Virus record (IMG/VR): IMGVR_UViG_3300000553_000005
Coordinates: 32,001 to 96,000 of that record
Length of the DNA stretch: 64,000 nt
DNA from: a virus
Direction: 5' to 3' (one strand)
In this document: in pieces, positions 1 through 64,000 of the stretch
How positions within the stretch are numbered: the first letter of the stretch is position 1
Layout of the letters: every line of letters starts with the position of its first letter
Notes under the pieces: model-generated
Seen by the model: only the letters and a program-made list of their open reading frames with translations
Database searches by the model: none
Told to the model about the DNA's origin: nothing
Position numbers and translations under genes: made by a program

Positions 1-2
1 CT

Positions 3-896
3 GAAAGAAAGAATAACGCTAGAAGATGGCCCAAAAATGGTCCAAGGCCCTCTATGTGCAAAGAGGACTCTATAGGATCCGTTAAAACTACTTTAGAGAT
101 AAAAGACTCTTTATTTTATTCAAGGTCTGATGGAAAACAAGAAACAAATCACTCTATAGCACTTTCTAACCCAGTTGAGTTCAACTCCCAGCTACTCCCA
201 TTAGATCCTTATTTTTTGGGACTTTGGCTTGGGGATGGACATAGTGCCAATGTATCCATAACTACTATGGATGAAGAGATTAAGAACTACATTTATAAAA
301 TAGCTGAATCATATGGATTAGAGGTTACAATTAACTCTAATGGTTCTAAAGCCTCTGAATACTCTTTAACTTCTAAACAGCACGGCTCTAAAAAAGGAGA
401 ATGGGGAAACAGCCCTGATAGAAATATCCTTCTGTCTAAATTCAGAGAAATGGGAATCTTAAAGAATAAACACATTCCAGAAATTTACTTGATATCCTCC
501 ATTGATCAGCGATTAGCCTTACTCCAAGGATTGATGGACACAGATGGGGGGTGCCATAGAAGTCGATGTGAGTTTAATAATACTAATGAAAATATAGCAA
601 GGGGCGTTTTCTATTTAGCCGCCTCTCTTGGTCTTAAGCCTTATTGGAATGAAAAAAGAGCAACTTATTACGGAAAAGATTGTGGAACATGTTACAGAGT
701 TACCTGGACTTCTACTAAGCCGGTATTTAGATTAACAAGAAAATTGGCTGAACTTCAGACTACTTCAAAACCTTGTCAAAACAGAAGGTTCATCGTATCT
801 GTAGAGCCAGAAAAAGAGCAAGAAGTTCGATGTATAACCGTTGATAGCCCAGATGGCTTGTTTCTATTCGGAGATAATTTCAATGTAACACATAAT
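3..896 (+). mobile_element. Intein 1 (C-terminal part) with LAGLIDADG endonuclease
   Basis: PYFLGLWLGDG and LLQGLMDTDG endonuclease blocks; block F/G VRCITVDSPDGLFLFGDNFNVTHN followed by Ser at 897. Confidence 0.9.
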
Positions 897-3605
897 AGCG
901 CCCTAGTTTCGGCAATTGCATCCTATAAGCTTTATCGTCTTTTGAATATTCGTTCCCCTCAGGACCATTATGGTTTGATTCCTGGATCTCCCATAGATTT
1001 TACTTTTATGGCCCAGGACACAGAAGGCTCCTCTCGTTTATTTGATAAAATGAAGGAAGACGTTAACCGTGCCCCTTTCTTTGCTCCCTATTTAAAAAAT
1101 ATGACCACAGAGGAAATGACTTTCGTTTCTGATGCTGACCGATATAAAAGAGATATCACTCCTTCAATTACCGTTGCCAGCTTGCCTTGTTTAGAAGAGA
1201 ATGAATTAATATGGACTTCTAAAGGACTAACCCCAATTAAGGACACACAAATAGGGGATTTAGTGTGGGACATGAATGGAAATTTGAAAAAAGTTTTGAA
1301 CAAAACTTACAATGAAGAAAGCCTATTGGCAGTTTCTACTCGTAATTTTAAGGGTGACCCCCTTCTTTTAACCCCTCAACACACTTGTATTTCAGTATCT
1401 AACAAAGAGGCTTTTGAAAAACTTCCATATTTATACAAATGGAATCTCGCTGGAAAAGGGCTTAAAGATTGCTTGAATAATAGCAAACGAGATGATACTA
1501 AGGGTATAGATATCACACTAACAGAGGATTATGCCAGCAAATTAGCTGAGGGGGACTATTTTCTATATCCCCAAATTTCTTTGAATCAAAGAGTGGCCTC
1601 TTCACTTGACAATACTCAAGCAAAGTCACCAGCCTATTTTCAAAAACATTTAGGAGGGAAGCTTTGTGAACATACTTCAGTTAGATGTAGCTCTGTTGAA
1701 CTACCTGTGACAGTTGATTCATGCCGATTATATGGGTTATACATAGCTGAAGGCTCAACTATGGGGAAAGTAGGAAAATTTAAAAATTCAGTTAAGTGGA
1801 CCTTCCATATAAATGAGCAAACCACTTATGCTGCGTTTATTCAACAAACTCTTCAAACGGAATTTGGACTGAACAGCACGTTAATCTTAACTCCTGAGTG
1901 TAATAGATGTGATGTATTCTGCTCCTCATCAGAATTAGCAAGAGGGCTGGCCTTCTGGTTTGGAGAAGGATGCGAAAATAAAGTTGTTCCCAATGAAGCT
2001 CTCTATTGGCCCATCGAATTACAAAAAGCGTTGATCCAAGGGTATTATGAAGGAGATGGGTGTGATAATAGGAGAATTGCTCCAACAGTATCAAAAAAAC
2101 TAGCTTATTCTCTCTTCAATTTATTAATTCAGACTGGACAACGACCGTCAATTCTGTTTCGCCCAGGCTATATAACTAAATATAAACAAAAAGAAGTAAT
2201 TCATAAGGATTCCTGGTATGTAGAAATTTGTAAACAAGATAACCATTGTAGATTTTTTCAAAAAGTTAAGGGAGTAAACTACTATTGGTCAAAGATAACG
2301 GCTATCACTCCTATTGAAAATAAACATCCTGTTGTTGATATTGAAGTAGAGGATACCCATTCTTTCTTAACTAAATTTGCAGTGGTTCACAATTGCACCA
2401 CTAACAAAGTTCGTGGCCCTAGTTCATTCTTATTGGCATTAGACGAGTTCGCTTTCTATAGAAATCAAATTGGAGTTAACTCTGAAGCCATTTATAAAGC
2501 CGCTGCCCCCGCCACCATGCAGTTTAAGGCTGGAGGGACTAGAGGGGGGAAACGAGAATCCATGATTCTCATTATTACTTCTCCTAACGGTAAGATAGGT
2601 AAGTACTATGAACTTTACAGTTCCGCTATGAAAATGGGGAATGATTCTGACATTCTAGCTTTTCGATGCTCTACGGCAGAGATGAATCCTCGTTCTGATG
2701 TAGATTTCTTAAAAAAAGAACATAGAGAGAATCCCGATGTGTTCAAGGCTGAATATGGTGGAGAATTCCTAGAAGCGGCGGAATCTTATGTCAAACTATC
2801 TGTGTTTGAATCCTGTATTGATCAAGAAAGAAAAAATTTCTGTCAGTTTACTCCGGAAACTATAGGAGTAAAATATTTTTGGGGGTTGGATTTAGGTATG
2901 CAATATGACGGAACTGCTTTAGCTGTTTGTCATTGGCAACCTACTTTCGATTTGATTCCTGGAGCTACTTTAGTATATGATTTTATAGATAGAAAAATAG
3001 TAGGAGAAGAAGAGTATTCAAATGTTAAACAATTACCATTGGACGATATCTTACTATGGTTAAAACGCATGAACGGACTCCTACCTTGTTTTAAAGGGGC
3101 AACTGATCAACATGGTGGTTCTATGCTCGTTCAATTATTGGAGAAATATGGAATCAATGGGTTAGAATTAGTTCATTTAACTTCCGGTATAAATTCTCAG
3201 ATGTATTTAACCCTTAAAGGATTGATGGAACAGAAAAAAGCATCATTTCCAGCAGAGAAGAAGTTTATTGATGAAATGAAATTGGTAGAAGCTCATTATG
3301 TTGGAAAATATCAAATAAAAGTTCAGGCCCCAGCAGAAAAAGATGCTCATGATGATCAGGCCGATGCTGTGGCTCTTGCTTCCTGGGTTGCTCAACAATG
3401 GGCTATGAACGAAGGGGCTAGAGAATTTGCAGATATCTTAAGTGGCATAGACCCTGCTAGACTGGCCCGAAATCATGGTCTTATGTCTTTGGGGTTTGAT
3501 CCTAATATTAGTTCTATGGCGGAACTAAAATCACATGAAAGACAGCTTGGTATATTACAGAGATCAAATCTCAATTCCGTTGTTAATCCTTTTAGAAGAA
3601 GATGA
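3..3605 (+). CDS. terL: Terminase large subunit (5'-truncated by window), containing two inteins
   Basis: Frame is open from position 3. Exteins show the Walker B region VRGPSSFLLALDEFAF, coupling motif IITSPNG, FKAEYGGEF, and nuclease motifs WGLDLG and HDDQADA. Lies upstream of the virion genes. Confidence 0.9.
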   Translation, partial: ERKNNARRWPKNGPRPSMCKEDSIGSVKTTLEIKDSLFYSRSDGKQETNHSIALSNPVEFNSQLLPLDPYFLGLWLGDGHSANVSITTMDEEIKNYIYKIAESYGLEVTINSNGSKASEYSLTSKQHGSKKGEWGNSPDRNILLSKFREMGILKNKHIPEIYLISSIDQRLALLQGLMDTDGGCHRSRCEFNNTNENIARGVFYLAASLGLKPYWNEKRATYYGKDCGTCYRVTWTSTKPVFRLTRKLAELQTTSKPCQNRRFIVSVEPEKEQEVRCITVDSPDGLFLFGDNFNVTHNSALVSAIASYKLYRLLNIRSPQDHYGLIPGSPIDFTFMAQDTEGSSRLFDKMKEDVNRAPFFAPYLKNMTTEEMTFVSDADRYKRDITPSITVASLPCLEENELIWTSKGLTPIKDTQIGDLVWDMNGNLKKVLNKTYNEESLLAVSTRNFKGDPLLLTPQHTCISVSNKEAFEKLPYLYKWNLAGKGLKDCLNNSKRDDTKGIDITLTEDYASKLAEGDYFLYPQISLNQRVASSLDNTQAKSPAYFQKHLGGKLCEHTSVRCSSVELPVTVDSCRLYGLYIAEGSTMGKVGKFKNSVKWTFHINEQTTYAAFIQQTLQTEFGLNSTLILTPECNRCDVFCSSSELARGLAFWFGEGCENKVVPNEALYWPIELQKALIQGYYEGDGCDNRRIAPTVSKKLAYSLFNLLIQTGQRPSILFRPGYITKYKQKEVIHKDSWYVEICKQDNHCRFFQKVKGVNYYWSKITAITPIENKHPVVDIEVEDTHSFLTKFAVVHNCTTNKVRGPSSFLLALDEFAFYRNQIGVNSEAIYKAAAPATMQFKAGGTRGGKRESMILIITSPNGKIGKYYELYSSAMKMGNDSDILAFRCSTAEMNPRSDVDFLKKEHRENPDVFKAEYGGEFLEAAESYVKLSVFESCIDQERKNFCQFTPETIGVKYFWGLDLGMQYDGTALAVCHWQPTFDLIPGATLVYDFIDRKIVGEEEYSNVKQLPLDDILLWLKRMNGLLPCFKGATDQHGGSMLVQLLEKYGINGLELVHLTSGINSQMYLTLKGLMEQKKASFPAEKKFIDEMKLVEAHYVGKYQIKVQAPAEKDAHDDQADAVALASWVAQQWAMNEGAREFADILSGIDPARLARNHGLMSLGFDPNISSMAELKSHERQLGILQRSNLNSVVNPFRRR
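1188..2393 (+). mobile_element. Intein 2 (402 aa) with LAGLIDADG endonuclease
   Basis: Starts CLEENELIW; block B LTPQH; LYGLYIAEG and LIQGYYEGDG; ends VVDIEVEDTHSFLTKFAVVHN followed by Cys. Confidence 0.92.
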
Positions 3606-3652
3606 TAAGTGTATAAAAATCATTTTTTGATTCCTCTTTAGAGGAACATCTG

Positions 3653-3832
3653 ATGAGTGAAGATCTAAGCAGACTAAACGATTTAAGGAGGGAGATCGCG
3701 GAAAAATTTGATAGTATTGAAAAACTTATCAGAAAAGGGGATGATGATAGCCTCAATGTCCTAACAGATATTAGTTACGCTTTAGCTAGTTTGGACGAAG
3801 CTGTCTCAAAATTAAGAGATAGAATAGGGTAA
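3653..3832 (+). CDS. Small coiled-coil hypothetical protein (59 aa, not in ORF track)
   Basis: GAGG RBS, ATG 3653, MSEDLSRLNDLRREIAEKF...RDRIG, TAA 3830-3832. Confidence 0.6.
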   Translation: MSEDLSRLNDLRREIAEKFDSIEKLIRKGDDDSLNVLTDISYALASLDEAVSKLRDRIG

Positions 3833-3843
3833 GGGGCGTAGCT

Positions 3844-4395
3844 ATGTCAGGAGATTACAATAGAAGAACAATGGATTCTGGATTTTTACCTAGTCAATCT
3901 CCCATAAAAGATGATTTACAACAACTTTATGCCCGAAATGCTAGTCAGACAGAGGAAATTATTGAAACTCTCAGAGGTGTTAACGACACTCAGCTTATGA
4001 TTTTGAGCGAGCTTCAAACACTAGAGCATTTAAGTACACGATCTGACGCCGCCACCGAAGTCTTAGATCTAGCTAGATTACATTTGGAAAAAATGGCTAA
4101 AATCATTTATTTATCAAACGGTTACAATGAGAAAGGGGACAAAGTTCCCGAAGGAGTTTTACGCTTTGAACGTTGGACTAATTTTTTTCTCCGCGCTTTT
4201 TGGAATTTTATCATTATAGGAGCTATTTCTTCTTTTTTCTATTTTTATACAGAAGGTCAAAAAGCAACTAGACTGGAACAATCCAAGGCCGAGATAGAGA
4301 TACTTCAACAAATGGAAGAAAGATTAGCTAAAAGAGAACAAAAAATTACTGATCTTCTGGACCATAAACTTCAAAAAAATGAAACTCGTAAATAA
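3844..4395 (+). CDS. Hypothetical single-pass membrane protein
   Basis: Hydrophobic segment FWNFIIIGAISSFFYFY flanked by coiled-coil. Confidence 0.6.
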   Translation: MSGDYNRRTMDSGFLPSQSPIKDDLQQLYARNASQTEEIIETLRGVNDTQLMILSELQTLEHLSTRSDAATEVLDLARLHLEKMAKIIYLSNGYNEKGDKVPEGVLRFERWTNFFLRAFWNFIIIGAISSFFYFYTEGQKATRLEQSKAEIEILQQMEERLAKREQKITDLLDHKLQKNETRK

Positions 4396-4432
4396 TAACT
4401 TTCCAACTCCTTTGTGAATGAGGTATTAAACT

Positions 4433-4819
4433 ATGCCATTTAACCCAACTAAACTTGCCGAATCTGTTTGTGACATTGCTGGAATTTGCTCCACTGGTCC
4501 TCGCGCAGAAGCCACTCAATCTTTTGCTCAAAAAGCTCCCGCTGTAGACAATACTATGCCTAATCCCCTCAGCCCCATTATGGGTGATGAGGCGTTCTTC
4601 ACCTATTTGATGCCTGGAGCCGTGTTTGAGGCCCACGATGGCTCTCAATGGCTTATTACAGCTTATGATTGGGATAGTAGAGTGGAGATTGAAAATCGCT
4701 GGTATCCTCGTCAGATTGCTAATGTAGGCCAAGCTGATATTCGCCGCTCTATCGCTATGTGGATAGAACCAGTTAATGTCCGTGTTCCTCCCCCAGTTTC
4801 TGCTGTGGAATACCAATAA
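4433..4819 (+). CDS. Hypothetical protein
   Basis: GAGGT RBS; co-directional ORF in the structural operon. Confidence 0.65.
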   Translation: MPFNPTKLAESVCDIAGICSTGPRAEATQSFAQKAPAVDNTMPNPLSPIMGDEAFFTYLMPGAVFEAHDGSQWLITAYDWDSRVEIENRWYPRQIANVGQADIRRSIAMWIEPVNVRVPPPVSAVEYQ

Positions 4820-4829
4820 AGAGGTATTC

Positions 4830-6389
4830 ATGATAGAGCTTACAGGTGAGAACCTCTCGACATATCTTTTACGAGAAATAAAAGATATCGTCAATAGAAA
4901 TCCACGCTTTAGAAGATTAGGTGGAGATGTTACGGTGTCCACTAATAATATGGTGGCCTGGGGTGATCTGCGTATTACTATTAGCCGAATCAATTCTTCA
5001 GGTAATAGATTAAGTCCTGACTATTTCATTTGTAATCAATATGGTCGAGCTTTATTAGCTAAGTTAGAAAATTATGACGGATTATTTATCGAATGGGTGC
5101 AAGAAATCCGAGATAATGGCTCCACCCTCCCTGCGTCCGGTGTTTATTACTTTAATATAGATGCAGTTAACGAAGGCACCAGAGACATTTTGTTAACTAT
5201 TCAAAATTATCAATGGATAAGACAAACTCCCGAACTGGCTTCAGGTTCACTCGTATACTTTAATTCTAATATTGATGTTTCAACTGTAACACCGATAGAT
5301 TCCACAGTTCAATATGTATACCAAGGTAATAATCTCGTTCTAACCAATTTCTATCCTAATTTTTTAGAACTTCAGGCCACCAATTCTAGTGGAATTTCAA
5401 CCCCTTTAATCCCAATGACAGATTTCTGGTATCTAAGACAAAATTCAGATATAATCTGTCAATCAACTTTAGGAGGAGAGCAGATTATTGCCCTTCCAAT
5501 ATCAAATTGGGTTTCTATGTCTATTTCAGACCAAGATGGTTATGTTTTGAGAGAGAATATAGACTATATTATTTTCGGAAGTAGTATTCAAACTAGCCAA
5601 TGGACTCCATCCGGTACAACTCTAACTTGTTCTTTTGTTGCCCCAGTTAGTCCAACTACTAATTTAGCGGTTAACCCAGAAAATTTAATTGCACCAAATC
5701 TACCTCCAGATGAGACTCCAACTCAAACCATTGTTTACTCCTCCCTTCTTAATAGATCTGCTGCTTCTGATTTCATTGTTTTACCAAATGGGGAAACATG
5801 GTTATCAACATTATTAGTCACTGGAGAGCGTTTCTATTGGGAATCCCGTGTAGATCTTGGTCAAACGCAACATAGAGCAAGAAAAATGGAGTCTAATCTA
5901 AATTTAATTCCAGGATTATCCATCGCTATTGGGGATCAAGTTTTTGTAGGAGATCAATGTGCTATTCTCGTTTCTCCTTACCAATCAGAAGTTTATGAGG
6001 TTTACGGCTCTAAAGATAATTTGACTTTTACTATAGAGGTCAAAGCTAATGATAGAATGACTGCTTCCGAAGTGTCAGAAATGATAAAAGGAGCATTTTT
6101 AATTCGTGATAGAGCTATTATGGAAGCAAATGGCCTGACTGTTTTTGAAATTTCTAGAGAAGCTAATTATGATTCGAGAGATGACTCAGGTACTGCCCCG
6201 TCAACTACTTACACTATGTCTGTCTCCGCTGCCGCTGATTGGGAACTTTACATCCCACTTGTGACTCGTATTTCTCAATTTGAAGTGGATGTAACCGAAA
6301 CTACTCAGAGTGACTTTTTAGGAAAAATCACAACCACCCCCAGATTCAAAACTTTAGGGGCTACTCAATTTCTACCCAACTATTCTTAA
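4830..6389 (+). CDS. Putative virion neck/tail-completion protein
   Basis: GAGGT RBS before ATG 4830; beta-rich; just upstream of sheath. Function inferred from position. Confidence 0.45.
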   Translation: MIELTGENLSTYLLREIKDIVNRNPRFRRLGGDVTVSTNNMVAWGDLRITISRINSSGNRLSPDYFICNQYGRALLAKLENYDGLFIEWVQEIRDNGSTLPASGVYYFNIDAVNEGTRDILLTIQNYQWIRQTPELASGSLVYFNSNIDVSTVTPIDSTVQYVYQGNNLVLTNFYPNFLELQATNSSGISTPLIPMTDFWYLRQNSDIICQSTLGGEQIIALPISNWVSMSISDQDGYVLRENIDYIIFGSSIQTSQWTPSGTTLTCSFVAPVSPTTNLAVNPENLIAPNLPPDETPTQTIVYSSLLNRSAASDFIVLPNGETWLSTLLVTGERFYWESRVDLGQTQHRARKMESNLNLIPGLSIAIGDQVFVGDQCAILVSPYQSEVYEVYGSKDNLTFTIEVKANDRMTASEVSEMIKGAFLIRDRAIMEANGLTVFEISREANYDSRDDSGTAPSTTYTMSVSAAADWELYIPLVTRISQFEVDVTETTQSDFLGKITTTPRFKTLGATQFLPNYS

Positions 6390-6399
6390 AGGAGATTTT

Positions 6400-6822
6400 A
6401 TGGCTATTAGAGAGTATAAGTGCCAAGATTGTAACTTGATCACTGAAAAAATTATTAACGCCTCTCAAGAAATAAAAGAGAGTATTTCTTGTCCTAAATG
6501 TAAAGGAAACGCCTCTTACCTTGAAATTCCAACTAGTATTTCCTTAGGAGTTTCTTCATTTTCCCAGGCTCCTCTTGATAATATCATTGGAAAAGATTCA
6601 GAAAGACGATGGGAAAATATTCATCGAAGACAAGAAATCCGAGATAAGGTAAGAAAAGAAAGCGGATCAGTAGGAATTTCTATGGTTGGTAGGGATCAGT
6701 TTGCTCCTCTAACTATCGAAGACAAAGAACGAAGATCAGAGTTGAATGAAATTTTACCCATTTCAGGGCATAAACAAACTTTTGATTCCTCTGATGATGC
6801 AAAGCTTATCAATCATAAGTGA
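6400..6822 (+). CDS. FmdB-like zinc-ribbon protein
   Basis: MAIREYKCQDC...CPKCKG N-terminal CxxC-CxxC ribbon. Confidence 0.7.
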   Translation: MAIREYKCQDCNLITEKIINASQEIKESISCPKCKGNASYLEIPTSISLGVSSFSQAPLDNIIGKDSERRWENIHRRQEIRDKVRKESGSVGISMVGRDQFAPLTIEDKERRSELNEILPISGHKQTFDSSDDAKLINHK

Positions 6823-6915
6823 AATAAAAACCGGATTTTCAATCCTACTTTTGAGAGAATTTTATTATCAGGGCTATTGAAACACTTTTAACCGACATCC
6901 AAGGGGAGATCTAAC

Positions 6916-9900
6916 ATGGCACTTTTTGACCAGTACACCGCACCAGGAGTTTACACCACAGAGATAGTTGCTAATCCTGGCACCACACTCCAAAGTGGTC
7001 TTAATATTCCAATCTTCATTGGAGAAGGTTCTGAGACATTCCTTATTCAAAACTCAGAACTCCATAGAGGGTCTAGTGCTTCCTCAGATGATGCGGTAGT
7101 TAGCGAAGACCTCTCAGCCCAGGTTACCGGTTCCACCGCTGTCTTCCAACTGGGTTACTGGCCCGTTGTCACTGGCAATAACACTGGAACCATCACTAAT
7201 AATGTTCAGTATGTTACCGTTACTGATAATGGAGTTCCTGTTGTAGTGTCCTCTCTTAATGGTGCCACTGGTGTTGTGACCCTTCTAATTGCCCCTGCTG
7301 CTGGAGATCAACTTTCAGCTACTTACTATTTTAAGAGATCTGACACTCTATTTACTGACGTTCTTTCAGATCAAGTTCCTTCCTATGCTTCTCTCGCCAT
7401 TCCTGCCAATAGCTTAACTACTGGAACAGCTTCTCCCTTGACATTAACTCTTGATCAACCTGGATATTTAGGAAATCAGGTGTCTATCGCTGTTACTGTT
7501 GCTACAAGTGGCTCTGGAGTTACTGATTATGCTGCCATCACTGGAAGTGGAACAGACGCGATTTCCATTGAGGCTAGAAATTCTGCTGATAACTCCATTC
7601 GTTCTTGGGCAGCAATCGCAGCCTTAATTTCCAACTTGGGGAATATCCCCACTTTGAATGCTGGGAATGTAACTGTTAAATCTCTAACCGCTGCCTATTC
7701 AAATACCCCTGCCTATTTCGTTACAGCCACCCTTATGACTGGTGGTGCCGGTCCTGCCTCAAATACCGTTTTTAAGGTTAATCATATTCCTATTGTTGAT
7801 GGGACTAACGGTGGCGTAGTAACAAATAGCCCTACTCATGTTACTGCTTACGTAAACAATGTGAAAGTGTCTATTTCGGCTGTAAATGGTTTACAGGGAT
7901 TGGTTACTTTGACTAATCCAGTGCCATCCGGAAATACTTTGTCTATTTCTTATTTCACTAATACCTACCAAGATACATATGACCTTCTCCCATCTACAAA
8001 TGTTGTTGCAATAAACCAAGTTGGATTGGGACCAAACCGCGCTGATTTCATCAATGGTGTGGACTATGTTCTTGAAAATGTTTTGGATGGGAACGGCAAT
8101 ATTGTCCAACAGCAAATCCAGTGGGGAAATTCAGCCTCTACTACAGTCGCTACCTCTACTCCTGGTTATGTCCCATTTAACGCAACTGTTATCGCTACTA
8201 CCTTAGTTGACGAACAGATGTTCCTTCAGGTGTGCAGCGCACCTACTCCTGCTCCTTTACCTCCTGGGCTAAACACCACTTTCGTTCTTCCTGATATGCC
8301 TACTGATGGATCCGGCCAAAATAAAGGTTTAGGACCCGCCACTGACGATCCTTCTCTAATTCAGGTTTATGTAGGAACTCCTTCTGTTCCTAATGATGAA
8401 GAATCGGCTCTAGCTAGCGCCCTAGCAAGTGGCCCTGTGACTGTGATTCAACTATCCGGAGCTACCCAGACCTTCAAACTTCTCATTCCACCTACTGCTG
8501 GACAAATGGTATTTGCTACTTATACTCGCAACACTATTCAGGAAGCCACTTATACTTTAACTGTTGACACTCCAGGTATCACTGGTGTTGGAACTTATAG
8601 TATTACTGACCAGTATAACAATGAGCTTCCTACATTTGCCTTTGATGACTCTGCTGCGGTCTTAAATGTCTCTGGAACACAAGTTTCAGACGGAAATTTC
8701 TATGTTTCTGGTATTATTTGGCCCTATCAGTCTAATGATGGTGGGGAATATTCTGATATGAAGGGTGTTCCCGGTGTAACAGCCCCTGGAGAACTCTTAA
8801 TTAACTTTATTGCAGATCTAACCCCTGCCCATGTTGTGTCTTCTGGCGCACCCGCAACTGCTACAGTTGAAGGATTAGTCTTCACAGCTACTACACCTAG
8901 TAATGTCGCTAACAACATCACCATTAGTTTTGTTGCTGGGGTTGATGTTATTGACGCTGATGCCGTTACTGTTAATGGAAGTGCTATCACGGTAAACATT
9001 TCCGGACCTTCTTCAACTAGAACTAAAACAGGTATCTCAGGTCTTTTCACTTCTGGGATTAGCGTGACCATTGGACCCTATACTACGTCCATTACTTGTT
9101 CTTCTACCTCCGATTCTACTGTCGCTACTCCTGCTCCAGCGGTCAATTTTGCCGGGGGCAGCACTGGAGTAACTATCCCTGTTTCTCAAACATACACAGT
9201 AAATTATCTATCTTCTCCATTAGCTCCCCCCCAATATCTTGGGACTGGTTATTTGAATCAGACTTTCTCTTCCCCTGCTTTCGGATTAACTTTTACTCTC
9301 ATTAATCCCGCTGATGCAATCACCATGGGCTTCGTGGACGCTCCTACTCCTGTTTACTACTATGCCGTTAATGACCAGATTGGTTTCATTATTTCAGCCT
9401 CAAGTTTCACTACCTCTGCTGAACCTCAAATTGCTATTCTTGGTCTTTGGACAACCGTTACAACCACTTATGGTATGAATCCTGGTGATACAGCTACCAT
9501 CAGCACCCATAATAGAGCAGGAACAGAGCCTAATGTTGGAGACTACTACTATGTCTCTTACACTACTCAGAAAACCGCTGCGGATATGGCCCTTCAACTA
9601 TTTACTAATCCTCAAGACGCTTACACCGCTTATGGCGATCCTACTCCTTTAAATAGACTTTCCTTAGCTGCAAGTTTATTTACTCAAAATGGAGGTCAGG
9701 TCTTCGGATGTATCCAAGTTCCTAAATTAGCTGGCTCCAATTTTGCCTCGTCTAATACTTACATTTCAGCTATCGCTTCATTAGCTTCCCCAATCCCAGG
9801 AACTAATAAGAAAGCTGATATGATTCAAGTTTTAACCACTAATCCAACAGTTATTCAGTATCTTAATCGTTTCTTAATTACTCAAGCAGCCCCCCGTAAT

Positions 9901-10584
9901 AGTGGAGAAGCTGTTTCGGTTTACGGTTACGGTTTCAACGATACCCCGGATACCATGAGATCCTTGGCTACCAGCCTTGTTTCTGACAGAATGATTGGTA
10001 TTGCAGTTCCAGGTGCTATTTTGACTGTTACTACAAATGGTGCTGCGGTTCAATACGCTGTTGACGGTTCATTCCTTGCCGCTGCAATGGCTGGAATGAT
10101 GCTTAACCCTGCTATTGATGTTGCTACTACTCTAACTAAACAATCTATGATTGGTTTTAATAGCCTCATTACTCGCTACCCAGATCCTACTCAAGATTTG
10201 ATGGCTGCTGCTGGTCTAACCTGCCTTTACGAAACCAGCGGTGCCCTCGTAGTTCGCCACTGGGTTACTACCGATAATACTTCAGTTCTCAAGCGTGAAC
10301 CTACTTCTCGTTTGATCGTGGATGAGACTAGACAATTAGTTCGTGCCCAGCTTCAACAATTCATTGGTCGCAAACTTGTTCAATCTGCTCTAAACGCTGT
10401 GACTATCGTAGTGACCGCTACTCTGAATAGTTTAGTTGAGAACCAGATTCTTAACGCCTTTGCTGGATTATCTGTAACTCCAGATGCAAGCGATCCTACA
10501 TTGCTTCATGTTGCTTTCTCAATTCAGCCAATATTCTCAATTCTATATATTGATGTTGAGATCACGGTTACGACTCAATTATAA
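6916..10584 (+). CDS. Contractile tail sheath protein (1222 aa, expanded with repeated beta domains)
   Basis: N-terminal YTAPGVYTTE; C-terminal sheath domain (QFIGRKL...VAFSIQPIFSILYIDVEITV); internal repeats. Confidence 0.9.
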   Translation: MALFDQYTAPGVYTTEIVANPGTTLQSGLNIPIFIGEGSETFLIQNSELHRGSSASSDDAVVSEDLSAQVTGSTAVFQLGYWPVVTGNNTGTITNNVQYVTVTDNGVPVVVSSLNGATGVVTLLIAPAAGDQLSATYYFKRSDTLFTDVLSDQVPSYASLAIPANSLTTGTASPLTLTLDQPGYLGNQVSIAVTVATSGSGVTDYAAITGSGTDAISIEARNSADNSIRSWAAIAALISNLGNIPTLNAGNVTVKSLTAAYSNTPAYFVTATLMTGGAGPASNTVFKVNHIPIVDGTNGGVVTNSPTHVTAYVNNVKVSISAVNGLQGLVTLTNPVPSGNTLSISYFTNTYQDTYDLLPSTNVVAINQVGLGPNRADFINGVDYVLENVLDGNGNIVQQQIQWGNSASTTVATSTPGYVPFNATVIATTLVDEQMFLQVCSAPTPAPLPPGLNTTFVLPDMPTDGSGQNKGLGPATDDPSLIQVYVGTPSVPNDEESALASALASGPVTVIQLSGATQTFKLLIPPTAGQMVFATYTRNTIQEATYTLTVDTPGITGVGTYSITDQYNNELPTFAFDDSAAVLNVSGTQVSDGNFYVSGIIWPYQSNDGGEYSDMKGVPGVTAPGELLINFIADLTPAHVVSSGAPATATVEGLVFTATTPSNVANNITISFVAGVDVIDADAVTVNGSAITVNISGPSSTRTKTGISGLFTSGISVTIGPYTTSITCSSTSDSTVATPAPAVNFAGGSTGVTIPVSQTYTVNYLSSPLAPPQYLGTGYLNQTFSSPAFGLTFTLINPADAITMGFVDAPTPVYYYAVNDQIGFIISASSFTTSAEPQIAILGLWTTVTTTYGMNPGDTATISTHNRAGTEPNVGDYYYVSYTTQKTAADMALQLFTNPQDAYTAYGDPTPLNRLSLAASLFTQNGGQVFGCIQVPKLAGSNFASSNTYISAIASLASPIPGTNKKADMIQVLTTNPTVIQYLNRFLITQAAPRNSGEAVSVYGYGFNDTPDTMRSLATSLVSDRMIGIAVPGAILTVTTNGAAVQYAVDGSFLAAAMAGMMLNPAIDVATTLTKQSMIGFNSLITRYPDPTQDLMAAAGLTCLYETSGALVVRHWVTTDNTSVLKREPTSRLIVDETRQLVRAQLQQFIGRKLVQSALNAVTIVVTATLNSLVENQILNAFAGLSVTPDASDPTLLHVAFSIQPIFSILYIDVEITVTTQL

Positions 10585-10598
10585 GGAATAAGACTAGA

Positions 10599-10629
10599 GC
10601 GGGGAGTTACAAAATAACTCCCCGCCTTT
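10599..10629 (+). terminator. Intrinsic terminator
   Basis: GCGGGGAGTTA-caaaa-TAACTCCCCGC hairpin followed by CTTT. Confidence 0.7.
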
Positions 10630-10643
10630 ACTTGAGGTAAAAT

Positions 10644-11081
10644 ATGCTGATTCACCCCTTAGTTCAACAACTAAATTCAATCGTTAGTGTCACTATGCAA
10701 GCTTCTTACACAGGAGATTCCACTGATGCCACTGATAAACAACGCATAGCAGCTTATGGAGATCCAAAAGTTAATCTTGGTGGTAATTATGTTGATCCGG
10801 CGTTAACATCTTTTACTTTTAATATGATGGCTAGTGAATATTGGAAGGGTATTACTTCTGAAATGGGTTTATGCACCGCTAGATTCATGACCCAACTCCC
10901 ATCCCCTCAACATGGTCAACCAATACCTAAGCAGGGACCTCTAGATTGCATCACTTCTGATCCCGTCCATGCCGCTACAGTATGGGCTGCTGCGGTTCAG
11001 GCTGACTGTGGAACTACTATGGCTGCACTTAGAGCAGTAATTCCTCCTCAGCTTTCTACGCTACCTGATAGCCATGTTTAA
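10644..11081 (+). CDS. Hypothetical virion-associated protein
   Basis: GAGGT RBS; lies between sheath and tube genes. Confidence 0.55.
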   Translation: MLIHPLVQQLNSIVSVTMQASYTGDSTDATDKQRIAAYGDPKVNLGGNYVDPALTSFTFNMMASEYWKGITSEMGLCTARFMTQLPSPQHGQPIPKQGPLDCITSDPVHAATVWAAAVQADCGTTMAALRAVIPPQLSTLPDSHV

Positions 11082-11093
11082 AAGGCTCCAATA

Positions 11094-13307
11094 ATGAGAT
11101 CTAAGGCATTCAACAGACGAGCAATGCAGATGAGTGAGTGTAAGGATTGCAACACTCCAGGTAAGATTTGTGAATTGCATAATCCTCATATTGAAAACTT
11201 GGATATATCGACAAAAGGATCACCCGCTAAATTGGCTAATCCTAATGATGGAGAATCCGCTCCTTTTAAGGGTAAAGATACTGATTTACAAGTTGATACC
11301 ATGGGATTTGATTTACAAGCAGCCGGTGAAACTCCCGGTGCTAAGATTCTTCAATATGTCAAAAATAAGAAAATTCAATTGCAACAATTATTGGCTGTGC
11401 GTGGTGAAAATGCTTTGCTTGGTAAAATCACTACGGATTTGAAAGAAACTGTTCCTGGTGCTGCTCAAATTAACACTTCTACACTTGCTGGTATCATTGT
11501 TAAATACTTAATTCAGTCCGAAGCTACCGCCCATCACCATAAAGCTCCCACCCCATTCAATGATAGTCAATTTTTACAAGAAATAGAGCCAGTTTTAGAA
11601 AGGAAACAAGCGAGTATGAAACCAGAAATTTATTGTCCTAACTGTGGGGAAGAAGCGACTTCAACTAAACCCGGATTTGTTTCCTGCTTAGAATGTAATT
11701 ATAAAGGTCCCGATGAGATTGGTGGTGGAAAAGTGGCCCCCAGAATGAAAAATGTCAAGGCTTCAGATCTAAATGCTATGAAATTAGCAGAATTTGAAAA
11801 AGAAGCTGGTATTCTCAAAAATGTTTTGGTCAGTATGGGTATCGGAGCCTCCCTTCTTAGTGGCCTTGGTGGTTTAGCCACTATGGATGCTCACCAACAA
11901 AAAGCATACGCATCTCAAATTGAAGAAGCAGCTAAAACTAAAGCAGAAGAAAGAAATTCTCAAATAAAAAGTTACCTTAGTCATGTTGAGCGTACTCCAG
12001 AAGGAGTAGAAAAAGCCAAACAAGCACTAAATAAGGAACTATCTCGTATTAACGAACGAATTAATACGCTTAAATCTGCCCCTGTTAATGGTAATAAAGA
12101 TTATTTCGGATATGCACTTAATAGTGCGTTGCTGTCTACTTGCAATGAACAGAAAGATTTAGTTACGGAGGAATTAATGCGTTTAGGTGATATTGATACG
12201 AACAATGTATCTGATAAGGTTTCAGCCCTCAATCTAGCCAAGGCTGAAATTAAAACAGCCCTTCAATTTACTGATGGAGGAAAGGAATTTGATAAACGTT
12301 TGAAAGAATATTTTTCTCAAGAAGAAAAAGAAACTGGAAAAACTCGCGCCGAGATAGCTGCTGAAACTAAAAAGCAGATAGAAGACTACCTTGCCACAAG
12401 AGATAAAGAGGACCCTAAGCAAGCTTCTTTGAAATTTGCCGCTGCTGGTGGTGCTAATGAAGAAGAGGAAGAGGAGCCAGAAGAGGAAGAATCCACTCTA
12501 AATTCTTCAGTTGTCTCTCTCCTTGAATCCTGTAAAACCGAATGGACAAATCTTGGCGAACCCGTTAATCCTGGAACATGGCCTAAGGAGATTGAACGTG
12601 CTGTTTTAGCCCTTAATGATTCAGTAATTAAAGCTATTGAATCTATTCAAGGCAAACTTGTTGAGGGTGAATATTATATCAAGAATGTAGATGAAGGTGT
12701 AGATGCTGCGGGTGGTGGTAGTGATGTTCCAGGTATGAGCGATTTGAATATTGCTCCTTCTGAGCCTGAAACTGAAGAGAAGCCTATTCCAGAACTTCAA
12801 ACTCGTAATAATGAAAAAATGAGTAACCGTAAAGAAGCAGCTATTGAAGTAACTTCCACTGAAACCAAAAAGGCTCTTAAATTTGTTGAAGGTCTTCAAG
12901 ATAGAGTTGCCGATATTTTCTTTGAATATAAGAAAACCGTAGAAACTGCTAACAATTCTGCTCTAGTTAAGTCGGGTGGAGAGGACATGGTTCGTCTAAA
13001 GAGTAAACTTTCCGAAATTGAAAAGGTTCTTGACAAACAATTTACAGTTCTAGAAACTGCGGAAGAAGCTATTGACGATAAAAAGAAGACTTCTGCTAAA
13101 AAGGAACTCCCAGATTTTATTAAAGAGAAGCAGGAAGAAGCTAAAGACAAAAAAGAAGAACCTAAAAAAGAAGAAAAAAAGTCGGGTTTATCTTGTAAGG
13201 CTTGCGGTGAACCCATTAAAATTGTAGGTGAATGCAAAAATTGTGATTCTAAAAAAGAGAAAACATCTTCTCTTTTCATGGGGTTAAGTTTAGTCGGAAT
13301 AGAATAA
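11094..13307 (+). CDS. Modular protein, putative internal head protein with Zn ribbons and a hydrophobic segment
   Basis: Several CxxC pairs, acidic tracts, many K/R-x-A/S motifs, and EKEAGILKNVLVSMGIGASLLSGLGGLA segment. Confidence 0.5.
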   Translation: MRSKAFNRRAMQMSECKDCNTPGKICELHNPHIENLDISTKGSPAKLANPNDGESAPFKGKDTDLQVDTMGFDLQAAGETPGAKILQYVKNKKIQLQQLLAVRGENALLGKITTDLKETVPGAAQINTSTLAGIIVKYLIQSEATAHHHKAPTPFNDSQFLQEIEPVLERKQASMKPEIYCPNCGEEATSTKPGFVSCLECNYKGPDEIGGGKVAPRMKNVKASDLNAMKLAEFEKEAGILKNVLVSMGIGASLLSGLGGLATMDAHQQKAYASQIEEAAKTKAEERNSQIKSYLSHVERTPEGVEKAKQALNKELSRINERINTLKSAPVNGNKDYFGYALNSALLSTCNEQKDLVTEELMRLGDIDTNNVSDKVSALNLAKAEIKTALQFTDGGKEFDKRLKEYFSQEEKETGKTRAEIAAETKKQIEDYLATRDKEDPKQASLKFAAAGGANEEEEEEPEEEESTLNSSVVSLLESCKTEWTNLGEPVNPGTWPKEIERAVLALNDSVIKAIESIQGKLVEGEYYIKNVDEGVDAAGGGSDVPGMSDLNIAPSEPETEEKPIPELQTRNNEKMSNRKEAAIEVTSTETKKALKFVEGLQDRVADIFFEYKKTVETANNSALVKSGGEDMVRLKSKLSEIEKVLDKQFTVLETAEEAIDDKKKTSAKKELPDFIKEKQEEAKDKKEEPKKEEKKSGLSCKACGEPIKIVGECKNCDSKKEKTSSLFMGLSLVGIE

Positions 13308-13358
13308 GTAAAATCTAGAAATAGTATTTGTAATTATAAGACAGAGGAGTTTTTAAAT

Positions 13359-14051
13359 ATGGCTACCACAGATTACCTTTACCGTCAAGGGACTTCGGCT
13401 CAAACTAAGACAGTTATTAGCTCTAGGTTCAAGATTTTCACCCCTATCGTCCAGGTGGGGAAGTTTGTTAAAATGGGTGTCACCTCTAATTTCAGTATTA
13501 ATGAAACTAGAAATGTGGATGCCGTGCGTGGACTTGGGTATGGCGACCAGATTGCCGAACTAGTCCCCGGCGTGACCCAGCCGATGACCTTGGCTGTGAC
13601 TCGCCACGCTCTCTATCTTGCTAATATTATGCAGATGTTTGGTTATAAGGCTGGTGTTGCCGGTCTGGTCCGTTCTCTCAAGCATCACAAGTGGCCCTTT
13701 GATATTAAAACCGAGATTGTATTCTCCGAAGTCGCCTCCGAAGACCCCAATGTAGCCGATGGTAACCCTGCTGGAGCCATGAAAGCTGACGTTCCCAATG
13801 AAGGTGGCCTTAATAACTATGGTAATCCTGGAATTTATGCTGTCATCACTGTTTATGAAGGCTGCTGGATGAATAGTTACAGTTCAGCCTTCCAAGTTGA
13901 ACAAGCTGCTGTGACTGAAGATTGTTCTATCACTGTTTCTGATATTTATGATGCTTCTGGCTCAGTCTACGGTGACTTTATTGACTCCGGTAACAATAAG
14001 TCTGATGCTACTGGTAGATCTCTCAGATTCTCTAGTAACCCAGCATTCTAA
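13359..14051 (+). CDS. Tail tube protein
   Basis: Downstream of sheath; RNVDAVRGLGYGDQIAELVPG and VYEGCWMNSYS motifs typical of myovirus tube proteins; biased codon usage. Confidence 0.8.
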   Translation: MATTDYLYRQGTSAQTKTVISSRFKIFTPIVQVGKFVKMGVTSNFSINETRNVDAVRGLGYGDQIAELVPGVTQPMTLAVTRHALYLANIMQMFGYKAGVAGLVRSLKHHKWPFDIKTEIVFSEVASEDPNVADGNPAGAMKADVPNEGGLNNYGNPGIYAVITVYEGCWMNSYSSAFQVEQAAVTEDCSITVSDIYDASGSVYGDFIDSGNNKSDATGRSLRFSSNPAF

Positions 14052-14071
14052 TATAAATAAATCTTCGACTT

Positions 14072-14102
14072 TTAGGCCCCTTATTAGAGGGGCCTAAGTT
14101 TT
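14072..14102 (+). terminator. Terminator-like hairpin that overlaps the next RBS
   Basis: TTAGGCCCCT-tatt-AG-AGGGGCCTAA followed by GTTTT. Confidence 0.55.
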
Positions 14103-14738
14103 ATGAAGATAAAAGTCCAAACTAATTTATTAAAGCAAGCTGACACTCTCAATCATCAAATTGAAGATAGAGATATGTCTAGCGAGAGAGAGGATAGAAC
14201 TCGCTACAACTATACTAATCCTCTCACCAATAAAAGAAATCAAGAAGATCAAATTCACCAAGCTCCTGATCCGGTTAAACCACATCCTAAAAAAGAACCG
14301 CTCTCTAAGAAAGACCAAAAATGGATGGGAGAAATGGGTGTTGGTATCGCATCTTCCTTATTAAAATCCTCAGAATTACATGCCACTATGACCGAACCTG
14401 AGTGTAAACCACCCAGAGATAAGAAATTAAAAACAGATGAGAAACCGGATGATGAAAGTTTGTCTGATTTAACTCCTCAAGAGAGATTAAGTAAGACCAC
14501 TAAAACCAGAATGGCGGCTATTAAAACAGCCATACCTTTTAATTCTACTTTTGATATATTTGATCAGCATATGATAGTTAATATTCCAAAAGTAGCAAAA
14601 CGATTAGATTTAACCCCTCAAAAAATTAACCAAATGGAAAACCAAATTTCAAAAGCATTAAATGTAAGGGCAAAATACTCTCACATCACTGTTACTCCAG
14701 CGTTTGAAGGTGTTTCTCTTGAATTTTTACTTGTGTGA
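14103..14738 (+). CDS. Hypothetical protein (possible head-associated)
   Basis: Charged ORF with LLKQA and IKTA motifs, upstream of the protease. Confidence 0.55.
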   Translation: MKIKVQTNLLKQADTLNHQIEDRDMSSEREDRTRYNYTNPLTNKRNQEDQIHQAPDPVKPHPKKEPLSKKDQKWMGEMGVGIASSLLKSSELHATMTEPECKPPRDKKLKTDEKPDDESLSDLTPQERLSKTTKTRMAAIKTAIPFNSTFDIFDQHMIVNIPKVAKRLDLTPQKINQMENQISKALNVRAKYSHITVTPAFEGVSLEFLLV

Positions 14739-15604
14739 CCCTAATGCCATTTCATAAATCTGCTACTGCTACCCTTCAAGAACCACTCATCTCATTATCT
14801 CAATGGGAAAAGCTTCATCCATCTTCTTTTGGACACAAAACCGCTTCTTTTAGTAAGATCGCTGGGGATACTTCTCGTTTTATGCTCTCCCATTGCACTA
14901 TTATGGCCTCTGTGATGACTGAAGAAGGATCCCAAGACTGGTTAATTAAGCCAGAATGTAGCCAATTTTGTAACCAAAATCACGATGCTTGGGAAAATTC
15001 CATTTTAAAAGACTCATATCGATCTTTTGTTGGTGCTTTTAACTTTTTAGAACATAATCAGAATACTAAGCAAGCTAAGGGACACATTATTGATGCAGTT
15101 CTTAGAAAAGTTCATCTTACCGCCGATGTTTGGGTCTATTTTGTTGATATTTTAGTCGCCACTGATTTAGCTCATAAAGATTTAGTCAAAAAGATTCGCA
15201 GTGGTGAAATTAAATATATGTCCATGGGTTGTGTGACTGATTTGGTCATCTGCTCTTATTGTGGGCAAAAAGTAAGAGAAGATGGTCAATATTGTAGTCA
15301 TCTAAAATATAGTAAGGGTCAATTTTTACCCGATGATGACGGTGTAGCTCGTATTGTCTCTGAATTATGCGGTAGCAAAGAGCTTCCTAACGGTGGCGTT
15401 AAGTTCGTTGAAGCTTCATGGGTTGAAATCCCTGCATTTCCCGGTGCATCTTTGAGAGAGATTATTTCAAATGATTGGGAAGGGCCAAAAACTAAATTCA
15501 CCAAAGATGCAAGTGATTTAAAATTAGCTAAAGCCGCATCAACACTCATTTTACCTGGACCATCTGCTTTAATGGCAGAAATTAATAATAAACTTAAATG
15601 GTAA
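14735..15604 (+). CDS. Prohead (maturation) protease with inserted Zn finger
   Basis: NQNHDAW, FLEHNQ, YMSMGC, CSYCG..CSH, FVEASWVEIPAFPGA: HK97/herpes-type His/Ser protease pattern; precedes scaffold and capsid genes. Confidence 0.8.
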   Translation: MTLMPFHKSATATLQEPLISLSQWEKLHPSSFGHKTASFSKIAGDTSRFMLSHCTIMASVMTEEGSQDWLIKPECSQFCNQNHDAWENSILKDSYRSFVGAFNFLEHNQNTKQAKGHIIDAVLRKVHLTADVWVYFVDILVATDLAHKDLVKKIRSGEIKYMSMGCVTDLVICSYCGQKVREDGQYCSHLKYSKGQFLPDDDGVARIVSELCGSKELPNGGVKFVEASWVEIPAFPGASLREIISNDWEGPKTKFTKDASDLKLAKAASTLILPGPSALMAEINNKLKW

Positions 15605-15685
15605 AAACAGTAAAACTACAAAAATTCTGACTTTCTATATCTTAAAGGAAGTTCAGCCATTTCCCAAAACTAGGAGCTACTTAAC

Positions 15686-16921
15686 ATGAACAATAACAGT
15701 AAACCATCTCTCAGAGAACGTATCGCCGCTCTAAAGGCAGAAAAGTCAAAGAAGACTTCTTCTCGCTCTACTCAAGAAGCTAAAACTCGCGTTGCCGCTT
15801 CTTGGACTATTGCCAAGACTCTTCTCCCGACTGCTCCTAATGATGTTCAGTTTAAACTGGCTTCCTCCCTCCTTGGGAATACCACTCAAGCTCTAACAGC
15901 TATGCTACGTCAGACCGCTGTTAATGCTCATTATACTAAGCTAGCTGAGAAATTTGAGCAGATGCACAAAGTTGAACTTAATGAATTCATCGAAGATCCC
16001 TCTTTCTTAGAAAAGATGAAGGGGGAAGTCGAGAAAGAATTAAAGGGTGAACCTAAGAATGCCAAGCGTAAGAATGCCGGTGAAGGTAACGAGGAAGCCC
16101 TTGCTCCAGTAGAAGATAACGAAGAAATGAACAAAGCTCCAGAGGAAGAAGAGAATTTAGCTCCTGAAGGGGAAGAAGAAGTCGCTCCTGAAGGTGACGA
16201 CCTTGGTATGGGAGATGACATGGGAGAAGCTGCCGGATCTCCTGCTGATGAAAAGAAAGAGGTTATTCAAGAGCAGATTCAAGCCGTTAAAGACGATGTG
16301 GATGCTCTTGAAGCTGAAATCTTGGAAGGTGAAGAGCTAGATTTCTCCGAAGTTTTCAACGAAAGCAATATGGACGATAAGGTTGATAATTTAGCTAATG
16401 AAGATGAGAATGAAGAAGGCGAAGAAGGAGAGGAAGATGACTATTTCTCCCCATCGGATGCTCAAGGGATGGAAGCTGGTATGGACGGAACTCCTGAAGT
16501 GACTGATTCCTCCTATTTCTCCCACGGTGCCGCAACTGCCTCCATGGATGCTCTTTTTGATGATACTAGAACCGCCGCAAAGGATAAAGTCTATGACCAG
16601 GGCGATATTTCTGACACTCTAATGGGTGGAGATGTAGCTGATGCTGAAGAAGATCATGCTGATGATATTCTTTATGACACTCTTAAGGGACTCAAGATTC
16701 TTCCTTTCAATGAAGGTGGTTACAAGCGCGATTCAGAGCCTAAATTTGAAGAGCCTAAGAAGACCGCCAAGGCTGCTTCTCAGGCTGGTAGAACTCCTGC
16801 TCCTGAGAGTAAGAAGCGCCCCATTCGCTCACTTGGTAATGTAAAGACCTCATCTGCTGAGAGAAGCAAGGAACAGTCCATGTTGGCTTCCTTAGTTTTC
16901 CCTGATGACGAAGGTTTTTAA
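15686..16921 (+). CDS. Capsid scaffold protein (putative)
   Basis: Highly acidic, low complexity, coiled-coil; between protease and capsid genes. Confidence 0.7.
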   Translation: MNNNSKPSLRERIAALKAEKSKKTSSRSTQEAKTRVAASWTIAKTLLPTAPNDVQFKLASSLLGNTTQALTAMLRQTAVNAHYTKLAEKFEQMHKVELNEFIEDPSFLEKMKGEVEKELKGEPKNAKRKNAGEGNEEALAPVEDNEEMNKAPEEEENLAPEGEEEVAPEGDDLGMGDDMGEAAGSPADEKKEVIQEQIQAVKDDVDALEAEILEGEELDFSEVFNESNMDDKVDNLANEDENEEGEEGEEDDYFSPSDAQGMEAGMDGTPEVTDSSYFSHGAATASMDALFDDTRTAAKDKVYDQGDISDTLMGGDVADAEEDHADDILYDTLKGLKILPFNEGGYKRDSEPKFEEPKKTAKAASQAGRTPAPESKKRPIRSLGNVKTSSAERSKEQSMLASLVFPDDEGF

Positions 16922-16959
16922 TAGTTGATATTTAAACAGTAAGAAATGGCGTTAGAACT

Positions 16960-16989
16960 AAGCCCCAGGAATAAAATCCTGGGGCTTTT
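16960..16989 (+). terminator. Intrinsic terminator
   Basis: AAGCCCCAGGA-ataaaa-TCCTGGGGCTT followed by TT. Confidence 0.75.
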
Positions 16990-17050
16990 GATTTACAATA
17001 TACTACCATAAATCTTTAAAAATCAAGTATAATAATATAAGAGGTGTTAA

Positions 17051-17192
17051 ATGGCTAGACCTTTAGGTGAATTTCCATTTGAATTTGACAGCAGAGCGGG
17101 TATTTACGGCCTTTTTTGTAAATAAAGATGACGTTAGATTGGCATCTGGTGAGCTTAAACTAGGTAGACCAAAAAATAAAAAATATAAGTAA
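17051..17192 (+). pseudogene. Internally deleted GIY-YIG endonuclease remnant (tentative)
   Basis: Own promoter motif and GAGGTG RBS; MARPLGEFPFEFDSRAGIYGLFCK* followed by out-of-frame basic tail ...LKLGRPKNKKYK*. Confidence 0.4.
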
Positions 17193-17317
17193 TCATTTTT
17201 TCAACTTTACACTCCTTACTATAGAAGAGGTAATTCACTCATACTTCTGTGATCTCGTCAACGTGACTGATCCGTGAGTTGAGCTACCAAAAAACTAAAT
17301 GTAAGGAGGAATATAAA

Positions 17318-17869
17318 TTGTTCCTAGAATTACAATATTACGGACAGAATGACGGAACTACCGTCCCTGCCATCACTATGACTGGTGACCCCGGTGTAGA
17401 TAATGCGGCTTTAACTTCCGCTGGTTATCTTTCTGGTCGCATCATGTCAGTCTCTAACTTCTCCACAGCTACTGCTGCTACGGGACTCGTTGTTGTCCCT
17501 TGTGACGGGTCACTACCCCTTCACTCAGCCTCTGTGCCTAGCTCCCACCTAGCTCCTACTGCTGCCGTTCCTTATGGCACTCTGCTTCTAGGTGCTGGTC
17601 AGTTCTCAAGCTCCATTACTCCCTCCGGTTCCGGCAGAACCCCTGTGGTCCGTGCTTTCGCCAAGTTCAACGTCCCTTCCGGTGCCTTCGTTGCTACTGA
17701 TACTTTCGTAGTTGGTCAGTATCTTTACTGCGCTGGTGGTGCTAACGCTGGTCAGTATACCATTACTCCTGGTACCGCTGCAACCGCTGGTGCCATCCCC
17801 GTTGGTATTTGCACTCACGTTCCTACCCAGGCCAATGAGCCTTGGGTTGGCGTTGCTTCGTTGTTATAA
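17318..17869 (+). CDS. Head decoration / minor capsid protein
   Basis: AAGGAGGA RBS before TTG 17318; Gly/Ala/Thr-rich beta protein directly upstream of MCP with the same codon bias. Confidence 0.65.
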   Translation: MFLELQYYGQNDGTTVPAITMTGDPGVDNAALTSAGYLSGRIMSVSNFSTATAATGLVVVPCDGSLPLHSASVPSSHLAPTAAVPYGTLLLGAGQFSSSITPSGSGRTPVVRAFAKFNVPSGAFVATDTFVVGQYLYCAGGANAGQYTITPGTAATAGAIPVGICTHVPTQANEPWVGVASLL

Positions 17870-17887
17870 GATAGAGGAGATAAACAC

Positions 17888-18799
17888 ATGGCTAATCTAT
17901 CCCGCACCCAAGCTCAGACCGCTCAGTTAGGTCAGATCCTTAAGACCGCTGCTGGTCGCCAGAAACTAGCTACTGCTCTAGGCCCCAGCCTTCGCCGTAG
18001 ACGCGATTACATGAGTATCGCTCGTAAAGCACTCATGGTCGAAACCCTTCCCGATGGCGCTCTACCCATCTACGACAAGGAATTTGACGAAACCGGACGC
18101 TCCTTCGTGGAAGCCTTCGTAGTTGGTGAACAGGGCGGCGATATCGTGAAGTTGGTTAATCCTCTTCGTGTTACCGTTCCTACCTTTGAAATCACCGCTA
18201 ACCCAATGATTCCTATCACTCAGATCAAGGAACGCAGATTCGATATCGTTTCTCGCGCCCTCAATCTAGCCAAGGCTGAAATTGGAGCCACTGAAGATGC
18301 TTACATCTTCTCCCTCTTTGACAATATTGCCACCGCTGCCACTGGTAAATCCCCCGATGATCCTGTCTATAACGTTACTCTCGCTGGAGCCTCTGGTGCT
18401 GGTGTTGATGTTAACGATCTAGCTGATTGTTTCGGTCAGGTTCAGCGTCACGATCTAAGTGTTGCCTACCTTTTCATGAATCCTCGTAACTATACAGATA
18501 TCCTTAAGTGGACTGATACTACCGTTGATCGTGAAACTCAGCGCCACTTACTCAAGACTGGTATCATGGGTTACCTTTGGGGAGCCACCATTCTCCAATC
18601 CAGAAAGGTTACTTACGGAAATGTCTACATTCTAGCTGACGCCGAGTTCCTTGGTGTTATTCCTGAACGTGTGCCTCTTACCGTTCTCTCTGCTGACCGC
18701 CCCGACCTTCGCCAGATTGGATTCTCAATCTTTGAAATCGCCGGATTCTTGGTCTTCAACCCCTCTGGTGTTCAGGTCTTCAACCCCTCCGTTGCCTAA
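17888..18799 (+). CDS. Major capsid protein
   Basis: 303 aa; after protease, scaffold and decoration genes; strongest codon bias; GAGGAG RBS; followed by strong terminator; HK97-like pattern (LFMNPRNY, GYLWGATILQS). Confidence 0.85.
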   Translation: MANLSRTQAQTAQLGQILKTAAGRQKLATALGPSLRRRRDYMSIARKALMVETLPDGALPIYDKEFDETGRSFVEAFVVGEQGGDIVKLVNPLRVTVPTFEITANPMIPITQIKERRFDIVSRALNLAKAEIGATEDAYIFSLFDNIATAATGKSPDDPVYNVTLAGASGAGVDVNDLADCFGQVQRHDLSVAYLFMNPRNYTDILKWTDTTVDRETQRHLLKTGIMGYLWGATILQSRKVTYGNVYILADAEFLGVIPERVPLTVLSADRPDLRQIGFSIFEIAGFLVFNPSGVQVFNPSVA

Positions 18800-18822
18800 C
18801 TACCAACTTATCATAACTGAAT

Positions 18823-18860
18823 AAAAAATTGGCCCCTTAAAATGGGGCCAATTTTTTATT
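18823..18860 (+). terminator. Intrinsic (possibly bidirectional) terminator
   Basis: AAAAAATTGGCCCC...GGGGCCAATTTTTT. Confidence 0.85.
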
Positions 18861-18914
18861 TTAGATAACTAGTTTTCTTTCCTGACTTTGAGTAATATAC
18901 TGTATGGGGGTTCT

Positions 18915-19379
18915 ATGCATCAACAAAGAGAGTATGTAGCTAATACTTCTGTAAATTTTTCCGATTTTCGCTTTTTTGTGAAACCAGGGGATTTGTGTCG
19001 CCATCTTGAAGATACAGGAGATTTCATTATTTTTCGTAATGGAGCTTTATTAGCTAAATTGAGAATATCTACTATGGCTTTGAGAAATATGATGACTCCA
19101 GAGACAAAATTTTTTACTGAGATTAAATCCATCTCTGTCTCAGATCTTCCTAAATTAACTGAACCAGAGTCAGGCCCCCACATTGTTGTTATTGAAGAAG
19201 AGGCGGAAAAAGAGGAAGTTATTGTTATTAATGATTCAATTCCCCCTATTAAAGACGAAATAGTTAGCATCACCAATGACACTCCCCTTCTTGATGAACA
19301 GCTTGAAGAAGAAGTGGACGAAGAATCCACAGATGAAGCCGGAACTGTCACTATCGTTAAGAAGAAACGTAAAAAGTAA
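18915..19379 (+). CDS. Hypothetical protein
   Basis: ORF with acidic C-terminus and basic tail; start taken at ATG 18915. Confidence 0.6.
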   Translation: MHQQREYVANTSVNFSDFRFFVKPGDLCRHLEDTGDFIIFRNGALLAKLRISTMALRNMMTPETKFFTEIKSISVSDLPKLTEPESGPHIVVIEEEAEKEEVIVINDSIPPIKDEIVSITNDTPLLDEQLEEEVDEESTDEAGTVTIVKKKRKK

Positions 19380-19408
19380 CTTTTCCTTACATTAATGAGG
19401 CGAAGTTC

Positions 19409-20095
19409 ATGGCTGATCGTATTTGGGTATCAATTCCACTATCAAAATTATCAAAATTGCATTATAAGATTGCCATTTCTATTAAGGATCTGGTTAGTCA
19501 GAGCAATGAATTTAGCAAAAAATACGTGGGAGGTTGCGTCCCTTCTCTTATTAAATCAAACCCTAAAAAATTGTTCATGCAGTACAAAGTCGTATGCTCC
19601 AAAGCTGATTCTGATCCCCAAGGGCATGAAGTTCGTATTCAATTTGATTTATCAAAAGTGACTACTACATCCAATTTGAACAATTTAGATGTCAGATGTT
19701 CCTGTTCCTGCCCTGCTTATCTCTATTGGGGGGCACAATGGAATAGCCATCAGGTTGATGCATTAGAAGGCCCCCCAAGACCTCTCTTACAAGCCCCTAC
19801 AGAGCAATTAGACAAACGCAATGGGTATATGGTCTGCAAACATATTCATGTCGTAGCGAAGCGTATAGCCCCTTCTGTGATGAATATTCTAAACAGAATG
19901 AAAGAAAAACTTATTCTTGAAAAGATTCATCAAGACCAAAAAGATGAAGCTGAGAGAAAAATGCAGGAAGTTAAGAAAGTGGAGAAAACGATTGCTCCAG
20001 CCAAACCCGAACTTAAAAAGAAACCTTCCGTTGAGCATAAGGATTTGGGTATGTCTAATGCCCCTAGTCGCTCTCGTCCAGGAGTGCTGAAATAA
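19409..20095 (+). CDS. SWIM-type zinc-finger protein
   Basis: CSCSCPAYLYWG...VCKH motif. Confidence 0.65.
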   Translation: MADRIWVSIPLSKLSKLHYKIAISIKDLVSQSNEFSKKYVGGCVPSLIKSNPKKLFMQYKVVCSKADSDPQGHEVRIQFDLSKVTTTSNLNNLDVRCSCSCPAYLYWGAQWNSHQVDALEGPPRPLLQAPTEQLDKRNGYMVCKHIHVVAKRIAPSVMNILNRMKEKLILEKIHQDQKDEAERKMQEVKKVEKTIAPAKPELKKKPSVEHKDLGMSNAPSRSRPGVLK

Positions 20096-21369
20096 TGATT
20101 TCCAATCTAATGGTTTTAGACAGCAGCCTAAATAATAGCCGAGATTTGACTTGGAATGATGATCCTGACCCTAAAGTCATTGGATACAATGTCTATCGTG
20201 CTTTTGATGCTCCTGTAAATTGGAAACTTTTGAATCCGTCTTTTCCTACTCCGGGTCATTTCTATAGAGATGAAACAACTTTAACCCCTATGAAATACAC
20301 GCTTCAGGATAAAGATTGGATTAGCCTTGGATCTAATGGACAATGGATTTTCAAACTCCCAGAAGCGCCCATTTGGTCCTCCATTTTAAAGGGTAGAAGT
20401 ATAGTTTCTAATCATCCAGATGATATAACTCTGACTATAAACGGGGAGTATTTAAGGGTTGGAAAAGTTGATGGTCAAGATGGCTTAGTAACCCTAACAA
20501 ATTTTAATACTTTATACACCGATGCTAAAACTTGGACTGAACCTTCAAATCCTTTTGTTAATAGTCCTAATGTACCTTTGTCAGAACTTGGTATTGAAGC
20601 AGTAGTCATTTATAAAAGATTGACAAACTATGTTGATATTTCTATTACTGGAATTAGAACTTATTACAGTGTTGTTCCAGTTTTTGAAGGTGGAAAAATA
20701 GCACATAATCCTGGTATCCCAGAATCACTATCAAATTCTCAAGAAGTTGATTCCCTGGATTTTATGTACGCTGAAATGGTTAGACGTAATGCTTGGATAT
20801 TTGAGCAAGTAGGGGAACCTGCATTGCTTATGATTAGGAAAACTAAAGGTATCCCTTGCGCTTGCACAGTAGCTAACGGAGAACCTAGAACCGGCTGTAA
20901 TGCTTGTTACGAAACTGGTATTATCGGAGGCTATTATGGACCTTTTGATTTGTTATTTATTGATCCAGATACCGCTGCCGTTAGAACTTTAGATGAGGGT
21001 GGCGCAAAAGTGGAACGTTCTGCTAGATCATATTTGGGAAGAAATCCAATAATTTCCTCTGGAGATTTAATTGTGAGAAGGAACGGTGATCGGATGGTCA
21101 TTCATAATGTTGTTTACAAAAGTCCCAGAGGTGTTTTACTTCAGCAAGATTTTGATTCAGAATTACTACAGAGAAAAGATACTCGCTATAGAATTCCATT
21201 AAGTCAAAATACTCCTCAGTTTCCCCCTGTGCTTTATGATCCTCGTTTTGAACCGGCGAATCCTCATGAAGAGCCGGTTACTAATCCTCTCGCTGATCCT
21301 ACTAAAGTTTGGGAGAATCCTATTGTTCCAAAAGGCCGCACTATTACGTTTGGAAACATCCAGTCTTAA
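20095..21369 (+). CDS. Putative head-tail joining/neck protein
   Basis: FN3-like start (LTWN...IGYNVYR), CxC...CxxC cluster, beta-rich C-terminus; downstream of MCP. Confidence 0.5.
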   Translation: MISNLMVLDSSLNNSRDLTWNDDPDPKVIGYNVYRAFDAPVNWKLLNPSFPTPGHFYRDETTLTPMKYTLQDKDWISLGSNGQWIFKLPEAPIWSSILKGRSIVSNHPDDITLTINGEYLRVGKVDGQDGLVTLTNFNTLYTDAKTWTEPSNPFVNSPNVPLSELGIEAVVIYKRLTNYVDISITGIRTYYSVVPVFEGGKIAHNPGIPESLSNSQEVDSLDFMYAEMVRRNAWIFEQVGEPALLMIRKTKGIPCACTVANGEPRTGCNACYETGIIGGYYGPFDLLFIDPDTAAVRTLDEGGAKVERSARSYLGRNPIISSGDLIVRRNGDRMVIHNVVYKSPRGVLLQQDFDSELLQRKDTRYRIPLSQNTPQFPPVLYDPRFEPANPHEEPVTNPLADPTKVWENPIVPKGRTITFGNIQS

Positions 21370-21377
21370 GGTATATT

Positions 21378-22823
21378 ATGAAGCAAGCTTATGTTAGTGA
21401 AAAATTTGGTATAGTTACATTATCCATTATTCGTGATAATCGACCTTCTATGCAAATTTCTATCGATATGGGTTTTACGCCAGTTTTTGCGATAAATCTG
21501 CCTTTTCCAGAAGATGAAATTCACAATTCAGATATTATATTCAATCAGGGTATTGGAATTCTCCTAGAACAAATTCATTTATTTTTGAATGATAGAGGTT
21601 TTCCAGAAGATGATATTACTGCAATAATAAGCACCATTATAGGATCTATGGATGAATATAGAGAAGAAGAGGGTTCTGAGAAAGCTGTAGCAGAAAGAGC
21701 TTCGGATATAGATGAAGGGGGCCAAGTTCAATTTCATGAAATTTATTTCCCCTTGGCGTCCTCTTTTACGAAACAGGTTCAAGACCATATTATTAGTAAT
21801 AAAACGGCTTCCGAGTATATTAATCGCGCTGTTGAATTTGAGAAAAGGCTTAAAGAAAGAGATCAAAATCAAAGAGCTAAAGAAGATGCAGCGGAAATTA
21901 TCAATCGTTACAAGGGAACTATCAAAAAAACCGTCCCAGGTCCCCTCTATGTCACTCTTTATGATCGTTTTGGGAAACCTTCTGGGGTTGCTAGAGTGAC
22001 TAATCAAGGAGTAACCAAATGGGCCGATGAAAAGAAATCTGCTATGAAGAAAATATCCTATGTTGTACATATGCCTGGGCATAAAAACTCTAAAGGTGAA
22101 GCCGCTCCTTGGGTAATTAAATCTCATGAAACTGGTAAGATTTTGAGTAGTCATAAGAGTCAAGCTGAAGCTAAAAAACATTTACAAGAAATGCATATTT
22201 TTAAGAATTCCCTTTTTAATCACGATACTTTTAATTTCTCTAATGATTACAAAACCAATACCGGAAAAATCCCAAGTAGCAACCCTAGTTTATTCCCCGA
22301 AGATGACGATAATATTCCTTTTCTTGAATCTCCAAAGACGAAAATCAAGGCCGCTGTAGAATATGACATAGATACTGGTCCTGGGACAAAACGTGATATT
22401 TCTTTCAATATTAAAGGAAAGTTAGGCCCTAATTTCAAGATATATGTTAATCCGGTTCCAGATGGGGGTTTAGAAGGTGAAGTATGGGTAGAATTTGAAG
22501 GAGAGGAATTAAATAGAGGGTATCCACCATTTAAACCTTCTGCCAAGTTTAAAGAAACACCACTAAAAACTGCTCAAAATTTTGCTTTTGAACTAAAAAA
22601 TATTATTGATCAAGAATATGATGAATTAATCTATGATGCTAAAGCTAAAAATGATAAAAATCGTATGGGAAGCTTAAAAGCAGAAGCAAATTTAAAATAT
22701 CAGGAGGTTTTAGCTGATATCATGAAAAAATTTGTGCCTCAACCTCCCCCTCGAAAGTGGTCTAAACTATTAAATGTAAAACAATCCCTACTTTCCCCTT
22801 CTTTTATAAAGGATCAGCTATGA
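21378..22823 (+). CDS. Modular hypothetical protein (putative internal head protein)
   Basis: Modules separated by KQA, KTAS, KSA and KAA motifs; short His-rich module HMPGHKNSKGEAAPWVIKSH. Confidence 0.55.
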   Translation: MKQAYVSEKFGIVTLSIIRDNRPSMQISIDMGFTPVFAINLPFPEDEIHNSDIIFNQGIGILLEQIHLFLNDRGFPEDDITAIISTIIGSMDEYREEEGSEKAVAERASDIDEGGQVQFHEIYFPLASSFTKQVQDHIISNKTASEYINRAVEFEKRLKERDQNQRAKEDAAEIINRYKGTIKKTVPGPLYVTLYDRFGKPSGVARVTNQGVTKWADEKKSAMKKISYVVHMPGHKNSKGEAAPWVIKSHETGKILSSHKSQAEAKKHLQEMHIFKNSLFNHDTFNFSNDYKTNTGKIPSSNPSLFPEDDDNIPFLESPKTKIKAAVEYDIDTGPGTKRDISFNIKGKLGPNFKIYVNPVPDGGLEGEVWVEFEGEELNRGYPPFKPSAKFKETPLKTAQNFAFELKNIIDQEYDELIYDAKAKNDKNRMGSLKAEANLKYQEVLADIMKKFVPQPPPRKWSKLLNVKQSLLSPSFIKDQL

Positions 22824-25800
22824 AATTAAGTGCGCTCACTATATTTGATGCCATGCAGAAGCAAAAATTCATGCTTCTAGCTGCCATGACCCCTCAGAAA
22901 AAAGAATTTTTAATGGGGAGATACCATGCCACTGAAGAACAGCTTGCTGAAGTTGATGCCGCTGATCCTACTCCCAATGGTGCCTATGCCGAATGGATTG
23001 TTCAGAGATGGCTTAGGGATGCGCAATTCCATCTACCTGAAGATGCCTTAGGCCCCAATGGTTTGAAGGCGGCTCTTAGCAAATTTAATAGAGATAGGAA
23101 CAAAGCAGCCTGGAGAGGGTTGGTGACACCTGATTTTCCTACTGGACTTTCCAATAACATTCAAGAATATTCCTACCAGACCCTTCTTTCTTCAGTTTTG
23201 GCCTTTAAAGATCCCAATGAAGTCTCTATTCCGGAAGTTTCCGCTCCTATCATTTACGAAGGTCAGGGAGCAATCCTCTGGAAAGTGCCAAAAGATGATT
23301 GGCAGAGCTTGTGGGAATTAGGCAAGGCAGGAAAAGCTAGTTGGTGTACGGCTCGTCCTGGTGATCCTAGTTTTGCAAAGCATTATATCACTACCGGTCC
23401 AATTTATGTTTGTTTCGTAGATGGGAAGCCTTATTTTCAATATATGCCTGGAGGAAGAACCGCTAACGGTGGTCATGAAAACCCTCAATTCATGGATCGC
23501 TTTAATACTGCCTTCATGAAAACCACTATGATTGACCAAAGAGCTTATGATATTCTTAAGGCGGTACCTAGTGAGCCTGATTTAGTTAAAGTTACTGAGC
23601 AATTCAGTCCCCCTAATATGGATGGAGCTGAAACTTTAAAATATTTGAGTGAGGTTCTTTCTCTTGACAAAGATTACTGGAAACGTAGTCCGGAATTTAG
23701 AGAAAAAGAACTATTATTCGTTAAGAGTAAATATATTCATGCCGACCCTGATGAACTCACTGCCCTTATCCTAAAATACCCAAGAACCGGAGAGTTGATC
23801 AAAGATTTTGCCGATGAGAACCCACATGTAAAGAAGCTTAATGAAAAATTGTCCACCTACCCGACCATGGCCGATTTCAAAAAAGATTTTTTTGATAAGG
23901 GGGCTACCAATATAGTCGGAGTTACTGGAAGGGGTGTATTTGATGATGATCAAAGGGCCATGATGGTTAATCTCCCTCCTTTATTTGATAAAATTTTTGC
24001 TTTATACCGTAAAGAGACAAACTTTGATGCTACGTTTGCTGAAATGAAGTCCCTGGCTGCTGCTAAAGATCCCAAAGCCTTAGAGATCGCCAGAACTTTA
24101 GTGGGGGGTATCCGAGATTCTTTTTATGGGCAAAGTTGGAGATCAGACGCTTCTGGTAAAGGTCTTAATTATGCTGGGGCAGATAAAGCAGCGGGACGTT
24201 TTATTGACATTATCAAATCAGTGGTTCGTCCCATCATCAAAGGCATCTACACTAATTTAGAAACGGAACTATCTACTTACACCCCCACCAATTATATGAC
24301 TCTCAGAGAGAAACTTAACGATATCAAGGGAAGTATTCAACATGCCTTTCCTTCTGACGAAAACGTTAATATCATCATTAGAGAAAAAGAAACAGAAATT
24401 AAGAAAAAGGTCATGGCAAATTTCTATGCCGAGATCCCTTCGGATCTGATTATTTCTGATTTAATGAAAAAGATGAAAGAAATGGAAGTTGTTGCCATAA
24501 ATCTAGCAGGAGATTTGGCCCAAGAAACAGTTGAAACAGGTTGTAATCAGATTCTTGGCCCAAAACTTAAGCAAGCTATTGATAAATTAGTCTCAGAAAA
24601 CGTGGATGATCCTGCCAAGCTCACATCTGAGCTAATGGCTCTTAAAACATCCTTTCGTACTCCTGAAGATCCCTATATTAGAGGAAATTATACCACTAAT
24701 GCTGTCACTACTGCTTTCGCTAAGGAAGCAGAACCAATAATCCAAAAAAGATATATCGATTTAGGCACAAAGGGTTTATCAACTGAGCAACTTCTTTCTC
24801 AGGGCACTCAAATTCAAGATGAAGCTACTGTGTTGGGGGTTAAGGGGATAAATGCCCACTCAGAATTTATCAATTCTTTTGTAATTCCTCAAATTACAAG
24901 AGAATTTAATATGATTCAAGAACAACAAGAAACTCTAAGTAACACAGATTATCTAGCCCTGCTTATCAATGCTCAATATAAGCTTATTCAAATAAGCACC
25001 AATGGCAGAGTTCAAGAAACGGCCAGAACAGAATTTAAACGTCTTGCCGAAGAACCAATTAAGGAACATCTTGCTTCTCTTACTAAATTGAAACATGTTA
25101 AAGACCAAATTGAAGCTTGGGATATGGAAGAAGTTGGTTGGATAAACGCTTTAGCCGAAGAGAGAATGACAGAGATTAGAGAAGGAAGGGCCGCTAGACA
25201 AGTAGATAGACCCGGAGGTGCTGCAACCAGAACTCGTTTCGCTCCTAAGGCTGAATTTGAAAAGTGGGGACAGGAAGTCCGTGCTTGGGAACAAACTAAA
25301 CGTCAACAACCTCAACAGCTTAATCCAGATGGCACTACTGGTCCAGCCCCACTTCCTCCCAAACCAAAAGTTAGTGAGAAGACTGAAGCTTTTATTATGA
25401 CTTCACCCTCTATCGAACAGAGCGAAGTATCAGAATATTATGAATTTATTGATGAAGTTTCTCCCGCATATCAAGCCTGGATTATTGACAGAAATCCTTC
25501 AGCCGCTTTTGTTTATTTGAAAAATAAGGCAAAGACTTGGCCTCAATTGGGAGAAAAACTTATATTTATCAGTGGTATAGGAAACACTACATTAGAGGCT
25601 TATAGAAAATTCATCTATAAAGACACCGTTTGGCCTGAATACGAGGCCAGCGTGCTAGCCCTCTCTCTCGCCAACCGTAATGATGGTGGCAATTTGGAGA
25701 AGATGGTTAATTATAGCATTGAAATGAAAAAAGGGCACTGGCAACCTTTGGATGATAAACTTAAAACCCTTATCACCGGCCCTAATTGGACCAGCATTTT

Positions 25801-26056
25801 CACAAGTCATTATTTTGGAAATTACTGGAAAGACCCCATCTTCAGATATATTGGAGCTACTGGTCGCTTGGCCGATAAGGATGTGGAAAAAATCCTTTGT
25901 GGAAACGCTGATTTCGCTATTGAATATCTTCGTAAGCTTATTCCAGCCGACAAGATTTCAGAACTTCTAGATAAATTTAATGAGAAAAAAGAAGCCGGTA
26001 AGAGAAATATAATTTCAGTATTATTAAGAGAACTGGAGAAATCGCATGAATTGTAA
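22820..26056 (+). CDS. Large alpha-helical protein with WCT-motif domain
   Basis: 1078 aa; DPTPNGAYAEWI and GKASWCTA...HYITTGPIYV motifs. Confidence 0.7.
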   Translation: MKLSALTIFDAMQKQKFMLLAAMTPQKKEFLMGRYHATEEQLAEVDAADPTPNGAYAEWIVQRWLRDAQFHLPEDALGPNGLKAALSKFNRDRNKAAWRGLVTPDFPTGLSNNIQEYSYQTLLSSVLAFKDPNEVSIPEVSAPIIYEGQGAILWKVPKDDWQSLWELGKAGKASWCTARPGDPSFAKHYITTGPIYVCFVDGKPYFQYMPGGRTANGGHENPQFMDRFNTAFMKTTMIDQRAYDILKAVPSEPDLVKVTEQFSPPNMDGAETLKYLSEVLSLDKDYWKRSPEFREKELLFVKSKYIHADPDELTALILKYPRTGELIKDFADENPHVKKLNEKLSTYPTMADFKKDFFDKGATNIVGVTGRGVFDDDQRAMMVNLPPLFDKIFALYRKETNFDATFAEMKSLAAAKDPKALEIARTLVGGIRDSFYGQSWRSDASGKGLNYAGADKAAGRFIDIIKSVVRPIIKGIYTNLETELSTYTPTNYMTLREKLNDIKGSIQHAFPSDENVNIIIREKETEIKKKVMANFYAEIPSDLIISDLMKKMKEMEVVAINLAGDLAQETVETGCNQILGPKLKQAIDKLVSENVDDPAKLTSELMALKTSFRTPEDPYIRGNYTTNAVTTAFAKEAEPIIQKRYIDLGTKGLSTEQLLSQGTQIQDEATVLGVKGINAHSEFINSFVIPQITREFNMIQEQQETLSNTDYLALLINAQYKLIQISTNGRVQETARTEFKRLAEEPIKEHLASLTKLKHVKDQIEAWDMEEVGWINALAEERMTEIREGRAARQVDRPGGAATRTRFAPKAEFEKWGQEVRAWEQTKRQQPQQLNPDGTTGPAPLPPKPKVSEKTEAFIMTSPSIEQSEVSEYYEFIDEVSPAYQAWIIDRNPSAAFVYLKNKAKTWPQLGEKLIFISGIGNTTLEAYRKFIYKDTVWPEYEASVLALSLANRNDGGNLEKMVNYSIEMKKGHWQPLDDKLKTLITGPNWTSIFTSHYFGNYWKDPIFRYIGATGRLADKDVEKILCGNADFAIEYLRKLIPADKISELLDKFNEKKEAGKRNIISVLLRELEKSHEL

Positions 26057-26630
26057 AGATTACTATACCCAAGGCTTGACTGGTCGAATTAGAATTTTCG
26101 AGGAAGAAAATCCTTCCAATATTCTTTTAGATGAAAAAAATCTTATTCTAAACGGAACATCTTGGCTATTCTCTCAACTTATGATGAATGCAAGCTCTGT
26201 CACCAATTCTGTATGGGGTCTAGCCATGGGTGCTGGGGATCCTAATTGGGATGAAAGTGGTCTAGTTCTCCCTATTGCCACTGATTACTCCCTTTTAGCC
26301 CAATTTCCTGTCCCCGGTCCAGGAAGAATTGCCTTCTCCGCTAAAAATTTTATAGATGCTAACGGAGTAGCAACCGCTTGGTCCACTACTATTGATTTTC
26401 AAACTAATGTATCTACGACTATTTTCCCAGCCCTTCAAGGAACCGCCATTCGTGAATTAGGTTTGATTGGTGGGGTTGCCCCAACTTCGGGGGATTTTTC
26501 CTCTGCACCGTTTTTTAATCCAGCCAGCCCTTCTCCAGCTTCTGTAGTCTTAATTAATTCCAAAAGATTTCAATCTCTGGTTCTTCCTGATGGGGTTAGT
26601 TTCACAATTTCTTGGCAATTAGCCTTCTAA
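26046..26630 (+). CDS. Putative baseplate/tail-fibre attachment protein
   Basis: KNLILNG...LAMGAG...AIRELGL...ISWQLAF pattern typical of myovirus baseplate and fibre N-terminal-like proteins. Confidence 0.55.
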   Translation: MNCKDYYTQGLTGRIRIFEEENPSNILLDEKNLILNGTSWLFSQLMMNASSVTNSVWGLAMGAGDPNWDESGLVLPIATDYSLLAQFPVPGPGRIAFSAKNFIDANGVATAWSTTIDFQTNVSTTIFPALQGTAIRELGLIGGVAPTSGDFSSAPFFNPASPSPASVVLINSKRFQSLVLPDGVSFTISWQLAF

Positions 26631-26641
26631 CGGAGCCTTAT

Positions 26642-27796
26642 ATGTTTAAATTTACTGCTGATTATCTTATCAAAAAAGCTTGGTCCAAAGCTATAAAGAC
26701 TGAAATTCAACGTCTTTATCAAGATAAACCAGCTTATCCCAATTTTCCTGAGGACGAAGCTAAACTAGACTCTGTTATGACCACTCTAGAGAGTTGGCTT
26801 CCTGCTGGTCTAGGAACTAAGGTTAAGCCTTACTTAATTTACCTTTGTAAAAAGCTGTTTCAAGCTCAACCAGAATTTCAAATTTCAGAAAATGGTCAAG
26901 ATGAAGACGGTATTCAGGAACTTCTTGCAAAACACCGTGAAAAATTTCCTACTGGTCCTGATTCTGATTGCGGTCAGTTTAGAAAAACTATCGCTGAGTT
27001 AAAGAGTGAGATTGATGAAGAGGCCGAAGTTGAAAGACCTGGATTTACTCCAGAAGACATGGCAATAGTTAATGCTGGTGCTACAGTCATCGCTCATGTG
27101 GGTGATTGGGAACTTTATAAATGTGATGAGCAAACAAAAGGCGCCGCCGCCATTAAAGCTATGGGAAGACTTTGTAATAATAGCAAGACAGGAGTTACAT
27201 GGTGTACTGGTGAAGATAGAGGACCAGCGACCACCTATATTAATAACGGACCCTTTTATGTAGCTCTTAAAGGAGGAAGGACTCGCTATGCTTTAGCCCA
27301 TCAGAAAGGTCCAAATCAAATTGATATTATTCCTCCTGAGAATGTGGTAGTCTGGACAACTGGAGATGAACAAGCCGCAGGAAGATTTACCAATCTTGAA
27401 GCTGTATCTGTTGAAAGAGGTGTAGATTTTGATTTTTCCACAATTAGCTCAATTCCTGCTGAACTAGTTCCCCTCTTAACCCAAGCTGAGACAGTCGATC
27501 CCCATTTGGCTGAGATGGTCCCGATTCCTCCTCCTTTTGATAAGGATCAGCTAAAGGCGTTGGTCCGTGTCACTCCCCAAGAAAAATTAGTTGAAGATTG
27601 GAATAGGAATAGCAGTAATGATAAAGGGAGAGTTCAGACCATTATGGCAGTCTCCATTGATCTTCGCCAAGAGCTAAAAGATGTGTATGATAAGTTTAAC
27701 ACTGAAACTCTGAATAGCTATATCATTTCCCTGGCTGCTGCGGGTTACACCTCTCTTCCAAAATCCCTTGAAGATTTTATTGTAGATAATTTTTAA
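26642..27796 (+). CDS. WCT-motif domain protein, paralog of 22820..26056
   Basis: GGAG RBS; GVTWCTG...TYINNGPFYV matches the upstream WCT domain. Confidence 0.65.
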   Translation: MFKFTADYLIKKAWSKAIKTEIQRLYQDKPAYPNFPEDEAKLDSVMTTLESWLPAGLGTKVKPYLIYLCKKLFQAQPEFQISENGQDEDGIQELLAKHREKFPTGPDSDCGQFRKTIAELKSEIDEEAEVERPGFTPEDMAIVNAGATVIAHVGDWELYKCDEQTKGAAAIKAMGRLCNNSKTGVTWCTGEDRGPATTYINNGPFYVALKGGRTRYALAHQKGPNQIDIIPPENVVVWTTGDEQAAGRFTNLEAVSVERGVDFDFSTISSIPAELVPLLTQAETVDPHLAEMVPIPPPFDKDQLKALVRVTPQEKLVEDWNRNSSNDKGRVQTIMAVSIDLRQELKDVYDKFNTETLNSYIISLAAAGYTSLPKSLEDFIVDNF

Positions 27797-27849
27797 GTAT
27801 TGAAATTGGTTTACTTACTTTGGAACCATAAGAATTTCTTATACTAACC

Positions 27850-27878
27850 GCTACAAAATTTCAAAATCCTAGTATAAT
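27850..27878 (+). promoter_or_regulatory. Promoter motif RCYACAAA-N13-RGTATAAT
   Basis: GCTACAAA-N13-AGTATAAT; same spacing at 30669, 35072 and 60850. Confidence 0.7.
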
Positions 27879-27898
27879 AAGTGTAAGGAGGTTTCCTT

Positions 27899-28627
27899 AT
27901 GCTGAAGCCAAAACCAAAGTGGCTGCAAAGGGTAACCCCATCTGGCACATGGGTTACACTTGCCCCACATATATACTATCCAACTTATATTACTAAACCT
28001 GAGTTGTATCCGGACATTATTGCTCATGAAGAAGTTCATGTTCGCCAACAGACCGCCATGGGACTTAAGAAATGGCTCTCTCGTTATCTTGTTGATAAAG
28101 AGTTTAGAATGCACCAGGAATGCGAAGCCGCCGCCGCTCAAGTAATTGAAGGGACGGATGACGAGGAATATATCATTAAGATGTTCCAGTCAATGCTTAA
28201 CACATCAACTTATTTCTTCTGTGATGCCAGTCCTGAATCCGTAAAGGAGACAATTAAGCATTATGTCGGCCTATATCATACAGTAGCAGAAAATCCTGTT
28301 ATTAAAAAACAGAAGAAATTGGATGCTTTGTGGGCTGCTACTTCTTGGTATACTCCAACTTGGACCAAAAATACTTATCCACTAGCAACTTGGGAGAGCA
28401 AGTATAAAACTACTCCTTCCTCTAGATCTCTCTATGAAGATGTTTATGAGGATCTGTACCCGGTCTTACAGAAAGATGGTACCACCGGCTACTACTCCCA
28501 CTCTGAATTGAGTAATAATCAAAATAGGAGGACAGATGAAGATGGTCAAGACGCCAATGGAAAAACCGATAAGTATTCTTGGTATCAGGATCCCATCCTT
28601 ATGGAAAATTACCTGGACAGATACTGA
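27899..28627 (+). CDS. Zincin-like metallopeptidase domain protein
   Basis: IIAHEEVHVRQQ (HExxH) and downstream ECEA; AAGGAGG RBS. Confidence 0.65.
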   Translation: MLKPKPKWLQRVTPSGTWVTLAPHIYYPTYITKPELYPDIIAHEEVHVRQQTAMGLKKWLSRYLVDKEFRMHQECEAAAAQVIEGTDDEEYIIKMFQSMLNTSTYFFCDASPESVKETIKHYVGLYHTVAENPVIKKQKKLDALWAATSWYTPTWTKNTYPLATWESKYKTTPSSRSLYEDVYEDLYPVLQKDGTTGYYSHSELSNNQNRRTDEDGQDANGKTDKYSWYQDPILMENYLDRY

Positions 28628-28727
28628 GAGTAATTCAGATATAAATTTTATATACGGGTTAAAATAGCAAAGAACTTAGTAAAGAATCATTATCAGATGG
28701 TAAAATACCATTTTAAAGGAGAAATAA

Positions 28728-29036
28728 ATGGATCACGGTGTCCCTCTTAAGCACGAAATCAAGCAGTATCTTCACGGAAAGAACGGAGAACGAACAGCCC
28801 TATTCGTGGCCTTCGCTGATGAACAGGGTCAAGTTCGTTGTGGCTATTCCAAGAGAGCCAAGGCTGACAAGAAGTGGGATGATGTCCTCTCCCATCAGAT
28901 TGCCTATGGACGAGCTTATAAGCGCAATTTTACCCCGCTTGACAAGATTCCCCCTAGTATTAAGAACGATTATATTAAGTTCTTAAATCGCGTGGTCGGA
29001 TATTTCAAGCTGGCCGAGGACACAAACGTTAAATAA
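28728..29036 (+). CDS. Hypothetical phage protein
   Basis: AAGGAG RBS; C-ending codon bias. Confidence 0.7.
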   Translation: MDHGVPLKHEIKQYLHGKNGERTALFVAFADEQGQVRCGYSKRAKADKKWDDVLSHQIAYGRAYKRNFTPLDKIPPSIKNDYIKFLNRVVGYFKLAEDTNVK

Positions 29037-29068
29037 ACAAACTATAGGAATATTCATTAAGGCACGTT

Positions 29069-29464
29069 ATGAACATTCCACTGACAGGGGTTAGACATAT
29101 TGACATGGATCACTCTGCCATCATTAATATGTTGGATGAGTTGAATAACCACCTTGATGGTGCATTTAATTTGAATGAAACAGAATATACTGACATCCTG
29201 CTTCACATTTTGGACTATTGCTCTCGACATTGCAGAGAAGAAGAGTCTACTATGCACAAGATTAACTATCCAGGAATATCTTTTCACCATGATAAACACA
29301 CGGAGATGATCTTTGCTATAAAAGATTGTCTCCGTGCTACAATGGAGAGAAAGATTACCAGGAAAGAAAACGTTCAAAAATGCAGAGAAATTATTTACGA
29401 TCATATTACCAGATGTGACTCGTCTTTTGCCACTTTTTGTAAGGAACATGACATTTATTTATAA
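29069..29464 (+). CDS. Bacteriohemerythrin-like protein
   Basis: TGVRHIDMDH, HCREEESTM...YP, HHDKH, HITRCD: di-iron ligand pattern H/HxxxE/HxxxH/HxxxxD. Confidence 0.85.
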   Translation: MNIPLTGVRHIDMDHSAIINMLDELNNHLDGAFNLNETEYTDILLHILDYCSRHCREEESTMHKINYPGISFHHDKHTEMIFAIKDCLRATMERKITRKENVQKCREIIYDHITRCDSSFATFCKEHDIYL

Positions 29465-29474
29465 GGGTTTACCA

Positions 29475-29852
29475 ATGACTTGGATTTCAGATCTAAAAAT
29501 TAAATATCCTATGTTTAAAGACATTTATCCTTACAACTTTGGTGTTGGAGATGGTTGGCGAGATCTTATAGAACAATTATGCTTTGATCTTAGTAAATTA
29601 AATATCAAAGTTGTGCAAGTAAAAGAAAAATTTGGTGGTTTGCGTTTCTATGTAGACGCTAAGAGTCAGAAGACCTCCGAAAAAGCCTACAAACTCATTT
29701 CTGCCGCAGAAGATAAATCCTTTATCATTTGTGAAACTTGTGGCGCAGCGGGTTCTCTGAGAAATCGAAGGGGTTGGCTCTCGACTCTTTGCGATGACTG
29801 CTTTAAGAAAGGCCCCAAATATGACCACGATAGCGAATCTAACAATAACTGA
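29475..29852 (+). CDS. Conserved phage protein with C-terminal Zn ribbon
   Basis: GDGW...QVKEKFGGLRFY...CETCG...LCDDC. Confidence 0.75.
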   Translation: MTWISDLKIKYPMFKDIYPYNFGVGDGWRDLIEQLCFDLSKLNIKVVQVKEKFGGLRFYVDAKSQKTSEKAYKLISAAEDKSFIICETCGAAGSLRNRRGWLSTLCDDCFKKGPKYDHDSESNNN

Positions 29853-30495
29853 TTTAACTATGCTTGCGGTAGTTGAAACATTTGAGAATGGTAGACCCAA
29901 TCTCTTTGGTCAGACTTACTTTAATCCAAATACTCATGAACTTTCTGGGGGATTACTCATGGCCTCCTTTCTTTCTGGGACTATGGGTAAGTTATTGACC
30001 GCTTATCAGCTTGCAGGAGGTTCTCATATTGATTCCCCTTTTATCGATTCAGCTACTTCAAAAATACCTGATCCGACCAAAATTGATGTGGTGACATTCC
30101 GAAATCAATTCAAGGAAGCCGCCGCTGATCCTATTATGATGACTACCCAGAAAAATTTTTTCGCTTCTCAATTTCTTGATACAGCCAAAGGAAGAGCCGC
30201 TCAGATGGGTATTACAGAACCTCTAGGAGTTCTCACAATCTTAGACTCAACGGTTCAAGGTGGATTGCATTCGGTGATTTCGTTTATGAAGGCCCAAGAT
30301 CTTAATCAGTGGGAATGGGTCCGTCAATATGTAGCGGCTCGTAAGATTTGGCTTTCTTCCAGGACTACTACGGTTGGAACAGTATATAGAATGAATGTCA
30401 TTCAAAGTTTCATTGACGCGAACAACTGGAAATTGGGTTTACCCTTGAATGTTTTCTCTCAGAGATATATAATTACTGAACAGGACGTTTTATGA
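29821..30495 (+). CDS. GH46 chitosanase/lysozyme-like muramidase (candidate endolysin)
   Basis: VVETFENG catalytic Glu region, FKEAAADP...Q, LDSTVQGG, YVAARK..L...YRM pattern. Confidence 0.6.
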   Translation: MTTIANLTITDLTMLAVVETFENGRPNLFGQTYFNPNTHELSGGLLMASFLSGTMGKLLTAYQLAGGSHIDSPFIDSATSKIPDPTKIDVVTFRNQFKEAAADPIMMTTQKNFFASQFLDTAKGRAAQMGITEPLGVLTILDSTVQGGLHSVISFMKAQDLNQWEWVRQYVAARKIWLSSRTTTVGTVYRMNVIQSFIDANNWKLGLPLNVFSQRYIITEQDVL

Positions 30496-30665
30496 TTTCT
30501 TTTTATCAGAAGATGTTAGAGAACCCTTGGCAGACGATTGAGATTGCTTCTATCATTATTCTTCTTGTCAATGTTCATTTTCTTCAAAAAAGGCTTCTGT
30601 TTATTGAGAGTTTGACCCATCAGCATCGTTCGGACCAACTCCTGATAGAAGAAAATCAAAAATAA
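30492..30665 (+). CDS. Small single-TM protein (57 aa; holin-like candidate; not in ORF track)
   Basis: ATGA overlap with the lysin stop codon; hydrophobic IEIASIIILLVNVHFL. Confidence 0.4.
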   Translation: MISFYQKMLENPWQTIEIASIIILLVNVHFLQKRLLFIESLTHQHRSDQLLIEENQK

Positions 30666-30668
30666 ACT

Positions 30669-30697
30669 GCCACAAATTTTCAGACTTTGAGTATAAT
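30669..30697 (+). promoter_or_regulatory. Promoter of the RNA-gene island
   Basis: GCCACAAA-N13-AGTATAAT. Confidence 0.7.
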
Positions 30698-30730
30698 ACA
30701 TACAGAGGGCAGCATCAGGGTGCAGCACTC

Positions 30731-30743
30731 ATTCCTTGACAAC
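30731..30743 (+). promoter_or_regulatory. boxA-like antitermination element (alternatively a TTGACA -35)
   Basis: ATTCCTTGACAAC about 30 nt after the predicted start of the tRNA/ncRNA transcript; resembles rrn leader boxA. Confidence 0.4.
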
Positions 30744-30797
30744 ATTATATGATAAGTGTAATAAATTTTGCTTGGTGCGCTAATTCGCACCTAAATC

Positions 30798-30930
30798 GCT
30801 GATGTTTTGCGTCTAGCTAAAGAGAGTCGCGTTCTCTAGCATTCACTAATTAGTCCACCCAACCGTAACTCCAGACTGCTCGACCTTCCCGGTTGAAGTA
30901 GGTGCATAAGTGGAGCTAGTGGATATCAGC
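30798..30930 (+). ncRNA. Unclassified structured RNA A (133 nt)
   Basis: Closing stem GCTGATGT/ATATCAGC; internal helices GCTA..GAGA/TCTC.TAGC, CTCCA/TGGAG, CGACC/GGTTG; no ORF. Confidence 0.5.
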
Positions 30931-30951
30931 ACATGACGGTGAATTTTTAAC

Positions 30952-31040
30952 TCTTACTGATTCCTGTAAGCAACAGGGTATGGTTCATTCGGTAGACCGG
31001 ATGCCAAAAGTTATGCAGACATAGGGCCTGTCCAGTAAGA
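30952..31040 (+). ncRNA. Unclassified structured RNA B (89 nt)
   Basis: Closing stem TCTTACTG/CAGTAAGA; hairpins CCTGT/ACAGG and CATTCGG/CCGGATG; ends 6 nt before a tRNA. Confidence 0.5.
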
Positions 31041-31046
31041 TTCCTC

Positions 31047-31132
31047 CCTCCCTTTGCCACACGGTGATGGCAGTGGCCTTTTAAGTCACCTTCCGTAAGG
31101 AATAGCGGGTTCAACTCCCGTGGGGAGGACCA
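31047..31132 (+). tRNA. Atypical tRNA, anticodon UUU (Lys) with long variable arm
   Basis: CCTCCCT/GGGGAGG-A-CCA; D stem GCCA/TGGC; GTGGC-CTTTTAA-GTCAC; V arm TTCC-GTAA-GGAA; GCGGG-TTCAACT-CCCGT. Confidence 0.75.
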
Positions 31133-31138
31133 TTCAAT

Positions 31139-31241
31139 GCGCCTATAGTTTAATGGTAGAACAGTTGGCCTATACCCAACCACCGAAAGGTAGCCGCTAG
31201 ATGTGCGGAGTGTCTTGGTTCAAATCCAGGTGGGCGTACCA
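31139..31241 (+). tRNA. tRNA-like RNA, anticodon loop CCUAUAC (UAU register, C33) with 33-nt two-hairpin variable region
   Basis: GCGCCTA/TGGGCGT-A-CCA; canonical D arm; GTTGG/CCAAC; ACC-GAAA-GGT and CCGC-TAGATGT-GCGG; CTTGG-TTCAAAT-CCAGG. Confidence 0.7.
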
Positions 31242-31293
31242 AAATAAGGAATCGAACTTCTAGACTTTCTGATTCATAATTAATGAGGTTCGT

Positions 31294-31866
31294 ATGCAAT
31301 GTAAAAAATGTGGGGCAGAGTTCACTCCAGGAAAAGGGCTAAAGAGCTTCTGTAGCTTAAAATGTAGAAATTCTCAAAATTTTAGTGAAGAGAGTAAAAA
31401 ACTCAAATCATTAAAAAATAAAGAGTTTCATGCTTCTTTAACTGAAGAGGAACTTGTAAGACTAAAAGATAAACTAGATAAAATGAGAGAAAAGAGAACC
31501 ACCAGATTTGATTACCTGTTTTCCAAAAAGTTTGAAGACTTGGCTTGGGATTCTAAAAGAGCCAGAGTTATTGTTGAACAAGAGTTGAAATGTAATAGAT
31601 GTAAGATTGATTCTTGGTTTGGCCTTCCAATTACTCTAGAAGTAGATCATAAAAATGGGAACAACAATGATGATTCAAGAGAAAATCTTGAGGGTCTGTG
31701 CCCAAACTGCCATAGTCAAACTCCAACTTGGAGAGGTAGGCATGAAAATAATAAACAAAAGAATCTTAAAATGATTAGAGTTCAGAAAGTTCTTGAAGAG
31801 ATCGTTGCTAGAGATAGTGACCCAGCAGCATTTTCCAGTACACAGCAGCACAAAAGCAAAAAGTGA
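31294..31866 (+). CDS. HNH homing endonuclease
   Basis: N-terminal CKKCG..FCSLKC; CNRC...LEVDHKNGNNNDDSRENLEGLCPNCHSQT. Confidence 0.9.
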   Translation: MQCKKCGAEFTPGKGLKSFCSLKCRNSQNFSEESKKLKSLKNKEFHASLTEEELVRLKDKLDKMREKRTTRFDYLFSKKFEDLAWDSKRARVIVEQELKCNRCKIDSWFGLPITLEVDHKNGNNNDDSRENLEGLCPNCHSQTPTWRGRHENNKQKNLKMIRVQKVLEEIVARDSDPAAFSSTQQHKSKK

Positions 31867-32533
31867 AGGAGAAACAACAGACCTCCCTTTTGTCGGGAAT
31901 AACGCCATGTTGTAAAGGTCAATGGCTTGCTTTTGTGAAACTGGACGAGAACTAGCGCGATAGCAAATGAGCAGGTTTGCGACCTAGCCGCTAGCTAGTC
32001 AGGAGCCTTCGCAAAGCCACCTGGAGCAACTCGTAAAACTCCAAAAAGTATCTTGGTGCTACACTGAGGGAGGCACGTTGTAAGCTCCCGGTCACAGGAA
32101 CTACGCTGCAAAATCCAAGACTCACCCTGGACAGGCATGAAGACCAGGGATGTAAATCAGGGTGCCATAACTCGTAAGGGCTGGCGATGAGAAAGGAAGT
32201 TGATAGATCGGCAACCACCCAAAAAAATCTAAGGTCGGATGTTTCAGTTGAGAGGCTGAAATGAGCAAAATGACAGTGGGGGAGAGGTCAACAAGACTCA
32301 AACGAGAACTCACCATCCGACTAACACGTTTCTTACTGGTCCCATTCACGGTAAGCTGGAGAAAACGGCTACTTGTTCCTGAAACGATAGGGAACTAACA
32401 ATCCAGAACCAAGCTGATTGATGCAAAGAAGTTGAATGGGTAATCGTAACGGATACTTGGGACGGAGAAAATGGGGGACCGTGATTACATGAAGCCCATA
32501 ACAGAGAAACCCAAGACAAATCTTTCCGCTACG
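31803..32533 (+). ncRNA. Large ornate structured RNA (~730 nt; ROOL/GOLLD-class candidate)
   Basis: GC-richer, no credible ORF, many helices: 31849-59/31927-37 (11 bp), 31817-22/32090-95, 32125-30/32144-49, 32234-41/32314-21, 32341-48/32433-40; GNRA-capped hairpins; within the tRNA cluster. Confidence 0.7.
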
Positions 32534-32578
32534 TTTATTTTTCTAAAAATTGGGTATTAACACACATAGGAGCAATAC

Positions 32579-32625
32579 ATGAGTCGTTTCACCTGAATAA
32601 CCTCCAACGCTTAACGTTTGGAGGT
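32579..32625 (+). promoter_or_regulatory. uORF MSRFT* plus RBS-sequestering hairpin
   Basis: AGGAG RBS, ATG 32579 to TGA 32596; hairpin ACCTCCAACG/CGTTTGGAGGT (32600-32625) buries the GGAGGT of the next gene. Confidence 0.55.
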
Positions 32626-32630
32626 GCCTT

Positions 32631-32768
32631 ATGGCCCAATCAGCAAAGCACAGCAAGTCTGTGCAAAAGATGTCCGATGAGCAGTTGCAGTCGGTCATCA
32701 GTAGTGGCTCTCTTCTTCACGCTGCGGCTCGTTTTGAGTTGCAGAGAAGGGGGGCTAGCAGGAAGTAA
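32631..32768 (+). CDS. Small basic protein (45 aa; not in ORF track)
   Basis: GGAGGT RBS; MAQSAKHSKSVQKMSDEQLQSVISSGSLLHAAARFELQRRGASRK*. Confidence 0.65.
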   Translation: MAQSAKHSKSVQKMSDEQLQSVISSGSLLHAAARFELQRRGASRK

Positions 32769-32774
32769 CACAAG

Positions 32775-32848
32775 TGGGGTGTAGGCTAATGGTAAACCAG
32801 AACCCTTTGAAGGTTCCCTTACAGGTTCAAGTCCTGTCGCCCTAACCA
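32775..32848 (+). tRNA. tRNA-Gln(UUG)
   Basis: TGGGGTG/CGCCCTA-A-CCA (U1-A72); GAACC-CTTTGAA-GGTTC; ACAGG-TTCAAGT-CCTGT. Confidence 0.9.
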
Positions 32849-32856
32849 TCAATGTC

Positions 32857-32972
32857 GCTGAGTTGTTGAATCCTGAAGGATTTGTATCTGCATCGCCTCA
32901 GTGGGATGAATGCTGTGAAAACATGATAAAAGGCATTGTGCATTCTCCCAATCGGTATATCCGATTCTCAGC
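32857..32972 (+). ncRNA. Unclassified structured RNA C (116 nt)
   Basis: Closing stem GCTGAG/CTCAGC; hairpins AATCC/GGATT, AATGC/GCATT, AATCGG/CCGATT. Confidence 0.5.
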
Positions 32973-33085
32973 AGCTCCATTTCTACCAAGATACCACCCC
33001 AAGTCTTACTAGACTGTTATAATGAAGGGGTTGGAACACGTTAATGGTGAACAGTTTCCAGCTTCCTGCTAAAAAGCTGGCTTAT

Positions 33086-33176
33086 GGCCCCATGGTGAAA
33101 TTGGTAGACACGTTGGCTTCAAATTCCAATGCGAAATAACAGTAGCGTCCCGGTTCGATTCCGGGTGGGGCTACCA
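33086..33176 (+). tRNA. tRNA-Leu(CAA)
   Basis: GGCCCCA/TGGGGCT-A-CCA; Leu-type D arm GTGAAATTGGTAGACAC; TTGGC-TTCAAAT-TCCAA (C31-U39 mismatch); long V region; CCCGG-TTCGATT-CCGGG. Confidence 0.8.
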
Positions 33177-33180
33177 ACAA

Positions 33181-33876
33181 TCATCTTTTCAAGTATTTTC
33201 TGATAGCATTATCAGACACCCCAAGCTCTTTGGCTAATGCTGTGAAGTTAGAAATTTTTAGTTTATTCAATATCTCTTCTTTTGAGGGCCATTGAATTTT
33301 TGGGGAAGTTGCTCTTGAACACAAAACGCAATTATTAGCTCTTGGGCTAATAATTTTTCCACAGACACACACTTTATGCACCTTTTGCTCTTTTGTCATT
33401 TTTATCATTTTTGGTGTCTTACGTTTATTTCTTCCAGCATGATTCACAGTTTGAGCATGACAGTTAGGGCAAATAATTCTGAGATTAGAAATAAGATTAT
33501 TCTGAGGGTTGCCATCTATATGATCTAATTCAAGGGGGGCCTCTTCTCCGTTCCATTCTGTAAGGTTACAAACAGAACACTCTCTTCTAAATATACCTTC
33601 CTGGAACAATCTATTTTTTAGTTTAAACGATTGAATGGTGAATTTATTAGATAAATAGTCTTGAATATCTCTTTTTGGTTCAAATTTTCTTCCCTTGCTC
33701 CAAAGTTGACCAGTGAAATGAGAGGTATCCACATTCCACTCTTCCACGGCTCTTTTGAATCCTAAGTAAGCTCCCCCGCTTCCTGCTAAATTTAAAGTTA
33801 GCAGCACTTGACGGATACTTAATGAGTTTGCTACAACTTCTTTAAATTGTTCTTCTGTATAGCTTCTTATTTTCAT
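33181..33876 (-). CDS. HNH homing endonuclease (opposite strand, inserted between tRNAs)
   Basis: CSVC...LELDHIDGNPQNNLISNLRIICPNCHAQT; C-terminal Zn ribbon and HTH (ALAKELGVSDNAIRK). Confidence 0.9.
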   Translation of the reverse strand: MKIRSYTEEQFKEVVANSLSIRQVLLTLNLAGSGGAYLGFKRAVEEWNVDTSHFTGQLWSKGRKFEPKRDIQDYLSNKFTIQSFKLKNRLFQEGIFRRECSVCNLTEWNGEEAPLELDHIDGNPQNNLISNLRIICPNCHAQTVNHAGRNKRKTPKMIKMTKEQKVHKVCVCGKIISPRANNCVLCSRATSPKIQWPSKEEILNKLKISNFTALAKELGVSDNAIRKYLKR

Positions 33877-33928
33877 GGTAAACCCTCCATATTACATTGG
33901 AAAGTTTGTTTACCTTTTCTTTTACAAC

Positions 33929-34046
33929 GCCCGAATAGCAGAATTGGCATATGCAATGGACTTATCGACTCCTCTAATGTAGGTGGATGGAGGTAGTCAC
34001 ACCCAAAATCCATGGTTTGCGGGTTCGACTCCCGCTTCGGGCACCA
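33929..34046 (+). tRNA. tRNA-Leu(UAA) interrupted by a 41-nt insertion in the anticodon (33964-34004)
   Basis: GCCCGAA/TTCGGGC-A-CCA; Leu-type D arm; ATGGA-CTT[41 nt]AAAA-TCCAT; GCGGG-TTCGACT-CCCGC. Confidence 0.75.
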
Positions 34047-34053
34047 ATTTCAA

Positions 34054-34138
34054 GGGTGAGTAGCTCAGAGAAAGAGCATCTAGTGGTGATTGAGTTCATC
34101 TTAGAAGGTCGGTGGTTCAAGTCCACCCTCATCCACCA
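34054..34138 (+). tRNA. tRNA-like RNA with Ala identity (G3.U70, A73), no G18G19, elongated anticodon arm
   Basis: GGGTGAG/CTCATCC-A-CCA; D loop AGAGAAA; TCTAG-[17 nt with GGTGA/TCATC stem]-TTAGA; GGTGG-TTCAAGT-CCACC. Confidence 0.7.
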
Positions 34139-34186
34139 ATTTTTGATATTTTCGACTTCTGATCTACTAGTAGAGGTCACTTTAAA

Positions 34187-34381
34187 ATGACTCAGATAAG
34201 AAGGTCAGTCGAAGAAAAAATGATAGCAAAAGCTCACTTAGAGTTTGAAAAAAGAATCACGTTTGCTGCTAAAGAAGCTATTCGTGTGCGTAGAGCTATG
34301 AAATTATGGGGAATCTTAACTACGATAGGTTCTCTTTGCAGCATTCTTCTTTTATTCTTGTATATTTTTAGTAAAAAATAA
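34187..34381 (+). CDS. Small protein with C-terminal TM helix
   Basis: GAGGT RBS; hydrophobic C-terminus. Confidence 0.6.
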   Translation: MTQIRRSVEEKMIAKAHLEFEKRITFAAKEAIRVRRAMKLWGILTTIGSLCSILLLFLYIFSKK

Positions 34382-34386
34382 ACAAA

Positions 34387-34504
34387 TTTGCGGGTCTTAA
34401 CTCAGAAATGAACAGAGACAGTCGTAACGTGTGGGCCAAGAGGGAAGCACCCTCTCCATCCCGGCAAAATTAGAAAGTCTAGCTAGCTTATCTAAACCCG
34501 CAAA
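34387..34504 (+). ncRNA. Unclassified structured RNA D (118 nt)
   Basis: 9-bp closing stem TTTGCGGGT/ACCCGCAAA; internal AGAGGG/CCCTCT hairpin. Confidence 0.45.
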
Positions 34505-34535
34505 CTTTTCAGTATTAACGCTTATAGGAGAAGGA

Positions 34536-35051
34536 ATGCCAACCAAGGATTTCATTCAAGCAGTGAATACTGAATATGCTAAGAGACAATCTTTCTCTCG
34601 TAAAAAATTGGAGAAACCATACAGTTACAGATTCTGGTACCCAATTTTCCCATCTAGCTGGCGTTTGTTTTGCTCTCGCTGGTGGTTACATTGGTTCACT
34701 CTTCATAATTATACACAGTTCTTCTCTATCAAATGGCAGAGAATGACCAGAGGCTACGCCGATGTGGATCTCTGGAACATGAACGACACATTGGCCTATC
34801 TTCTTCATGAGATGGCTGCTGATTTTACGGAAACCCATCACGGTTGTCCTTTCGGAACTACTTCTGAAGAATACCAGGAGCAACTGATTGTTATGGTTAG
34901 TGGTTTTGAAGCCATGTATGAGATGCTTTCAGAAGAAGGGATGCCTGACTACAACACTCCTGAATACAAAGTATGGATAGCTGACAAAGAGACTCGTTGG
35001 GAAGTTGGGATGAAGATCTTCAAAGAAGAATTTTCAGGACTGTGGGACTGA
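34536..35051 (+). CDS. Conserved hypothetical phage protein
   Basis: RGYADVDLWNM...HGCP...FSGLWD; start at ATG 34536 after AGGAG. Confidence 0.7.
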   Translation: MPTKDFIQAVNTEYAKRQSFSRKKLEKPYSYRFWYPIFPSSWRLFCSRWWLHWFTLHNYTQFFSIKWQRMTRGYADVDLWNMNDTLAYLLHEMAADFTETHHGCPFGTTSEEYQEQLIVMVSGFEAMYEMLSEEGMPDYNTPEYKVWIADKETRWEVGMKIFKEEFSGLWD

Positions 35052-35071
35052 AAAATTTCTGAAAATAAGTT

Positions 35072-35100
35072 GCCACAAAACTCTTAGAACACGGTATAAT
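35072..35100 (+). promoter_or_regulatory. Promoter motif RCYACAAA-N13-RGTATAAT
   Basis: GCCACAAA-N13-GGTATAAT. Confidence 0.7.
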
Positions 35101-35146
35101 AAAGTATGACAACGAGGCCGATGCCTCTAACTTAAAGGAGCCAACA

Positions 35147-35527
35147 ATGGCGAAGCGTTTTCTTATCAACGGTGTGGAAGTCCTGGCTGAAGATCTTGGC
35201 AGTGGGAAGTGGTGTGCGGTCCCGGTGGATCTCCCTGGCACTATTCTCAAGGTGCTGAGTGGGAAGATCAACATCAATGATTTCCTCAACCCCAGCAATC
35301 TCAACATCCAGCCTCTTGGGGACAAGGAAGAGGCCCAGGATGAGTGTGAGGGTTGCGCGTGTGAACAGGAGGCCCCGGCTCGTAGCAAGTCTAGCAAGAC
35401 CGTGCGCGAGTATCGCAAGGCCGAAGGTATGAACAAGACCGAGATGGCTGATTATCTGGGTGTCAGTCGCCGCACTCTTGGCCGCTGGGAAGATGCTGGC
35501 AAGCTGGCCTCTGAGGTCGGTCTGTAA
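35147..35527 (+). CDS. XRE-type HTH DNA-binding protein
   Basis: VREYRKAEGMNKTEMADYLGVSRRTLGRWE; AAGGAG RBS; visibly GC-richer than neighbours. Confidence 0.8.
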   Translation: MAKRFLINGVEVLAEDLGSGKWCAVPVDLPGTILKVLSGKININDFLNPSNLNIQPLGDKEEAQDECEGCACEQEAPARSKSSKTVREYRKAEGMNKTEMADYLGVSRRTLGRWEDAGKLASEVGL

Positions 35528-35534
35528 GTAGAAC

Positions 35535-35617
35535 TTCAGTGCTAGGGGCAAGAGGGACGCAAGAGTAGCGCTTGGCTGCGTCCTTCTGGAACGGCAAGTG
35601 CAAATCCGTCAACTGAA
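35535..35617 (+). ncRNA. Unclassified structured RNA E / structured 3' UTR (83 nt)
   Basis: TTCAGT/ACTGAA closing stem; 11-bp hairpin 35551-61/35577-87; ACGG/CCGT hairpin with GTGCAAAT loop. Confidence 0.4.
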
Positions 35618-35621
35618 CTTC

Positions 35622-35648
35622 AAGACCCCAGGAAACTGGGGTCTTTTT
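35622..35648 (+). terminator. Intrinsic terminator
   Basis: AGACCCCAG-GAAA-CTGGGGTCT-TTTT. Confidence 0.85.
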
Positions 35649-35684
35649 GTAGTATTAAGCATAGAGGCTAATATGGAGGAGAGT

Positions 35685-35867
35685 ATGGAGATTATTAAAA
35701 AAGGAAAATTGCCAGATGACATCGCCTATAAGGGTGAATGCCACTACTGCGGCACCATAGTTCGCTTCAAACGTTCTGAGGGTCATGTGGTATATGACCA
35801 AAGAGATGGTAACTCTGTCTCTGTCTGCTGCCCCCTCTGCCACAACAATATTTACGTAAGCCTTTAA
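35685..35867 (+). CDS. Small Zn-ribbon protein
   Basis: GGAGGA RBS; CHYC...CPLC. Confidence 0.65.
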   Translation: MEIIKKGKLPDDIAYKGECHYCGTIVRFKRSEGHVVYDQRDGNSVSVCCPLCHNNIYVSL

Positions 35868-35877
35868 AGGAGAGAAA

Positions 35878-36108
35878 ATGTTAAGTCTTGAATCAGTCAT
35901 GAAACGAACCGAAATTGAGTATGAAAAGGTCACTGGGGTAAAAGGAGTTCATTCTGAGCAAATAAAGGCCCTTGCTGCCGCTCTGGTAGGTGAAATCAAC
36001 ATAGAGCTTCAAGGTATTCACGATAGTCTTACCGGGGCTTACAAGCTAGCCAGGAAGCTAGATGGTGAGATAGCTGGTTCTGTTAGAATCATAGGGGGAA
36101 GACATTAA
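35878..36108 (+). CDS. Hypothetical protein
   Basis: AAGGAG RBS; tightly packed with neighbours. Confidence 0.6.
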   Translation: MLSLESVMKRTEIEYEKVTGVKGVHSEQIKALAAALVGEINIELQGIHDSLTGAYKLARKLDGEIAGSVRIIGGRH

Positions 36109-36389
36109 TGTTAGATGGAACTGAATACTTTGAATGTGCTTGCGGGGGTGATGAACACACTCTCCGTTTCATTATTGATAAAGAAGATAAAAGACTATAC
36201 ACTTCTGTATTCCTTAATGATTACCAATCTATTTGGAAGCGTGTTTGGATCGCCATTAAATATATTTTTGGCTATAAGTGCCAGTATGGTCATTGGGATT
36301 ACTGGATCATGCGTTACGAAGATATTCCTAGAATGAGAGAGATGCTAGACAAAATGGATGGGGCAGACCCAACTAAGGAGAAATCGTGA
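36108..36389 (+). CDS. Hypothetical protein
   Basis: FECACGGDEH...WKRVWIAIKYIFG motif; overlapping start/stop. Confidence 0.65.
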   Translation: MLDGTEYFECACGGDEHTLRFIIDKEDKRLYTSVFLNDYQSIWKRVWIAIKYIFGYKCQYGHWDYWIMRYEDIPRMREMLDKMDGADPTKEKS

Positions 36390-36751
36390 TAGGTTCAATC
36401 TTAGCTTTAATCTGGCTCCATTTCATTGCTGATTTTGTGCTTCAGACTGATAAGATGGCTATCAATAAGAGTTCCAACAATCTGTGGCTCGGTTTTCATG
36501 TTCTGGTTTACACAACGGTCCTTCTTCTTTTTGGTTGGCAGTTTGCCCTGTTGAATGGAGTTGCTCACTTCTTAACAGATTGGATAACTTCTAGGGTAAC
36601 TTCCTATCTTTGGAAAAAAGAAAAGCGTCATTGGTTTTTTACAGTTATAGGCTTGGATCAGGCCATTCACATGACCACTCTTATCCTTATATTTAACTAC
36701 TTTTTTAAGAATTTCATCCATATGCCTCTAGTCAGTTGGATAATGAAGTAA
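36386..36751 (+). CDS. DUF3307-like membrane protein
   Basis: HFIADFVLQT...HVLVY...HFLTD...GLDQAIH. Confidence 0.8.
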   Translation: MIGSILALIWLHFIADFVLQTDKMAINKSSNNLWLGFHVLVYTTVLLLFGWQFALLNGVAHFLTDWITSRVTSYLWKKEKRHWFFTVIGLDQAIHMTTLILIFNYFFKNFIHMPLVSWIMK

Positions 36752-36787
36752 GTATACAACTTTTCTCTCCTTTTATTGGAGGGAAAA

Positions 36788-37180
36788 ATGTTGAGTCATA
36801 TAATTAATGTAGTTTATAGTGTTTTTAGGGAAAAATTAGTAAAAAAGGTAACAAGAAGTCCTGAATGGCCGAAAGTCGAGAAAGAACATCTTGAGTCTCA
36901 ACCATTTTGTGCAGCGTGTGGGGGAAAGGACCGACTTCAAGTTCATCATCAGCAGCCTTTCCACTCTGATCCAGCTTTGGAACTTGATCCTCATAATCTT
37001 ATAACTCTTTGTATGTCTACATTAGAGTGCCACCTCCGAATCGGCCACGGTGGCTCATTTAAGCAATATAACCCAAACGTTGTAGCTGATTGTATAACTC
37101 TCACCCTTCACCCCGATCAGAGATCTGTTATTGAAAAGAAAGCTTTTGACTCAAGAAAACCGAATGAACCTGGAGATTAA
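36788..37180 (+). CDS. Small HNH endonuclease
   Basis: CAACG...LQVHH...NLITLC...CHLRIGH. Confidence 0.8.
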   Translation: MLSHIINVVYSVFREKLVKKVTRSPEWPKVEKEHLESQPFCAACGGKDRLQVHHQQPFHSDPALELDPHNLITLCMSTLECHLRIGHGGSFKQYNPNVVADCITLTLHPDQRSVIEKKAFDSRKPNEPGD

Positions 37181-37269
37181 GGCTTAAAATTTGCGTATCG
37201 TTTTTTCTTCTCGGTAATTGAGTATTAACACAAGAGGGACGAGTTCCCCCCATTTTAAAGGAGCATTAC

Positions 37270-37482
37270 ATGGCAAGACATACTGGTAACCGCTGGACTA
37301 ATTACAGCACTGCTACACTCGTTGATATGGCTGCGGCTGGCTACACTCGCTCTGAGATCGCCACCCGCCTTCAGCGCACTCCCATCGCTATCAAGCGTAA
37401 GATGCATTCCTTGAAGTATCATTTTGTTCGTAATTTGAATTTCGGTCAGTTTGCAAATATTGTCCTTAATTCTAATGAGTAA
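37270..37482 (+). CDS. Small HTH-like DNA-binding protein
   Basis: RWT...GYTRSEIATRLQRTPIAIKRK; GGAG RBS. Confidence 0.65.
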   Translation: MARHTGNRWTNYSTATLVDMAAAGYTRSEIATRLQRTPIAIKRKMHSLKYHFVRNLNFGQFANIVLNSNE

Positions 37483-37485
37483 ATT

Positions 37486-37592
37486 TTTTGCCTTGGGCGG
37501 CGTGGACAGATCAGCCTTCAAGCACAGTAAGGCCAGCCTTGTGCTGGTTACGGACTAACGCTGGTGTAAACGAAACCCGCTCCAAGGTAAAA
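37486..37592 (+). ncRNA. Unclassified structured RNA F (107 nt)
   Basis: Closing helix TTTTGCCTTGG.GCGG/CCGC.T.CCAAGGTAAAA; internal ATCAGC/GCTGGT, AGCAC/GTGCT; ends 9 nt before tRNA-Lys. Confidence 0.5.
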
Positions 37593-37601
37593 GACTACTA
37601 T

Positions 37602-37679
37602 GGTCCCATAACTCAGGCCGGATAGAGTACCGCCCTTTTAAGGCGAAAGTCACAGGTTCAAATCCTGTTGGGATCACCA
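37602..37679 (+). tRNA. tRNA-Lys(UUU)
   Basis: GGTCCCA/TGGGATC-A-CCA; CGCC-CTTTTAA-GGCG; ACAGG-TTCAAAT-CCTGT. Confidence 0.88.
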
Positions 37680-37698
37680 TTTTTCTTATGGGGAAGTC

Positions 37699-39123
37699 AT
37701 GAAGCTGAATTTGGGTTGCGGATTTAACCATTTAGAAGGATTTGTCAATGTAGATCAGCACCCTTCAACCGGTGCTGATTTCATTTGGAATCTTGAAACT
37801 CTCCCTTGGCCGTGGGAGGATAGCTCTGTAGAAGAAATTCAATTAACTCATGTTCTTGAGCATATTGGACAGCAAACAAATAAATACTTGGCTATCATTA
37901 AAGAAATCTATAGAGTTTGTGCCCCGGATGCTAGGGTTACTATTGAAGTCCCTCATCCTTTGCACCCCGATTACTTAGGTGATCCTACTCATTGTAGACC
38001 AGTGACTTATGAAAGTCTTCGTCTGTTTGATTTAGATTTTGCTGATATGCTTATTGCTCATCATAGCCCTGGAACCCCCTTAGCTAGGTTTATGAAAGTT
38101 GATCTTCAAGTAGTAGACCATTTACAATTTTTTGATTCAGACAGAGGGATTCTTCAAGTAAGCAGAATGATTTTGAGAGTTAAGAAGCCATTTAGGGAAT
38201 TACCAGAAGAAATTTCTATCTGTGAAATGAGTATGGGCCTAGGGGATATTTGCATGGCTTTGTGTGTAGCTAAAGCTCTGGCTCATAAAAATTACAAGAT
38301 ACATTTTGTTACGATACCTAAATGGCACGATCTTATCAAGGCTTGCCCACACGTTAGTTCCGTTAGTTCTAAACAGACTGCTAAGGATATTTATCTTTCC
38401 CCTGCTTGGTTCCAACTTCAAGCTGCCCATCAGGTAGACACTTTATTAAAAGCTTGCGGAGTGACTGATGTTTCTAACCATTTTAAATCTTTAGATTTAA
38501 ATATTTCCCCTTCTGTTCTTGAAAATATTCAAACAAGATTTCCTGGAAATAAAAGAATAGCCATTAATCCTGCTTGTAATACAGAGAATCGTAGGTGGCC
38601 TATTGAATATTGGAAAGAATTAGTTCGTTTACTTCAAACTTCAGGAATAGAAGTATGTTCTTTAGGGATGACATCTTGGTATGGAGTTAATAATTCTCAT
38701 CAATTTGAAGGAGTCACTAATGTTTTTGATCTCTCTACTTTTGAAGCTATAGCTTTTTTACGACAATGTAAAGTATTAGTTTCGGGAGATTCAGGTCCAA
38801 TTCAACTGGCCGGGGCTACTGATTGCGGTATTGTAGGATTATACTCAGTTGTCTCGTCCCAATGGAGGCTACCTTTCCGTCATGGAGAATTAGGATGGAA
38901 CGCTATTGGATTAAATTCTACCTGTCCTCATGCTCCCTGCTTCCCTAAATTAGTGAAGGATACAAATTTTTTATGGTCCAATGAAGCTCAAGCTTCTCTC
39001 AATTCTGGGGTATCTATGGGTGATCTTGTTAGAAATTGGTGCCCCAACGGTGCTATCACTTGTATGCAAGAAATTCCGGTATCTATGGTATATGATTCGG
39101 TTATGAAATTATGGAATACTTAA
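37699..39123 (+). CDS. SAM-methyltransferase-like domain fused to GT9 (heptosyltransferase-like) glycosyltransferase
   Basis: N-terminal KLNLGCG...HVLEHI...DPTH; C-terminal MGLGDI...RRWPIEYW...VSGDSGPIQLAGA. Confidence 0.85.
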   Translation: MKLNLGCGFNHLEGFVNVDQHPSTGADFIWNLETLPWPWEDSSVEEIQLTHVLEHIGQQTNKYLAIIKEIYRVCAPDARVTIEVPHPLHPDYLGDPTHCRPVTYESLRLFDLDFADMLIAHHSPGTPLARFMKVDLQVVDHLQFFDSDRGILQVSRMILRVKKPFRELPEEISICEMSMGLGDICMALCVAKALAHKNYKIHFVTIPKWHDLIKACPHVSSVSSKQTAKDIYLSPAWFQLQAAHQVDTLLKACGVTDVSNHFKSLDLNISPSVLENIQTRFPGNKRIAINPACNTENRRWPIEYWKELVRLLQTSGIEVCSLGMTSWYGVNNSHQFEGVTNVFDLSTFEAIAFLRQCKVLVSGDSGPIQLAGATDCGIVGLYSVVSSQWRLPFRHGELGWNAIGLNSTCPHAPCFPKLVKDTNFLWSNEAQASLNSGVSMGDLVRNWCPNGAITCMQEIPVSMVYDSVMKLWNT

Positions 39124-39152
39124 TTTCCACCTCTTTATAAGAGAGGTGAACT

Positions 39153-39425
39153 ATGACCGATCAAACTAAATTTACTTGGGTCTGTCAGAAGATTTTGGCT
39201 GATGACCCTGGATCTGTGGTTGTGGAGTGGGACACTTTTAACGTGGGTCTTCTAGAGGATGGCTCTTTTAGAACGGTTTATTCCTGTTGGTCCCAGGAAG
39301 ATGCAGATTTTCTTTTAGCTTCCCTCCGCTGGTACTCCGATTTTCAAGAACAGGGAATTATGTCTTCCTTGCCTAAAACTATTAGACCAAAAAGAGTAAT
39401 ATCTAAAAGAGTGAGGAAAACTTAA
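39153..39425 (+). CDS. Hypothetical protein
   Basis: GAGGTG RBS. Confidence 0.6.
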   Translation: MTDQTKFTWVCQKILADDPGSVVVEWDTFNVGLLEDGSFRTVYSCWSQEDADFLLASLRWYSDFQEQGIMSSLPKTIRPKRVISKRVRKT

Positions 39426-39435
39426 AGGAGTTTTT

Positions 39436-39657
39436 ATGCCAATGGAACACTATTATATTCAAGTAGACTCGGAAACTAAAGAAGGGAGACTTGAATTACG
39501 TTTTGGCACTAAAGTTGAATGTCAGCCAATTAGAAATTTCAAATTAATTGAAAGTCGGGAGATTACTTACCACACTACTGAAGGTGATGTGATCTGTACG
39601 GATTCCGGCCCCAAGAATATTAGTCTCTCAATGATGGGAGTAGACCTAGAGGAGTAA
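39436..39657 (+). CDS. Hypothetical protein
   Basis: AAGGAG RBS. Confidence 0.6.
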   Translation: MPMEHYYIQVDSETKEGRLELRFGTKVECQPIRNFKLIESREITYHTTEGDVICTDSGPKNISLSMMGVDLEE

Positions 39658-39659
39658 CT

Positions 39660-40058
39660 ATGAAAGTAGCTATTATTGGTTCAAGGAATTTCATTGATAA
39701 AATGCTACTAGAACAAGCTATTCAAGAATCAGGTTTTAATATTACTGAAGAATGTTGTGGCGAAGCTCCAGGTGCAGATACTTTGGGTAGAGTATGGGCT
39801 GAAGAAAAAGGAATCCCAGTAGTCTCTTTCCCTGCTGATTGGGATAATCTAGATGTTCCAGGTGCAATAATTAGAGTTAACGCATGGGGTAAAAAATATA
39901 ATGTTAGAGCGGGAAAAGATCGAAATACTAAGATGATCACGTACGCCGATGCTATCATAGCCTTCTGGGATGGATCTTCTCCTGGGACACGCCATAGTAT
40001 TAGAGAGGCTGAACGTTTGAAGAAACCTATTTTTATAAAACAATTTCATACGGATTAA
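39660..40058 (+). CDS. SLOG-superfamily (DUF2493/YspA-like) protein
   Basis: KVAIIGSRNF...GEAPGADTLG...AGKDRNTKM...AFWDGSSPGT. Confidence 0.85.
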   Translation: MKVAIIGSRNFIDKMLLEQAIQESGFNITEECCGEAPGADTLGRVWAEEKGIPVVSFPADWDNLDVPGAIIRVNAWGKKYNVRAGKDRNTKMITYADAIIAFWDGSSPGTRHSIREAERLKKPIFIKQFHTD

Positions 40059-40117
40059 TTTTCGATAAGAAATGGATTGAAACTAGTTTTTTATTATAAT
40101 AGAGAAGAGGAAATTAT

Positions 40118-40342
40118 ATGATTCATCAACATGAAAAACGCACTATCGAAATTCTAAGGATGATTCAAAGAGGAAATGGTCTGATTCGTGAGGCGGCTCT
40201 TCCCCATAAAGATGATTTAATTATGTTTCGTTTGACCAGTAAGGGGTTTATAAAAGCTATTGGATCTAACGTTGATACCGGAGAATCCCTTTTTAGCATT
40301 ACTAAAGAGGGTGAAAAAGAAGCCGGAAGAAACGAAAATTGA
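40118..40342 (+). CDS. Small winged-helix-like hypothetical protein
   Basis: GAGG RBS; L..KGFI...FSITKEG pattern. Confidence 0.5.
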   Translation: MIHQHEKRTIEILRMIQRGNGLIREAALPHKDDLIMFRLTSKGFIKAIGSNVDTGESLFSITKEGEKEAGRNEN

Positions 40343-40367
40343 GTATTAACTAGGTAGAAGGAAGTCT

Positions 40368-42323
40368 ATGGACCCGCTTGAAGAAGAGGTATGCCCTCTG
40401 ATTACTCCCTATACTGAAAAATTAAATGTCCCCCATAAGACATTAGAACTTCTGTATAGTATCAGAACCCATGATCCTGAAACTGGTCCTATCCCCATTA
40501 CTTACCCTCCAACTGTTCGCACCATTATGAAGAATGGTAAAGAACTCAAAATTCGTAACTATCAAACTCAGTCCATTGCTCATTTCATCAAAATGCCTCG
40601 ACATATTGATGGTCACGGAGTCGGGCTAGGGAAGTCACTTATGGCGATTGTGGCATCAGCTTACAAAATATCTAAAAACCCTAATTTAAAAGTTATAGTT
40701 ATGGGAACCAAATCCACCACTTATCAGTGGAAGGGAGAATACGAAAATTTCACCACTTTAAACGTTGAAGTTCTTCAGGATACCTATAACAAAATGAAGG
40801 GGTCTGAAGCTCGACTGGCTCAGATAGAAAATTTTCTAAAATCTAAAACTCAGAACATTTTGATTTGCAAATACACCTCCTTAGTTGGTCGAAGGCGCAC
40901 TATTGAAGGGGAGTTTGATCAAGATGGCAATCCGCTTACTAAAGGTGCTAAAGAGGAGATTTCTCCAGAGGTCCAAGCTCTCATTGATCTCATGAAAAGT
41001 TATGGTGAGAATGTCATTTTAGTGTGTGATGAGGCCCAAAAATTTAAATCCACTACTTCTCAAATTAGGCGTATGATTCTTAAATTGCAGCCGCATATTG
41101 GCGTGATATGGGCCATGACCGCTACTATCATTCAAAATTCTCTTGAAGAAATGTATTCAATCGCCTGTGCCATAGGGATTCGTCCCTTTGGTGCCATGAC
41201 TCTATTTCGTGATCGTTTCTGTATATATAAGCAAGTTCATGTGGGTAGAGGGGTAATGAAGGATGTTTTGGTCGGTTATAAAAATGTAAAAGAATTTAAG
41301 ATTGGGATGAGGCCATTTTATTATGGACGTTCACAGGCACAAGTAAAAGAACCTTTACCGAAATTAACTACTATTTATCACCCTGTTGATTTGGATAAGA
41401 AGCAATCTAAATTGCTCCTTGAAGACATCCCTAATGGTAATTTTATTTTACCTCCATCCATTCGTAAAAAAGGGGGCGAACTCTACGAAAAAGAGCGTGA
41501 CCCCAATAATATGATGACTCAACTCTCTGTTTATCAGTTAGTTGCTAATCACCCTGCACTCCTTGATCCAGGTAACAAAGCTGAATTTTACACAAAGAAG
41601 TTATCTCCCAAGGAAGAAATGCTTCTGGACCTTCTGGACGGTGATCTTGAGGGAGAGAAGGTCATTGTCTTTACCAAAAGTAGATCCTGGATTGACCGTT
41701 TTGAAAAACTTTTTGAAATGGGTGAATTTGGAGATAGAAAATTTCTTCGCATTACCGGGGCTGAAAATGAAAAAGAACGAGATGTTGTTAAGAAACTATT
41801 CCAAGAAAATCCAAACCATACCCTTTTATTTATCAATAGCGCAGCCTCAGAGGGGGTCAATCTCCAACAGGCGGCTCATATGGTCATGCTGGACGCTCCC
41901 TGGTCCTGGGGTCAATTGCTGCAAACTGTGGGCCGTATGGTGAGAATGGCTAGTCCTCACTCAGCTTGCTCCCTTCATATTATCCCGGCCAGAGGTACTA
42001 TTGACGAATATGCCATTGAAGCTCTCAAAGGGAAGGGTCAGTTATTTGAAATTATCCTTGGGGAATCCTATTCGGCGGGAGTATTATCAGAAGATGGTAA
42101 TGATCTTGATCTTGCCTCCGGAATGGAAAAATTGAATGACGATGAAGAATTTAAAAAATTATTGAAGGTTCATGTTAAGACAACTAAAATGGGGGATTTC
42201 TTGAATGGCTCTATGTTAGAAGAAGCTCAAGATCAGGAAGGTTACAAAATGGCCTTTGAAAAGGGTAAGAAGAAGTCAGTAATAATAAAGGAAGAGCTAG
42301 ATTTCTCTAAATGGAACTTCTAA
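40368..42323 (+). CDS. SNF2-family helicase/ATPase
   Basis: RNYQ, GVGLGKS, CDEAQ, MTAT, KVIVFT, EGVNLQ, QTVGRMVRM. Confidence 0.9.
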   Translation: MDPLEEEVCPLITPYTEKLNVPHKTLELLYSIRTHDPETGPIPITYPPTVRTIMKNGKELKIRNYQTQSIAHFIKMPRHIDGHGVGLGKSLMAIVASAYKISKNPNLKVIVMGTKSTTYQWKGEYENFTTLNVEVLQDTYNKMKGSEARLAQIENFLKSKTQNILICKYTSLVGRRRTIEGEFDQDGNPLTKGAKEEISPEVQALIDLMKSYGENVILVCDEAQKFKSTTSQIRRMILKLQPHIGVIWAMTATIIQNSLEEMYSIACAIGIRPFGAMTLFRDRFCIYKQVHVGRGVMKDVLVGYKNVKEFKIGMRPFYYGRSQAQVKEPLPKLTTIYHPVDLDKKQSKLLLEDIPNGNFILPPSIRKKGGELYEKERDPNNMMTQLSVYQLVANHPALLDPGNKAEFYTKKLSPKEEMLLDLLDGDLEGEKVIVFTKSRSWIDRFEKLFEMGEFGDRKFLRITGAENEKERDVVKKLFQENPNHTLLFINSAASEGVNLQQAAHMVMLDAPWSWGQLLQTVGRMVRMASPHSACSLHIIPARGTIDEYAIEALKGKGQLFEIILGESYSAGVLSEDGNDLDLASGMEKLNDDEEFKKLLKVHVKTTKMGDFLNGSMLEEAQDQEGYKMAFEKGKKKSVIIKEELDFSKWNF

Positions 42324-43018
42324 TGGAAACAAAATTTGGTGTCTGCCCAATTTGTAATGGAACTGGGTTAAAAATTACCAACAAAGAATTTAGTATGGAA
42401 GAGTGCGAATGTATTCAAATTGAAAAAATTCGTAATCATGTAAAAGAATTAAAAGCATCTAAATTCTTAACTAGCACTCCTCTTTTACACTATTTGAATG
42501 AAGGAAGGGATATAATTATAGAGTCTGACGATTTTGAAGCAGTTCGATGTCATTTAAAAACCGCTTTAGTTCTAAATAGAGGATTTAAATCTTTTAAGAT
42601 TGTAAACCCCGGCCATTTGGTAGCTCTCTCTATTGAAAATCCTACTCTTATTGAAAATATCGACTTACTTGTTATTGAATGTTCTGTATTTCCTCATTAT
42701 GATAATGCCGCAAAACGACACGAATTTACTATGGCAACTAGAAATTCTCTTGGGAAGCCTACTTGGTTCGTCATTAAAGGAAATTTCCCTGCATTTAAAT
42801 GTGTAAAAAACAACATTTATACACCTGGATTTCTGGACGTTTTAAACAAATATGCTGTAGTGAGAATTAGCAGAGAAAAAACTAATAGCTTGATTAAATC
42901 TCCTAATGTAAAAGATGAAATTAAAACCAATAGGGGTGCAGGAATAATGGGAGTAACAAGTCGATTGTTAGACTTTAATCCTGAGATTGACAAACGATTA
43001 CATGATATCAAGGAGTAA
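42311..43018 (+). CDS. DnaC/IstB-like protein with Zn finger and degenerate ATPase
   Basis: CPICNGTG...CEC; DLLVI and RNSLGKPTW pattern; no Walker A visible. Confidence 0.45.
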   Translation: MELLMETKFGVCPICNGTGLKITNKEFSMEECECIQIEKIRNHVKELKASKFLTSTPLLHYLNEGRDIIIESDDFEAVRCHLKTALVLNRGFKSFKIVNPGHLVALSIENPTLIENIDLLVIECSVFPHYDNAAKRHEFTMATRNSLGKPTWFVIKGNFPAFKCVKNNIYTPGFLDVLNKYAVVRISREKTNSLIKSPNVKDEIKTNRGAGIMGVTSRLLDFNPEIDKRLHDIKE

Positions 43019-43020
43019 CA

Positions 43021-43368
43021 ATGCCAGAGAAACGTTTACTGGTGACAGGAATGACTCTTAGCCTAGATTTGAAAGACCTTAATTATGGCGCTGGGCAGAG
43101 TCGGTTTATAAACATTAAGAGTGAGGTTCCTGAAGGGGCAGAAGGTGTCCCCATTGAGGAAATGGACTATCTAGTTGATCAAAGTCTAGATATGCATTTG
43201 ATCATGTGGGAAAGCATTCAAATCGCCAAATATAGTGCAGGAGAACTAACTGGAAAAGATGCTTTGGCCTCTATTGACAAAGCTAAATCTAGAATTAGGA
43301 AAATCAGAGAATTTATGAAATCTGAATCCAAAGAAAAACAGAGTATTGATGAATCAGGGGAGAAATAA
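43021..43368 (+). CDS. Hypothetical protein
   Basis: AAGGAG RBS; within the replication operon. Confidence 0.65.
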   Translation: MPEKRLLVTGMTLSLDLKDLNYGAGQSRFINIKSEVPEGAEGVPIEEMDYLVDQSLDMHLIMWESIQIAKYSAGELTGKDALASIDKAKSRIRKIREFMKSESKEKQSIDESGEK

Positions 43369-44670
43369 ATGAGTACGGAAATTTTAAATGCACTTAAAGC
43401 TGAAACCATTCTAAATGGAACTACTATCTTAGGTCAAACTCAGAATTTGAATAGCACTCTAAAGTATAAGACTGACAAAAATTCTTATAGTTTTGAGGAT
43501 TACTTCCATATCTTAAACGCTGAATTACAGGGGATAGAGCGAATCGAACTCTCTCCCGTAATCCCTCCAGGGGGCGCACAGTCTTATCTCGCAGAGCTTT
43601 CCACCGCTCTCCAACTTATAACAGACAAAATCGAATCTGCTCATACTAAGGCTATTTATTTTGAGGGGAAATTAAAATCTGCGGCTCATTTACGTGATAA
43701 TCTTCAAGCTACTTTCTCCGCTTGGTACCTTATTGCTATCTCTGAAAGACTAAAATTTTATGATATAAAACTCCCAGCCTCTACTCAAAGGGCTTTAGCT
43801 GAATCCGAATTTTCAAGGTTGGTGGGAGATGAAGATTTAAATATAGACGGTCTTATTTCGGCAGTTGAAGTTATGATTGTTCACCTAAAAGAAATGAAGA
43901 AGATCGCTAACGAAAAATATAAGCTTGGGGCGGATCAAGCTAATGCCTCTATTACTAATCTTCCGTTTAATGGGGTATCCGAAGGTAGTCAATTCTCCCT
44001 TCTTAAGCAACGTTGGGATATGAAATCAGAAATTAAATCAGATCCGGAATATGATGATATTATAACCGAAGAAGAACCAGCATATATTCAAAAACAGGAA
44101 CGCCAACATACGGAAATTCCAGAAGGTATTCACAAGATTATCAGTTCTCCTTCAGTGTTATTTGATGATGAAGTAACTGCTGAAGACCTAGAAACCAAAG
44201 CTCAAGAATGGCGCGAACAAGTAGAAAGAACTGCTGAAGGTGCCTATAGTAAGGCTGAGGATATGTTTCGTAGTTTATCCGAAGAAGAGTTAGCTAAGGT
44301 TAAGCCTATCACAGAGGAACAAGTTCATCAAGCTTTAGAAGAAGGAGCTAGGGATGTTGCTATAGCGACAGGAAAGACAGTGATTATAGAAGATTCTTTT
44401 GCAGGAACTGTCAAAATTACTGATACTAAAGCTGAATTAGTCCCATTAAAGAAGCGCACCATTAGTTTTGATGATGAAGATGACATGGAAGTTATTTCTG
44501 AATCAAAGCCAGCGAAAAAACCAGTAATAGAAGAAGTAATCTCTCCCAAAAAGAAGAAAGTAATTTCTTTTGATGATGAGGATATAGATTTTGGAATGGC
44601 TATTCCTGAACCAAAGTCGCCAGTAAGTAGGAAGAAAATTGATTTTGATGCGGAAGAATCCCCTTTTTAA
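43369..44670 (+). CDS. Hypothetical coiled-coil protein with acidic C-terminus
   Basis: Helical N-half; repeated KKxISFDDED at the C-terminus. Confidence 0.65.
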   Translation: MSTEILNALKAETILNGTTILGQTQNLNSTLKYKTDKNSYSFEDYFHILNAELQGIERIELSPVIPPGGAQSYLAELSTALQLITDKIESAHTKAIYFEGKLKSAAHLRDNLQATFSAWYLIAISERLKFYDIKLPASTQRALAESEFSRLVGDEDLNIDGLISAVEVMIVHLKEMKKIANEKYKLGADQANASITNLPFNGVSEGSQFSLLKQRWDMKSEIKSDPEYDDIITEEEPAYIQKQERQHTEIPEGIHKIISSPSVLFDDEVTAEDLETKAQEWREQVERTAEGAYSKAEDMFRSLSEEELAKVKPITEEQVHQALEEGARDVAIATGKTVIIEDSFAGTVKITDTKAELVPLKKRTISFDDEDDMEVISESKPAKKPVIEEVISPKKKKVISFDDEDIDFGMAIPEPKSPVSRKKIDFDAEESPF

Positions 44671-44698
44671 TTAGTAATAACCTAACAGGAGGCCACTA

Positions 44699-45460
44699 AT
44701 GGCAAAGCATTTTGAAGATGAGGATGAACTACCTAAGAAGTCCAGCAAGAAGGCGGCTGTGATGGATGATGAGGATGAAGTTACAGATAAGAAGACATCG
44801 ACTCCTGCTATTGTAGTTTCAGAAGACGATGATTGCGAGTTCGGTGATCAGAAGTTGATGCGCCGTGGGGACGGTCTTGATCGTGTTCGTCCTGCTAAGG
44901 GAGATGCGGTTCGTTTCGCCATCTATCCTGGAATCAAACCTAAGAAGGCCATGAACCATTACATTGACAAGAAGGGCACCTATCGTTGCCTCACTACTGA
45001 AGAAGCAGAGGGTATTTGTTGTAAACAACTTGGTCAACCCAACCTTCAAATCGTGGCTATCGTGGTGCATTATACTAATGCTAATACCAAGACCGGAAAG
45101 TACGCTCCAGACAATCACGATACAGAGTTTGAAATCAAATATGTGAACCTTTCCAGAACCAACTTTGCAGACATTTCTGCTTTGGTTCAGGAAGATGAGA
45201 AAGCCGATGATTTTGATATCGTCATGACTCATCGTGAGAACGGTATTGGTTATAAGATGGCGAGAGTAAGTAAGGAAGCTCGTTGGAAGAAAGATAAGAC
45301 CGTGACTAAAGCGGTTATTGAAGCTGTGGCTAAGTTTGAAGATGGGGCCTTGCTCACTAAGAAGCTTGGTAAGTACCTTAATCCTATTGAATGGAAGCAA
45401 TTCCTCTCTACTCTGGATACCACCTCTGAAGATGAGGATGGTGATAACAGCGATCTGTAA
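44699..45460 (+). CDS. Single-stranded DNA-binding protein (gp32-like, putative)
   Basis: His/Cys cluster, acidic tail EDEDGDNSDL, AGGAGG RBS, biased codons, position in the recombination operon. Confidence 0.6.
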   Translation: MAKHFEDEDELPKKSSKKAAVMDDEDEVTDKKTSTPAIVVSEDDDCEFGDQKLMRRGDGLDRVRPAKGDAVRFAIYPGIKPKKAMNHYIDKKGTYRCLTTEEAEGICCKQLGQPNLQIVAIVVHYTNANTKTGKYAPDNHDTEFEIKYVNLSRTNFADISALVQEDEKADDFDIVMTHRENGIGYKMARVSKEARWKKDKTVTKAVIEAVAKFEDGALLTKKLGKYLNPIEWKQFLSTLDTTSEDEDGDNSDL

Positions 45461-45575
45461 AAATTTAAAAAGACGCAATCAGCAATCTACCTCCTTAATA
45501 ATGGTAAAAGCGTCTTGAATTATCTAAACCGTGTCATCTGAGAAGGCCAGCCCGGTTTCTTCATTTGGAGTCAAA

Positions 45576-46148
45576 GTGGATTGGCAAGATCGAATTGAAA
45601 ATTATAAGAAGGAAACTGGTTTTCCTGAAGCTCTTTTTATTGGAGCAGATGGCCGTGTTGTTGGAACGTGGATAATGGGCAATAATTACGCTGTTAAATC
45701 CACTTTTTATGGTGGATATCCCCACGGTTATTTAAAACGTATTAAGTCCTTATTTCCTGATAAACAAAATGTTCTCCATCTGTTTTCAGGTAAAGTGGAC
45801 ACTGTTCTTTTCCCAGGTAAAACTGTGGACATAAACGCTGAAAATAAACCTGACTATGTGGATGACGCTCAAACTTTAGTTAATGTTCCATTGGAGGAAT
45901 TTGATTTAGTTCTGGCTGATCCTCCTTATAGTATAGAAGACTGTGACCACTACCAGACTTCCATGGTAAAAAGAACAGTAGTTATGAGAACTCTTGGAAA
46001 AAGATTGACTTCAGGAACTCATGTAATTTGGCTCGACCAAGTACTTCCTCAATATCGTAAAGACCAATTTTCTATGGAAGCGGTTATTGGTATGGTTAAA
46101 TCGACTAATCATCGTTTTAGAGTTATTACCATTTTTAGAAAGTTATAA
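45576..46148 (+). CDS. Orphan amino-methyltransferase (DPPY)
   Basis: VLHLFSG (motif I-like), VDIN, DLVLADPPY (motif IV); GGAG RBS before GTG 45576. Confidence 0.7.
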   Translation: MDWQDRIENYKKETGFPEALFIGADGRVVGTWIMGNNYAVKSTFYGGYPHGYLKRIKSLFPDKQNVLHLFSGKVDTVLFPGKTVDINAENKPDYVDDAQTLVNVPLEEFDLVLADPPYSIEDCDHYQTSMVKRTVVMRTLGKRLTSGTHVIWLDQVLPQYRKDQFSMEAVIGMVKSTNHRFRVITIFRKL

Positions 46149-46149
46149 T

Positions 46150-46977
46150 ATGGTTAGAGCAAAGAAAATTAAACCAACTTTGGCAGAATTAATTAAAATC
46201 CCCCCTATTCATGATATAGAGGAATGGGTAGTGGTGGGGATTGATCCTTCATTATCCCGCACTGGCCTTTGTCTTCTTAATAATTTAGGGGATCATTGGC
46301 GTTGGAGCCACATTGCATCTCTGAAACCTTTTGATGCCTCCTATCCGACTTGGGTTCGTGCAATCATGATGGCAGAGTATATTCTTGCTTCAGTAAATAA
46401 ACTAGATGGCTGTATTCCTGATATTCTTGGGGATTTTACTCCAACTAAAGGTTTAATTATAACTCTGGAAGCTCCAACCCCCATGAATGACCATCTCAAT
46501 ATTGTGAATAAAATCCTTCATACTATTATTGTTCCTGGTTTGAATATACATTTTAAAGAGGTGTATATTCAACACGTTAATGCCATGACTATGAGATCTT
46601 GTTTTGGCCTTAAAGCTACCGGCAATAACAAATATGAGAACATTCAGAAGGCTCAAGAATTTGCCCCTGCTGCTATCTATCCTGGCATTGATTCTGATTC
46701 CTGTGATGCTATTCTTTTATCTCAGTTTGGGCGTTATACGGCTGACTTCTTTTTGGGTAAAGAGTTATCAGAAATCCCCGATAGGATAGCCTTAGCCCTT
46801 TGCGACTTCACTGATGTAGAGAAAGGTAAGGGGAGAAATGCTTATGTAGTCAAAAAAGGAATTCTTTATAACCCTGCTTACTGGTTTAAATATGAACCCA
46901 CAGAATACAGTATTAGTATAAAGGACGCACGAATCCCGCCTAAGAAAAGGCTGGAAGTTATCAAGACCATCATATAG
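46150..46977 (+). CDS. RuvC-like Holliday junction resolvase
   Basis: VVGIDPSLSRTG, ITLEAP, DSCDAILL; directly upstream of recA. Confidence 0.75.
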   Translation: MVRAKKIKPTLAELIKIPPIHDIEEWVVVGIDPSLSRTGLCLLNNLGDHWRWSHIASLKPFDASYPTWVRAIMMAEYILASVNKLDGCIPDILGDFTPTKGLIITLEAPTPMNDHLNIVNKILHTIIVPGLNIHFKEVYIQHVNAMTMRSCFGLKATGNNKYENIQKAQEFAPAAIYPGIDSDSCDAILLSQFGRYTADFFLGKELSEIPDRIALALCDFTDVEKGKGRNAYVVKKGILYNPAYWFKYEPTEYSISIKDARIPPKKRLEVIKTII

Positions 46978-46985
46978 GAGAAAAA

Positions 46986-48233
46986 ATGGCAAGGAAGACA
47001 CTAAAGACAGCGACATTCAGTTCTGGGGATAAAAAGGCCGCATTTCTTGAAGCTATGGGAATGATGGATGATTCTGATGCGACTACCTTAAAGATGGATA
47101 TTGAAGAGAAATTCACCCCCACTCGTTCCATTGTCCTGGATAACGTCTTACGCCTTAGAGGACTTCCTCGCGGTGGAAGAATGATTCATATTCATGGTAA
47201 AGAGCATGGTGGTAAGTCCACCCTCTGCTACTCTATGGTCAAGGCTTATCAGCAACAAGAAGACGAGCCTGTTGTTATCTTTGATTTTGAAGGTACTGCA
47301 ACTCCCGGCTATCTCCGTGGTCTAGGTGTAGATTGTTCCCGCGATGCTTTGGCTGTCATGAAGCCAACTTGCGTAGAAGATGCTATCAAGCAGACCATTA
47401 CTTTCATGAAGGCAGGAGTTAAACTGTTTATTTATGACTCTATTCCTCGTATGAAATCCATGGTTGACGAAAAAGAAATTTTCAATGGTGGAGCCTTCAA
47501 GCAATCTATTGGTGATCATCCTAAGGTCATGCAAAAATTTTTTGATATCTTACTTCCTTACGCCATTAAGTACGATTGCTTATTTATTATGGTTAATCAG
47601 ATTCGTGCAAGAATTGAAATGACCCAAGAGGCATTACAGGCTCAAAAATATGCTTCAATCACCAATGTGAATTACTCCCTTCCTGGTGGTTACTCAGTTC
47701 GTTTCACTTCTTCGCTTTCTATTGAAGTTAACGTAGCTAAAGCTTTTCGTGCGGGAGGTTACGCTAATGACCCATTTGTTCTTGAACCAGGAGATAACAA
47801 GGGGGACTATGTAGCCACCAAAATTAAAATTCGTATCATCAAGAACAAAGCCACCACCGGAGGTTATCGTGAATTCCATCTCTGGCTTCGTCCTGGTTTG
47901 GGTCTTGATGATTGGATTTCAGTCCGTGAGTTGGCCCGTAATTATGGCCTTATCACCAATAAGGGGAAGAAATATATTGTTGGGAACGAAGATAATCCAA
48001 TCAAGGTATACGATTCAAAAGACGATGCTATTGAAGGTCTAGTTGTTAACCCTGATTATGAAGTTCTAAGCCGTTTGAAAGTAATTGTCGCTGCCGCGAT
48101 TGAAAGCGACCATGGCGCGTATACTACTGAACTTACTGATGGAGATAAATATGCCGCTGGTGAGAAGGATATTGAAACTTCTACAGTTACAGTAGCCTCT
48201 TTTGAAGAGGATGATGATGACTCATTTAGCTAA
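46986..48233 (+). CDS. recA: RecA/UvsX recombinase
   Basis: GLPRGGRMIHIHGKEHGGKSTL, IFDFEG, IYDSIP, VNQIR, PGG..VRF, IIKNK. Confidence 0.9.
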   Translation: MARKTLKTATFSSGDKKAAFLEAMGMMDDSDATTLKMDIEEKFTPTRSIVLDNVLRLRGLPRGGRMIHIHGKEHGGKSTLCYSMVKAYQQQEDEPVVIFDFEGTATPGYLRGLGVDCSRDALAVMKPTCVEDAIKQTITFMKAGVKLFIYDSIPRMKSMVDEKEIFNGGAFKQSIGDHPKVMQKFFDILLPYAIKYDCLFIMVNQIRARIEMTQEALQAQKYASITNVNYSLPGGYSVRFTSSLSIEVNVAKAFRAGGYANDPFVLEPGDNKGDYVATKIKIRIIKNKATTGGYREFHLWLRPGLGLDDWISVRELARNYGLITNKGKKYIVGNEDNPIKVYDSKDDAIEGLVVNPDYEVLSRLKVIVAAAIESDHGAYTTELTDGDKYAAGEKDIETSTVTVASFEEDDDDSFS

Positions 48234-48396
48234 TAGCACTCATATTTATTACGATCCAAAGTTCAAGCCCCAAGATGATCAAGGCTGTATGCACAAGGCT
48301 TGTCCTGAGTGTCATGGAACAGGTAGAAAAACGGACGGTTCTATGTGTATCCACTTTATCTCTTGTCCGTGTCCCAAATGCACCCCATATTGTTAA
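48217..48396 (+). CDS. Small Cys-rich Zn-finger protein
   Basis: CMHKACPECHGTG...CIHFISCPCPKCTPYC. Confidence 0.65.
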   Translation: MTHLANSTHIYYDPKFKPQDDQGCMHKACPECHGTGRKTDGSMCIHFISCPCPKCTPYC

Positions 48397-48405
48397 GGAG
48401 AACAG

Positions 48406-49041
48406 ATGAAAGATGCAACTGATATCGCAGTAGTACTAGACCGTTCCGGCTCCATGCAAAATATTCAACATGATACGGAAGGGGGATTTAACACTTTTGT
48501 TAAAGAACAGAAGGAGCAACCGGGTGAGGCTAAATTAAGTCTTTACCAATTTGATGATAAGTATGAGGTAGTTTACGAGAATATGGATCTGAATAATGTT
48601 CCTGCTCTTTCTCTTATTCCTCGCGGCTACACCGCCCTTCTGGATGCTGTTGGTAAAACCATTCAGAGCCGTGGAGAGTATTATGCTTCTCTGGCTGAAG
48701 AAGATCGCCCTGAACGAATTGTTTTCGTTATCATCACTGATGGAGAAGAGAATCATTCAACTGAGTATACTCTGGATGCCGTTAAGAGCCTGATTACACT
48801 CCAGAAAGAGACTTACAAATGGCAATTTGTGTTCCTTGGGGCCGATATCAATTCTGTCGCTGTCGGAAGCTCCATGGGTATTTCCAAAGGATCTACAATG
48901 GATTTTGCTAAATCTCCTGTTGGAGTGGCTAACACTTACTCCAATCTATCGAAGAATATTTCCAGCTATCGTTCTTGTGCTAGTAGAGAGGTGTCCTTCT
49001 CTGATGCTGATCGTATTGATTCCATGAAGACTGATAATTAA
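48406..49041 (+). CDS. vWA domain protein
   Basis: VVLDRSGSM (MIDAS), TALLDA, IITDGEENHS, FVFLGA. Confidence 0.9.
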   Translation: MKDATDIAVVLDRSGSMQNIQHDTEGGFNTFVKEQKEQPGEAKLSLYQFDDKYEVVYENMDLNNVPALSLIPRGYTALLDAVGKTIQSRGEYYASLAEEDRPERIVFVIITDGEENHSTEYTLDAVKSLITLQKETYKWQFVFLGADINSVAVGSSMGISKGSTMDFAKSPVGVANTYSNLSKNISSYRSCASREVSFSDADRIDSMKTDN

Positions 49042-49052
49042 GGTGCCTTTGA

Positions 49053-50204
49053 ATGGCTAAGATTTACACGTTGTCAGCAAGAAATTTCCAGTCATGGCGA
49101 GAATTTAATCTCCCCATGACTGGATTTACGGTTATTATTGGTCCCTCTGATCGGGGTAAATCAGCTATCATTCGTTCCTTGCGTGGAATTTTACGTAATC
49201 AAGTAGGGGCCAACCATATTACCTACGGAGAAAAAGAAGTATCTGTAAAGTTGTCTTCGATTGATGGAGATGTAAAACTTTCTCGTAATGCTAAAACCAC
49301 TGCTTATACTGTAAACGATGAAGAATATAGTAAGCTAGCGGGTGCGGTCCCCCCTATTGTAGAGGCAATGAAGTTTAATGAGGTAGAAGTTAATGGAGTT
49401 AAGCTTGATCCTATTTTTGCTGGGCAGTTTGATTCTCAATTTATGCTTGATCTTAGTCCAGCCGAGTTAAACTCCATTTTTGGGTTATTTTCTTCTACAG
49501 AGAAATTGAATTCCGGAAAGAAAAATGCCGCTTCTAAGAATCTAGAATTTAATGCTACGGCTAAATTTCTAGCTTCTGAAATCCAAGAAGCTGAAGCTAA
49601 GAGTGGCCTACTAGAAACCTTAAATGATGAAATGGAACAGCAGAGCCAAGAAATTTTTAAATTAGAAGATTCTTACAACTCTGCATTGACCTCTCTAAAT
49701 CTTTTAGATCTGTTAAACGCTGGTCAAAAGAGAAAAAGACTCTTGAAAAAGGCAGTCGGCTTTCCCCTACCATTTACTGAAGTATTAGTTAACACTTTAA
49801 ATTCTGGTAGAAAATTGGTTCAATATACTAGAAGGAAGCAAAATCTCGAAACGATCAAAAAAGCTGCTTTAATAGACATTCCTTTTGGAAAAATTTTAGA
49901 ACAGCAGTTTTTGATCATCACTAAATTAATAAAAACTAAAAAACTTATCCAAAGAGTAGCGGCTTACAAACAGCTACCTATGGATCCAATTCAGAACGAA
50001 CTTAATCCTCTTTTCTCTCTTGTCAGCAAATTGACTACTTTTTCCAAATTGAATAAAAGTGTCATCAATAGGAAATTGGAATTGGATCTAAGTATTAAAC
50101 AAATAACCGAAATCACCAAACAGCTTGATGATTTACAAGGTAAGAGTATTCAGTGTCCTAAGTGTGGGCACTTTTTCACTGGAGTCACCCATGGGCATGA
50201 ATGA
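49053..50204 (+). CDS. SbcC/Rad50-like ATPase, N-terminal half only
   Basis: ARNFQS, Walker A GPSDRGKS, Q-loop, coiled coil; ends at CPKCG hook; no signature or Walker B motif. Confidence 0.8.
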   Translation: MAKIYTLSARNFQSWREFNLPMTGFTVIIGPSDRGKSAIIRSLRGILRNQVGANHITYGEKEVSVKLSSIDGDVKLSRNAKTTAYTVNDEEYSKLAGAVPPIVEAMKFNEVEVNGVKLDPIFAGQFDSQFMLDLSPAELNSIFGLFSSTEKLNSGKKNAASKNLEFNATAKFLASEIQEAEAKSGLLETLNDEMEQQSQEIFKLEDSYNSALTSLNLLDLLNAGQKRKRLLKKAVGFPLPFTEVLVNTLNSGRKLVQYTRRKQNLETIKKAALIDIPFGKILEQQFLIITKLIKTKKLIQRVAAYKQLPMDPIQNELNPLFSLVSKLTTFSKLNKSVINRKLELDLSIKQITEITKQLDDLQGKSIQCPKCGHFFTGVTHGHE

Positions 50205-50481
50205 AGATATTGCTGAATTGAATAAGAGGCTTTCCTCCTTGGCTAAGACCCAAGATGAAGCTAAGAAAATGTTAGCCGTAGAGGAACACAAGCTTGGAGA
50301 GCTTACTACCTCTTTGGAAGCTGAGGGTTATGATGTGGCAAATATGACAGAGGAACAGATCGCTGCCTTGGTTGTAGAATTAACTGATAAGTTTCATTCA
50401 ACTAAGGAAACGATTGAAGATAAACTTTCTGAAGTGGAAAAGCTATTCGCCAAGTTAGAAGAAATTAATCAGAAATCCTAA
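50191..50481 (+). CDS. Short coiled-coil protein
   Basis: Heptad pattern; between the sbcC-like and sbcD-like genes. Confidence 0.65.
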   Translation: MGMNEDIAELNKRLSSLAKTQDEAKKMLAVEEHKLGELTTSLEAEGYDVANMTEEQIAALVVELTDKFHSTKETIEDKLSEVEKLFAKLEEINQKS

Positions 50482-51491
50482 TGAAACCGAAAATTGTCAA
50501 ACTACCTTGGGAGAAAGTGACCTTTACTTGGATCACTGATATCCATCTATCTGCCATTCCTCCTGGTAAGCGTTCCCCTGATTACGAAGATCAGATGTTC
50601 AGCAAACTAGAATTTGTTAAAAATTTAACCACCAGTAGAGAAGCGGTGTGTTTGTGCGGTGGAGATATTTTTCATGTAAAGGGACCAAAAAGTTCTGCGA
50701 ATCCTCTTCGTATGATCAATCGACTCATTGGCTTAATTAAAACTTATCCTCTAGGCAAATGGTTTTCTTGTATTGGTAACCACGATATTCAATATGATCG
50801 AATGGACACAGTGACAAATCAACCTATCGGAGTGCTAATTGAATCTAATGTTCTCCATCCGATTAATTGGGAGCCTGTAATTTTTACCAATAAAAATGAA
50901 TCAGTTAAAGTTCTAGTGGAATCTTTTGACTATGCGGAGGGAGCAGAAACTTGTGCCGCTATTAAGGCGGCTGGGATGCGCCCAGAGGGTATCGATTATC
51001 GTATTGCTATAGTTCATGCCAGTGGAAGTCCAGGCGACTCTAGGGACAGTTTTGGTTCATGGATGATCGGCTACAATCAATTGAAGAACGAGGATTTTGA
51101 TCTCATCCTGTGGGGTCATGACCATTCTAGATTGGAAACTATGAGAGTCGGCAACGTCACCCATATTCATCTAGGAGCTTTGTCTAGAGCCGCTCTGACT
51201 GAAACTGAAATTACTCGTAAGATCACCGTCCCGATCTTAACCTTTACTCCAGAAAAAGCCAGTATCAAAGAGATAGATGTTCCTGTTCTCCCTGCTGAAC
51301 AAATTTTTAGGAAAGAGGATAAAGTCATTGAGAAAATTGATGAAGATAATGCCGAAGTTAAGAAATTTTTCAACGCTATGAACGATTCTGTGGATGGCAT
51401 TACCAGCGAGAATCCGATTGAAATCATTGAAGTTTTGTGTGAAAAAGACAGTAAGCTGTCTTCTCTTATAAAGGATTTGTGTGAATACTGA
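50481..51491 (+). CDS. SbcD/Mre11-like nuclease
   Basis: TDIH, GGDIFH, IGNHD, VH, WGHDH phosphoesterase motifs. Confidence 0.85.
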   Translation: MKPKIVKLPWEKVTFTWITDIHLSAIPPGKRSPDYEDQMFSKLEFVKNLTTSREAVCLCGGDIFHVKGPKSSANPLRMINRLIGLIKTYPLGKWFSCIGNHDIQYDRMDTVTNQPIGVLIESNVLHPINWEPVIFTNKNESVKVLVESFDYAEGAETCAAIKAAGMRPEGIDYRIAIVHASGSPGDSRDSFGSWMIGYNQLKNEDFDLILWGHDHSRLETMRVGNVTHIHLGALSRAALTETEITRKITVPILTFTPEKASIKEIDVPVLPAEQIFRKEDKVIEKIDEDNAEVKKFFNAMNDSVDGITSENPIEIIEVLCEKDSKLSSLIKDLCEY

Positions 51492-52365
51492 TTCCGTTTA
51501 TTCCAGGGCGAGTAGCAATCTATTGACTTTGATCAATCATGTATGGATTTCTGAAGAAGCTATGGTAGATTGGACTAAATCTCATATTTTTATTGAGTTG
51601 GATCGAACTACTAGAGCTTTTCTTATGGTTGGTAAATTGATAGATACTTCTCTTGTTGACTCAGGAATGAATAGTGGGTCAATTATGCCTCACGATAGAC
51701 TTATGACAGTTCTGGCTCTTGCTCCCAAGCTTAATGATTTTAATATTATAACTCAATTGCTTTTAAATTTAAAGACAGGAACTCCAGGAGTTGATGATGC
51801 TAAAATGTATTCGGATTTAACAGCGGCGGAAGAAAAATATAAAGATTCTGAGGATTCTCCATTTTCTAAAAAAGCAAAATTCAAAACTGGAGAGAATGTA
51901 ACTGATTACAATAACACTCTTGCTCTCGCCAAGAACTACAAAATTCTTTCAAATATACAAAAAGGAGTTAATTCGTACCGCATAACCCCTATTGGAAAAA
52001 CTCCAGCTTTAGCCGACCTCAATAATTTATCCAACTTATCTATTAATTCTCTTCTCCCTTACTTGAAAGGTTCTGAGCTTTATTTATTTGATACAACGGC
52101 TGTGTTGTTACATATTAGAGCAAAAGAGACAACCGATGGGATAATCGCTGATGGTCTTCAGTATTATATTAAGAGTGAGAGTGGAGGGGATATTGTAAAA
52201 AAGGCAATTGCCTCTAGATATTTAACTTGGGAGATTTTAAAGGAAAAAGGTGTTATGAATATTGTTCCTCGTTATGAATCATTATTAGTAACTGGAATGT
52301 CAGATGGGCTAAAAAATCTTTTGGATATCGGATTATTGGTGAAACTAAATGGACCTGAAAAATGA
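51481..52365 (+). CDS. Hypothetical protein
   Basis: Long co-directional ORF overlapping its neighbours. Confidence 0.65.
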   Translation: MNTDSVYSRASSNLLTLINHVWISEEAMVDWTKSHIFIELDRTTRAFLMVGKLIDTSLVDSGMNSGSIMPHDRLMTVLALAPKLNDFNIITQLLLNLKTGTPGVDDAKMYSDLTAAEEKYKDSEDSPFSKKAKFKTGENVTDYNNTLALAKNYKILSNIQKGVNSYRITPIGKTPALADLNNLSNLSINSLLPYLKGSELYLFDTTAVLLHIRAKETTDGIIADGLQYYIKSESGGDIVKKAIASRYLTWEILKEKGVMNIVPRYESLLVTGMSDGLKNLLDIGLLVKLNGPEK

Positions 52366-52573
52366 AGTTAAGGCTAAAATTCTTGCCAGAGATAACTCCT
52401 GGAAAGAATTTGTCAAAGAAAATGGCTCTGAGAAAATTAAAGACGCTTTCGTTGAATTAGTCGTTTCCTCCTTGAGAGAGGGTAAGTCCCCTATTTCTAA
52501 AGAAGTTCTAAAATCCATTATATTCGATGGAGCGACTATTACGGAAGCTGATATATTTATGAGATTAAAATAA
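52349..52573 (+). CDS. Hypothetical protein
   Basis: Tightly packed ORF. Confidence 0.55.
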   Translation: MDLKNEVKAKILARDNSWKEFVKENGSEKIKDAFVELVVSSLREGKSPISKEVLKSIIFDGATITEADIFMRLK

Positions 52574-52621
52574 TTCACCTCACTTCTGCCAATATCCGGT
52601 ATAATATAGACAGAGGTGTAT

Positions 52622-53341
52622 ATGAACGAACTGATCAAACTCGCCAACGCCAAGCTTGATTCTGAAGAGAAGGCTTGTGCTAGGGAGCGAGAAGAAGTGC
52701 TTAAGGAACAAAGTATTATGGCCGAAGCCATGTATACAGATTACCAATCTACCTTAAGTTCTATTCTGACTGCTACTTTGAAAAATGAGCTTCAGTTAAA
52801 CAGAGTGTATCGTTCTGACCAAGCTCCAGATGAATGTCCTTATATGGATTGGAGATTGAAAAATGAAATTATCCCAGGTTCTTTAGTTTGTTTTGGAGAA
52901 TTTAAGTATGAAAGAGAAGCCGATGGGAAGATTTATGTATTTCCAGTGAGGCTTATTCTGACTAAAGAATATGGGGACTTTAAAATTCTTTTCTGGCTCT
53001 ACAATTCCTATACAGGTGTGCGAAGAGAAGAATTAAATATAAAAAATAATTTGGAAGAGCAAATCGGTCTGATTCTTTTGGAACGGGCGGGGTGTGTTAA
53101 TAATCAATTTATTAAAAATCCTGGAACTCCTTTTAGAACAACTGTTGAGTTCCTTGCTTGGGCTTGTTGGACCGCTATGTTGGTTGGTGCAAGCATGGCT
53201 TTCTACGCTGTTTGGGGAAGGAATATAATAGAGAATACGTTGAATACCGGGAAGATTATCGCTGAGTACGGATTTTTTGGGAATTTGGTAGTCCTCCCTC
53301 TCAGTGTCATTGCATCTCTCATTGAACGAAAAAAGGAGTAA
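52622..53341 (+). CDS. Hypothetical protein with two C-terminal TM helices
   Basis: GGTATAAT promoter-like element and GAGGTG RBS; hydrophobic C-terminal segments. Confidence 0.65.
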   Translation: MNELIKLANAKLDSEEKACAREREEVLKEQSIMAEAMYTDYQSTLSSILTATLKNELQLNRVYRSDQAPDECPYMDWRLKNEIIPGSLVCFGEFKYEREADGKIYVFPVRLILTKEYGDFKILFWLYNSYTGVRREELNIKNNLEEQIGLILLERAGCVNNQFIKNPGTPFRTTVEFLAWACWTAMLVGASMAFYAVWGRNIIENTLNTGKIIAEYGFFGNLVVLPLSVIASLIERKKE

Positions 53342-53345
53342 ATAT

Positions 53346-53591
53346 ATGAAAAGCTGCCTGTTGTCTATCCTTTATACTTTTCTAGCTATGTTCCTGCTAG
53401 TTGATTTGGCCCTAGCTATTAAGATAGGTCTGACTGAAGGATGGAAGGCTGGTATTCTAATCGGTATACCAGCCTATATTGGACTCAGCCTCACTGCCCC
53501 TTTTATTCTTTTGTTTGCCATTCTTATTCCATTGATGCTTTTAAACAAAATAGAAGAAAAGATCAAACGAAGTAAGAAATATCAATACTAG
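53346..53591 (+). CDS. Small two-TM membrane protein
   Basis: AAGGAG RBS; two hydrophobic stretches. Confidence 0.65.
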   Translation: MKSCLLSILYTFLAMFLLVDLALAIKIGLTEGWKAGILIGIPAYIGLSLTAPFILLFAILIPLMLLNKIEEKIKRSKKYQY

Positions 53592-53598
53592 GAGTCTC

Positions 53599-54030
53599 AT
53601 GAAAAAATTTAAGAAGCCTAAGCCAGTAAAGAAAATCCGTAGGTCAGGACGTTGGATCAAGTGGAATAATAAACTTGATCAGTATGGCATTTTGATTGAA
53701 TTGGCTGATGTGTCTCACCTCAGTAAGAGAGCTTTTTCCACAGGCTATCTCTCTCCAAAAGTCCTTAAAAAATGGCGGAATAAGAGCAAGAAAAGGCTGG
53801 ATTCTGGCTATTGTAAACGTCCCAATAAATGTGTTTGGTTACCCGCGACTATTTTTAAGAAAGAGATTTTTAGTAAATATTCCCCTCCTAAATTTTGGTG
53901 GAGATGTCTGAAATGTGGTTGTGTTACTAATTATGTATGGGAACACGAACTATCTGAGCCTATGCTCAATGCTTATCGAAAACACACTAGAGTTTTTGGT
54001 GAAGAGGCAGAGGAACTCATTGAGGAATGA
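53599..54030 (+). CDS. Basic hypothetical protein
   Basis: AGGAG RBS; Lys/Arg-rich; CLKCG. Confidence 0.6.
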   Translation: MKKFKKPKPVKKIRRSGRWIKWNNKLDQYGILIELADVSHLSKRAFSTGYLSPKVLKKWRNKSKKRLDSGYCKRPNKCVWLPATIFKKEIFSKYSPPKFWWRCLKCGCVTNYVWEHELSEPMLNAYRKHTRVFGEEAEELIEE

Positions 54031-54061
54031 GTATTAGATATATAGGTTCTAAGGAGATTAC

Positions 54062-54181
54062 ATGAAGGCGATTTGGGAGTTTGTTATCAGTGGGTTGACT
54101 CTCATTGGGGGCGCAATCTTAGCTGGTGCTATTGTTCATACAGTAGTTAAATGTTTTATGCTCGGATGGGGTATTTTATGA
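54062..54181 (+). CDS. 39-aa hydrophobic peptide (not in ORF track)
   Basis: AAGGAG RBS; MKAIWEFVISGLTLIGGAILAGAIVHTVVKCFMLGWGIL*; stop overlaps the ligase ATG (ATGA). Confidence 0.55.
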   Translation: MKAIWEFVISGLTLIGGAILAGAIVHTVVKCFMLGWGIL

Positions 54182-56331
54182 AAACTACAGAGAAAGTTGG
54201 AAAAGAATTAATCATTCAAATTAATAATGAGTTAATTGCAGCAAGACATAGCTATTATGCTGACGCTAACCCGATCATGGCCGATGTGGAATATGATTCT
54301 TTAGAGAAGCAGCTTCGCGGGATGGTTACTGCTATGCCTGAGTTTGTCACTCTAGCTACAGTGCTGACCTCTGTAGGATCTGATTTAACTAATGAGTCCG
54401 GTCGCATGAAGCACATCTCCCCAATGCTATCTTTGGAAAATCTTTACTCATTTGATGATGTTAAACTATGGTGCGCTCAGTTTCCAGAAGGGACAGCTTT
54501 TGTTGTAGAGCCAAAGATTGATGGTGCCTCCCTGTCTTGCCATTACATTAATCGCCAATTGGTTAAGGCAGTTACTCGCGGTGATGGTCAATATGGAGAA
54601 GATGTTACTAAAGTTATGTTGGCCTCTGGAGCCATCCCCGCTACCCTCCCCCAAGAATTCTATCCTGAATCTTTAGTGGAAGTTAGAGGGGAGGTCTTTA
54701 TGTCTCAAGCTCAATTTGAAAAGATTAATGCTTCGTCAGAAAAGAAATTTGCCTCCCCTCGTAATTTGGCCGCTGGTACTATGAAACTCCAAGATCTTGA
54801 ACTAGTTAAGTCTAGAGGGTTACAATTTTATCCTTGGCAAGTGGAGGGTATTTCCGATGAATTTTTGACCAAGAAAAATTTATCGGGAGATTTTGCACAC
54901 CATTCTATTGAGTATTTTTGTCTAACTTCAGGGACTTTCCCTAAACCTTTTGACGCTACTTTCTATACTGCTGACACTTTGATTACAGCGATTGATGGCT
55001 ATCTTAAAACTTATCGGGATACAGTTCTTCACAAAGGTTGCGGAATTGGGACAGATGGTTATGTGATTAAGCTAGCTTCCGTAAAACTTCGTAAGGAAGC
55101 TGGTCTAAAGACAACTACCCCTCGTTGGGCCTTTGCTTGGAAATATCCTTCTCAATTAGTGGAAACTACTTTGGAGGCGGTGACTTGGTATGTTGGTCGC
55201 TCTGGAGGGTTAACCCCTGTTGCTTCGGTAACTCCCGTTAATGTTTCGGGAGCTACGGTTAGTAAGATTAATTTGAATAATTTTTCATGGATTACTCAAA
55301 AGGGGGTAAAGATTGGAGATAAGGTTGCCATCTCGCGTGGTGGTGAGGTTATTCCTTATCTTAATGAAGTTGTAGCTACTTATCAAACTTCAATTCCTAT
55401 TTTAGAGCCGACTTCTTGCCCTGCTTGTGGGGAAAACATTACAGTGGAAGCAGATGTTAAATCGGGTATTCTAACTCATTCTTGCACTAATGATAAATGT
55501 CCAGGTCGCCTCGCTGCTTACTTAGAATATGTAGCGGGTAGAGATATGTTGGAGATAGACGAACTTGGTCCTGAAACTATCACCCAATTGATTAAAGATG
55601 GTTACATTACCAGTCTTCCTGATTTATTCGATTTTTCTAATAGGACTTTAGAAGGAATTCAAGCTAAGGGCGAAGAAATAATTTTGAATAGACTTACAAG
55701 AATGGGTTACTCAGGAGTCCTACTTATTAAAATGTGCAAATCTCTAGAAAAAGTTAAGACTAGAGATTGGGATCGTTGGCTAGCTGCATTAGGTATTCCA
55801 GGAATTGCTAAATCTCTCTCTAAGTTGCTCTCTACCCACTTCAGACTCGGAGAGAAGGACATGGATATTCTTCCTTCCATTCTTTCAAAAGGAGATTACT
55901 CTTTGATTGAAGGAATTGGAGATAAGAAAGAAGCTGAGATTCGTAAAGCACTTCCTCGTATTACAGAAACTTGCAAAGCTCTTTATGAATATGGAGTTCG
56001 TCCTAAATCTATTTTAGCACCACAGGCTGATCCATCTAAGTTGCTCCCTCTTGCTGGCTATGCTATATGCATTACAGGAGAGTTCCCTACTGAACGAGAT
56101 CCTCTTTCCAAGATGCTCACTTCTTTAGGCGCACAGATGAAGAGTGGGGTTAGTAAAAAACTTACTCATTTGTTAGTTGGAGAGGGAGCGGGGCAATCAA
56201 AATTAGCTAAGGCCAGAGAGTTGAATATACCACTTCTTCATCAAGATTGGCTGGAAAAAATATTGACTGCTAATGGTATGGTTATGGAAAAAACCGAAGG
56301 GAAGTTTGAAACAGAATGGGATGATTTATAA
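54178..56331 (+). CDS. ligA: NAD-dependent DNA ligase
   Basis: YY...DVEYD, HISPMLSL, EPKIDG, TRGDG, EVRGEV, PRNLAAG, DGYVIK, PRWAFAWK, Zn finger, HhH, BRCT. Confidence 0.95.
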   Translation: MKTTEKVGKELIIQINNELIAARHSYYADANPIMADVEYDSLEKQLRGMVTAMPEFVTLATVLTSVGSDLTNESGRMKHISPMLSLENLYSFDDVKLWCAQFPEGTAFVVEPKIDGASLSCHYINRQLVKAVTRGDGQYGEDVTKVMLASGAIPATLPQEFYPESLVEVRGEVFMSQAQFEKINASSEKKFASPRNLAAGTMKLQDLELVKSRGLQFYPWQVEGISDEFLTKKNLSGDFAHHSIEYFCLTSGTFPKPFDATFYTADTLITAIDGYLKTYRDTVLHKGCGIGTDGYVIKLASVKLRKEAGLKTTTPRWAFAWKYPSQLVETTLEAVTWYVGRSGGLTPVASVTPVNVSGATVSKINLNNFSWITQKGVKIGDKVAISRGGEVIPYLNEVVATYQTSIPILEPTSCPACGENITVEADVKSGILTHSCTNDKCPGRLAAYLEYVAGRDMLEIDELGPETITQLIKDGYITSLPDLFDFSNRTLEGIQAKGEEIILNRLTRMGYSGVLLIKMCKSLEKVKTRDWDRWLAALGIPGIAKSLSKLLSTHFRLGEKDMDILPSILSKGDYSLIEGIGDKKEAEIRKALPRITETCKALYEYGVRPKSILAPQADPSKLLPLAGYAICITGEFPTERDPLSKMLTSLGAQMKSGVSKKLTHLLVGEGAGQSKLAKARELNIPLLHQDWLEKILTANGMVMEKTEGKFETEWDDL

Positions 56332-56362
56332 TTTTAACAGTAATAACATTTATAGGAGGCCA

Positions 56363-56530
56363 ATGATGGCACTTACGGAAGAAATGAAGCAACGCCTTAA
56401 AAATAACATTCTTTTTAGGGATGACAAGGAAGCGGTGGGGGCCATTACGCTACTTGTCAAAAATGAGCCAAATAAAGAAGCCGCAGAGGAATTAGTTTTG
56501 GCTCTTGAAGATTTACTTAAGGAATTATAA
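56363..56530 (+). CDS. Small hypothetical protein
   Basis: AGGAGG RBS preceded by AGTAATAA motif. Confidence 0.55.
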   Translation: MMALTEEMKQRLKNNILFRDDKEAVGAITLLVKNEPNKEAAEELVLALEDLLKEL

Positions 56531-56531
56531 T

Positions 56532-56771
56532 ATGGCGACATTACATTTAGCTCAATCTGCCTCGACTTCTCTCAGAGGATGGTTCTGCCCAAAAGGCACT
56601 GTGGGTGTTAGAGCCGAACATATTACTTCTGTAAAGGTTGCTCCAACTTCTGCTCATTTTATTCTTACGGTTGAATCATTAGGAGGAAAACAAGAATTTC
56701 GTTTTACGACTTTAGAACTCTTGAATGAAGCCCTTTCCCTTCTTCACCTAGAAATGACGGATTTGGATTAA
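56532..56771 (+). CDS. Hypothetical protein
   Basis: Tightly packed ORF. Confidence 0.55.
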   Translation: MATLHLAQSASTSLRGWFCPKGTVGVRAEHITSVKVAPTSAHFILTVESLGGKQEFRFTTLELLNEALSLLHLEMTDLD

Positions 56772-56792
56772 GGATAACTCAGGAGTCTACAA

Positions 56793-57323
56793 ATGGCTGT
56801 TACTATTACGTCTTTTACTGCTGGCTCATCTAGCATATCTATTGGTTCTTCTACCACTATTACTCCAGTTTTTTCAGGCGGTGTTGGTTGTATTTTGATT
56901 GGAGTCACTGGATCTCGTCAAGTTCAGCAAACTCTACCTGTTTCCAGCGGGGAAGTTATCTCTATTACTCCAACAATTTCAACCACTTATGTCTTGACTG
57001 TCACAGATCCTGATGGGTCAGGAACTCTAACTGCTTCCCTTCCTATAACTGTAGTGATCCCAACTGCTAGGAAATTAAGTGTAACTACTGGCTCTGGCGT
57101 TGTTGATTCAGGCTCCAGCACTTATTTCTGTAATGGCCCTGTTTTCTCAATTAATGTTTCAGTTGATCCAGCGTCCTTAGCTAATAATATTGCTCAAGTT
57201 AATGAGAGTACAATTAGATACCAAATAATTTTTAACAATAATTTAGCCGATGGCCCTATATACATTGTAGGTATAACTAATTTGAACTTGGTTCTCGCTA
57301 CTTTTGGGTTAACTTGGTCCTAA
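56793..57323 (+). CDS. Ig-like, Ser/Thr-rich putative virion surface protein
   Basis: TITSFTA...ISITPTISTTYVLTV...TASLPITV beta-sandwich pattern. Confidence 0.55.
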   Translation: MAVTITSFTAGSSSISIGSSTTITPVFSGGVGCILIGVTGSRQVQQTLPVSSGEVISITPTISTTYVLTVTDPDGSGTLTASLPITVVIPTARKLSVTTGSGVVDSGSSTYFCNGPVFSINVSVDPASLANNIAQVNESTIRYQIIFNNNLADGPIYIVGITNLNLVLATFGLTWS

Positions 57324-57430
57324 GTTCTTTCTTTTCATACTCCTTAAAATTAATAAATTTAAGGTAGGAGTAATTCTAGTTTAAATTTGTCCATTTTACG
57401 AGTAATAAAGATTAAAGGAGTTAAATTAAG

Positions 57431-58657
57431 ATGAGTTCTATCGAAATTAGAAATTTTTTAGGCTTACACGATAGCGAAAAACGTATTTATTATATTGATA
57501 GCACCCACGTTTCTCAAGAAGAATTTGAGTTTTGTGTGGTGCTTCATAATATTCTATGGGGTGATAAGGGAATGGTTCAAACTCTTGGTCCCACATGGAA
57601 TATGATTATGGACCCACGTTTTGAAACTCTTGAAAATTATTTTATTGAAAATAGGCAAGCAGTTTTTGGAGGGGATGCCAGATTAGGCAAACAATACATT
57701 GACGGATCTTCTATTCTTAGTTCCTCTATGTCAGAACTAGAGACTTATTCTGAAATTTTAGGGGAAGGTCGCTATTTTCATGGAATTGTCTCTGATGCTG
57801 GATTAGACCCAAAAAGCTTTAAAGACCAATCGGAAGAAGTTATTTGGAAGTTCATTCGTCAAGAATGTCCTAATTATTTTGATAATAAAGAAGGGCTACC
57901 TAATAAGAGAGCGCAACGACTGTTTTATCTTTTCAAAGCAGATCTTCTTGGATTAATCGATGATTTTGCCGAAATAGCTTTGGTTCAAGAGTGGATACAC
58001 CTTGAAACAGGGGAAAAAGCCGATCCTACTAATATGACAAATATTGAAACTGCCCCTATTGTTTATGCTGAAGTTGATATGCTAGAAAGAGCCTTAACTT
58101 TCCGCTCTTCATTGAAAGTGACTGCGGCTAAAATTTTAGAAAAGACTGGATTAAAAGATCAATTAGAAAGAAATTATCAATTGACTGATTGGGAGGTTGA
58201 CCATATCCTTAAACTCCTTTATTCAACACCTTTTGATAAACTCTATACCGCAACAACAAGTATAATGAATTATGCGAGACAGCAATGTCAGATTCCTTTT
58301 GAAAAGAGATTAGAGAAAGAGCTTAATATTCTCTCTACAGCATCTAAGGCTACTATTTCACTTTTAAAAGATGGCTCTCTATTACCCTTAACAGTAACAG
58401 AAGAAGAAGAAGTTGACAGAGAACTCACCATAGAAGAAAAACAAATTGTAGCTTTAAAGCGCAACCCATTTCGTCTAGAATTATTTACTATCTATGTGGA
58501 AGCTGAACAGCATAACGATCAAGCCACCATGGAACTTATCCAACCTTATTTGGATGATCTTGACAATGAAATAACCGAAGAAATAGTAGTTCGTATAAAA
58601 AATGCTACTCGTTTTAATCGCACCGGCTCTATTGCTAGAGATATCCTGAATACCTGA
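57431..58657 (+). CDS. Hypothetical protein
   Basis: 408-aa ORF with AAGGAG RBS. Confidence 0.7.
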   Translation: MSSIEIRNFLGLHDSEKRIYYIDSTHVSQEEFEFCVVLHNILWGDKGMVQTLGPTWNMIMDPRFETLENYFIENRQAVFGGDARLGKQYIDGSSILSSSMSELETYSEILGEGRYFHGIVSDAGLDPKSFKDQSEEVIWKFIRQECPNYFDNKEGLPNKRAQRLFYLFKADLLGLIDDFAEIALVQEWIHLETGEKADPTNMTNIETAPIVYAEVDMLERALTFRSSLKVTAAKILEKTGLKDQLERNYQLTDWEVDHILKLLYSTPFDKLYTATTSIMNYARQQCQIPFEKRLEKELNILSTASKATISLLKDGSLLPLTVTEEEEVDRELTIEEKQIVALKRNPFRLELFTIYVEAEQHNDQATMELIQPYLDDLDNEITEEIVVRIKNATRFNRTGSIARDILNT

Positions 58658-58687
58658 AATTTTTTTTAAAAAAGGAAGGAATGCCTT

Positions 58688-59071
58688 ATGACAAATATAT
58701 TTACTTTTGGATCTAACGAGATAGGACGCCACGGAGCGGGTGCCGCTAAGTATGCTGTGGACCATCATGGTGCTATTTTTGGGAAGGGAAACGGGATGCA
58801 AGGCTCTAGTTATGGTATCCCAACTAAAGATGGGAATCTAAAACCCCTTCCTCTCAATTCTATTAAAGAGTATGTTAGGCAGTTTATTCAATTTGCCCGA
58901 AGAAGTCAAAATCTTACATTTGATGTAACTAGAATCGGGTGTGGACTTGCGGGTTACACTGATGAACAAATAGCCCCGATGTTCCTCAATGCACCTAAAA
59001 ATTGCCACTTTCCCCTGGAGTGGAAGTCAATTTTGGGTGAGGATTTTCAGTATCATGAATTAAGAGGGTAA
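58688..59071 (+). CDS. Macro-domain-like phage protein
   Basis: IFTFGSNEIGRHGAGAA...YGIPTK...VTRIGCGLAG. Confidence 0.7.
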   Translation: MTNIFTFGSNEIGRHGAGAAKYAVDHHGAIFGKGNGMQGSSYGIPTKDGNLKPLPLNSIKEYVRQFIQFARRSQNLTFDVTRIGCGLAGYTDEQIAPMFLNAPKNCHFPLEWKSILGEDFQYHELRG

Positions 59072-59144
59072 AGTCATATCTTCACTTTTTGACTTTTAAG
59101 TTCTTATGTGGGCGTAGGTGTGCCCACTTTCACCGGGAGTGTAG

Positions 59145-60290
59145 ATGACAGATCCTAAGGAAAAGAAGTTAGCCATGAGCGAAGTGGCGTTATTATCAGA
59201 AAAAGCCAAGAAGTATGACCCCTTGGCTACGGAAGCAGAGGTAGTAGCAGATATTCGCAGAGTGCAGGAAGATTACCCGACTAAGCATATTACTCGTAAT
59301 TTCTATCGTATTTATGGTAAGTACTCTGATGGCACTTGGAACAAATATTTTGGTACATGGTTAGAGGCGAGAAGGCAAGCAGGGCTGGAACTCAATCGCT
59401 TCCAGCATGGAGTTGAACGTGATGTGGCTAAACATGCCCATCTAGATTTATATCGTCAATTTCAAAAAGATGAAATTGATCCTTGGGTTGGTAACTATAC
59501 GCTTCCCCCCGAAAACGGGGAGCGTTTTAAGAAAATCTTAATTTGCTCAGACCTTCATGATAAGCAGCTAGATCCCTTCTGTTGGTCAGTTTTTCTTGAT
59601 ACCGCCGCCAGAGTCCAGCCAGATGTTATTGTTTTAGCAGGGGATGTTTATGATGAGGCAGAGTTCTCCAGATTTGATCAAGATCCTCGTCAATATAGCA
59701 TCAAGGAAGCCTCTGATTTTGTTAAAGAAAAGATTTTTAAGCCCTTGAGAGAAGTTTGCCCAACTACTCAAATTGACTTTATTATTGGCAACCATGATCT
59801 CCGCATCCTTAAATATCTAGCTAATAAATGTGCTAATATGAGGGTATTGCTATCTGATGTTATGGATCTTACTCTAGAAGATCTCCTTGGGTTGAAGGAA
59901 TTCAACATCAAGCTAGTTTCTAGATTTGATCTAAGTGCCTTTACCCCTGCTGAAAAGAGGTCTGAGATCAAGACCAACTATAAAATTTACTACAATTCAC
60001 TAGTAGTAGACCACCATGGCCTCCAAACTTTTGGCCTCTCAGTTTGCTACGGGCATACTCACAGGACTAAGATGGACTCCAGTGCCAATCTAATCGTTGG
60101 CCCCATTCATGCGGTGAATATGGGTTGCATGGCAAAGATTGACTTTGAGTATCAAGAACGTATGAACAAGTCTCACCAATCTTTCTGTCTTTGGCATATT
60201 GATACTAAAACCAAACAATGCCAACCCGAACATTTCATTTTCACTGATGAAATGATCTGTGTGGCAGGTAAATTCTATACTAGAGGCTGA
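59145..60290 (+). CDS. Calcineurin-like metallophosphoesterase with N-terminal helical domain
   Basis: CSDLH, AGDVYD, IGNHD, HHG, GHTHR. Confidence 0.85.
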   Translation: MTDPKEKKLAMSEVALLSEKAKKYDPLATEAEVVADIRRVQEDYPTKHITRNFYRIYGKYSDGTWNKYFGTWLEARRQAGLELNRFQHGVERDVAKHAHLDLYRQFQKDEIDPWVGNYTLPPENGERFKKILICSDLHDKQLDPFCWSVFLDTAARVQPDVIVLAGDVYDEAEFSRFDQDPRQYSIKEASDFVKEKIFKPLREVCPTTQIDFIIGNHDLRILKYLANKCANMRVLLSDVMDLTLEDLLGLKEFNIKLVSRFDLSAFTPAEKRSEIKTNYKIYYNSLVVDHHGLQTFGLSVCYGHTHRTKMDSSANLIVGPIHAVNMGCMAKIDFEYQERMNKSHQSFCLWHIDTKTKQCQPEHFIFTDEMICVAGKFYTRG

Positions 60291-60291
60291 C

Positions 60292-60840
60292 ATGACTTGC
60301 GTTGTAGGAATAGCTCTTAATGGTAAAATATATATGGGGGCAGATTCTTGCTCCTCTGATGTGTCTGAAAAATATGGAAGAAAAGATGCTAAAGTGTTTG
60401 AATCCCATGATATGCTTTTAGGGTATAGCGGCTCATGGAGATTTGGTAACCTTTTTCGTTTTAAATTTGATCCTCCCGCTCAAAGATCTGACAAAGAAGA
60501 TTTTGAGTTTTTAGTCACAGATTGGGTGGATGCTCTCAGAACTGTATGTAAGAGTGAGGGGTACACTAAAATAGAAGATAATGAAGAATCTTTCGATGGA
60601 AGTGCTTTAATCGGCTATAAAGGTAAGCTGTACGTTTTAGAGGGCGATTGGAATATTGGAGAACCCAATATGGACTACGCTGCTATTGGTTCCGGTTCCG
60701 CTGTGGCATTAGGGGCCTTATATGCTTCTGTTAAAGCATCAAAGTCTATGACTCCCAAGGCTAGAATCGAAGCCGCTCTTGAAGCCGCCTCAGAATATGC
60801 TGTAGGAGTAGCCCCTCCTTTTGTTTTTTTAAGCAAGTGA
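60292..60840 (+). CDS. HslV/proteasome-beta-like Ntn protease
   Basis: M-T start (Thr1 nucleophile), MGADS, KVF, GYSG, YAAIGSGS.ALGAL. Confidence 0.8.
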   Translation: MTCVVGIALNGKIYMGADSCSSDVSEKYGRKDAKVFESHDMLLGYSGSWRFGNLFRFKFDPPAQRSDKEDFEFLVTDWVDALRTVCKSEGYTKIEDNEESFDGSALIGYKGKLYVLEGDWNIGEPNMDYAAIGSGSAVALGALYASVKASKSMTPKARIEAALEAASEYAVGVAPPFVFLSK

Positions 60841-60849
60841 AAATAGTTT

Positions 60850-60878
60850 ACTACAAACTCCTTCATTTTCGGTATAAT
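60850..60878 (+). promoter_or_regulatory. Promoter motif RCYACAAA-N13-RGTATAAT
   Basis: ACTACAAA-N13-GGTATAAT. Confidence 0.7.
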
Positions 60879-60898
60879 ACCTATGAGGGAGTTTATAT

Positions 60899-61522
60899 AT
60901 GAGTGTTTTTCTAACATCAGATCTCCATTTCGGCCATGAACGCATAATTGAGATGTGTGATCGTCCTTTTGGCTCCGTGGATGAAATGAACGAAGCTCTG
61001 ATTGCCAATCATAATAATCTCGTTAATCCTATGGATACCGTATATTTCCTGGGTGATGTAGCTATGGGTAAGATTGCTGATTCCCTTCCTTTAGTTGATA
61101 GGATGAATGGGGTTAAGATCCTTATCGCTGGTAATCATGATCGCTGCTCTCCTTACTATAAGCATAAGCGAGAGGATATTCGGGAGACTTGGTATCAAGA
61201 GTACCGTAAGTATTTCTCTCTAATTATACCTAGTATTGAGCTTATGCTTGGTCCTCATGGGCAATCGATTCTTTTACACCATTTCCCTTATGCCGATCCT
61301 TCCTACAAAGATCATTCTTATGAAGGGCGTTATCAAGAGTTTCAGCCTGAGAACAATAATCTTTGGTTACTTCATGGTCATGTTCATACTGGTTGGAAGA
61401 TTAAGGGAAAACAAATCAATTGTGGAGTTGATGTTTGGAACTTCTGTCCGGTAGAGATTGCAGCCGTTCAGCAGCTTATGCTAGAGCAATCACAGGAGGT
61501 TCAAAATGAGCAAGAAAGCTAA
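60899..61522 (+). CDS. Calcineurin-like metallophosphoesterase
   Basis: TSDLHFGH, LGD, AGNHD, HFP, LHGHVH, INCGVD. Confidence 0.9.
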   Translation: MSVFLTSDLHFGHERIIEMCDRPFGSVDEMNEALIANHNNLVNPMDTVYFLGDVAMGKIADSLPLVDRMNGVKILIAGNHDRCSPYYKHKREDIRETWYQEYRKYFSLIIPSIELMLGPHGQSILLHHFPYADPSYKDHSYEGRYQEFQPENNNLWLLHGHVHTGWKIKGKQINCGVDVWNFCPVEIAAVQQLMLEQSQEVQNEQES

Positions 61523-62153
61523 GAAGGAAGTCAAACCAGTTGAAACATTTGTTAAGCCAGATGCGCGAGATGAGTATGATGATTCTGGCAGTAAGCGAAA
61601 GAAGTCAGAGTATCGTTCAGGTTGCGTGAATTTCCCAGTAGAAGGTGAAGTCTTTCTTGGTGGGATTGATTACAAGAATGAAGCCACAGGTGGAATGTAT
61701 GTCCAGCTTGTAGCGATTGAGAAACGTTCTTCCATTGAAAATTGGTGGGAAGACATGTTTGTAGTTTGTTTTGGTGGTGGTAATACTTCTCTTGAATATC
61801 AGGAGGGAATGGCTGGAACAGATACTTTGAAGGATGAATGGGTTCCCTATTACCCCCAACTTGATGCTGAATGGGAAGAGATGACCGCTGATAAGGCTTT
61901 TGCCACCAAGTATTTTTTCCCAAATTTTTATGACAAGGGGAAGCCTCGTAATGTGCGAGAACGTAGCGTTCCTCTGCTGGCTTCTGTGATTTTAGGCTCA
62001 TCTGGTGGGACATGGTGTAAGGGTGAACGAGATTACTTCCGTTGCACTTATGATGACCTCACAGATGAAGGTAAGGCCATTTATGACTCTTTCAAAAAGT
62101 TATATGGTGAGAAGGCTGAACTTCATCTAATTACTTGGATCGATGAGGGTTAA
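61506..62153 (+). CDS. Hypothetical protein
   Basis: AGGAGG RBS. Confidence 0.7.
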   Translation: MSKKAKKEVKPVETFVKPDARDEYDDSGSKRKKSEYRSGCVNFPVEGEVFLGGIDYKNEATGGMYVQLVAIEKRSSIENWWEDMFVVCFGGGNTSLEYQEGMAGTDTLKDEWVPYYPQLDAEWEEMTADKAFATKYFFPNFYDKGKPRNVRERSVPLLASVILGSSGGTWCKGERDYFRCTYDDLTDEGKAIYDSFKKLYGEKAELHLITWIDEG

Positions 62154-62794
62154 TGATGAATGTCTGTTTTAAGCTTATTGAAGTTGGGGGTTTCATTGCC
62201 TCTATTGAAGGAATGAGATTTCCCACTAAATCTATTGGTGATTCTCAACTTTCGCATGAACGACTTCCTAAAGAGCCGGGTATTTTTCTTGGACCTAAGG
62301 ATATTAAGCTGGCTACTAGTCTGATTAAGCAAGGACCAGTTCATGCCAAGTTTCAACGTGGTATTACAGCTTGGTTCAACATCAATATGCCAAGAAGTAT
62401 ATGGTCTGAATTAGACACTTATTCAGTGGGTGTTGATATGATTTCATCCGAATCCACTATGTATACTTTAGTTAAAGAATGCAAACAAATTAAGTCCACT
62501 ATGTTCGTGGACTATACTCCTAGTTTTGTGGTGGATCAGTTTGAGGATGCTGTGAATTCTTTAACGACTGAGTATGGTTCTCGACAGGCCATTCCAATTG
62601 AAGTTCTTAAATCTTGCCTTCCTGAAGGTTGGCTCCAGGCTCGTAATCGCGGATTCAGCTATCAAGCTTTAGCCTCAATGTACAATTATCGAAAAGATCA
62701 TAGAATGCCTGAGTGGCGAGAAGTCATTTGCCCCGCCATTGAAAAACTTCCTTATTTTAAAGAATTAATTCTTGGTATTTATCCAGAAAATTAG
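62153..62794 (+). CDS. Distant ThyX-like flavoprotein (tentative)
   Basis: H.KF.R, PRSIWSELDTY, SESTM, LPEGWLQ, RKDHRMPEW pattern; canonical RHR motif absent. Confidence 0.4.
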   Translation: MMNVCFKLIEVGGFIASIEGMRFPTKSIGDSQLSHERLPKEPGIFLGPKDIKLATSLIKQGPVHAKFQRGITAWFNINMPRSIWSELDTYSVGVDMISSESTMYTLVKECKQIKSTMFVDYTPSFVVDQFEDAVNSLTTEYGSRQAIPIEVLKSCLPEGWLQARNRGFSYQALASMYNYRKDHRMPEWREVICPAIEKLPYFKELILGIYPEN

Positions 62795-62842
62795 TATAAT
62801 ATGAATAGAGTGATACTCTCATCTGCTAAAGGAGCAACAACG

Positions 62843-63121
62843 ATGTCACACCCCTTTCTGGTTTCTTCTCAATCATGGGGGACCAGATACCAAACCGCCC
62901 TTAATAATTTACTGGCAACCTGGGCCGAAGCTTTAAAGTCTTTTGAGGGGAATAGAATTGATATGGATCTATTCACTCAGGAGTTCATGAAGAAACCGTG
63001 TAACCGTCCCCTCATTAGAACCTTCATCTATAACATCAAAAATGATATGGAAGAGGTGGATGTGGAGGATATGCTAATTGAAATTGGCAAAAAGGAAAAG
63101 GGAGTGAAGGATCATGACTAA
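62843..63121 (+). CDS. Hypothetical protein
   Basis: AAGGAG RBS before ATG 62843. Confidence 0.6.
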   Translation: MSHPFLVSSQSWGTRYQTALNNLLATWAEALKSFEGNRIDMDLFTQEFMKKPCNRPLIRTFIYNIKNDMEEVDVEDMLIEIGKKEKGVKDHD

Positions 63122-63623
63122 AACCGTAGTCATCTCTGCCTTCCCCGGCATTGGAAAAACTTATTACCAGCAACATTCTGATTTAAAAGTCCTGGATTCT
63201 GACTCAAGTGGCTATTCTTGGGCTATTATTGATGGAGTAAAATCTAGGAACCCCGATTTTCCAATGAATTATGTTGAACATATCAAGGAAAATATCGGGA
63301 AAGTAGATGTGATTTTGGTGTCTTCTCACAAGGAAGTCCGTAAGGCTCTGGTGAAAGCCAATATTCCTTATGTTATAGTATATCCAGCATCCTCATTAAA
63401 AAATGAATATCTCAATCGCTATAAGAAACGTGGTAATGACGAAGGCTTCATTGATATGATGAAGAAAAATTACAGTTCCTTTATCTCTGAAATTGAAAAA
63501 GAAAATGGATATAGCAAGGTCAGGCTTCATGATGATGAAGCTTATCTTACGGATATTATTGATACTATCTTCGCTAAAGAAACAGAGGCGACTAAACCTT
63601 ACTCTCTTGCTATTTTAGCTTAA
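63114..63623 (+). CDS. P-loop NTPase/nucleotide-kinase-like protein
   Basis: VISAFPGIGKT, DSDSS, RYKKRGN. Confidence 0.7.
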   Translation: MTKTVVISAFPGIGKTYYQQHSDLKVLDSDSSGYSWAIIDGVKSRNPDFPMNYVEHIKENIGKVDVILVSSHKEVRKALVKANIPYVIVYPASSLKNEYLNRYKKRGNDEGFIDMMKKNYSSFISEIEKENGYSKVRLHDDEAYLTDIIDTIFAKETEATKPYSLAILA

Positions 63624-63994
63624 GCTTTGATGATTCTGTATTTGGAAATGTGGATTTCCCCAACGGCTGACCCTTTGGGTTTAGACAGATCCCCAGCCTT
63701 TCCTAAGACAACTTTAACTCCTGCCTGTCCCTTTGCCTTGGAGTTTTCTACAGCGGCTCTTACGGCCTCCTGTAGCACTTCAGAGGGTATTTCAGATAAG
63801 TTCTCAGGGTTCCTAATGACAATATGGCTACCTGGGCAATCTGCGGTATGAAGCCACCAATCATTTGGTTGTGCAATCTCCATAGACAAAATATCATTAT
63901 CAGCGGCTGATCTTCCAATTAGGATAGTGAAGCCGTTGAATTCTTTAGTTTTGTATGGGGCTTTAGCTGTGAGAAAGTGGGAATGAAAATTCAT
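63620..63994 (-). CDS. Stand-alone NFACT-R (DUF814) RNA-binding domain protein
   Basis: ILIGRSAADNDILS...DWWLHTADCPGSHIVI...A...SKA...KPKG..G pattern of the RqcH/FbpA C-terminal domain. Confidence 0.85.
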   Translation of the reverse strand: MNFHSHFLTAKAPYKTKEFNGFTILIGRSAADNDILSMEIAQPNDWWLHTADCPGSHIVIRNPENLSEIPSEVLQEAVRAAVENSKAKGQAGVKVVLGKAGDLSKPKGSAVGEIHISKYRIIKA

Positions 63995-64000
63995 ATAACC

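Follow-up and report, generated by a model that had tools for sequence, protein, structure and literature searches.

A jumbo-size phage tRNA gene cluster, probably remodelled by free-standing HNH homing endonucleases, with apparent members of widespread non-standard tRNA families

In a 64,000-nt stretch of viral DNA (hereafter the window), positions 30669-37679 probably carry the tRNA gene cluster of a phage of jumbo size, which free-standing HNH homing endonucleases have remodelled and behind which lie ordinary small protein genes of an early type. Of the four odd tRNAs in this cluster, at least two are members of widespread, non-standard tRNA families, seemingly undescribed, with a weaker case for a third. 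A sequence-only reading had taken the span for an island of structured RNAs, a claim that fails on gene content: protein genes, called from Pfam/PHROG hits or coding signal, occupy 4041 of the 7011 nt (58%), including the downstream run of small genes, which is coding throughout (Table 1).

Table 1. Features of the tRNA gene cluster and of the genes that follow it, in window positions
Feature	Position	Strand	Evidence
Sigma-70-like promoter motif TGCCACAAA-N15-TATAAT, copy 1, head of tRNA cluster	30668..30697	+	Motif search
ORF-free leader	30698..31046	+	Non-coding score; z between -1.7 and +1.7
el1, tRNA-Lys(UUU) with GNRA-capped variable-arm hairpin, 86 nt, CCA encoded	31047..31132	+	ARAGORN; RF00005, 36.3 bits
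el2, tRNA(UAU) family with variable-arm YAGAU hairpin	31139..31241	+	RF00005, 51.1 bits; alignments; covariation; census
Free-standing HNH homing endonuclease gene, 190 aa	31294..31866	+	HNH_3; 154 homologs
ORF-free, A-rich, GC-rich stretch (the "~730-nt RNA")	31867..32589	+	Non-coding score
Four-hairpin element directly 5' of tRNA-Gln	32590..32774	+	-72.5 kcal/mol; z -4.25; 0/200 shuffles
Canonical tRNA-Gln(UUG)	32775..32848	+	ARAGORN; 54.8 bits
ORF-free spacer	32849..33085	+	Folding test
Canonical class II tRNA-Leu(CAA)	33086..33176	+	ARAGORN; 47.9 bits
Second free-standing HNH gene, 231 aa, HNH and C-terminal HTH	33181..33876	-	Domain hits; 72 blastn hits, HNH loci
el5, apparently tRNA-Leu(UAA)-derived	33929..34046	+	ARAGORN intron mode; exon similarity to L010/L049
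el6, tRNA-like RNA	34054..34138	+	49.6 bits; ARAGORN intron mode; family alignment
Run of nine small protein genes	34187..37482	+	Pfam/PHROG; coding score
TM protein gene	34187..34381	+	Coding score and hydrophobic tail only
Small protein gene	34536..35051	+	
Promoter motif copy 2, ahead of HTH gene	35071..35100	+	Motif search
HTH gene	35147..35527	+	
Intrinsic terminator, 10-bp stem and T run, after HTH gene	35622..35645	+	
phrog_2834 gene	35673..35867	+	
Small protein gene	35878..36108	+	
phrog_12660 gene	36108..36389	+	
DUF3307 gene	36386..36751	+	
HNH gene	36788..37180	+	
HTH gene	37270..37482	+	
119-nt stem-closed element directly 5' of last tRNA	37483..37601	+	-43.9 kcal/mol; z -3.56; 0/200 shuffles
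Canonical tRNA-Lys(UUU)	37602..37679	+	ARAGORN; 61.2 bits

The span holds seven tRNA-like genes, each ending in an encoded CCA; the rest of the 139.8-kb record contains none. ARAGORN called five of them with its standard settings and the full seven once introns were allowed, and Rfam RF00005 matched six at 36-61 bits, the seventh having only a 22-bit tRNA-Sec-like match. The seven CCA-ending cloverleafs noticed earlier are thus real, and four of them (el1, el2, el5 and el6) are indeed abnormal, each in its own way, while Gln-UUG, Leu-CAA and one Lys-UUU are canonical. All readable anticodons (UUU twice, UUG, CAA, UAA and UAU) correspond to A/U-rich codons preferred by the phage, with AAA making up 61% of Lys, CAA 66% of Gln and UUA 28% of Leu codons, which leaves the earlier denial of a codon-supplementation role unsupported. 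We propose that the cluster tRNAs decode these preferred codons, Lys(UUU) being supplied twice, once by the variable-arm-hairpin variant el1. Both the protein-coding share and the canonical, codon-matched tRNAs argue against an alternative that we consider improbable, in which the cluster yields from one precursor mainly non-decoding RNAs (decoys for anticodon nucleases, modulators of aminoacyl-tRNA synthetases or ribosomes, scaffolds), the spacers and the 730-nt stretch being functional as well.

The motif TGCCACAAA-N15-TATAAT occurs twice in the window, compared to zero expected from 100 shuffles, which upholds the promoter placed earlier at the head of the cluster. This sigma-70-like promoter would drive a polycistronic precursor, from which host RNase P and 3' processing would free tRNAs already carrying their CCA. 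The leader displays no significant structure and has no nhmmer homolog; it contains no boxA match within 3 mismatches, and the boxA-like element described before is not borne out.

The 190-aa HNH protein belongs to a family closely associated with tRNA clusters: tRNAs are present at 77 of the 87 homolog loci fetched, with 872 calls in total. A homolog sits right after a tRNA(UAU) in two loci and right before it in a third, and in locus L010 an inserted cassette of tRNA(UAU) and HNH gene splits an el2-type gene in two, which provides direct evidence of endonuclease-linked remodelling. The second HNH gene lies antisense to the tRNA transcript. Endonuclease cuts, followed by imprecise repair, might instead have eroded the cluster, turning the four aberrant elements and the ORF-free stretches into pseudogenes or debris and leaving Gln, Leu(CAA) and the second Lys as the sole working genes. 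The split gene beside the same HNH family in L010 and the orphan state of the spacers would suit this decay, yet we regard it as unlikely: all four aberrant elements keep perfect acceptor and T stems along with the encoded CCA. Moreover, el1, el2 and el6 match conserved types that recur, with compensatory changes, across many unrelated contigs, indicating that their odd features were selected rather than accidental, and three independent assemblies of the phage are identical or 1 base apart across the region, so there is no sign of ongoing erosion.

The anticodon loop of el2 reads CCUAUAC, and its 33-nt variable region forms two hairpins, this copy having an extra ACC-GAAA-GGU hairpin. Neither C33 nor the extra insertion occurs in 10 relatives, a difference that decay could explain, and the window copy may be impaired because of its C33. 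Across the family, compensatory changes are seen in 17 of 20 pairs and AGAU is invariant. In a census, ARAGORN called a tRNA(tat) of 84-99 nt at 105 of the 120 viral hits and at 66 of the 120 genome hits, placing the family in more than 100 viral contigs and at least 66 loci of bacterial genomes. By these alignments, el2 belongs, with slight deviations, to a widespread, covariation-supported tRNA(UAU) family that presumably reads AUA, and is a conserved phage variant rather than a decaying pseudogene. The combination of a long variable arm and a UAU anticodon resembles the allo-tRNAs of bacteria and phages, in which UAU is among the predominant anticodons and which have 8/4 or 9/3 structures and are thought to accept Ser (PMC5389517), as well as the nematode V-arm tRNA-Ile(UAU) (nev-tRNAs), which are Leu-charged (PMC4300185). 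Unlike allo-tRNAs, el2 and its aligned relatives have a canonical 7/5 acceptor/T arrangement, with A73 rather than G73/U73 in the family, which differs from both groups in the invariant AGAU within a 7-nt variable-arm loop. The D arm is standard in el2 and 6 of 10 aligned relatives, whereas in four (L018, L021, L051 and L061) a long D stem is capped by a tetraloop; some pattern hits of the latter kind (e.g. L018, L259) may overlap the allo-tRNA group.

In el5, 41 nt are located within the anticodon loop at the U34/A35 intron site, and the variable loop is short. Its exons resemble the phage Leu(UAA) genes of L010 and L049, in which this site is occupied by a group I intron (RF00028, 34.5 bits, E 4e-7); neither Rfam nor a lineage-specific profile found an intron core in the 41 nt. 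By its sequence, el5 looks like a tRNA-Leu(UAA) after loss of its group I intron, and is most likely a dead relic. For the cluster as a whole, the missing intron core and long variable arm, both present in relatives, are what erosion would leave. The stems of el5 are perfect, which is unexpected for a long-dead pseudogene. Foreign sequence at U34/A35 is also typical of the tRNA-Leu(UAA) group I introns of cyanobacteria, plastids and phages (PMC3984707), but unlike these the el5 insert has only 41 nt, no core and no terminal G, and thus cannot self-splice as a group I intron.

El6 deviates in another way, with 17 nt making a second stem where a 7-nt loop is expected. It combines an AGAGAAA D loop lacking GG, an anticodon arm of 10 bp capped by a 6-nt loop, and G3.U70, A73 and CCA at the acceptor end. 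Alignment of 38 family members gave 96.6% paired cells with 214 compensatory cells; none of 500 shuffles reached the observed value, and slid controls gave 43-51%. A 5-bp/7-nt anticodon arm with U33 is present in only ~4 of the 38, and the arms vary among tetraloops, 3-10-nt loops and extended stems. From this alignment, el6 falls into a tRNA-like family that is conserved, supported by covariation and marked by the AGAGAAA D loop and by anticodon arms predicted to be mostly non-decoding. Having retained the acceptor, D and T arms and lost a usable anticodon loop, the family most likely acts without decoding, a role that its mostly unfit anticodon arms would suit. A covarying cloverleaf and CCA kept beside a freely varying anticodon arm, as well as G3.U70 with A73, known AlaRS determinants, are what RNA effectors might display; by contrast, G3.U70 is confined to el6 and absent from the other 37 members, and a search for a common protein partner beside the family genes found none. 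G3.U70/A73/CCA, a D loop without GG and the lack of an anticodon also recall the tRNA-like domain of tmRNA, which three related phage clusters (L010, L014 and L065) encode. However, ARAGORN found no tmRNA, the only Rfam match was sub-threshold (22.5 bits) and driven by the T arm, and neither a tag reading frame nor pseudoknots were identified.

The ORF-free stretch behind the first HNH gene is richer in GC (49%) than the genome (~40%) and has a strong sense-strand A excess and several GUAA loops. GOLLD and ROOL RNAs sit beside phage tRNAs, and these features, together with the non-coding composition and the location within a tRNA cluster, might suggest a new large structured RNA of that kind, possibly including the adjacent four-hairpin element; the A-rich, non-coding transcribed strand could likewise be counted towards functional effector RNAs. 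A new RNA of this kind is nevertheless very unlikely. Folding is no better than that of shuffles (z -0.35 on the plus and -1.31 on the minus strand), and local energies behave likewise. With permissive filters, the stretch matched nothing in Rfam at E<5, neither GOLLD (RF01998) nor ROOL (RF03087), although the same library detected the divergent phage group I intron of L010, and six read-through frames gave no Pfam or PHROG hit. No homolog was found among 255 phage loci or in 2.1 Mb of phage tRNA-cluster DNA, two of its 18-20-mers are absent from IMG/VR, and relatives of the neighbouring genes are not syntenic. The ~730-nt RNA proposed before thus finds no support. Most simply, the ORF-free stretches, this one included, would be lineage-specific spacer or leader sequence arising from repeated endonuclease-driven insertion.

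The shorter stem-closed RNAs proposed earlier divide into two sets. Only 32590-32776 (z -4.25), 37483-37601 (z -3.56) and 35528-35672 (z -3.55, holding the intrinsic terminator) fold better than shuffles, whereas 30798-30930, 30935-31046, 32973-33085 (z 0.06) and 34386-34535 do not, and 32857-32972, closed by GCUGAG/CUCAGC, is marginal (z -2.2). A doubtful 45-aa ORF (32631-32768) overlaps the four-hairpin element; its coding score is weak or negative, its Shine-Dalgarno lies inside a 10-bp hairpin, and it has no PHROG match. No family match or homolog was found for the stem-closed segments, the four-hairpin element, the spacer before tRNA-Leu(CAA) and the 119-nt element included. Some non-tRNA RNAs of the cluster may still be real, since the cluster's ORF-free non-tRNA sequence, at 1.6 kb, is unusually extensive for a phage genome and the folding of two segments far surpasses that of shuffles. 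Folding at z about -4 immediately 5' of two tRNAs would be expected of functional RNAs, whereas the stretch and the spacers mostly lack excess stability and all lack Rfam matches and homologs in 2.1 Mb of comparable loci. Altogether, the effector interpretation may hold for the conserved, covarying el6 family with its mostly decoding-unfit anticodon arm, and not for the spacer and 730-nt RNAs; the non-tRNA elements are unconserved, unlike el1, el2 and el6.

The cluster probably also restores host tRNAs destroyed by tRNA-cleaving defence systems. T4 encodes an RNA ligase that counters PrrC, and the present record likewise carries an Rnl1-type RNA ligase gene, in addition to a CCA-adding-type nucleotidyltransferase gene. 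El1 has the variable-arm hairpin UUCC-GUAA-GGAA, and tRNAs of the el1 type recur in six other loci, a distribution by which el1 is classed as a recurrent, conserved phage variant and not a decaying pseudogene. Long variable arms occur in 24 of 258 Lys-UUU, Thr-UGU and Asn-GUU tRNAs compared to 22 of 1473 (odds ratio 6.8, p 2e-9), in loci picked via the HNH family or tRNA patterns and with relatedness uncorrected. The PARIS nuclease AriB cleaves mainly these three species (PMC12409363), and phage tRNAs are established as counter-defence (PMC10264068, PMC11464382, PMC11555353). T5 opposes AriB with tRNA-Lys/Thr/Asn (PMC11464382, PMC12409363), and phage tRNAs also escape tRNA cleavage as anticodon-loop variants (PMC10264068) and in the case of retron and PtuAB (PMC11555353). 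In keeping with such escape, the present phage has duplicated Lys(UUU), and non-host-like variants fall in AriB-cleaved species. The escapes described so far involve point changes within the anticodon stem-loop, whereas el1 has an added variable-arm hairpin, adjoining the reported AriB 40/41 cleavage site, that might confer resistance. The possible link to PARIS or PrrC draws on E. coli work.

In its overall layout, the cluster resembles the tRNA regions of T4 and T5, of which the latter carries HNH enzymes. They all have free-standing endonuclease genes interleaved with tRNA genes, and the strong tie of the endonuclease family to tRNA clusters is shared as well. SegB is established within tRNA clusters (PMC2330249, PMC13096335); unlike T4 SegB, a GIY-YIG enzyme, the enzymes here are HNH proteins with putative cleavage activity. 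Compared to T4 and T5, the cluster is small, with seven genes of which more than half are non-canonical. Like those regions, it is plausibly an anti-defence locus.

In the span 30669-37679, eleven clear protein genes account for 4041 of the 7011 nt, which does not suit the sequence-only reading of this span as an RNA island of aberrant tRNA mimics and unclassified structured RNAs. The locus is of a known kind, namely a phage tRNA cluster with predicted homing endonucleases, rather than an island of novel structured RNAs. Nevertheless, the core of that observation was right, as the tRNA-like genes and the promoter motif were both found. The odd tRNAs of the cluster lead to conserved non-canonical tRNA families that we did not find described in the literature searched. 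The features are collected in the table.

Features of the tRNA cluster and related genes of the record (window positions, or full-record positions where prefixed G000:C1)
Feature	Position	Strand	Assignment
Promoter motif	30668; 35071		TGCCACAAA-N15-TATAAT
el1	31047-31132		tRNA-Lys-UUU
el2	31139-31241		tRNA(UAU)
HNH endonuclease gene, free-standing	31294-31866	+	190 aa; Pfam HNH_3/HNH
730-nt stretch	31867-32589		ORF-free
Segment directly 5' of tRNA-Gln	32590-32776		z -4.25 vs shuffles
45-aa ORF	32631-32768		doubtful gene
el3	32775-32848		tRNA-Gln-UUG
el4	33086-33176		tRNA-Leu-CAA
Second HNH endonuclease gene, free-standing	33181-33876	-	Pfam HNH_3/HNH
el5	33929-34046		Leu-UAA-derived
el6	34054-34138		tRNA-like
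Continuous gene run	34187-37482		HTH regulator, DUF3307 membrane protein, third HNH protein, phrog_2834, phrog_12660, another HTH protein
Segment with intrinsic terminator	35528-35672		clearly stabler than shuffles
Segment directly 5' of last tRNA-Lys	37483-37601		z -3.56 vs shuffles
el7	37602-37679		tRNA-Lys-UUU
474-aa protein gene	37699-39123		Glyco_transf_9
Metallophosphoesterase gene	59145-60290
Rnl1-type RNA ligase gene	G000:C1:125995-126603		outside the window
PolyA_pol/CCA-adding-type nucleotidyltransferase gene	G000:C1:137512-137856		outside the window

The seven predicted cloverleafs, all terminated by an encoded CCA, were borne out: ARAGORN called five tRNAs in the window in standard mode and seven with anticodon-loop insertions allowed, and Rfam RF00005 matched six of the seven at 36-61 bits, above the gathering score of 29 bits. 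The seventh, el5, has only a 22-bit tRNA-Sec-like Rfam match and is called by ARAGORN with an intron. The rest of the whole record has no further tRNA-like gene. Three members are canonical (Gln-UUG, Leu-CAA and the Lys-UUU of el7). In el1, el3, el4 and el7 the anticodon arm is canonical, with 5 bp in the stem and 7 nt in the loop, U33, and a purine as residue 37. This canonical arm is absent from el2 (C33), el5 (48-nt loop) and el6 (10-bp arm with a 6-nt loop). Moreover, the rule that only Leu, Ser, Tyr and Sec tRNAs bear a long variable arm is broken by el1 (Lys-UUU) and el2 (UAU), which have such an arm, and the Leu-UAA gene el5 is devoid of it. Thus four members, el1, el2, el5 and el6, are indeed abnormal, each in a different way. 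The proposed promoter is likewise present, in two copies where none is expected. By contrast, the proposed boxA-like element was not recovered, with no plus-strand match to UGCUCUUUAACAA within 3 mismatches at 30669-31046, though this consensus may not be that of the host.

The window covers bases 32001-96000 of the 139.8-kb IMG/VR virus record, which CheckV estimated to be ~49% complete; this implies a phage of jumbo size. No isolated phage of INPHARED is a close relative, and any likeness to the region there is limited to generic tRNA and HNH similarity. A single-protein search of IMG/VR with the upstream GH46-like gene gave no match; its homologs were found on tiny contigs, and an alignment-based scan of JGI metagenomes yielded seven loci, none with tRNAs and none syntenic. 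Relatives of the UvsX-like gene were not found in IMG/VR either. The phage is present in the samples ERZ27271822, ERZ27271892 and SRR4029365. Its three independent assemblies show 99.98-100% identity and are the same or one base apart across the region, so that they offer no variation to analyse.

In addition to the eleven clear protein genes, the span has a doubtful twelfth, the 45-aa ORF. Coding scores from a simple three-periodic Markov model trained on the long ORFs of the phage agree with the gene calls, and indicate that 30640-31300, 31840-32620 and 32860-33160 are non-coding. The two free-standing HNH genes have Pfam scores below the gathering score, with Cys, His and Asn columns that are invariant across 17 homologs. 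The 190-aa HNH protein has 154 homologs, and 77 of its 87 homolog loci, compiled from fetched homolog contexts and an alignment-based IMG/VR scan, carry tRNA genes (872 calls in all). An HNH homolog follows a 92-nt el2-type tRNA(UAU) in the fetched loci L009 and L010, and precedes a 90-nt one in L006. At L010:234-989, the two ends of an el2-type gene lie ~690 nt apart, a 5' part of 25 nt that is 100% identical to el2 of the window and a 3' part of 39 nt that is 90% identical to it. Between them are an HNH gene, a second tRNA(UAU) and one more piece that resembles a tRNA; the 3' part of a tmRNA lies directly upstream (L010:1-232, RF00023, 48.9 bits). Judged from its arrangement, this looks like the scar of an endonuclease-linked insertion, or a split gene. 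Such a scar fits what is established for SegB in the tRNA region of phage T4 (PMC2330249, PMC13096335). Just after the last tRNA, the 474-aa protein has a heptosyltransferase-type glycosyltransferase domain, and its N-terminal part is methyltransferase-like by eye.

The 730-nt stretch, previously proposed as a structured RNA of about that length, has no Rfam match at E<5 with permissive filters; the same library did detect, at 34.5 bits, a divergent group I intron of a related phage locus. In folding, the stretch has a minimum free energy equal to that of its dinucleotide shuffles (z -0.35), with 120-nt sliding windows ranging from z -1.7 to +1.4. An nhmmer search of 255 phage tRNA-cluster loci (2.1 Mb of DNA) gave no homolog, either for this stretch or for the other spacers, and two exact 18-20-mers of the stretch are absent from IMG/VR. 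The ~730-nt RNA finds no support in these results. Two other identities were rejected: a pseudogene, as six read-through frames lack Pfam and PHROG matches; and a group I or group II intron, as neither Rfam nor a profile of four phage tRNA introns gave a match. The covariance models of GOLLD and ROOL remained unmatched at the same threshold and filters. The smaller stem-closed RNAs fared unevenly, for the three segments listed in the table beat their shuffles and the others are indistinguishable from them. The segment 5' of tRNA-Gln overlaps the 45-aa ORF, which has a doubtful coding score, and a 10-bp hairpin (32600-32625) buries a GGAGGU ahead of this ORF (region 32579-32768, fold of 187 nt). 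Possible identities of the region are a small gene under regulation and a structured leader of the tRNA. On present evidence, the non-tRNA "RNAs" of the window are of no importance.

Phage tRNA clusters are now regarded as counter-defence loci besides codon suppliers. The variable arm of the Lys-UUU tRNA el1 forms the hairpin UUCC-GUAA-GGAA. Among 2353 unique tRNA calls from the fetched loci, forms of at least 83 nt make up 9 of 77 Lys-UUU, 9 of 87 Thr-UGU, 6 of 94 Asn-GUU and 5 of 96 Pro-UGG tRNAs. With Ile-UAU of the el2 family (113 of 124) left out, every other class I type that has 15 calls or more stays at 2.8% or below. In the long forms, a short hairpin makes up the extra arm and often bears a GNRA cap, as it does in el1. 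Lys-UUU, Thr-UGU and Asn-GUU together are enriched in long forms with an odds ratio of 6.8 (p 2e-9), a result to be taken as a lead because the sample is non-random and relatedness uncontrolled. The PARIS nuclease AriB mainly targets these three; it cuts between positions 40 and 41 and has Pro-UGG as a possible minor target (PMC12409363). The concentration of added variable-arm hairpins in tRNA species cleaved by a known defence nuclease was not found in the literature searched. The Rnl1-type ligase, the CCA-adding-type enzyme and the metallophosphoesterase of the record are possible tRNA repair functions; RtcB is absent from the record.

In el5, 41 nt are inserted into the anticodon loop at U34/A35 of a Leu(UAA) body. 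Its exons resemble the phage tRNA-Leu(UAA) genes of L010 and L049, which have a ~280-nt group I intron at the same U34/A35 site and a long variable arm, compared to a 5-nt variable loop in el5. An intron-bearing Leu(UAA) of this type was rejected for el5: the group I core (RF00028) has no match in the window at E<5, although L010 scores 34.5 bits (below the gathering score), the insert ends in C or A with no terminal G, and an nhmmer profile of four phage tRNA introns matched only tRNA exons in the window. The simplest reading of the sequence is that el5 would be a relic of intron loss, on which its intact stems cast some doubt. Group I introns of ~280 nt were seen in the phage tRNA genes at L010:1166-1535, L049:~4590-4890, L072:1-230 and L073:~7620-7900, with near-identical 3' ends (…GAAAACUAUAGUGGUAAG); their hosts are Leu-UAA and, in L073, a CAU-anticodon tRNA. 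Separately, the loop of the el5 insert (GGUGGAUGGAGGU, 33973-33994) is largely complementary to the 3' acceptor strand and CCA end of el6 (34125-34146), at 73% over 22 nt (pair I9), which could be chance.

In the tRNA-like el6, the D loop is AGAGAAA, the anticodon arm is extended to 10 bp and capped by a 6-nt loop, and G3.U70 occurs together with A73. It shares with its family the UAGCUCAGAGAAAGAGC D arm, an AGGUC-type variable loop, a standard T arm, NCCA and a covarying acceptor stem, and the G3.U70 pair is peculiar to el6. Its D arm and T loop pattern occurs in 41 IMG/VR stretches. In the full-length alignment of el6 with thirty-seven distinct relatives, 96.6% of cells are paired and compensatory change is seen in 214, a level that none of 500 shuffles attained, and slid controls are at 43-51%. 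The hairpin of the anticodon arm covaries and differs widely among members in length and loop, with UUCG and GNRA tetraloops, loops of 3-10 nt and stems that are extended; a 5-bp stem plus a 7-nt loop with U33 occurs in only about 4 of the 38. For most of these elements, ARAGORN either fails or makes odd calls. Since the anticodon arm is mostly unfit for decoding while the fold covaries, the family looks like a tRNA-shaped RNA that is not under selection for decoding. A tmRNA was rejected, as neither ARAGORN nor Rfam detected one and no tag reading frame was identified in el6. The genes adjoining solitary members show no common family, shared protein partner or integrase. We did not find this conserved tRNA-like family, with an anticodon arm evidently not for decoding, in the literature searched.

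Other odd tRNA genes were noticed in the compared loci. L012 (3078-8193) and L016 (441-5992) have many copies of one tRNA frame, in which the 5' acceptor and D arm (AGTCAGGTGGCGGAATGGTAGACGC) and the T arm and 3' acceptor are constant, and the middles of 40-70 nt differ. Moreover, tRNA-like genes of 117-121 nt (L064:1753-1869, L098:3375-3495, L137:10195-10315 on the minus strand, and L190:77-195) possess a conserved domain with AAAGGUGAnCCUGUnAAGGnUACGUUCAGCAAU in place of the anticodon arm.

The anticodon loop of el2 is CCUAUAC, and its 33-nt variable region forms two hairpins. It fits a family defined by a UAU anticodon, a variable-arm hairpin with AGAU in its 7-nt loop (CCGC-UAGAUGU-GCGG in el2) and ACCA (A73). 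In an alignment of el2 with ten independently found relatives, 17 of the 20 predicted pairs show compensatory changes, including the stem of the variable-arm hairpin, and the UAU anticodon with A37 and the AGAU of the hairpin loop are invariant. El2 deviates, with C33 and an additional ACC-GAAA-GGU hairpin, compared to U33 and no extra hairpin in all ten relatives. The pattern occurs in at least 120 IMG/VR stretches, and among those listed 105 are tRNA(tat) by ARAGORN, of 89-99 nt, with 101 unique sequences. At least 120 bacterial-genome stretches also have it, 66 of those listed being such tRNAs, and cultured Xanthomonas, Microbulbifer and Ruegeria are among the carriers. The commonest variable-arm loops are CAGAUUA and CAGAUAA. 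In the same loci, tRNA-Ile(GAU) has CUGAUAA or UUGAUAA as its anticodon loop; the variable-arm loop C-A-G-A-U-A/U-A matches CUGAUAA at five or six of seven positions. This large tRNA(UAU) family with an invariant AGAU loop in its extra arm, present in many phages and bacteria, was not found in the literature searched.

These observations can be joined in a single reading, which we consider rather improbable, that phage tRNA islands carry at least two undescribed classes of tRNA-derived RNA whose special parts act outside codon reading. Of its parts, the AGAGAAA-D-loop RNA may serve factors that recognise the tRNA acceptor end or elbow as a decoy or as a substrate, Lys, Thr and Asn tRNAs would escape nucleases such as AriB structurally through their added variable-arm hairpins, and the variable arm of the tRNA(UAU) may display a second loop that resembles an anticodon loop. 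Bacteria and phages are regarded as avoiding the UAU anticodon (PMC8007984), and E. coli IleRS charges it poorly (PMC3575796). The anticodon-like loop could give the host IleRS or another enzyme a hold, by which AUA could be read without lysidine. If confirmed, the observations on el2, el6 and the variable arms would add to the means by which viruses are known to re-engineer tRNAs.

The nearest described things to the el2 family are the allo-tRNAs and the nematode V-arm tRNAs (PMC5389517, PMC4300185). El2 itself was rejected as an allo-tRNA, a type with a 12-bp acceptor branch split 8/4 or 9/3 and with G73 or U73, since a 7/5 fold and A73 are seen both in el2 and in the relatives aligned with it. 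The family thus differs from these tRNAs in acceptor/T geometry and discriminator base and, for most members, in the D arm, whereas four aligned relatives (L018, L021, L051 and L061) have an allo-tRNA-like D arm.

Follow-up and report, generated by a model that had tools for sequence, protein, structure and literature searches.

Phage tRNA islands hold more than tRNAs. Two small RNAs of unknown role, RNA C and RNA D, are produced from the tRNA region of T4 (PMC3014915). GOLLD (RF01998) and ROOL (RF03087), structured phage RNAs that are likewise without a known function, often lie in or beside tRNA islands (bioRxiv 10.1101/2024.12.08.627333). In this study, we describe a new, compact, covariation-supported motif, which possesses strictly conserved unpaired nucleotides and is small enough for direct biochemistry.

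The DNA analyzed here (the window) is a stretch of 64,000 nucleotides, positions 32,001 to 96,000 of the virus record IMGVR_UViG_3300000553_000005, which is 139.8 kb in length and estimated to be 49% complete. Coordinates are those of the window unless another locus is named. Since the phage encodes an intein-bearing large terminase, a tail sheath, a helicase and an NAD ligase, it is classified as a jumbo phage on the basis of these predicted products. The large terminase (1183 aa, 54-3605) has a central insertion (residues 637-782), which matches a ribonucleotide-reductase PHROG and is probably an intein.

An ORF-free stretch sits within the tRNA island of the window. Upstream of it are tRNA-Lys (31047-31132), an aberrant 100-nt tRNA (31139-31238) and an HNH gene on the + strand (31294-31866), which shows a weak Pfam match to HNH_3. 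Downstream of it, a 45-aa gene on the + strand (32631-32768), whose ribosome-binding site (RBS) is buried in a hairpin and which serves as the synteny anchor, is followed by tRNA-Gln (starting at 32775). The stretch comprises three parts, all on the + strand: a 5' extension of the RNA (31834-32043), common only to the window and contig L071; the core motif (32044-32152), recognized by blastn, nhmmer, a covariance model and covariation; and an ORF-free 3' part (32153-32536), for which no homologue was detected. A T-rich run (32537-32547, + strand), read from the sequence, is the likely right-hand end of the transcript, and similarity to the relatives of the phage resumes there. The promoter-like motif AATTGRGTATTAAC (32548-32563, + strand) marks the start of the next unit. 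It recurs at 37216-37231 and, with two mismatches, at 40337-40352 just upstream of the helicase gene; it is placed ahead of transcription units and is probably a phage-specific promoter. At the equivalent places, the relatives G004 and G006 possess a different motif (a hairpin plus GGATTGAAA). The start of the island is marked in both the window phage (30737-30790) and G004 (L018 13850-13905, - strand) by a conserved TTGACAAC...TATAT promoter-like site, which is followed by TTGCTTGGTGC.

The first-pass annotation had described a single ornate RNA of ~730 nt without a credible ORF in this place. The region 31867-32545 is indeed non-coding. Each of the six frames contains 8-17 stops across the stretch, and no frame opens when any single stop codon is reassigned. 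The 3-base periodicity of the stretch gave z=-0.49, as against 2.2 to 12.9 for the neighboring genes. No match was obtained when the stop-free pieces were compared with Pfam and PHROG. A homologue search with the only ORF in the stretch that has an RBS (45 aa) was empty, and the stretch gave only chance-level scores in tblastn with 3,884 ORFs of related loci as queries. The GC content of the stretch (0.471) is raised, as in the adjacent tRNA genes, and belongs to the top 4% of windows, the genome mean being 0.399 (sd 0.035). A second GC-rich patch (0.47-0.52) is found at 34431-35551, where ORFs overlap on both strands. The 206-aa 'ORF' at 34431-35051 has neither a Pfam match nor 3-base periodicity (z=0.27), and 34632-34786 within it matches G006 at 69% identity. 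The region 34431-35551 may be another non-coding RNA region.

All of the helix strings quoted in the first-pass annotation were found in place. The dense complementarity that it had seen was not above chance, since 53 inverted 6-mers were counted and dinucleotide shuffles contain 54±9. No inverted repeats of ≥9 nt were detected inside 31867-32560. On the + strand, the folding z-score of the whole stretch was -0.11, and all sliding 150-nt windows gave |z|≤1.01. Because tRNAs score no better in the same test, the thermodynamics decide nothing either way.

The 5' end of the RNA had been placed inside the tail of the HNH ORF, and this proved correct: the last ~18 codons run into the RNA. Homologues of the HNH gene number 151. 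The conserved part of the protein ends near 31810, and the last ~18 residues are absent from the homologues. Therefore, the ORF runs into foreign sequence from about 31810. In 7/7 contexts (L002, L038, L039, L040, L042, L043 and L044), HNH homologues lie inside phage tRNA clusters; no similarity to the RNA was detected around them in these loci. In L038, L039, L040 and the window, the HNH gene directly adjoins an aberrant tRNA of ~90-100 nt, whose anticodon is UAU and whose variable region is long, and in L038 a partial copy of the 3' end of the aberrant tRNA follows the HNH gene. By analogy with T4 SegB, which targets the T4 tRNA region, the HNH protein looks like a free-standing homing endonuclease that targets the aberrant tRNA gene.

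The core motif (32044-32152) consists of ~105 nt and five helices. The closing stem, P1 (32051-56/32115-20) and P2 (32057-59/32108-10), encloses a hairpin arm made up of P3 (32064-66/32095-97) and P4 (32068-72/32085-89), and the hairpin P5 (32125-30/32144-49) follows; all lie on the + strand. Three unpaired blocks are invariant, namely UACAC, GGAAYUNCGCUGCAAAR and the P5 loop AGGCAUR. The block ACACAGC (31840-46), located upstream of the core, is complementary to the invariant GCUG at 32105-08.

A helicase search led to four related contigs at 62% identity, including the complete 313.6-kb G004, and a profile of the 45-aa protein family led to contig L071. On the latter, a phage tRNA island, one tmRNA and eight tRNAs are encoded. 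A homologue of the motif was found in L071 between tRNA-Lys and tRNA-Gln, which is the same placing as in the window. The similarity was detected by blastn (window 32030-32122, 74% identity over 94 nt, E=3e-10) and by nhmmer (window 32003-32142, E=6.5e-9). Two blocks are nearly identical in the two sequences, and the hairpins between and after them differ in their stems and have like loops. The indel lengths are not divisible by three, and the frames into which the two blocks fall differ in the two phages. Thus, coding does not explain the conservation.

A covariance model was built from the window sequence alone with P1-P5, and 326 kb of related loci were searched. Copies were recovered in L071 (61 bits, E=2e-13), L036 (35 bits, E=1.8e-6), G004 (L018 13278-13370; 32.9 bits, E=6.4e-6) and L024 (29 bits, E=6.9e-5), together with a weaker match beside the G004 tmRNA. 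In this tmRNA-adjacent copy, the true 5' half lies ~60 nt further upstream, owing to a large insert in the P3/P4 arm. At least three lineages of related large phages carry the motif in their tRNA islands, and every copy is on the tRNA strand. G004 carries two copies and the genome of the window phage carries one. At the sensitivity used, the motif was absent from G006, a 95%-complete relative; thus, it is not essential to the clade. When the whole records of five relatives were scanned with covariance model R3, only one known copy was recovered, and the first-look filter is therefore insensitive for this model.

The homologue and covariation check proposed in the first-pass annotation could be carried out on these copies, and the core helices covary. 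The core alignment, which was fitted to the model, contains six distinct rows from three lineages. Standard pairs occupy 95.7% of its cells, as compared with 68.2% in shuffles (0/500 as high). Both sides have changed in 17/23 core pairs, and the covariation score is 0.652 versus 0.200. As a control, the partner was slid by 1-3 columns, and pairing was then 31-43% with 2-5 double-changed pairs. RNAalifold on a plain, unfitted MAFFT alignment independently predicted P1 and P2; of the nine pairs, five are compensatory, and no pair of P1 is broken. In every copy, P5 forms a hairpin whose stem differs and whose AGGCAUR loop is conserved. The copies belong to one new motif in that they have kept P1-P5 through compensatory changes, share the invariant blocks and lie on the tRNA strand of an island.

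In the GenBank phage collection, blastn with the full stretch and with the core gave nothing at E≤1e-5; the best matches (E=4) fall inside genes of Vibrio and Photobacterium phages. Four words taken from the stretch were sought as exact matches in viral and genome collections, with either no hits or chance hits. BLAST of the stretch against the whole records G001-G006 returned only a 16-nt seed, which was later explained as the motif.

In the 5' extension, five further helices were assigned on the + strand: Ha (31834-39/31940-45), Hb (31849-59/31927-37), Hc (31952-57/31989-94), Hd (31963-67/31976-80) and Hf (32023-26/32039-42). Conserved short blocks flank these helices, whose sequences differ between the window and L071 with the pairing kept. 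When these helices and the core are taken together, 49/49 corresponding pairs are standard in both phages; 23 of them are unchanged, one has changed on one side and 25 have changed on both. In a permutation test, the window helices were mapped onto L071 through the conserved anchors (±3 nt), and the variable segments of L071 were shuffled. The score was 30/31 against 23.3±2.5 in the shuffles (P=0.0026 with ±3 nt; P=0.011 with ±5 nt). Independent single-sequence folds of the window and L071 show the same hairpins. These results, which come from two sequences and a hand-made correspondence, are suggestive of a compensatory structure in the 5' extension that is shared with L071. With the extension, the RNA reaches ~320 nt in the window phage and ~250 nt in L071.

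Among the helices of the first-pass annotation, TCCAGT/ACTGGA, CACAAAAGCAA/TTGCTTTTGTG (an 11-bp stem) and CCCTGG/CCAGGG were supported by comparison with the other phages. For GTCGGATG/CATCCGAC, the TTTCAG hairpin, CCCATTCA/TGAATGGG, the GTGACC/GGTCAC long-range helix and the 5'-3' closing helix, no comparative support was obtained, because their region has no homologue. The proposal of a structured non-coding RNA of no known family on the + strand is supported, and that of a single ~730-nt unit is not, only 32044-32152 being conserved with covariation in three lineages. The comparisons establish that the element is non-coding, that it has homologues with a conserved secondary structure, and where and on which strand it lies; its transcription, processing, stability and partner are inferred.

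We tentatively favor, with a confidence slightly short of even, the reading that a structured RNA without a match among the known families is encoded by 31834-32152 (+ strand) and acts as a co-transcribed, processed and stable small RNA with a docking role. The island promoter would drive transcription of the motif together with that of the HNH gene and the tRNAs. The nucleases of tRNA processing would then release it as a stable small RNA, and its invariant unpaired nucleotides would serve to dock a partner, either a protein or another RNA and probably one from the translation or tRNA machinery. If the partner belongs to the translation or tRNA-defense machinery, the motif would bear on how large phages take over or protect translation. 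A somewhat unlikely reading is that the motif forms the core of a new class of functional RNAs restricted to the tRNA islands of jumbo phages, either as a small ribozyme or as a binder of polymerase, of the ribosome or of tRNA enzymes, and that it lies here perhaps within a multi-domain RNA of 320-700 nt.

The extent of the RNA depends on the 3' part (32153-32536). Neither nhmmer nor blastn detected a homologue of this part in any of the related loci, including L071, and it shows no 3-base periodicity. It contains the helices 32234/32314 and 32341/32433 of the first-pass annotation and a stem-closed module at 32440-32536. The folding z-scores of its modules range from +0.5 to -1.8, with boundaries chosen after the fact, and are not above chance. 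On this comparison, the ~390 nt up to the T-run at 32537 appear to be lineage-specific sequence. We therefore consider it unlikely that one RNA of ~700 nt (31834-32545) is the functional unit and represents a new giant class, in which the 105-nt motif is the slowly evolving core and the flanks have diverged. The ORF-free, GC-raised stretch does run unbroken to the T-run, the island of G004 begins with ~1 kb that lacks ORFs, in the middle of which the second motif copy lies, L071 shares 250-320 nt and thus more than the core, and gaps of 880-1180 nt without genes recur upstream of the 45-aa gene in the relatives that possess it. However, in addition to the missing 3' homologue, the RNA of L071 ends at P5 and a U-run, which are followed by an RBS and a small gene (a 58-aa ORF); folding and complementarity equal chance, and the content of the flanks is wholly different between lineages. 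Of the new giant RNA class that had been suggested, the part that is supported is the match to no known family; the giant size is not supported.

The same arrangement in L071, where P5 is directly followed by the U-run, the RBS and the 58-aa ORF, would fit a cis-acting transcription element, either a processive antiterminator of the put/EAR type with which RNA polymerase would pass the highly structured tRNA island, or a riboswitch-like attenuator of the sequence downstream. In G004, one copy precedes the first tRNAs, at a distance of ~0.5 kb from the island promoter. Antitermination RNAs such as HK022 put and EAR are compact stem-loops with conserved unpaired nucleotides, which act in cis from inside a long, structured unit of transcription. 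RNAs that bind a ligand or polymerase typically combine variable helices with unpaired nucleotides that do not vary, and this also counts for a cis element. On the other hand, the U-run after P5 is missing in the window, L036, L018 and L024, and the content downstream lacks conservation. An alternative pairing of terminator and antiterminator was not found, and there is no similarity to the riboswitches or leaders of Rfam. A cis-acting role is accordingly improbable.

A role of the motif in cutting the polycistronic island transcript, as a self-cleaving ribozyme or as a module recognized by a nuclease, seems somewhat less probable still. Several helices of the motif meet in a compact junction whose nucleotides are strictly conserved, the tRNAs and mRNAs on either side have to be cut apart, and small ribozymes are frequent in phage DNA. 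However, it matches no ribozyme family of Rfam, and this reading is pure inference.

The DNA upstream of the 45-aa gene was compared among the relatives. The leader, the hairpin-buried RBS, the 45-aa gene and tRNA-Gln are conserved in them, and the DNA upstream of these elements differs. The 45-aa gene is conserved in the G004 and G006 groups, L057 and L071. Its family (MAQS..H.KSV..M...QL..V..SGSLL.AAA.YEL), which is accompanied by a short upstream ORF and the RBS-burying hairpin, was found at 32553-32768 of the window, L018 7782-8030 (- strand), L046 3930-4130, L057 1205-1409 and L071 145-279. The family is thus conserved in several phage tRNA islands, and a profile search of 1.8 billion proteins returned no more than 16 representatives. 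The gene has its closest relative (80% identity) on an ENA contig (sample ERZ1426850) with a gene-free gap of 920 nt. The anchor word scan matched mostly unrelated ribosome-binding sites.

In the G004 group, the slot contains tRNA-Gly, tRNA-Ala and stem-closed modules, which carry a few compensatory changes of their own; in G006, it contains a tmRNA, tRNA-Thr and a protein gene. The RNA content of the window was sought in the syntenic slot of two near-complete relatives, and no counterpart was found. The syntenic modules A and C of G004 were considered as homologues of the stretch and rejected, because their covariance models do not match the window. A 375-nt module of the G004-group slot (L025/L018 8050-8694, - strand) is present in L025, L021 and L027, absent from L036 and L033, and partly replaced by a diverged version in L024; this pattern suggests a mobile or rapidly exchanged RNA module. 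Since the content differs by lineage, the slot upstream of the 45-aa gene is regarded as hypervariable. This variability (tRNAs, a tmRNA, a protein gene, other modules and the 375-nt segment that is present or absent), together with thermodynamics that equal chance, would be expected if the stretch, apart from the short conserved blocks, were functionless spacer from HNH-mediated rearrangement of the slot. Such an origin is very unlikely, because it accounts neither for the compensatory substitutions in five to ten helices nor for the fact that a structure model recovered copies. As regards the core, it stands contradicted already.

Known RNA families were searched with Rfam. At the gathering score, only tRNAs were detected over the window, and nothing was found in the stretch when 31200-33000 (1.8 kb) was searched with permissive filters at E≤10. 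The same library does detect tRNAs, tmRNAs and group I introns in the related islands. The cmsearch check advised in the first-pass annotation was thus run, with zero matches: the covariance models of ROOL (RF03087) and GOLLD (RF01998; its conserved 3' region in particular) were unmatched at the gathering score over the window and at E≤10 over 31200-33000, and those of OLE (RF01071) and HEARO (RF02033) were unmatched including at E≤10. The HNH protein beside the stretch has 190 aa, which we take to be far too small for an IscB. The lack of RNase P, tmRNA and group I/II intron signatures, which had been noted from the sequence, was confirmed. Rfam was silent at E≤10 for RNase P, the group II intron and the group I intron (RF00028), and no split gene flanks the stretch. 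For tmRNA (RF00023 and the permuted forms), ARAGORN and Rfam were both negative, and there is no tRNA-like domain. Because the same library works on the related islands yet finds nothing in the stretch, ROOL, GOLLD, OLE, HEARO, group I and II introns, tmRNA and RNase P can be regarded as excluded at this sensitivity. In the related islands, group I introns were found in the tRNA genes of L038 (1188-1421, E=5.6e-7) and L046 (489-682, E=6.6e-11). The L038 intron scores below the Rfam gathering score and would be missed by a default scan.

In every copy of the motif, one frame of the invariant strand translates as N-(Y/F)-A-A-K and meets a stop within 1-9 codons; in the window, this frame (32096-32149) has no preceding start codon. 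The islands of the relatives carry tmRNA genes, one motif copy abuts such a gene, and no tmRNA was found when the 49%-complete genome of the window phage was searched. A tmRNA-like tag template, or the remnant of one, is nevertheless scarcely credible. In addition to the negative ARAGORN and Rfam results and the lack of a tRNA-like domain, a profile of the motif detected nothing in four phage tmRNAs at E≤10, and L071 and G004 possess canonical tmRNAs as well. The N-(Y/F)-A-A-K peptide end is also unlike the usual hydrophobic tag.

Phage tRNA islands are a frequent site of ROOL and GOLLD (bioRxiv 10.1101/2024.12.08.627333), but the divergent relative of these RNAs proposed in the first-pass annotation has next to no chance of being correct, since neither model finds a match and the conserved unit is far smaller.

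The favored reading, a processed small RNA with a docking role, can be compared with the known systems as follows. GOLLD and ROOL measure ~580 and >800 nt, whereas the conserved unit here is ~105 nt (up to ~320 nt), and nothing suggests that it forms multimeric cages. The put and EAR RNAs act in cis; the position of the present motif relative to promoters is not constant. tmRNA is encoded in the same islands of the relatives, and the invariant strand of the motif resembles a short tag-like frame; however, tmRNA has a tRNA-like domain, and the motif has neither such a domain nor model or profile similarity to tmRNA. The giant phages that bear the motif are uncultured, and their islands also carry tmRNAs, intron-bearing tRNAs and putative homing endonucleases. 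In the T4 tRNA cluster, the free-standing homing endonuclease SegB is likewise present, comparable to the HNH gene of the window. Like RNA C and RNA D of T4, the motif would be a small non-tRNA RNA from a phage tRNA cluster, here from uncultured jumbo phages, and its relation to the T4 RNAs is one of analogy only.

Follow-up and report, generated by a model that had tools for sequence, protein, structure and literature searches.

The usual view is that phage tRNA genes supplement codon reading, or replace tRNAs cut by host defences. The tRNA shape is also used outside decoding: known non-decoding mimics are the tRNA-like domain of tmRNA, YrlA, viral tRNA-like structures and mascRNA, the last of which, in MALAT1, illustrates the use of a tRNA shape as a processing signal. 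Some phage tRNAs are unusual in another respect, those of the Lak megaphages carrying enigmatic introns (Devoto et al. 2019, PMC6784885). We describe here an 85-nt tRNA-shaped phage gene in which a second helix takes the place of the anticodon loop, together with a group of phage RNAs that have the same D arm. No published account of closed-anticodon phage tRNA bodies was found in the searchable literature.

The stretch of DNA analysed, hereafter the window, is 64,000 nt long and corresponds to bases 32001-96000 of a 139.8-kb IMG/VR phage record, estimated at about 49% of the genome. Genes of this phage are tightly packed and follow the standard genetic code. The terminase large subunit ORF (window 54-3605, 1183 aa) matches terminases at residues 32-288 and 780-1111; between them, a match to a phrog of anaerobic ribonucleotide reductase covers residues 637-782 and suggests that an intein or other insertion is present. 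The same phage encodes, outside the window, a CCA-adding-type nucleotidyltransferase (G000:C1:137512-137856; PF01743, 68.5 bits). An RNA island spans 30.7-37.7 kb: besides seven tRNA-shaped genes, it contains genes for HNH endonucleases and stretches of non-coding sequence. In one of the tRNA-shaped genes there (31139-31241), the anticodon loop reads CCUAUAC (with C33 and the anticodon UAU) and the variable region carries an additional arm of some 30 nt; alternatively, ARAGORN takes this gene for a Leu(UAG) whose intron has 19 nt. The 85-nt element starts 7 nt downstream of a tRNA-Leu(UAA) gene that bears an insert, and a small ORF of 64 codons (34187-34381) begins 48 nt after it. The features are listed below in window coordinates.

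33929-34046, plus strand: tRNA-Leu(UAA) with a 41-nt insert, neighbour of the element and positive control (excision gives the loop CU-UAA-AA).
34054-34138, plus strand: tRNA-shaped gene of 85 nt with encoded CCA (Rfam RF00005, 49.6 bits; cloverleaf as minimum free energy fold, z = -3.1).
34054-34060, plus strand: acceptor 5' strand GGGUGAG, with G3 at 34056 (7 of 7 pairs with 34128-34134, one of them G.U, at 3:70).
34063-34077, plus strand: D arm GCUC-AGAGAAA-GAGC, lacking G18G19, as read in the sequence; signature of the phage closed-anticodon group.
34079-34083, plus strand: outer anticodon stem, 5' strand UCUAG (predicted fold).
34084, plus strand: bulged U at the junction of outer and inner helices (predicted fold).
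34085-34100, plus strand: inner hairpin GGUGA-UUGAGU-UCAUC of 5 bp, hexaloop at 34090-34095, replacing the 7-nt anticodon loop (predicted fold).
34101-34105, plus strand: outer anticodon stem, 3' strand UUAGA (predicted fold).
34106-34110, plus strand: variable loop AGGUC, common to related bodies; a C48-G15 Levitt pair is possible (sequence).
34111-34127, plus strand: T arm GGUGG-UUCAAGU-CCACC (sequence; L056 bodies share an identical 27-nt stretch).
34128-34138, plus strand: acceptor 3' strand CUCAUCC (U70 at 34132), A73 (34135) and CCA (34136-34138), as read in the sequence.
63620-63994, minus strand: stand-alone NFACT-R ORF of 124 aa, about 30 kb from the element (PF05670, 48.7 bits).

The first-pass annotation of this DNA had described an acceptor stem with G1-C72, G2-C71 and G3.U70 followed by A73-CCA, a perfect T arm, and a D loop AGAGAAA without G18G19, and all of these are indeed read in the sequence. 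It had also described the replacement of the anticodon loop by 17 nt containing a second stem (GGTGA/TCATC, loop TTGAGT), which is present in the sequence and recovered in the minimum free energy fold. The score against the Rfam tRNA model is well above the gathering score of 29, with an insertion in the anticodon loop, 19 nt being placed where the model has 9. The predicted fold is a cloverleaf with a lengthened arm (-30.5 kcal/mol, 63% of the ensemble), and none of 200 shuffled sequences did as well. This arm consists of 5 bp, the bulged U, another 5 bp and the hexaloop, so that the stem UCUAG/UUAGA encloses 17 nt; folded alone, it has z = -2.3, and 4 of 200 shuffles were equally stable. All five helices are fully paired, U8, A14, G15-C48 and the T loop are intact, and the CCA is kept. 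No second copy of the inner hairpin was found elsewhere in the contig. A repeated protein-binding hairpin and a complement of the loop were both considered, and neither is present elsewhere in the contig; for an antisense partner, the single weak promoter-like site on the minus strand was within chance. Unannotated sequences in the Thermus phages IN93, phiMa, Tsatsa and Cumys share 91% identity with the 3' third of the element (window 34106-34138), and are probably tRNA-derived attachment sites.

Standard annotators give this element the name of a tRNA-Thr or of a tRNA-SeC/suppressor, and both names are wrong. Run without introns, ARAGORN reports a 'tRNA-Thr(GGU)' whose stem is mismatched; when introns are permitted, the call becomes 'tRNA-SeC(UCA) i(32,10)', with a 10-nt intron. 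We consider both labels as artefacts, because they result from squeezing the element into a standard tRNA model. All single excisions leaving a 5-bp stem and a 7-nt loop were enumerated. None of the products has U33 and R37 together: either a pyrimidine is found at position 37 (xU-UCA-UC), or a G at position 33 (UG-GUG-AC and similar). That this test is able to detect a true insert is seen with the neighbouring tRNA-Leu(UAA), since removal of its insert gives a textbook loop. The best excision product would have a UCA anticodon, and UGA suppression or stop recoding was considered on this basis. Of the 97 ORFs with 150 codons or more, 30 end in TGA, and reading through it would add few codons. 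As the phage thus uses TGA as a genuine stop, a tRNA with a UCA anticodon would be of no use to it. A tRNA-His with anticodon GUG was rejected as well, for G-1 and C73 are both missing.

The 85-nt RNA would therefore be unable to decode, its anticodon not reaching the ribosomal decoding centre, because the distance between anticodon and acceptor is fixed for a tRNA on the ribosome and a helix longer by five pairs cannot bring the loop into place. The earlier proposal that this RNA cannot decode normally is upheld by the extra 5-bp helix formed within the 17 nt and by the outcome of the excision test. The same outcome, with the use of TGA as a stop, goes against a splicing-out of 10 nt that would restore an ordinary tRNA, which had been named as the observation to look for against that proposal.

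We then turn to alanine. Tabulated determinants of bacterial tRNA-Ala are A73, G2-C71, G3.U70, G4-C69 and G20 (PMC9976931), and G3.U70 is enough for charging of minihelices by AlaRS (established finding cited in PMC9976931). The 85-nt element has three of these five determinants, G3.U70 (G 34056 opposite T 34132), A73 and G2-C71. The two minor ones are missing, position 4:69 being U4-A69 and the 3' end of the D loop having no G. The first-pass annotation spoke of a full alanine identity set; this holds for G3.U70, A73 and G2-C71, and is overstated in view of G4-C69 and G20. The host AlaRS would probably nevertheless charge the RNA with alanine, given that G3.U70 suffices even in minihelices.

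To estimate how unusual this pair is, tRNA-shaped genes were collected from about 200 loci of phages and metagenomes, which gave 416 unique genes. All ordinary phage tRNA-Ala among them have G3.U70 (11/11, and A73 as well), as do 2 of 270 other normal, non-Ala tRNAs and 1 of 135 genes with abnormal anticodon arms. A G.U at 3:70 is thus rare in non-Ala tRNA-shaped genes (3/405), and shows no enrichment among abnormal tRNA-likes (1/135 vs 2/270). The acceptor strands themselves are those of ordinary phage tRNAs. Phage tRNA-Tyr usually has CUCAUCC-A-CCA as its 3' strand, opposite GGAUGAG and with A3-U70 (44 contigs), and GGGUGAG is the 5' strand of Vibrio-phage tRNA-Asn, where 3:70 is G3-C70. A single transition, A3-to-G or C70-to-U, leads from either acceptor to G3.U70. 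The identical acceptor stem GGGUGAG/CUCAUCC is also found in L196:1860-1939, in an RNA that has a T arm and lacks a D arm.

The specific alanine claim hangs on one base pair of a singleton gene. No orthologue of the 85-nt element was found in IMG/VR scans for the exact acceptor and D stem, the D arm, the acceptor 3' strand or the outer anticodon stem, nor by the D-arm pattern in JGI metagenomes or GTDB genomes, nor by BLAST against GenBank phages, in searches that may not have included near-identical records. Searches for close relatives through the flanking GH46-like protein or through NFACT-R did not provide one either. The flanking GT9-type protein has homologues at 66-75% identity (P0002-P0004), and its alignment led in IMG/VR to a sole full-length relative, L071 (IMGVR_UViG_3300020710_000049), at 48% identity. 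The syntenic tRNA island of L071 has no counterpart of the element. It contains a complete tmRNA (L071:6169-6570; RF00023, 108 bits, G3.U70), closely followed by a homologue of the small gene that the window has at 32610-32768. The matching place in the window is taken by some 700 nt of non-coding DNA, to which no tmRNA model matches. As these searches gave no orthologue, conservation and covariation lend no support to this particular gene, and the element could be a recent, functionless derivative.

Conservation can be followed in more distant relatives. We defined a same-D-arm group as the tRNA bodies having the D arm GCUC-AGAGAAA-GAGC plus the T loop. Bodies of this kind were found on 41 IMG/VR contigs, of which many measure 200-360 kb, on 41 metagenome contigs, which were searched for long arms only, and on only 6 MAG contigs among 185,579 GTDB species genomes. 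The group is large and almost purely of phage and metagenome origin, and the 85-nt element is a member of it (group loci L016-L056 and L153-L193; for example L023:4261-4343, L166:1354-1435 and L176:6090-6172). Likeness extends beyond the motif used in the search, to the 27-nt stretch shared with L056 and to a common variable loop, and T arms are similar across the group. In its own phage, the element is the sole gene of this body type, the other tRNAs having different D arms.

The anticodon arms of the group were examined in the IMG/VR scan, where a spacer of 20-50 nt was allowed and arm length was thus not selected for. Thirty unique members could be strictly parsed. Canonical anticodon loops were present in only 3 of them; 10 have a 6-bp stem and a pentaloop, with a purine in place of U33, and in the remaining 17 the arm is closed or lengthened, and often carries a GNRA or UUCG cap. 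Non-canonical anticodon arms are therefore the rule (27/30, about 90%). In members with the pentaloop (L025, L027, L031, L042, L048, L050, L056), the loop seems at first to be one of 7 nt, but positions 32 and 38 form a Watson-Crick pair and position 33 is a purine; these members are annotated as tRNA-Arg, Lys, Pro, Gly or Gln. One subfamily, with 11 distinct sequences, follows the consensus GGGGGAG...CAAYG-AUACC-GCAA-GG-AAAA-CRUUG...CUCCCCC-A-CCA, with a GNRA-capped arm. In this GGGGGAG subfamily, the anticodon-stem pair 29:47 is G-C, C-G or U-A, and pairs of the T stem occur as 2-4 types. Such compensatory changes indicate that the closed arm is under selection in these relatives of the element.

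Features of the tRNA 3' end are usually kept in the group, and the alanine mark is not. Among the 58 same-D-arm bodies with abnormal arms, A73 is found in 41 and an encoded CCA in 50; position 3:70 is G3-C70 in 37 of the 58, and G3.U70 in none. No orthologue having been found, conservation of the wobble pair could be looked at in these relatives, where it is seen in 0/58 bodies of the group and in 0/11 of the conserved GGGGGAG subfamily. The absence from the 58 bodies and the lack of enrichment among abnormal tRNA-likes leave room for an incidental G3.U70 in our element. Outside the group, a search in IMG/VR that forced U70-C71-C72-A73-CCA on long-armed genes, and was biased to tRNA-Ala-like D arms, gave five other unrelated tRNA-shaped genes with G3.U70, A73 and CCA (the L057 group, L061, L064/L070, L068 and L069), so that alanine-marked long-armed mimics do recur. 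The L057 group comprises L059, L060, L065 and L066, and the anticodon arms of all five examples are long and closed.

Genes that might be partners of these RNAs were sought in their vicinity. A co-occurrence with NFACT-R genes across phages had been put forward; it was observed in none of the 48 IMG/VR records with same-D-arm bodies or alanine-marked long-armed RNAs (15 of which are at least 90% complete), and in none of 44 control records carrying tRNA-Tyr. For the reverse test, IMG/VR had no close relative of the NFACT-R ORF. Neither tmRNA, SmpB nor PTH2 was found on the present contig, which is about half a genome. A family of proteins of about 150-160 aa is encoded within about 100 nt of same-D-arm bodies (L047:5483-5971, L053:5485-5916, L045:570-1031, L025:14232-14573); one of these four members has a PTH2-like match, which covers nearly the whole profile, is sub-threshold (E = 0.0045) and has no PDB support. 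A PTH2 link was not retained for our phage, whose contig has no such gene. A cytidylyltransferase-like gene (PF01467, 78.9 bits; L166:696-1229 and homologues) lies about 160 nt from a GGGGGAG-type RNA at 11 loci, and a VWA-domain gene is also recurrent beside related RNAs. We consider these neighbours as weak hints to a partner.

The reading that we favour, tentatively and at slightly less than an even chance, is that the 85-nt element is a functional non-decoding tRNA mimic, for which an alanine charge is possible and would not be the purpose of the group. It would be a stable L-shaped RNA ending in CCA, which imitates a tRNA and is unable to read codons. It is probably co-transcribed with the phage tRNA cluster, then cut by RNase P and trimmed at its 3' end like its neighbours. 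The same-D-arm RNAs would most likely act by occupying proteins that bind the tRNA body or the CCA end, and candidates for these are processing or CCA enzymes, a synthetase, EF-Tu, or host toxins of tRNA-directed defence. The RNA might exist for its alanine charge, or the charge might be a side effect of the single change at 3:70. Selection on the closed arm, which speaks for this reading, is seen in the relatives and not in orthologues of the element itself.

An RNA existing to be alanylated would donate or sequester alanine away from decoding, in a tmRNA-like rescue, in Ala tailing on the 50S subunit, in aminoacyl transfer to the envelope, or as a sink for AlaRS or EF-Tu. This would fit the presence of G1-C72, G2-C71, G3.U70 and A73 in an acceptor stem that is otherwise fully Watson-Crick, the rarity of the wobble pair in non-Ala tRNA-shaped genes, the at least five unrelated long-armed genes that carry it in IMG/VR, and the full tmRNA of the L071 syntenic island, with none on the present contig. 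Nevertheless it appears unlikely to us, as the pair is seen nowhere in the group or its conserved subfamily, is not enriched in abnormal tRNA-likes, and can be made by one base change from the tRNA-Tyr acceptor GGAUGAG/CUCAUCC, while G4-C69 and G20 are missing. A tmRNA-like role is further countered by the lack of an SmpB platform, of a match to a tmRNA model and of an SmpB gene. As for Ala tailing, RqcH picks tRNA-Ala via the anticodon loop, which the element does not have, and NFACT-R does not co-occur. A purpose-built, Ala-charged off-pathway mimic in which G3.U70 is selected, be it a minimal stand-in for the tmRNA that the related L071 has at its island or a charged decoy for host toxins that attack aminoacyl-tRNA or the CCA end, we regard as rather improbable. 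The element may also be a decaying or neutral tRNA gene, left idle after an insertion of about 10 nt in its anticodon loop, with G3.U70 as a neutral transition. We hold this for doubtful, while noting that the gene is a singleton in the databases scanned, that several tRNA genes of the island are aberrant, and that the island is in flux, as shown by its HNH homing endonucleases and the mobile 41-nt insert. Decay would hardly have left five paired helices, the CCA, U8, A14, G15-C48 and the T loop intact, nor is it expected that inserted bases form a 5-bp helix which only 4/200 shuffles match, or that the architecture recurs and covaries in related bodies.

The tRNA shape might also serve only as an RNase P and 3'-end signal between tRNA-Leu and the small-ORF mRNA (34187-34381). 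The position of the element, 7 nt after one and 48 nt before the other, suits this role, for which RNase P needs the shape alone; an ordinary tRNA would serve equally, however, and the encoded CCA, the stable long arm and the recurrence of closed arms in large tRNA arrays would be left unexplained, so that we give such punctuation a slim chance. A similarly poor, and if anything poorer, case can be made for an intron-bearing tRNA, from which 10 nt would be removed by the same route as the 41-nt insert of the neighbour, yielding a UCA anticodon (a UGA reader charged with alanine) or GUG. It has in its favour the ARAGORN call with introns, the perfect loop restored in the adjacent tRNA-Leu(UAA), the introns on record in Lak phage tRNAs (PMC6784885), and the L017/L044-type arrays, which hold same-D-arm bodies with a UUUCAAC stretch. 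Yet every excision leaves a pyrimidine at 37 or a G at 33, TGA is a true stop with short read-through, the histidine identity elements G-1/C73 are missing, and the splice points fall outside any bulge-helix-bulge. The non-decoding mimic, with its alanine mark possibly incidental, is the reading retained below.

The same-D-arm group keeps the features needed for processing and those of the CCA end, with the anticodon closed off in about 90% of its members. This suggests that phages have a second use for the tRNA shape, apart from decoding. If the alanine mark proves to function, the 85-nt RNA would be a natural synthetase substrate uncoupled from translation.

Compared with known systems, the 85-nt element is closest to canonical tRNA (RF00005), with which it shares a 7-bp acceptor, a 4-bp D stem, a 5-nt variable loop, a canonical T arm, A73 and CCA, and a score above threshold. 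It differs by the lack of the 7-nt anticodon loop, of the U33/R37 context and of G18G19, and by the 5 bp added to its anticodon arm; D loops similar to its AGAGAAA are found in some annotated phage tRNAs. The nearest bodies are ordinary ones, the tRNA-Asn of Vibrio phages Va1 and pv27 and phage tRNA-Tyr. Va1 tRNA-Asn matches the element in the 5' strand GGGUGAG and the D stem, but has G3-C70 in place of G3.U70; phage tRNA-Tyr matches it in CUCAUCC-A-CCA, but has A3-U70. Insert-bearing phage tRNAs, such as those of Lak and the tRNA-Leu(UAA) of the same cluster, also have extra nucleotides in the anticodon loop that fold as a hairpin; in the neighbour, unlike in the element, excision brings back a canonical loop.

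With the tRNA-like domain of tmRNA (RF00023, including forms without the coding part), the element has in common G3.U70, A73, CCA, the T arm and a non-decoding character. It has, on the other hand, no mRNA-like part and no SmpB gene on its contig, and because of its true D stem (4 bp) and anticodon-type arm it does not offer a tmRNA-type platform for SmpB. No match to RF00023 was obtained on the contig at E ≤ 10, and the permuted form (RF04321) reached 22.5 bits for a gathering score of 47. The YrlA model (RF02553) gave 22.9 bits for a gathering score of 69, on a stretch straddling two genes. The tRNA-like module of YrlA ends in a long Ro-binding helix, whereas that of the element ends in an acceptor stem; what the element would share with YrlA and Y RNA-like mimics is a tRNA-like module serving something other than decoding.
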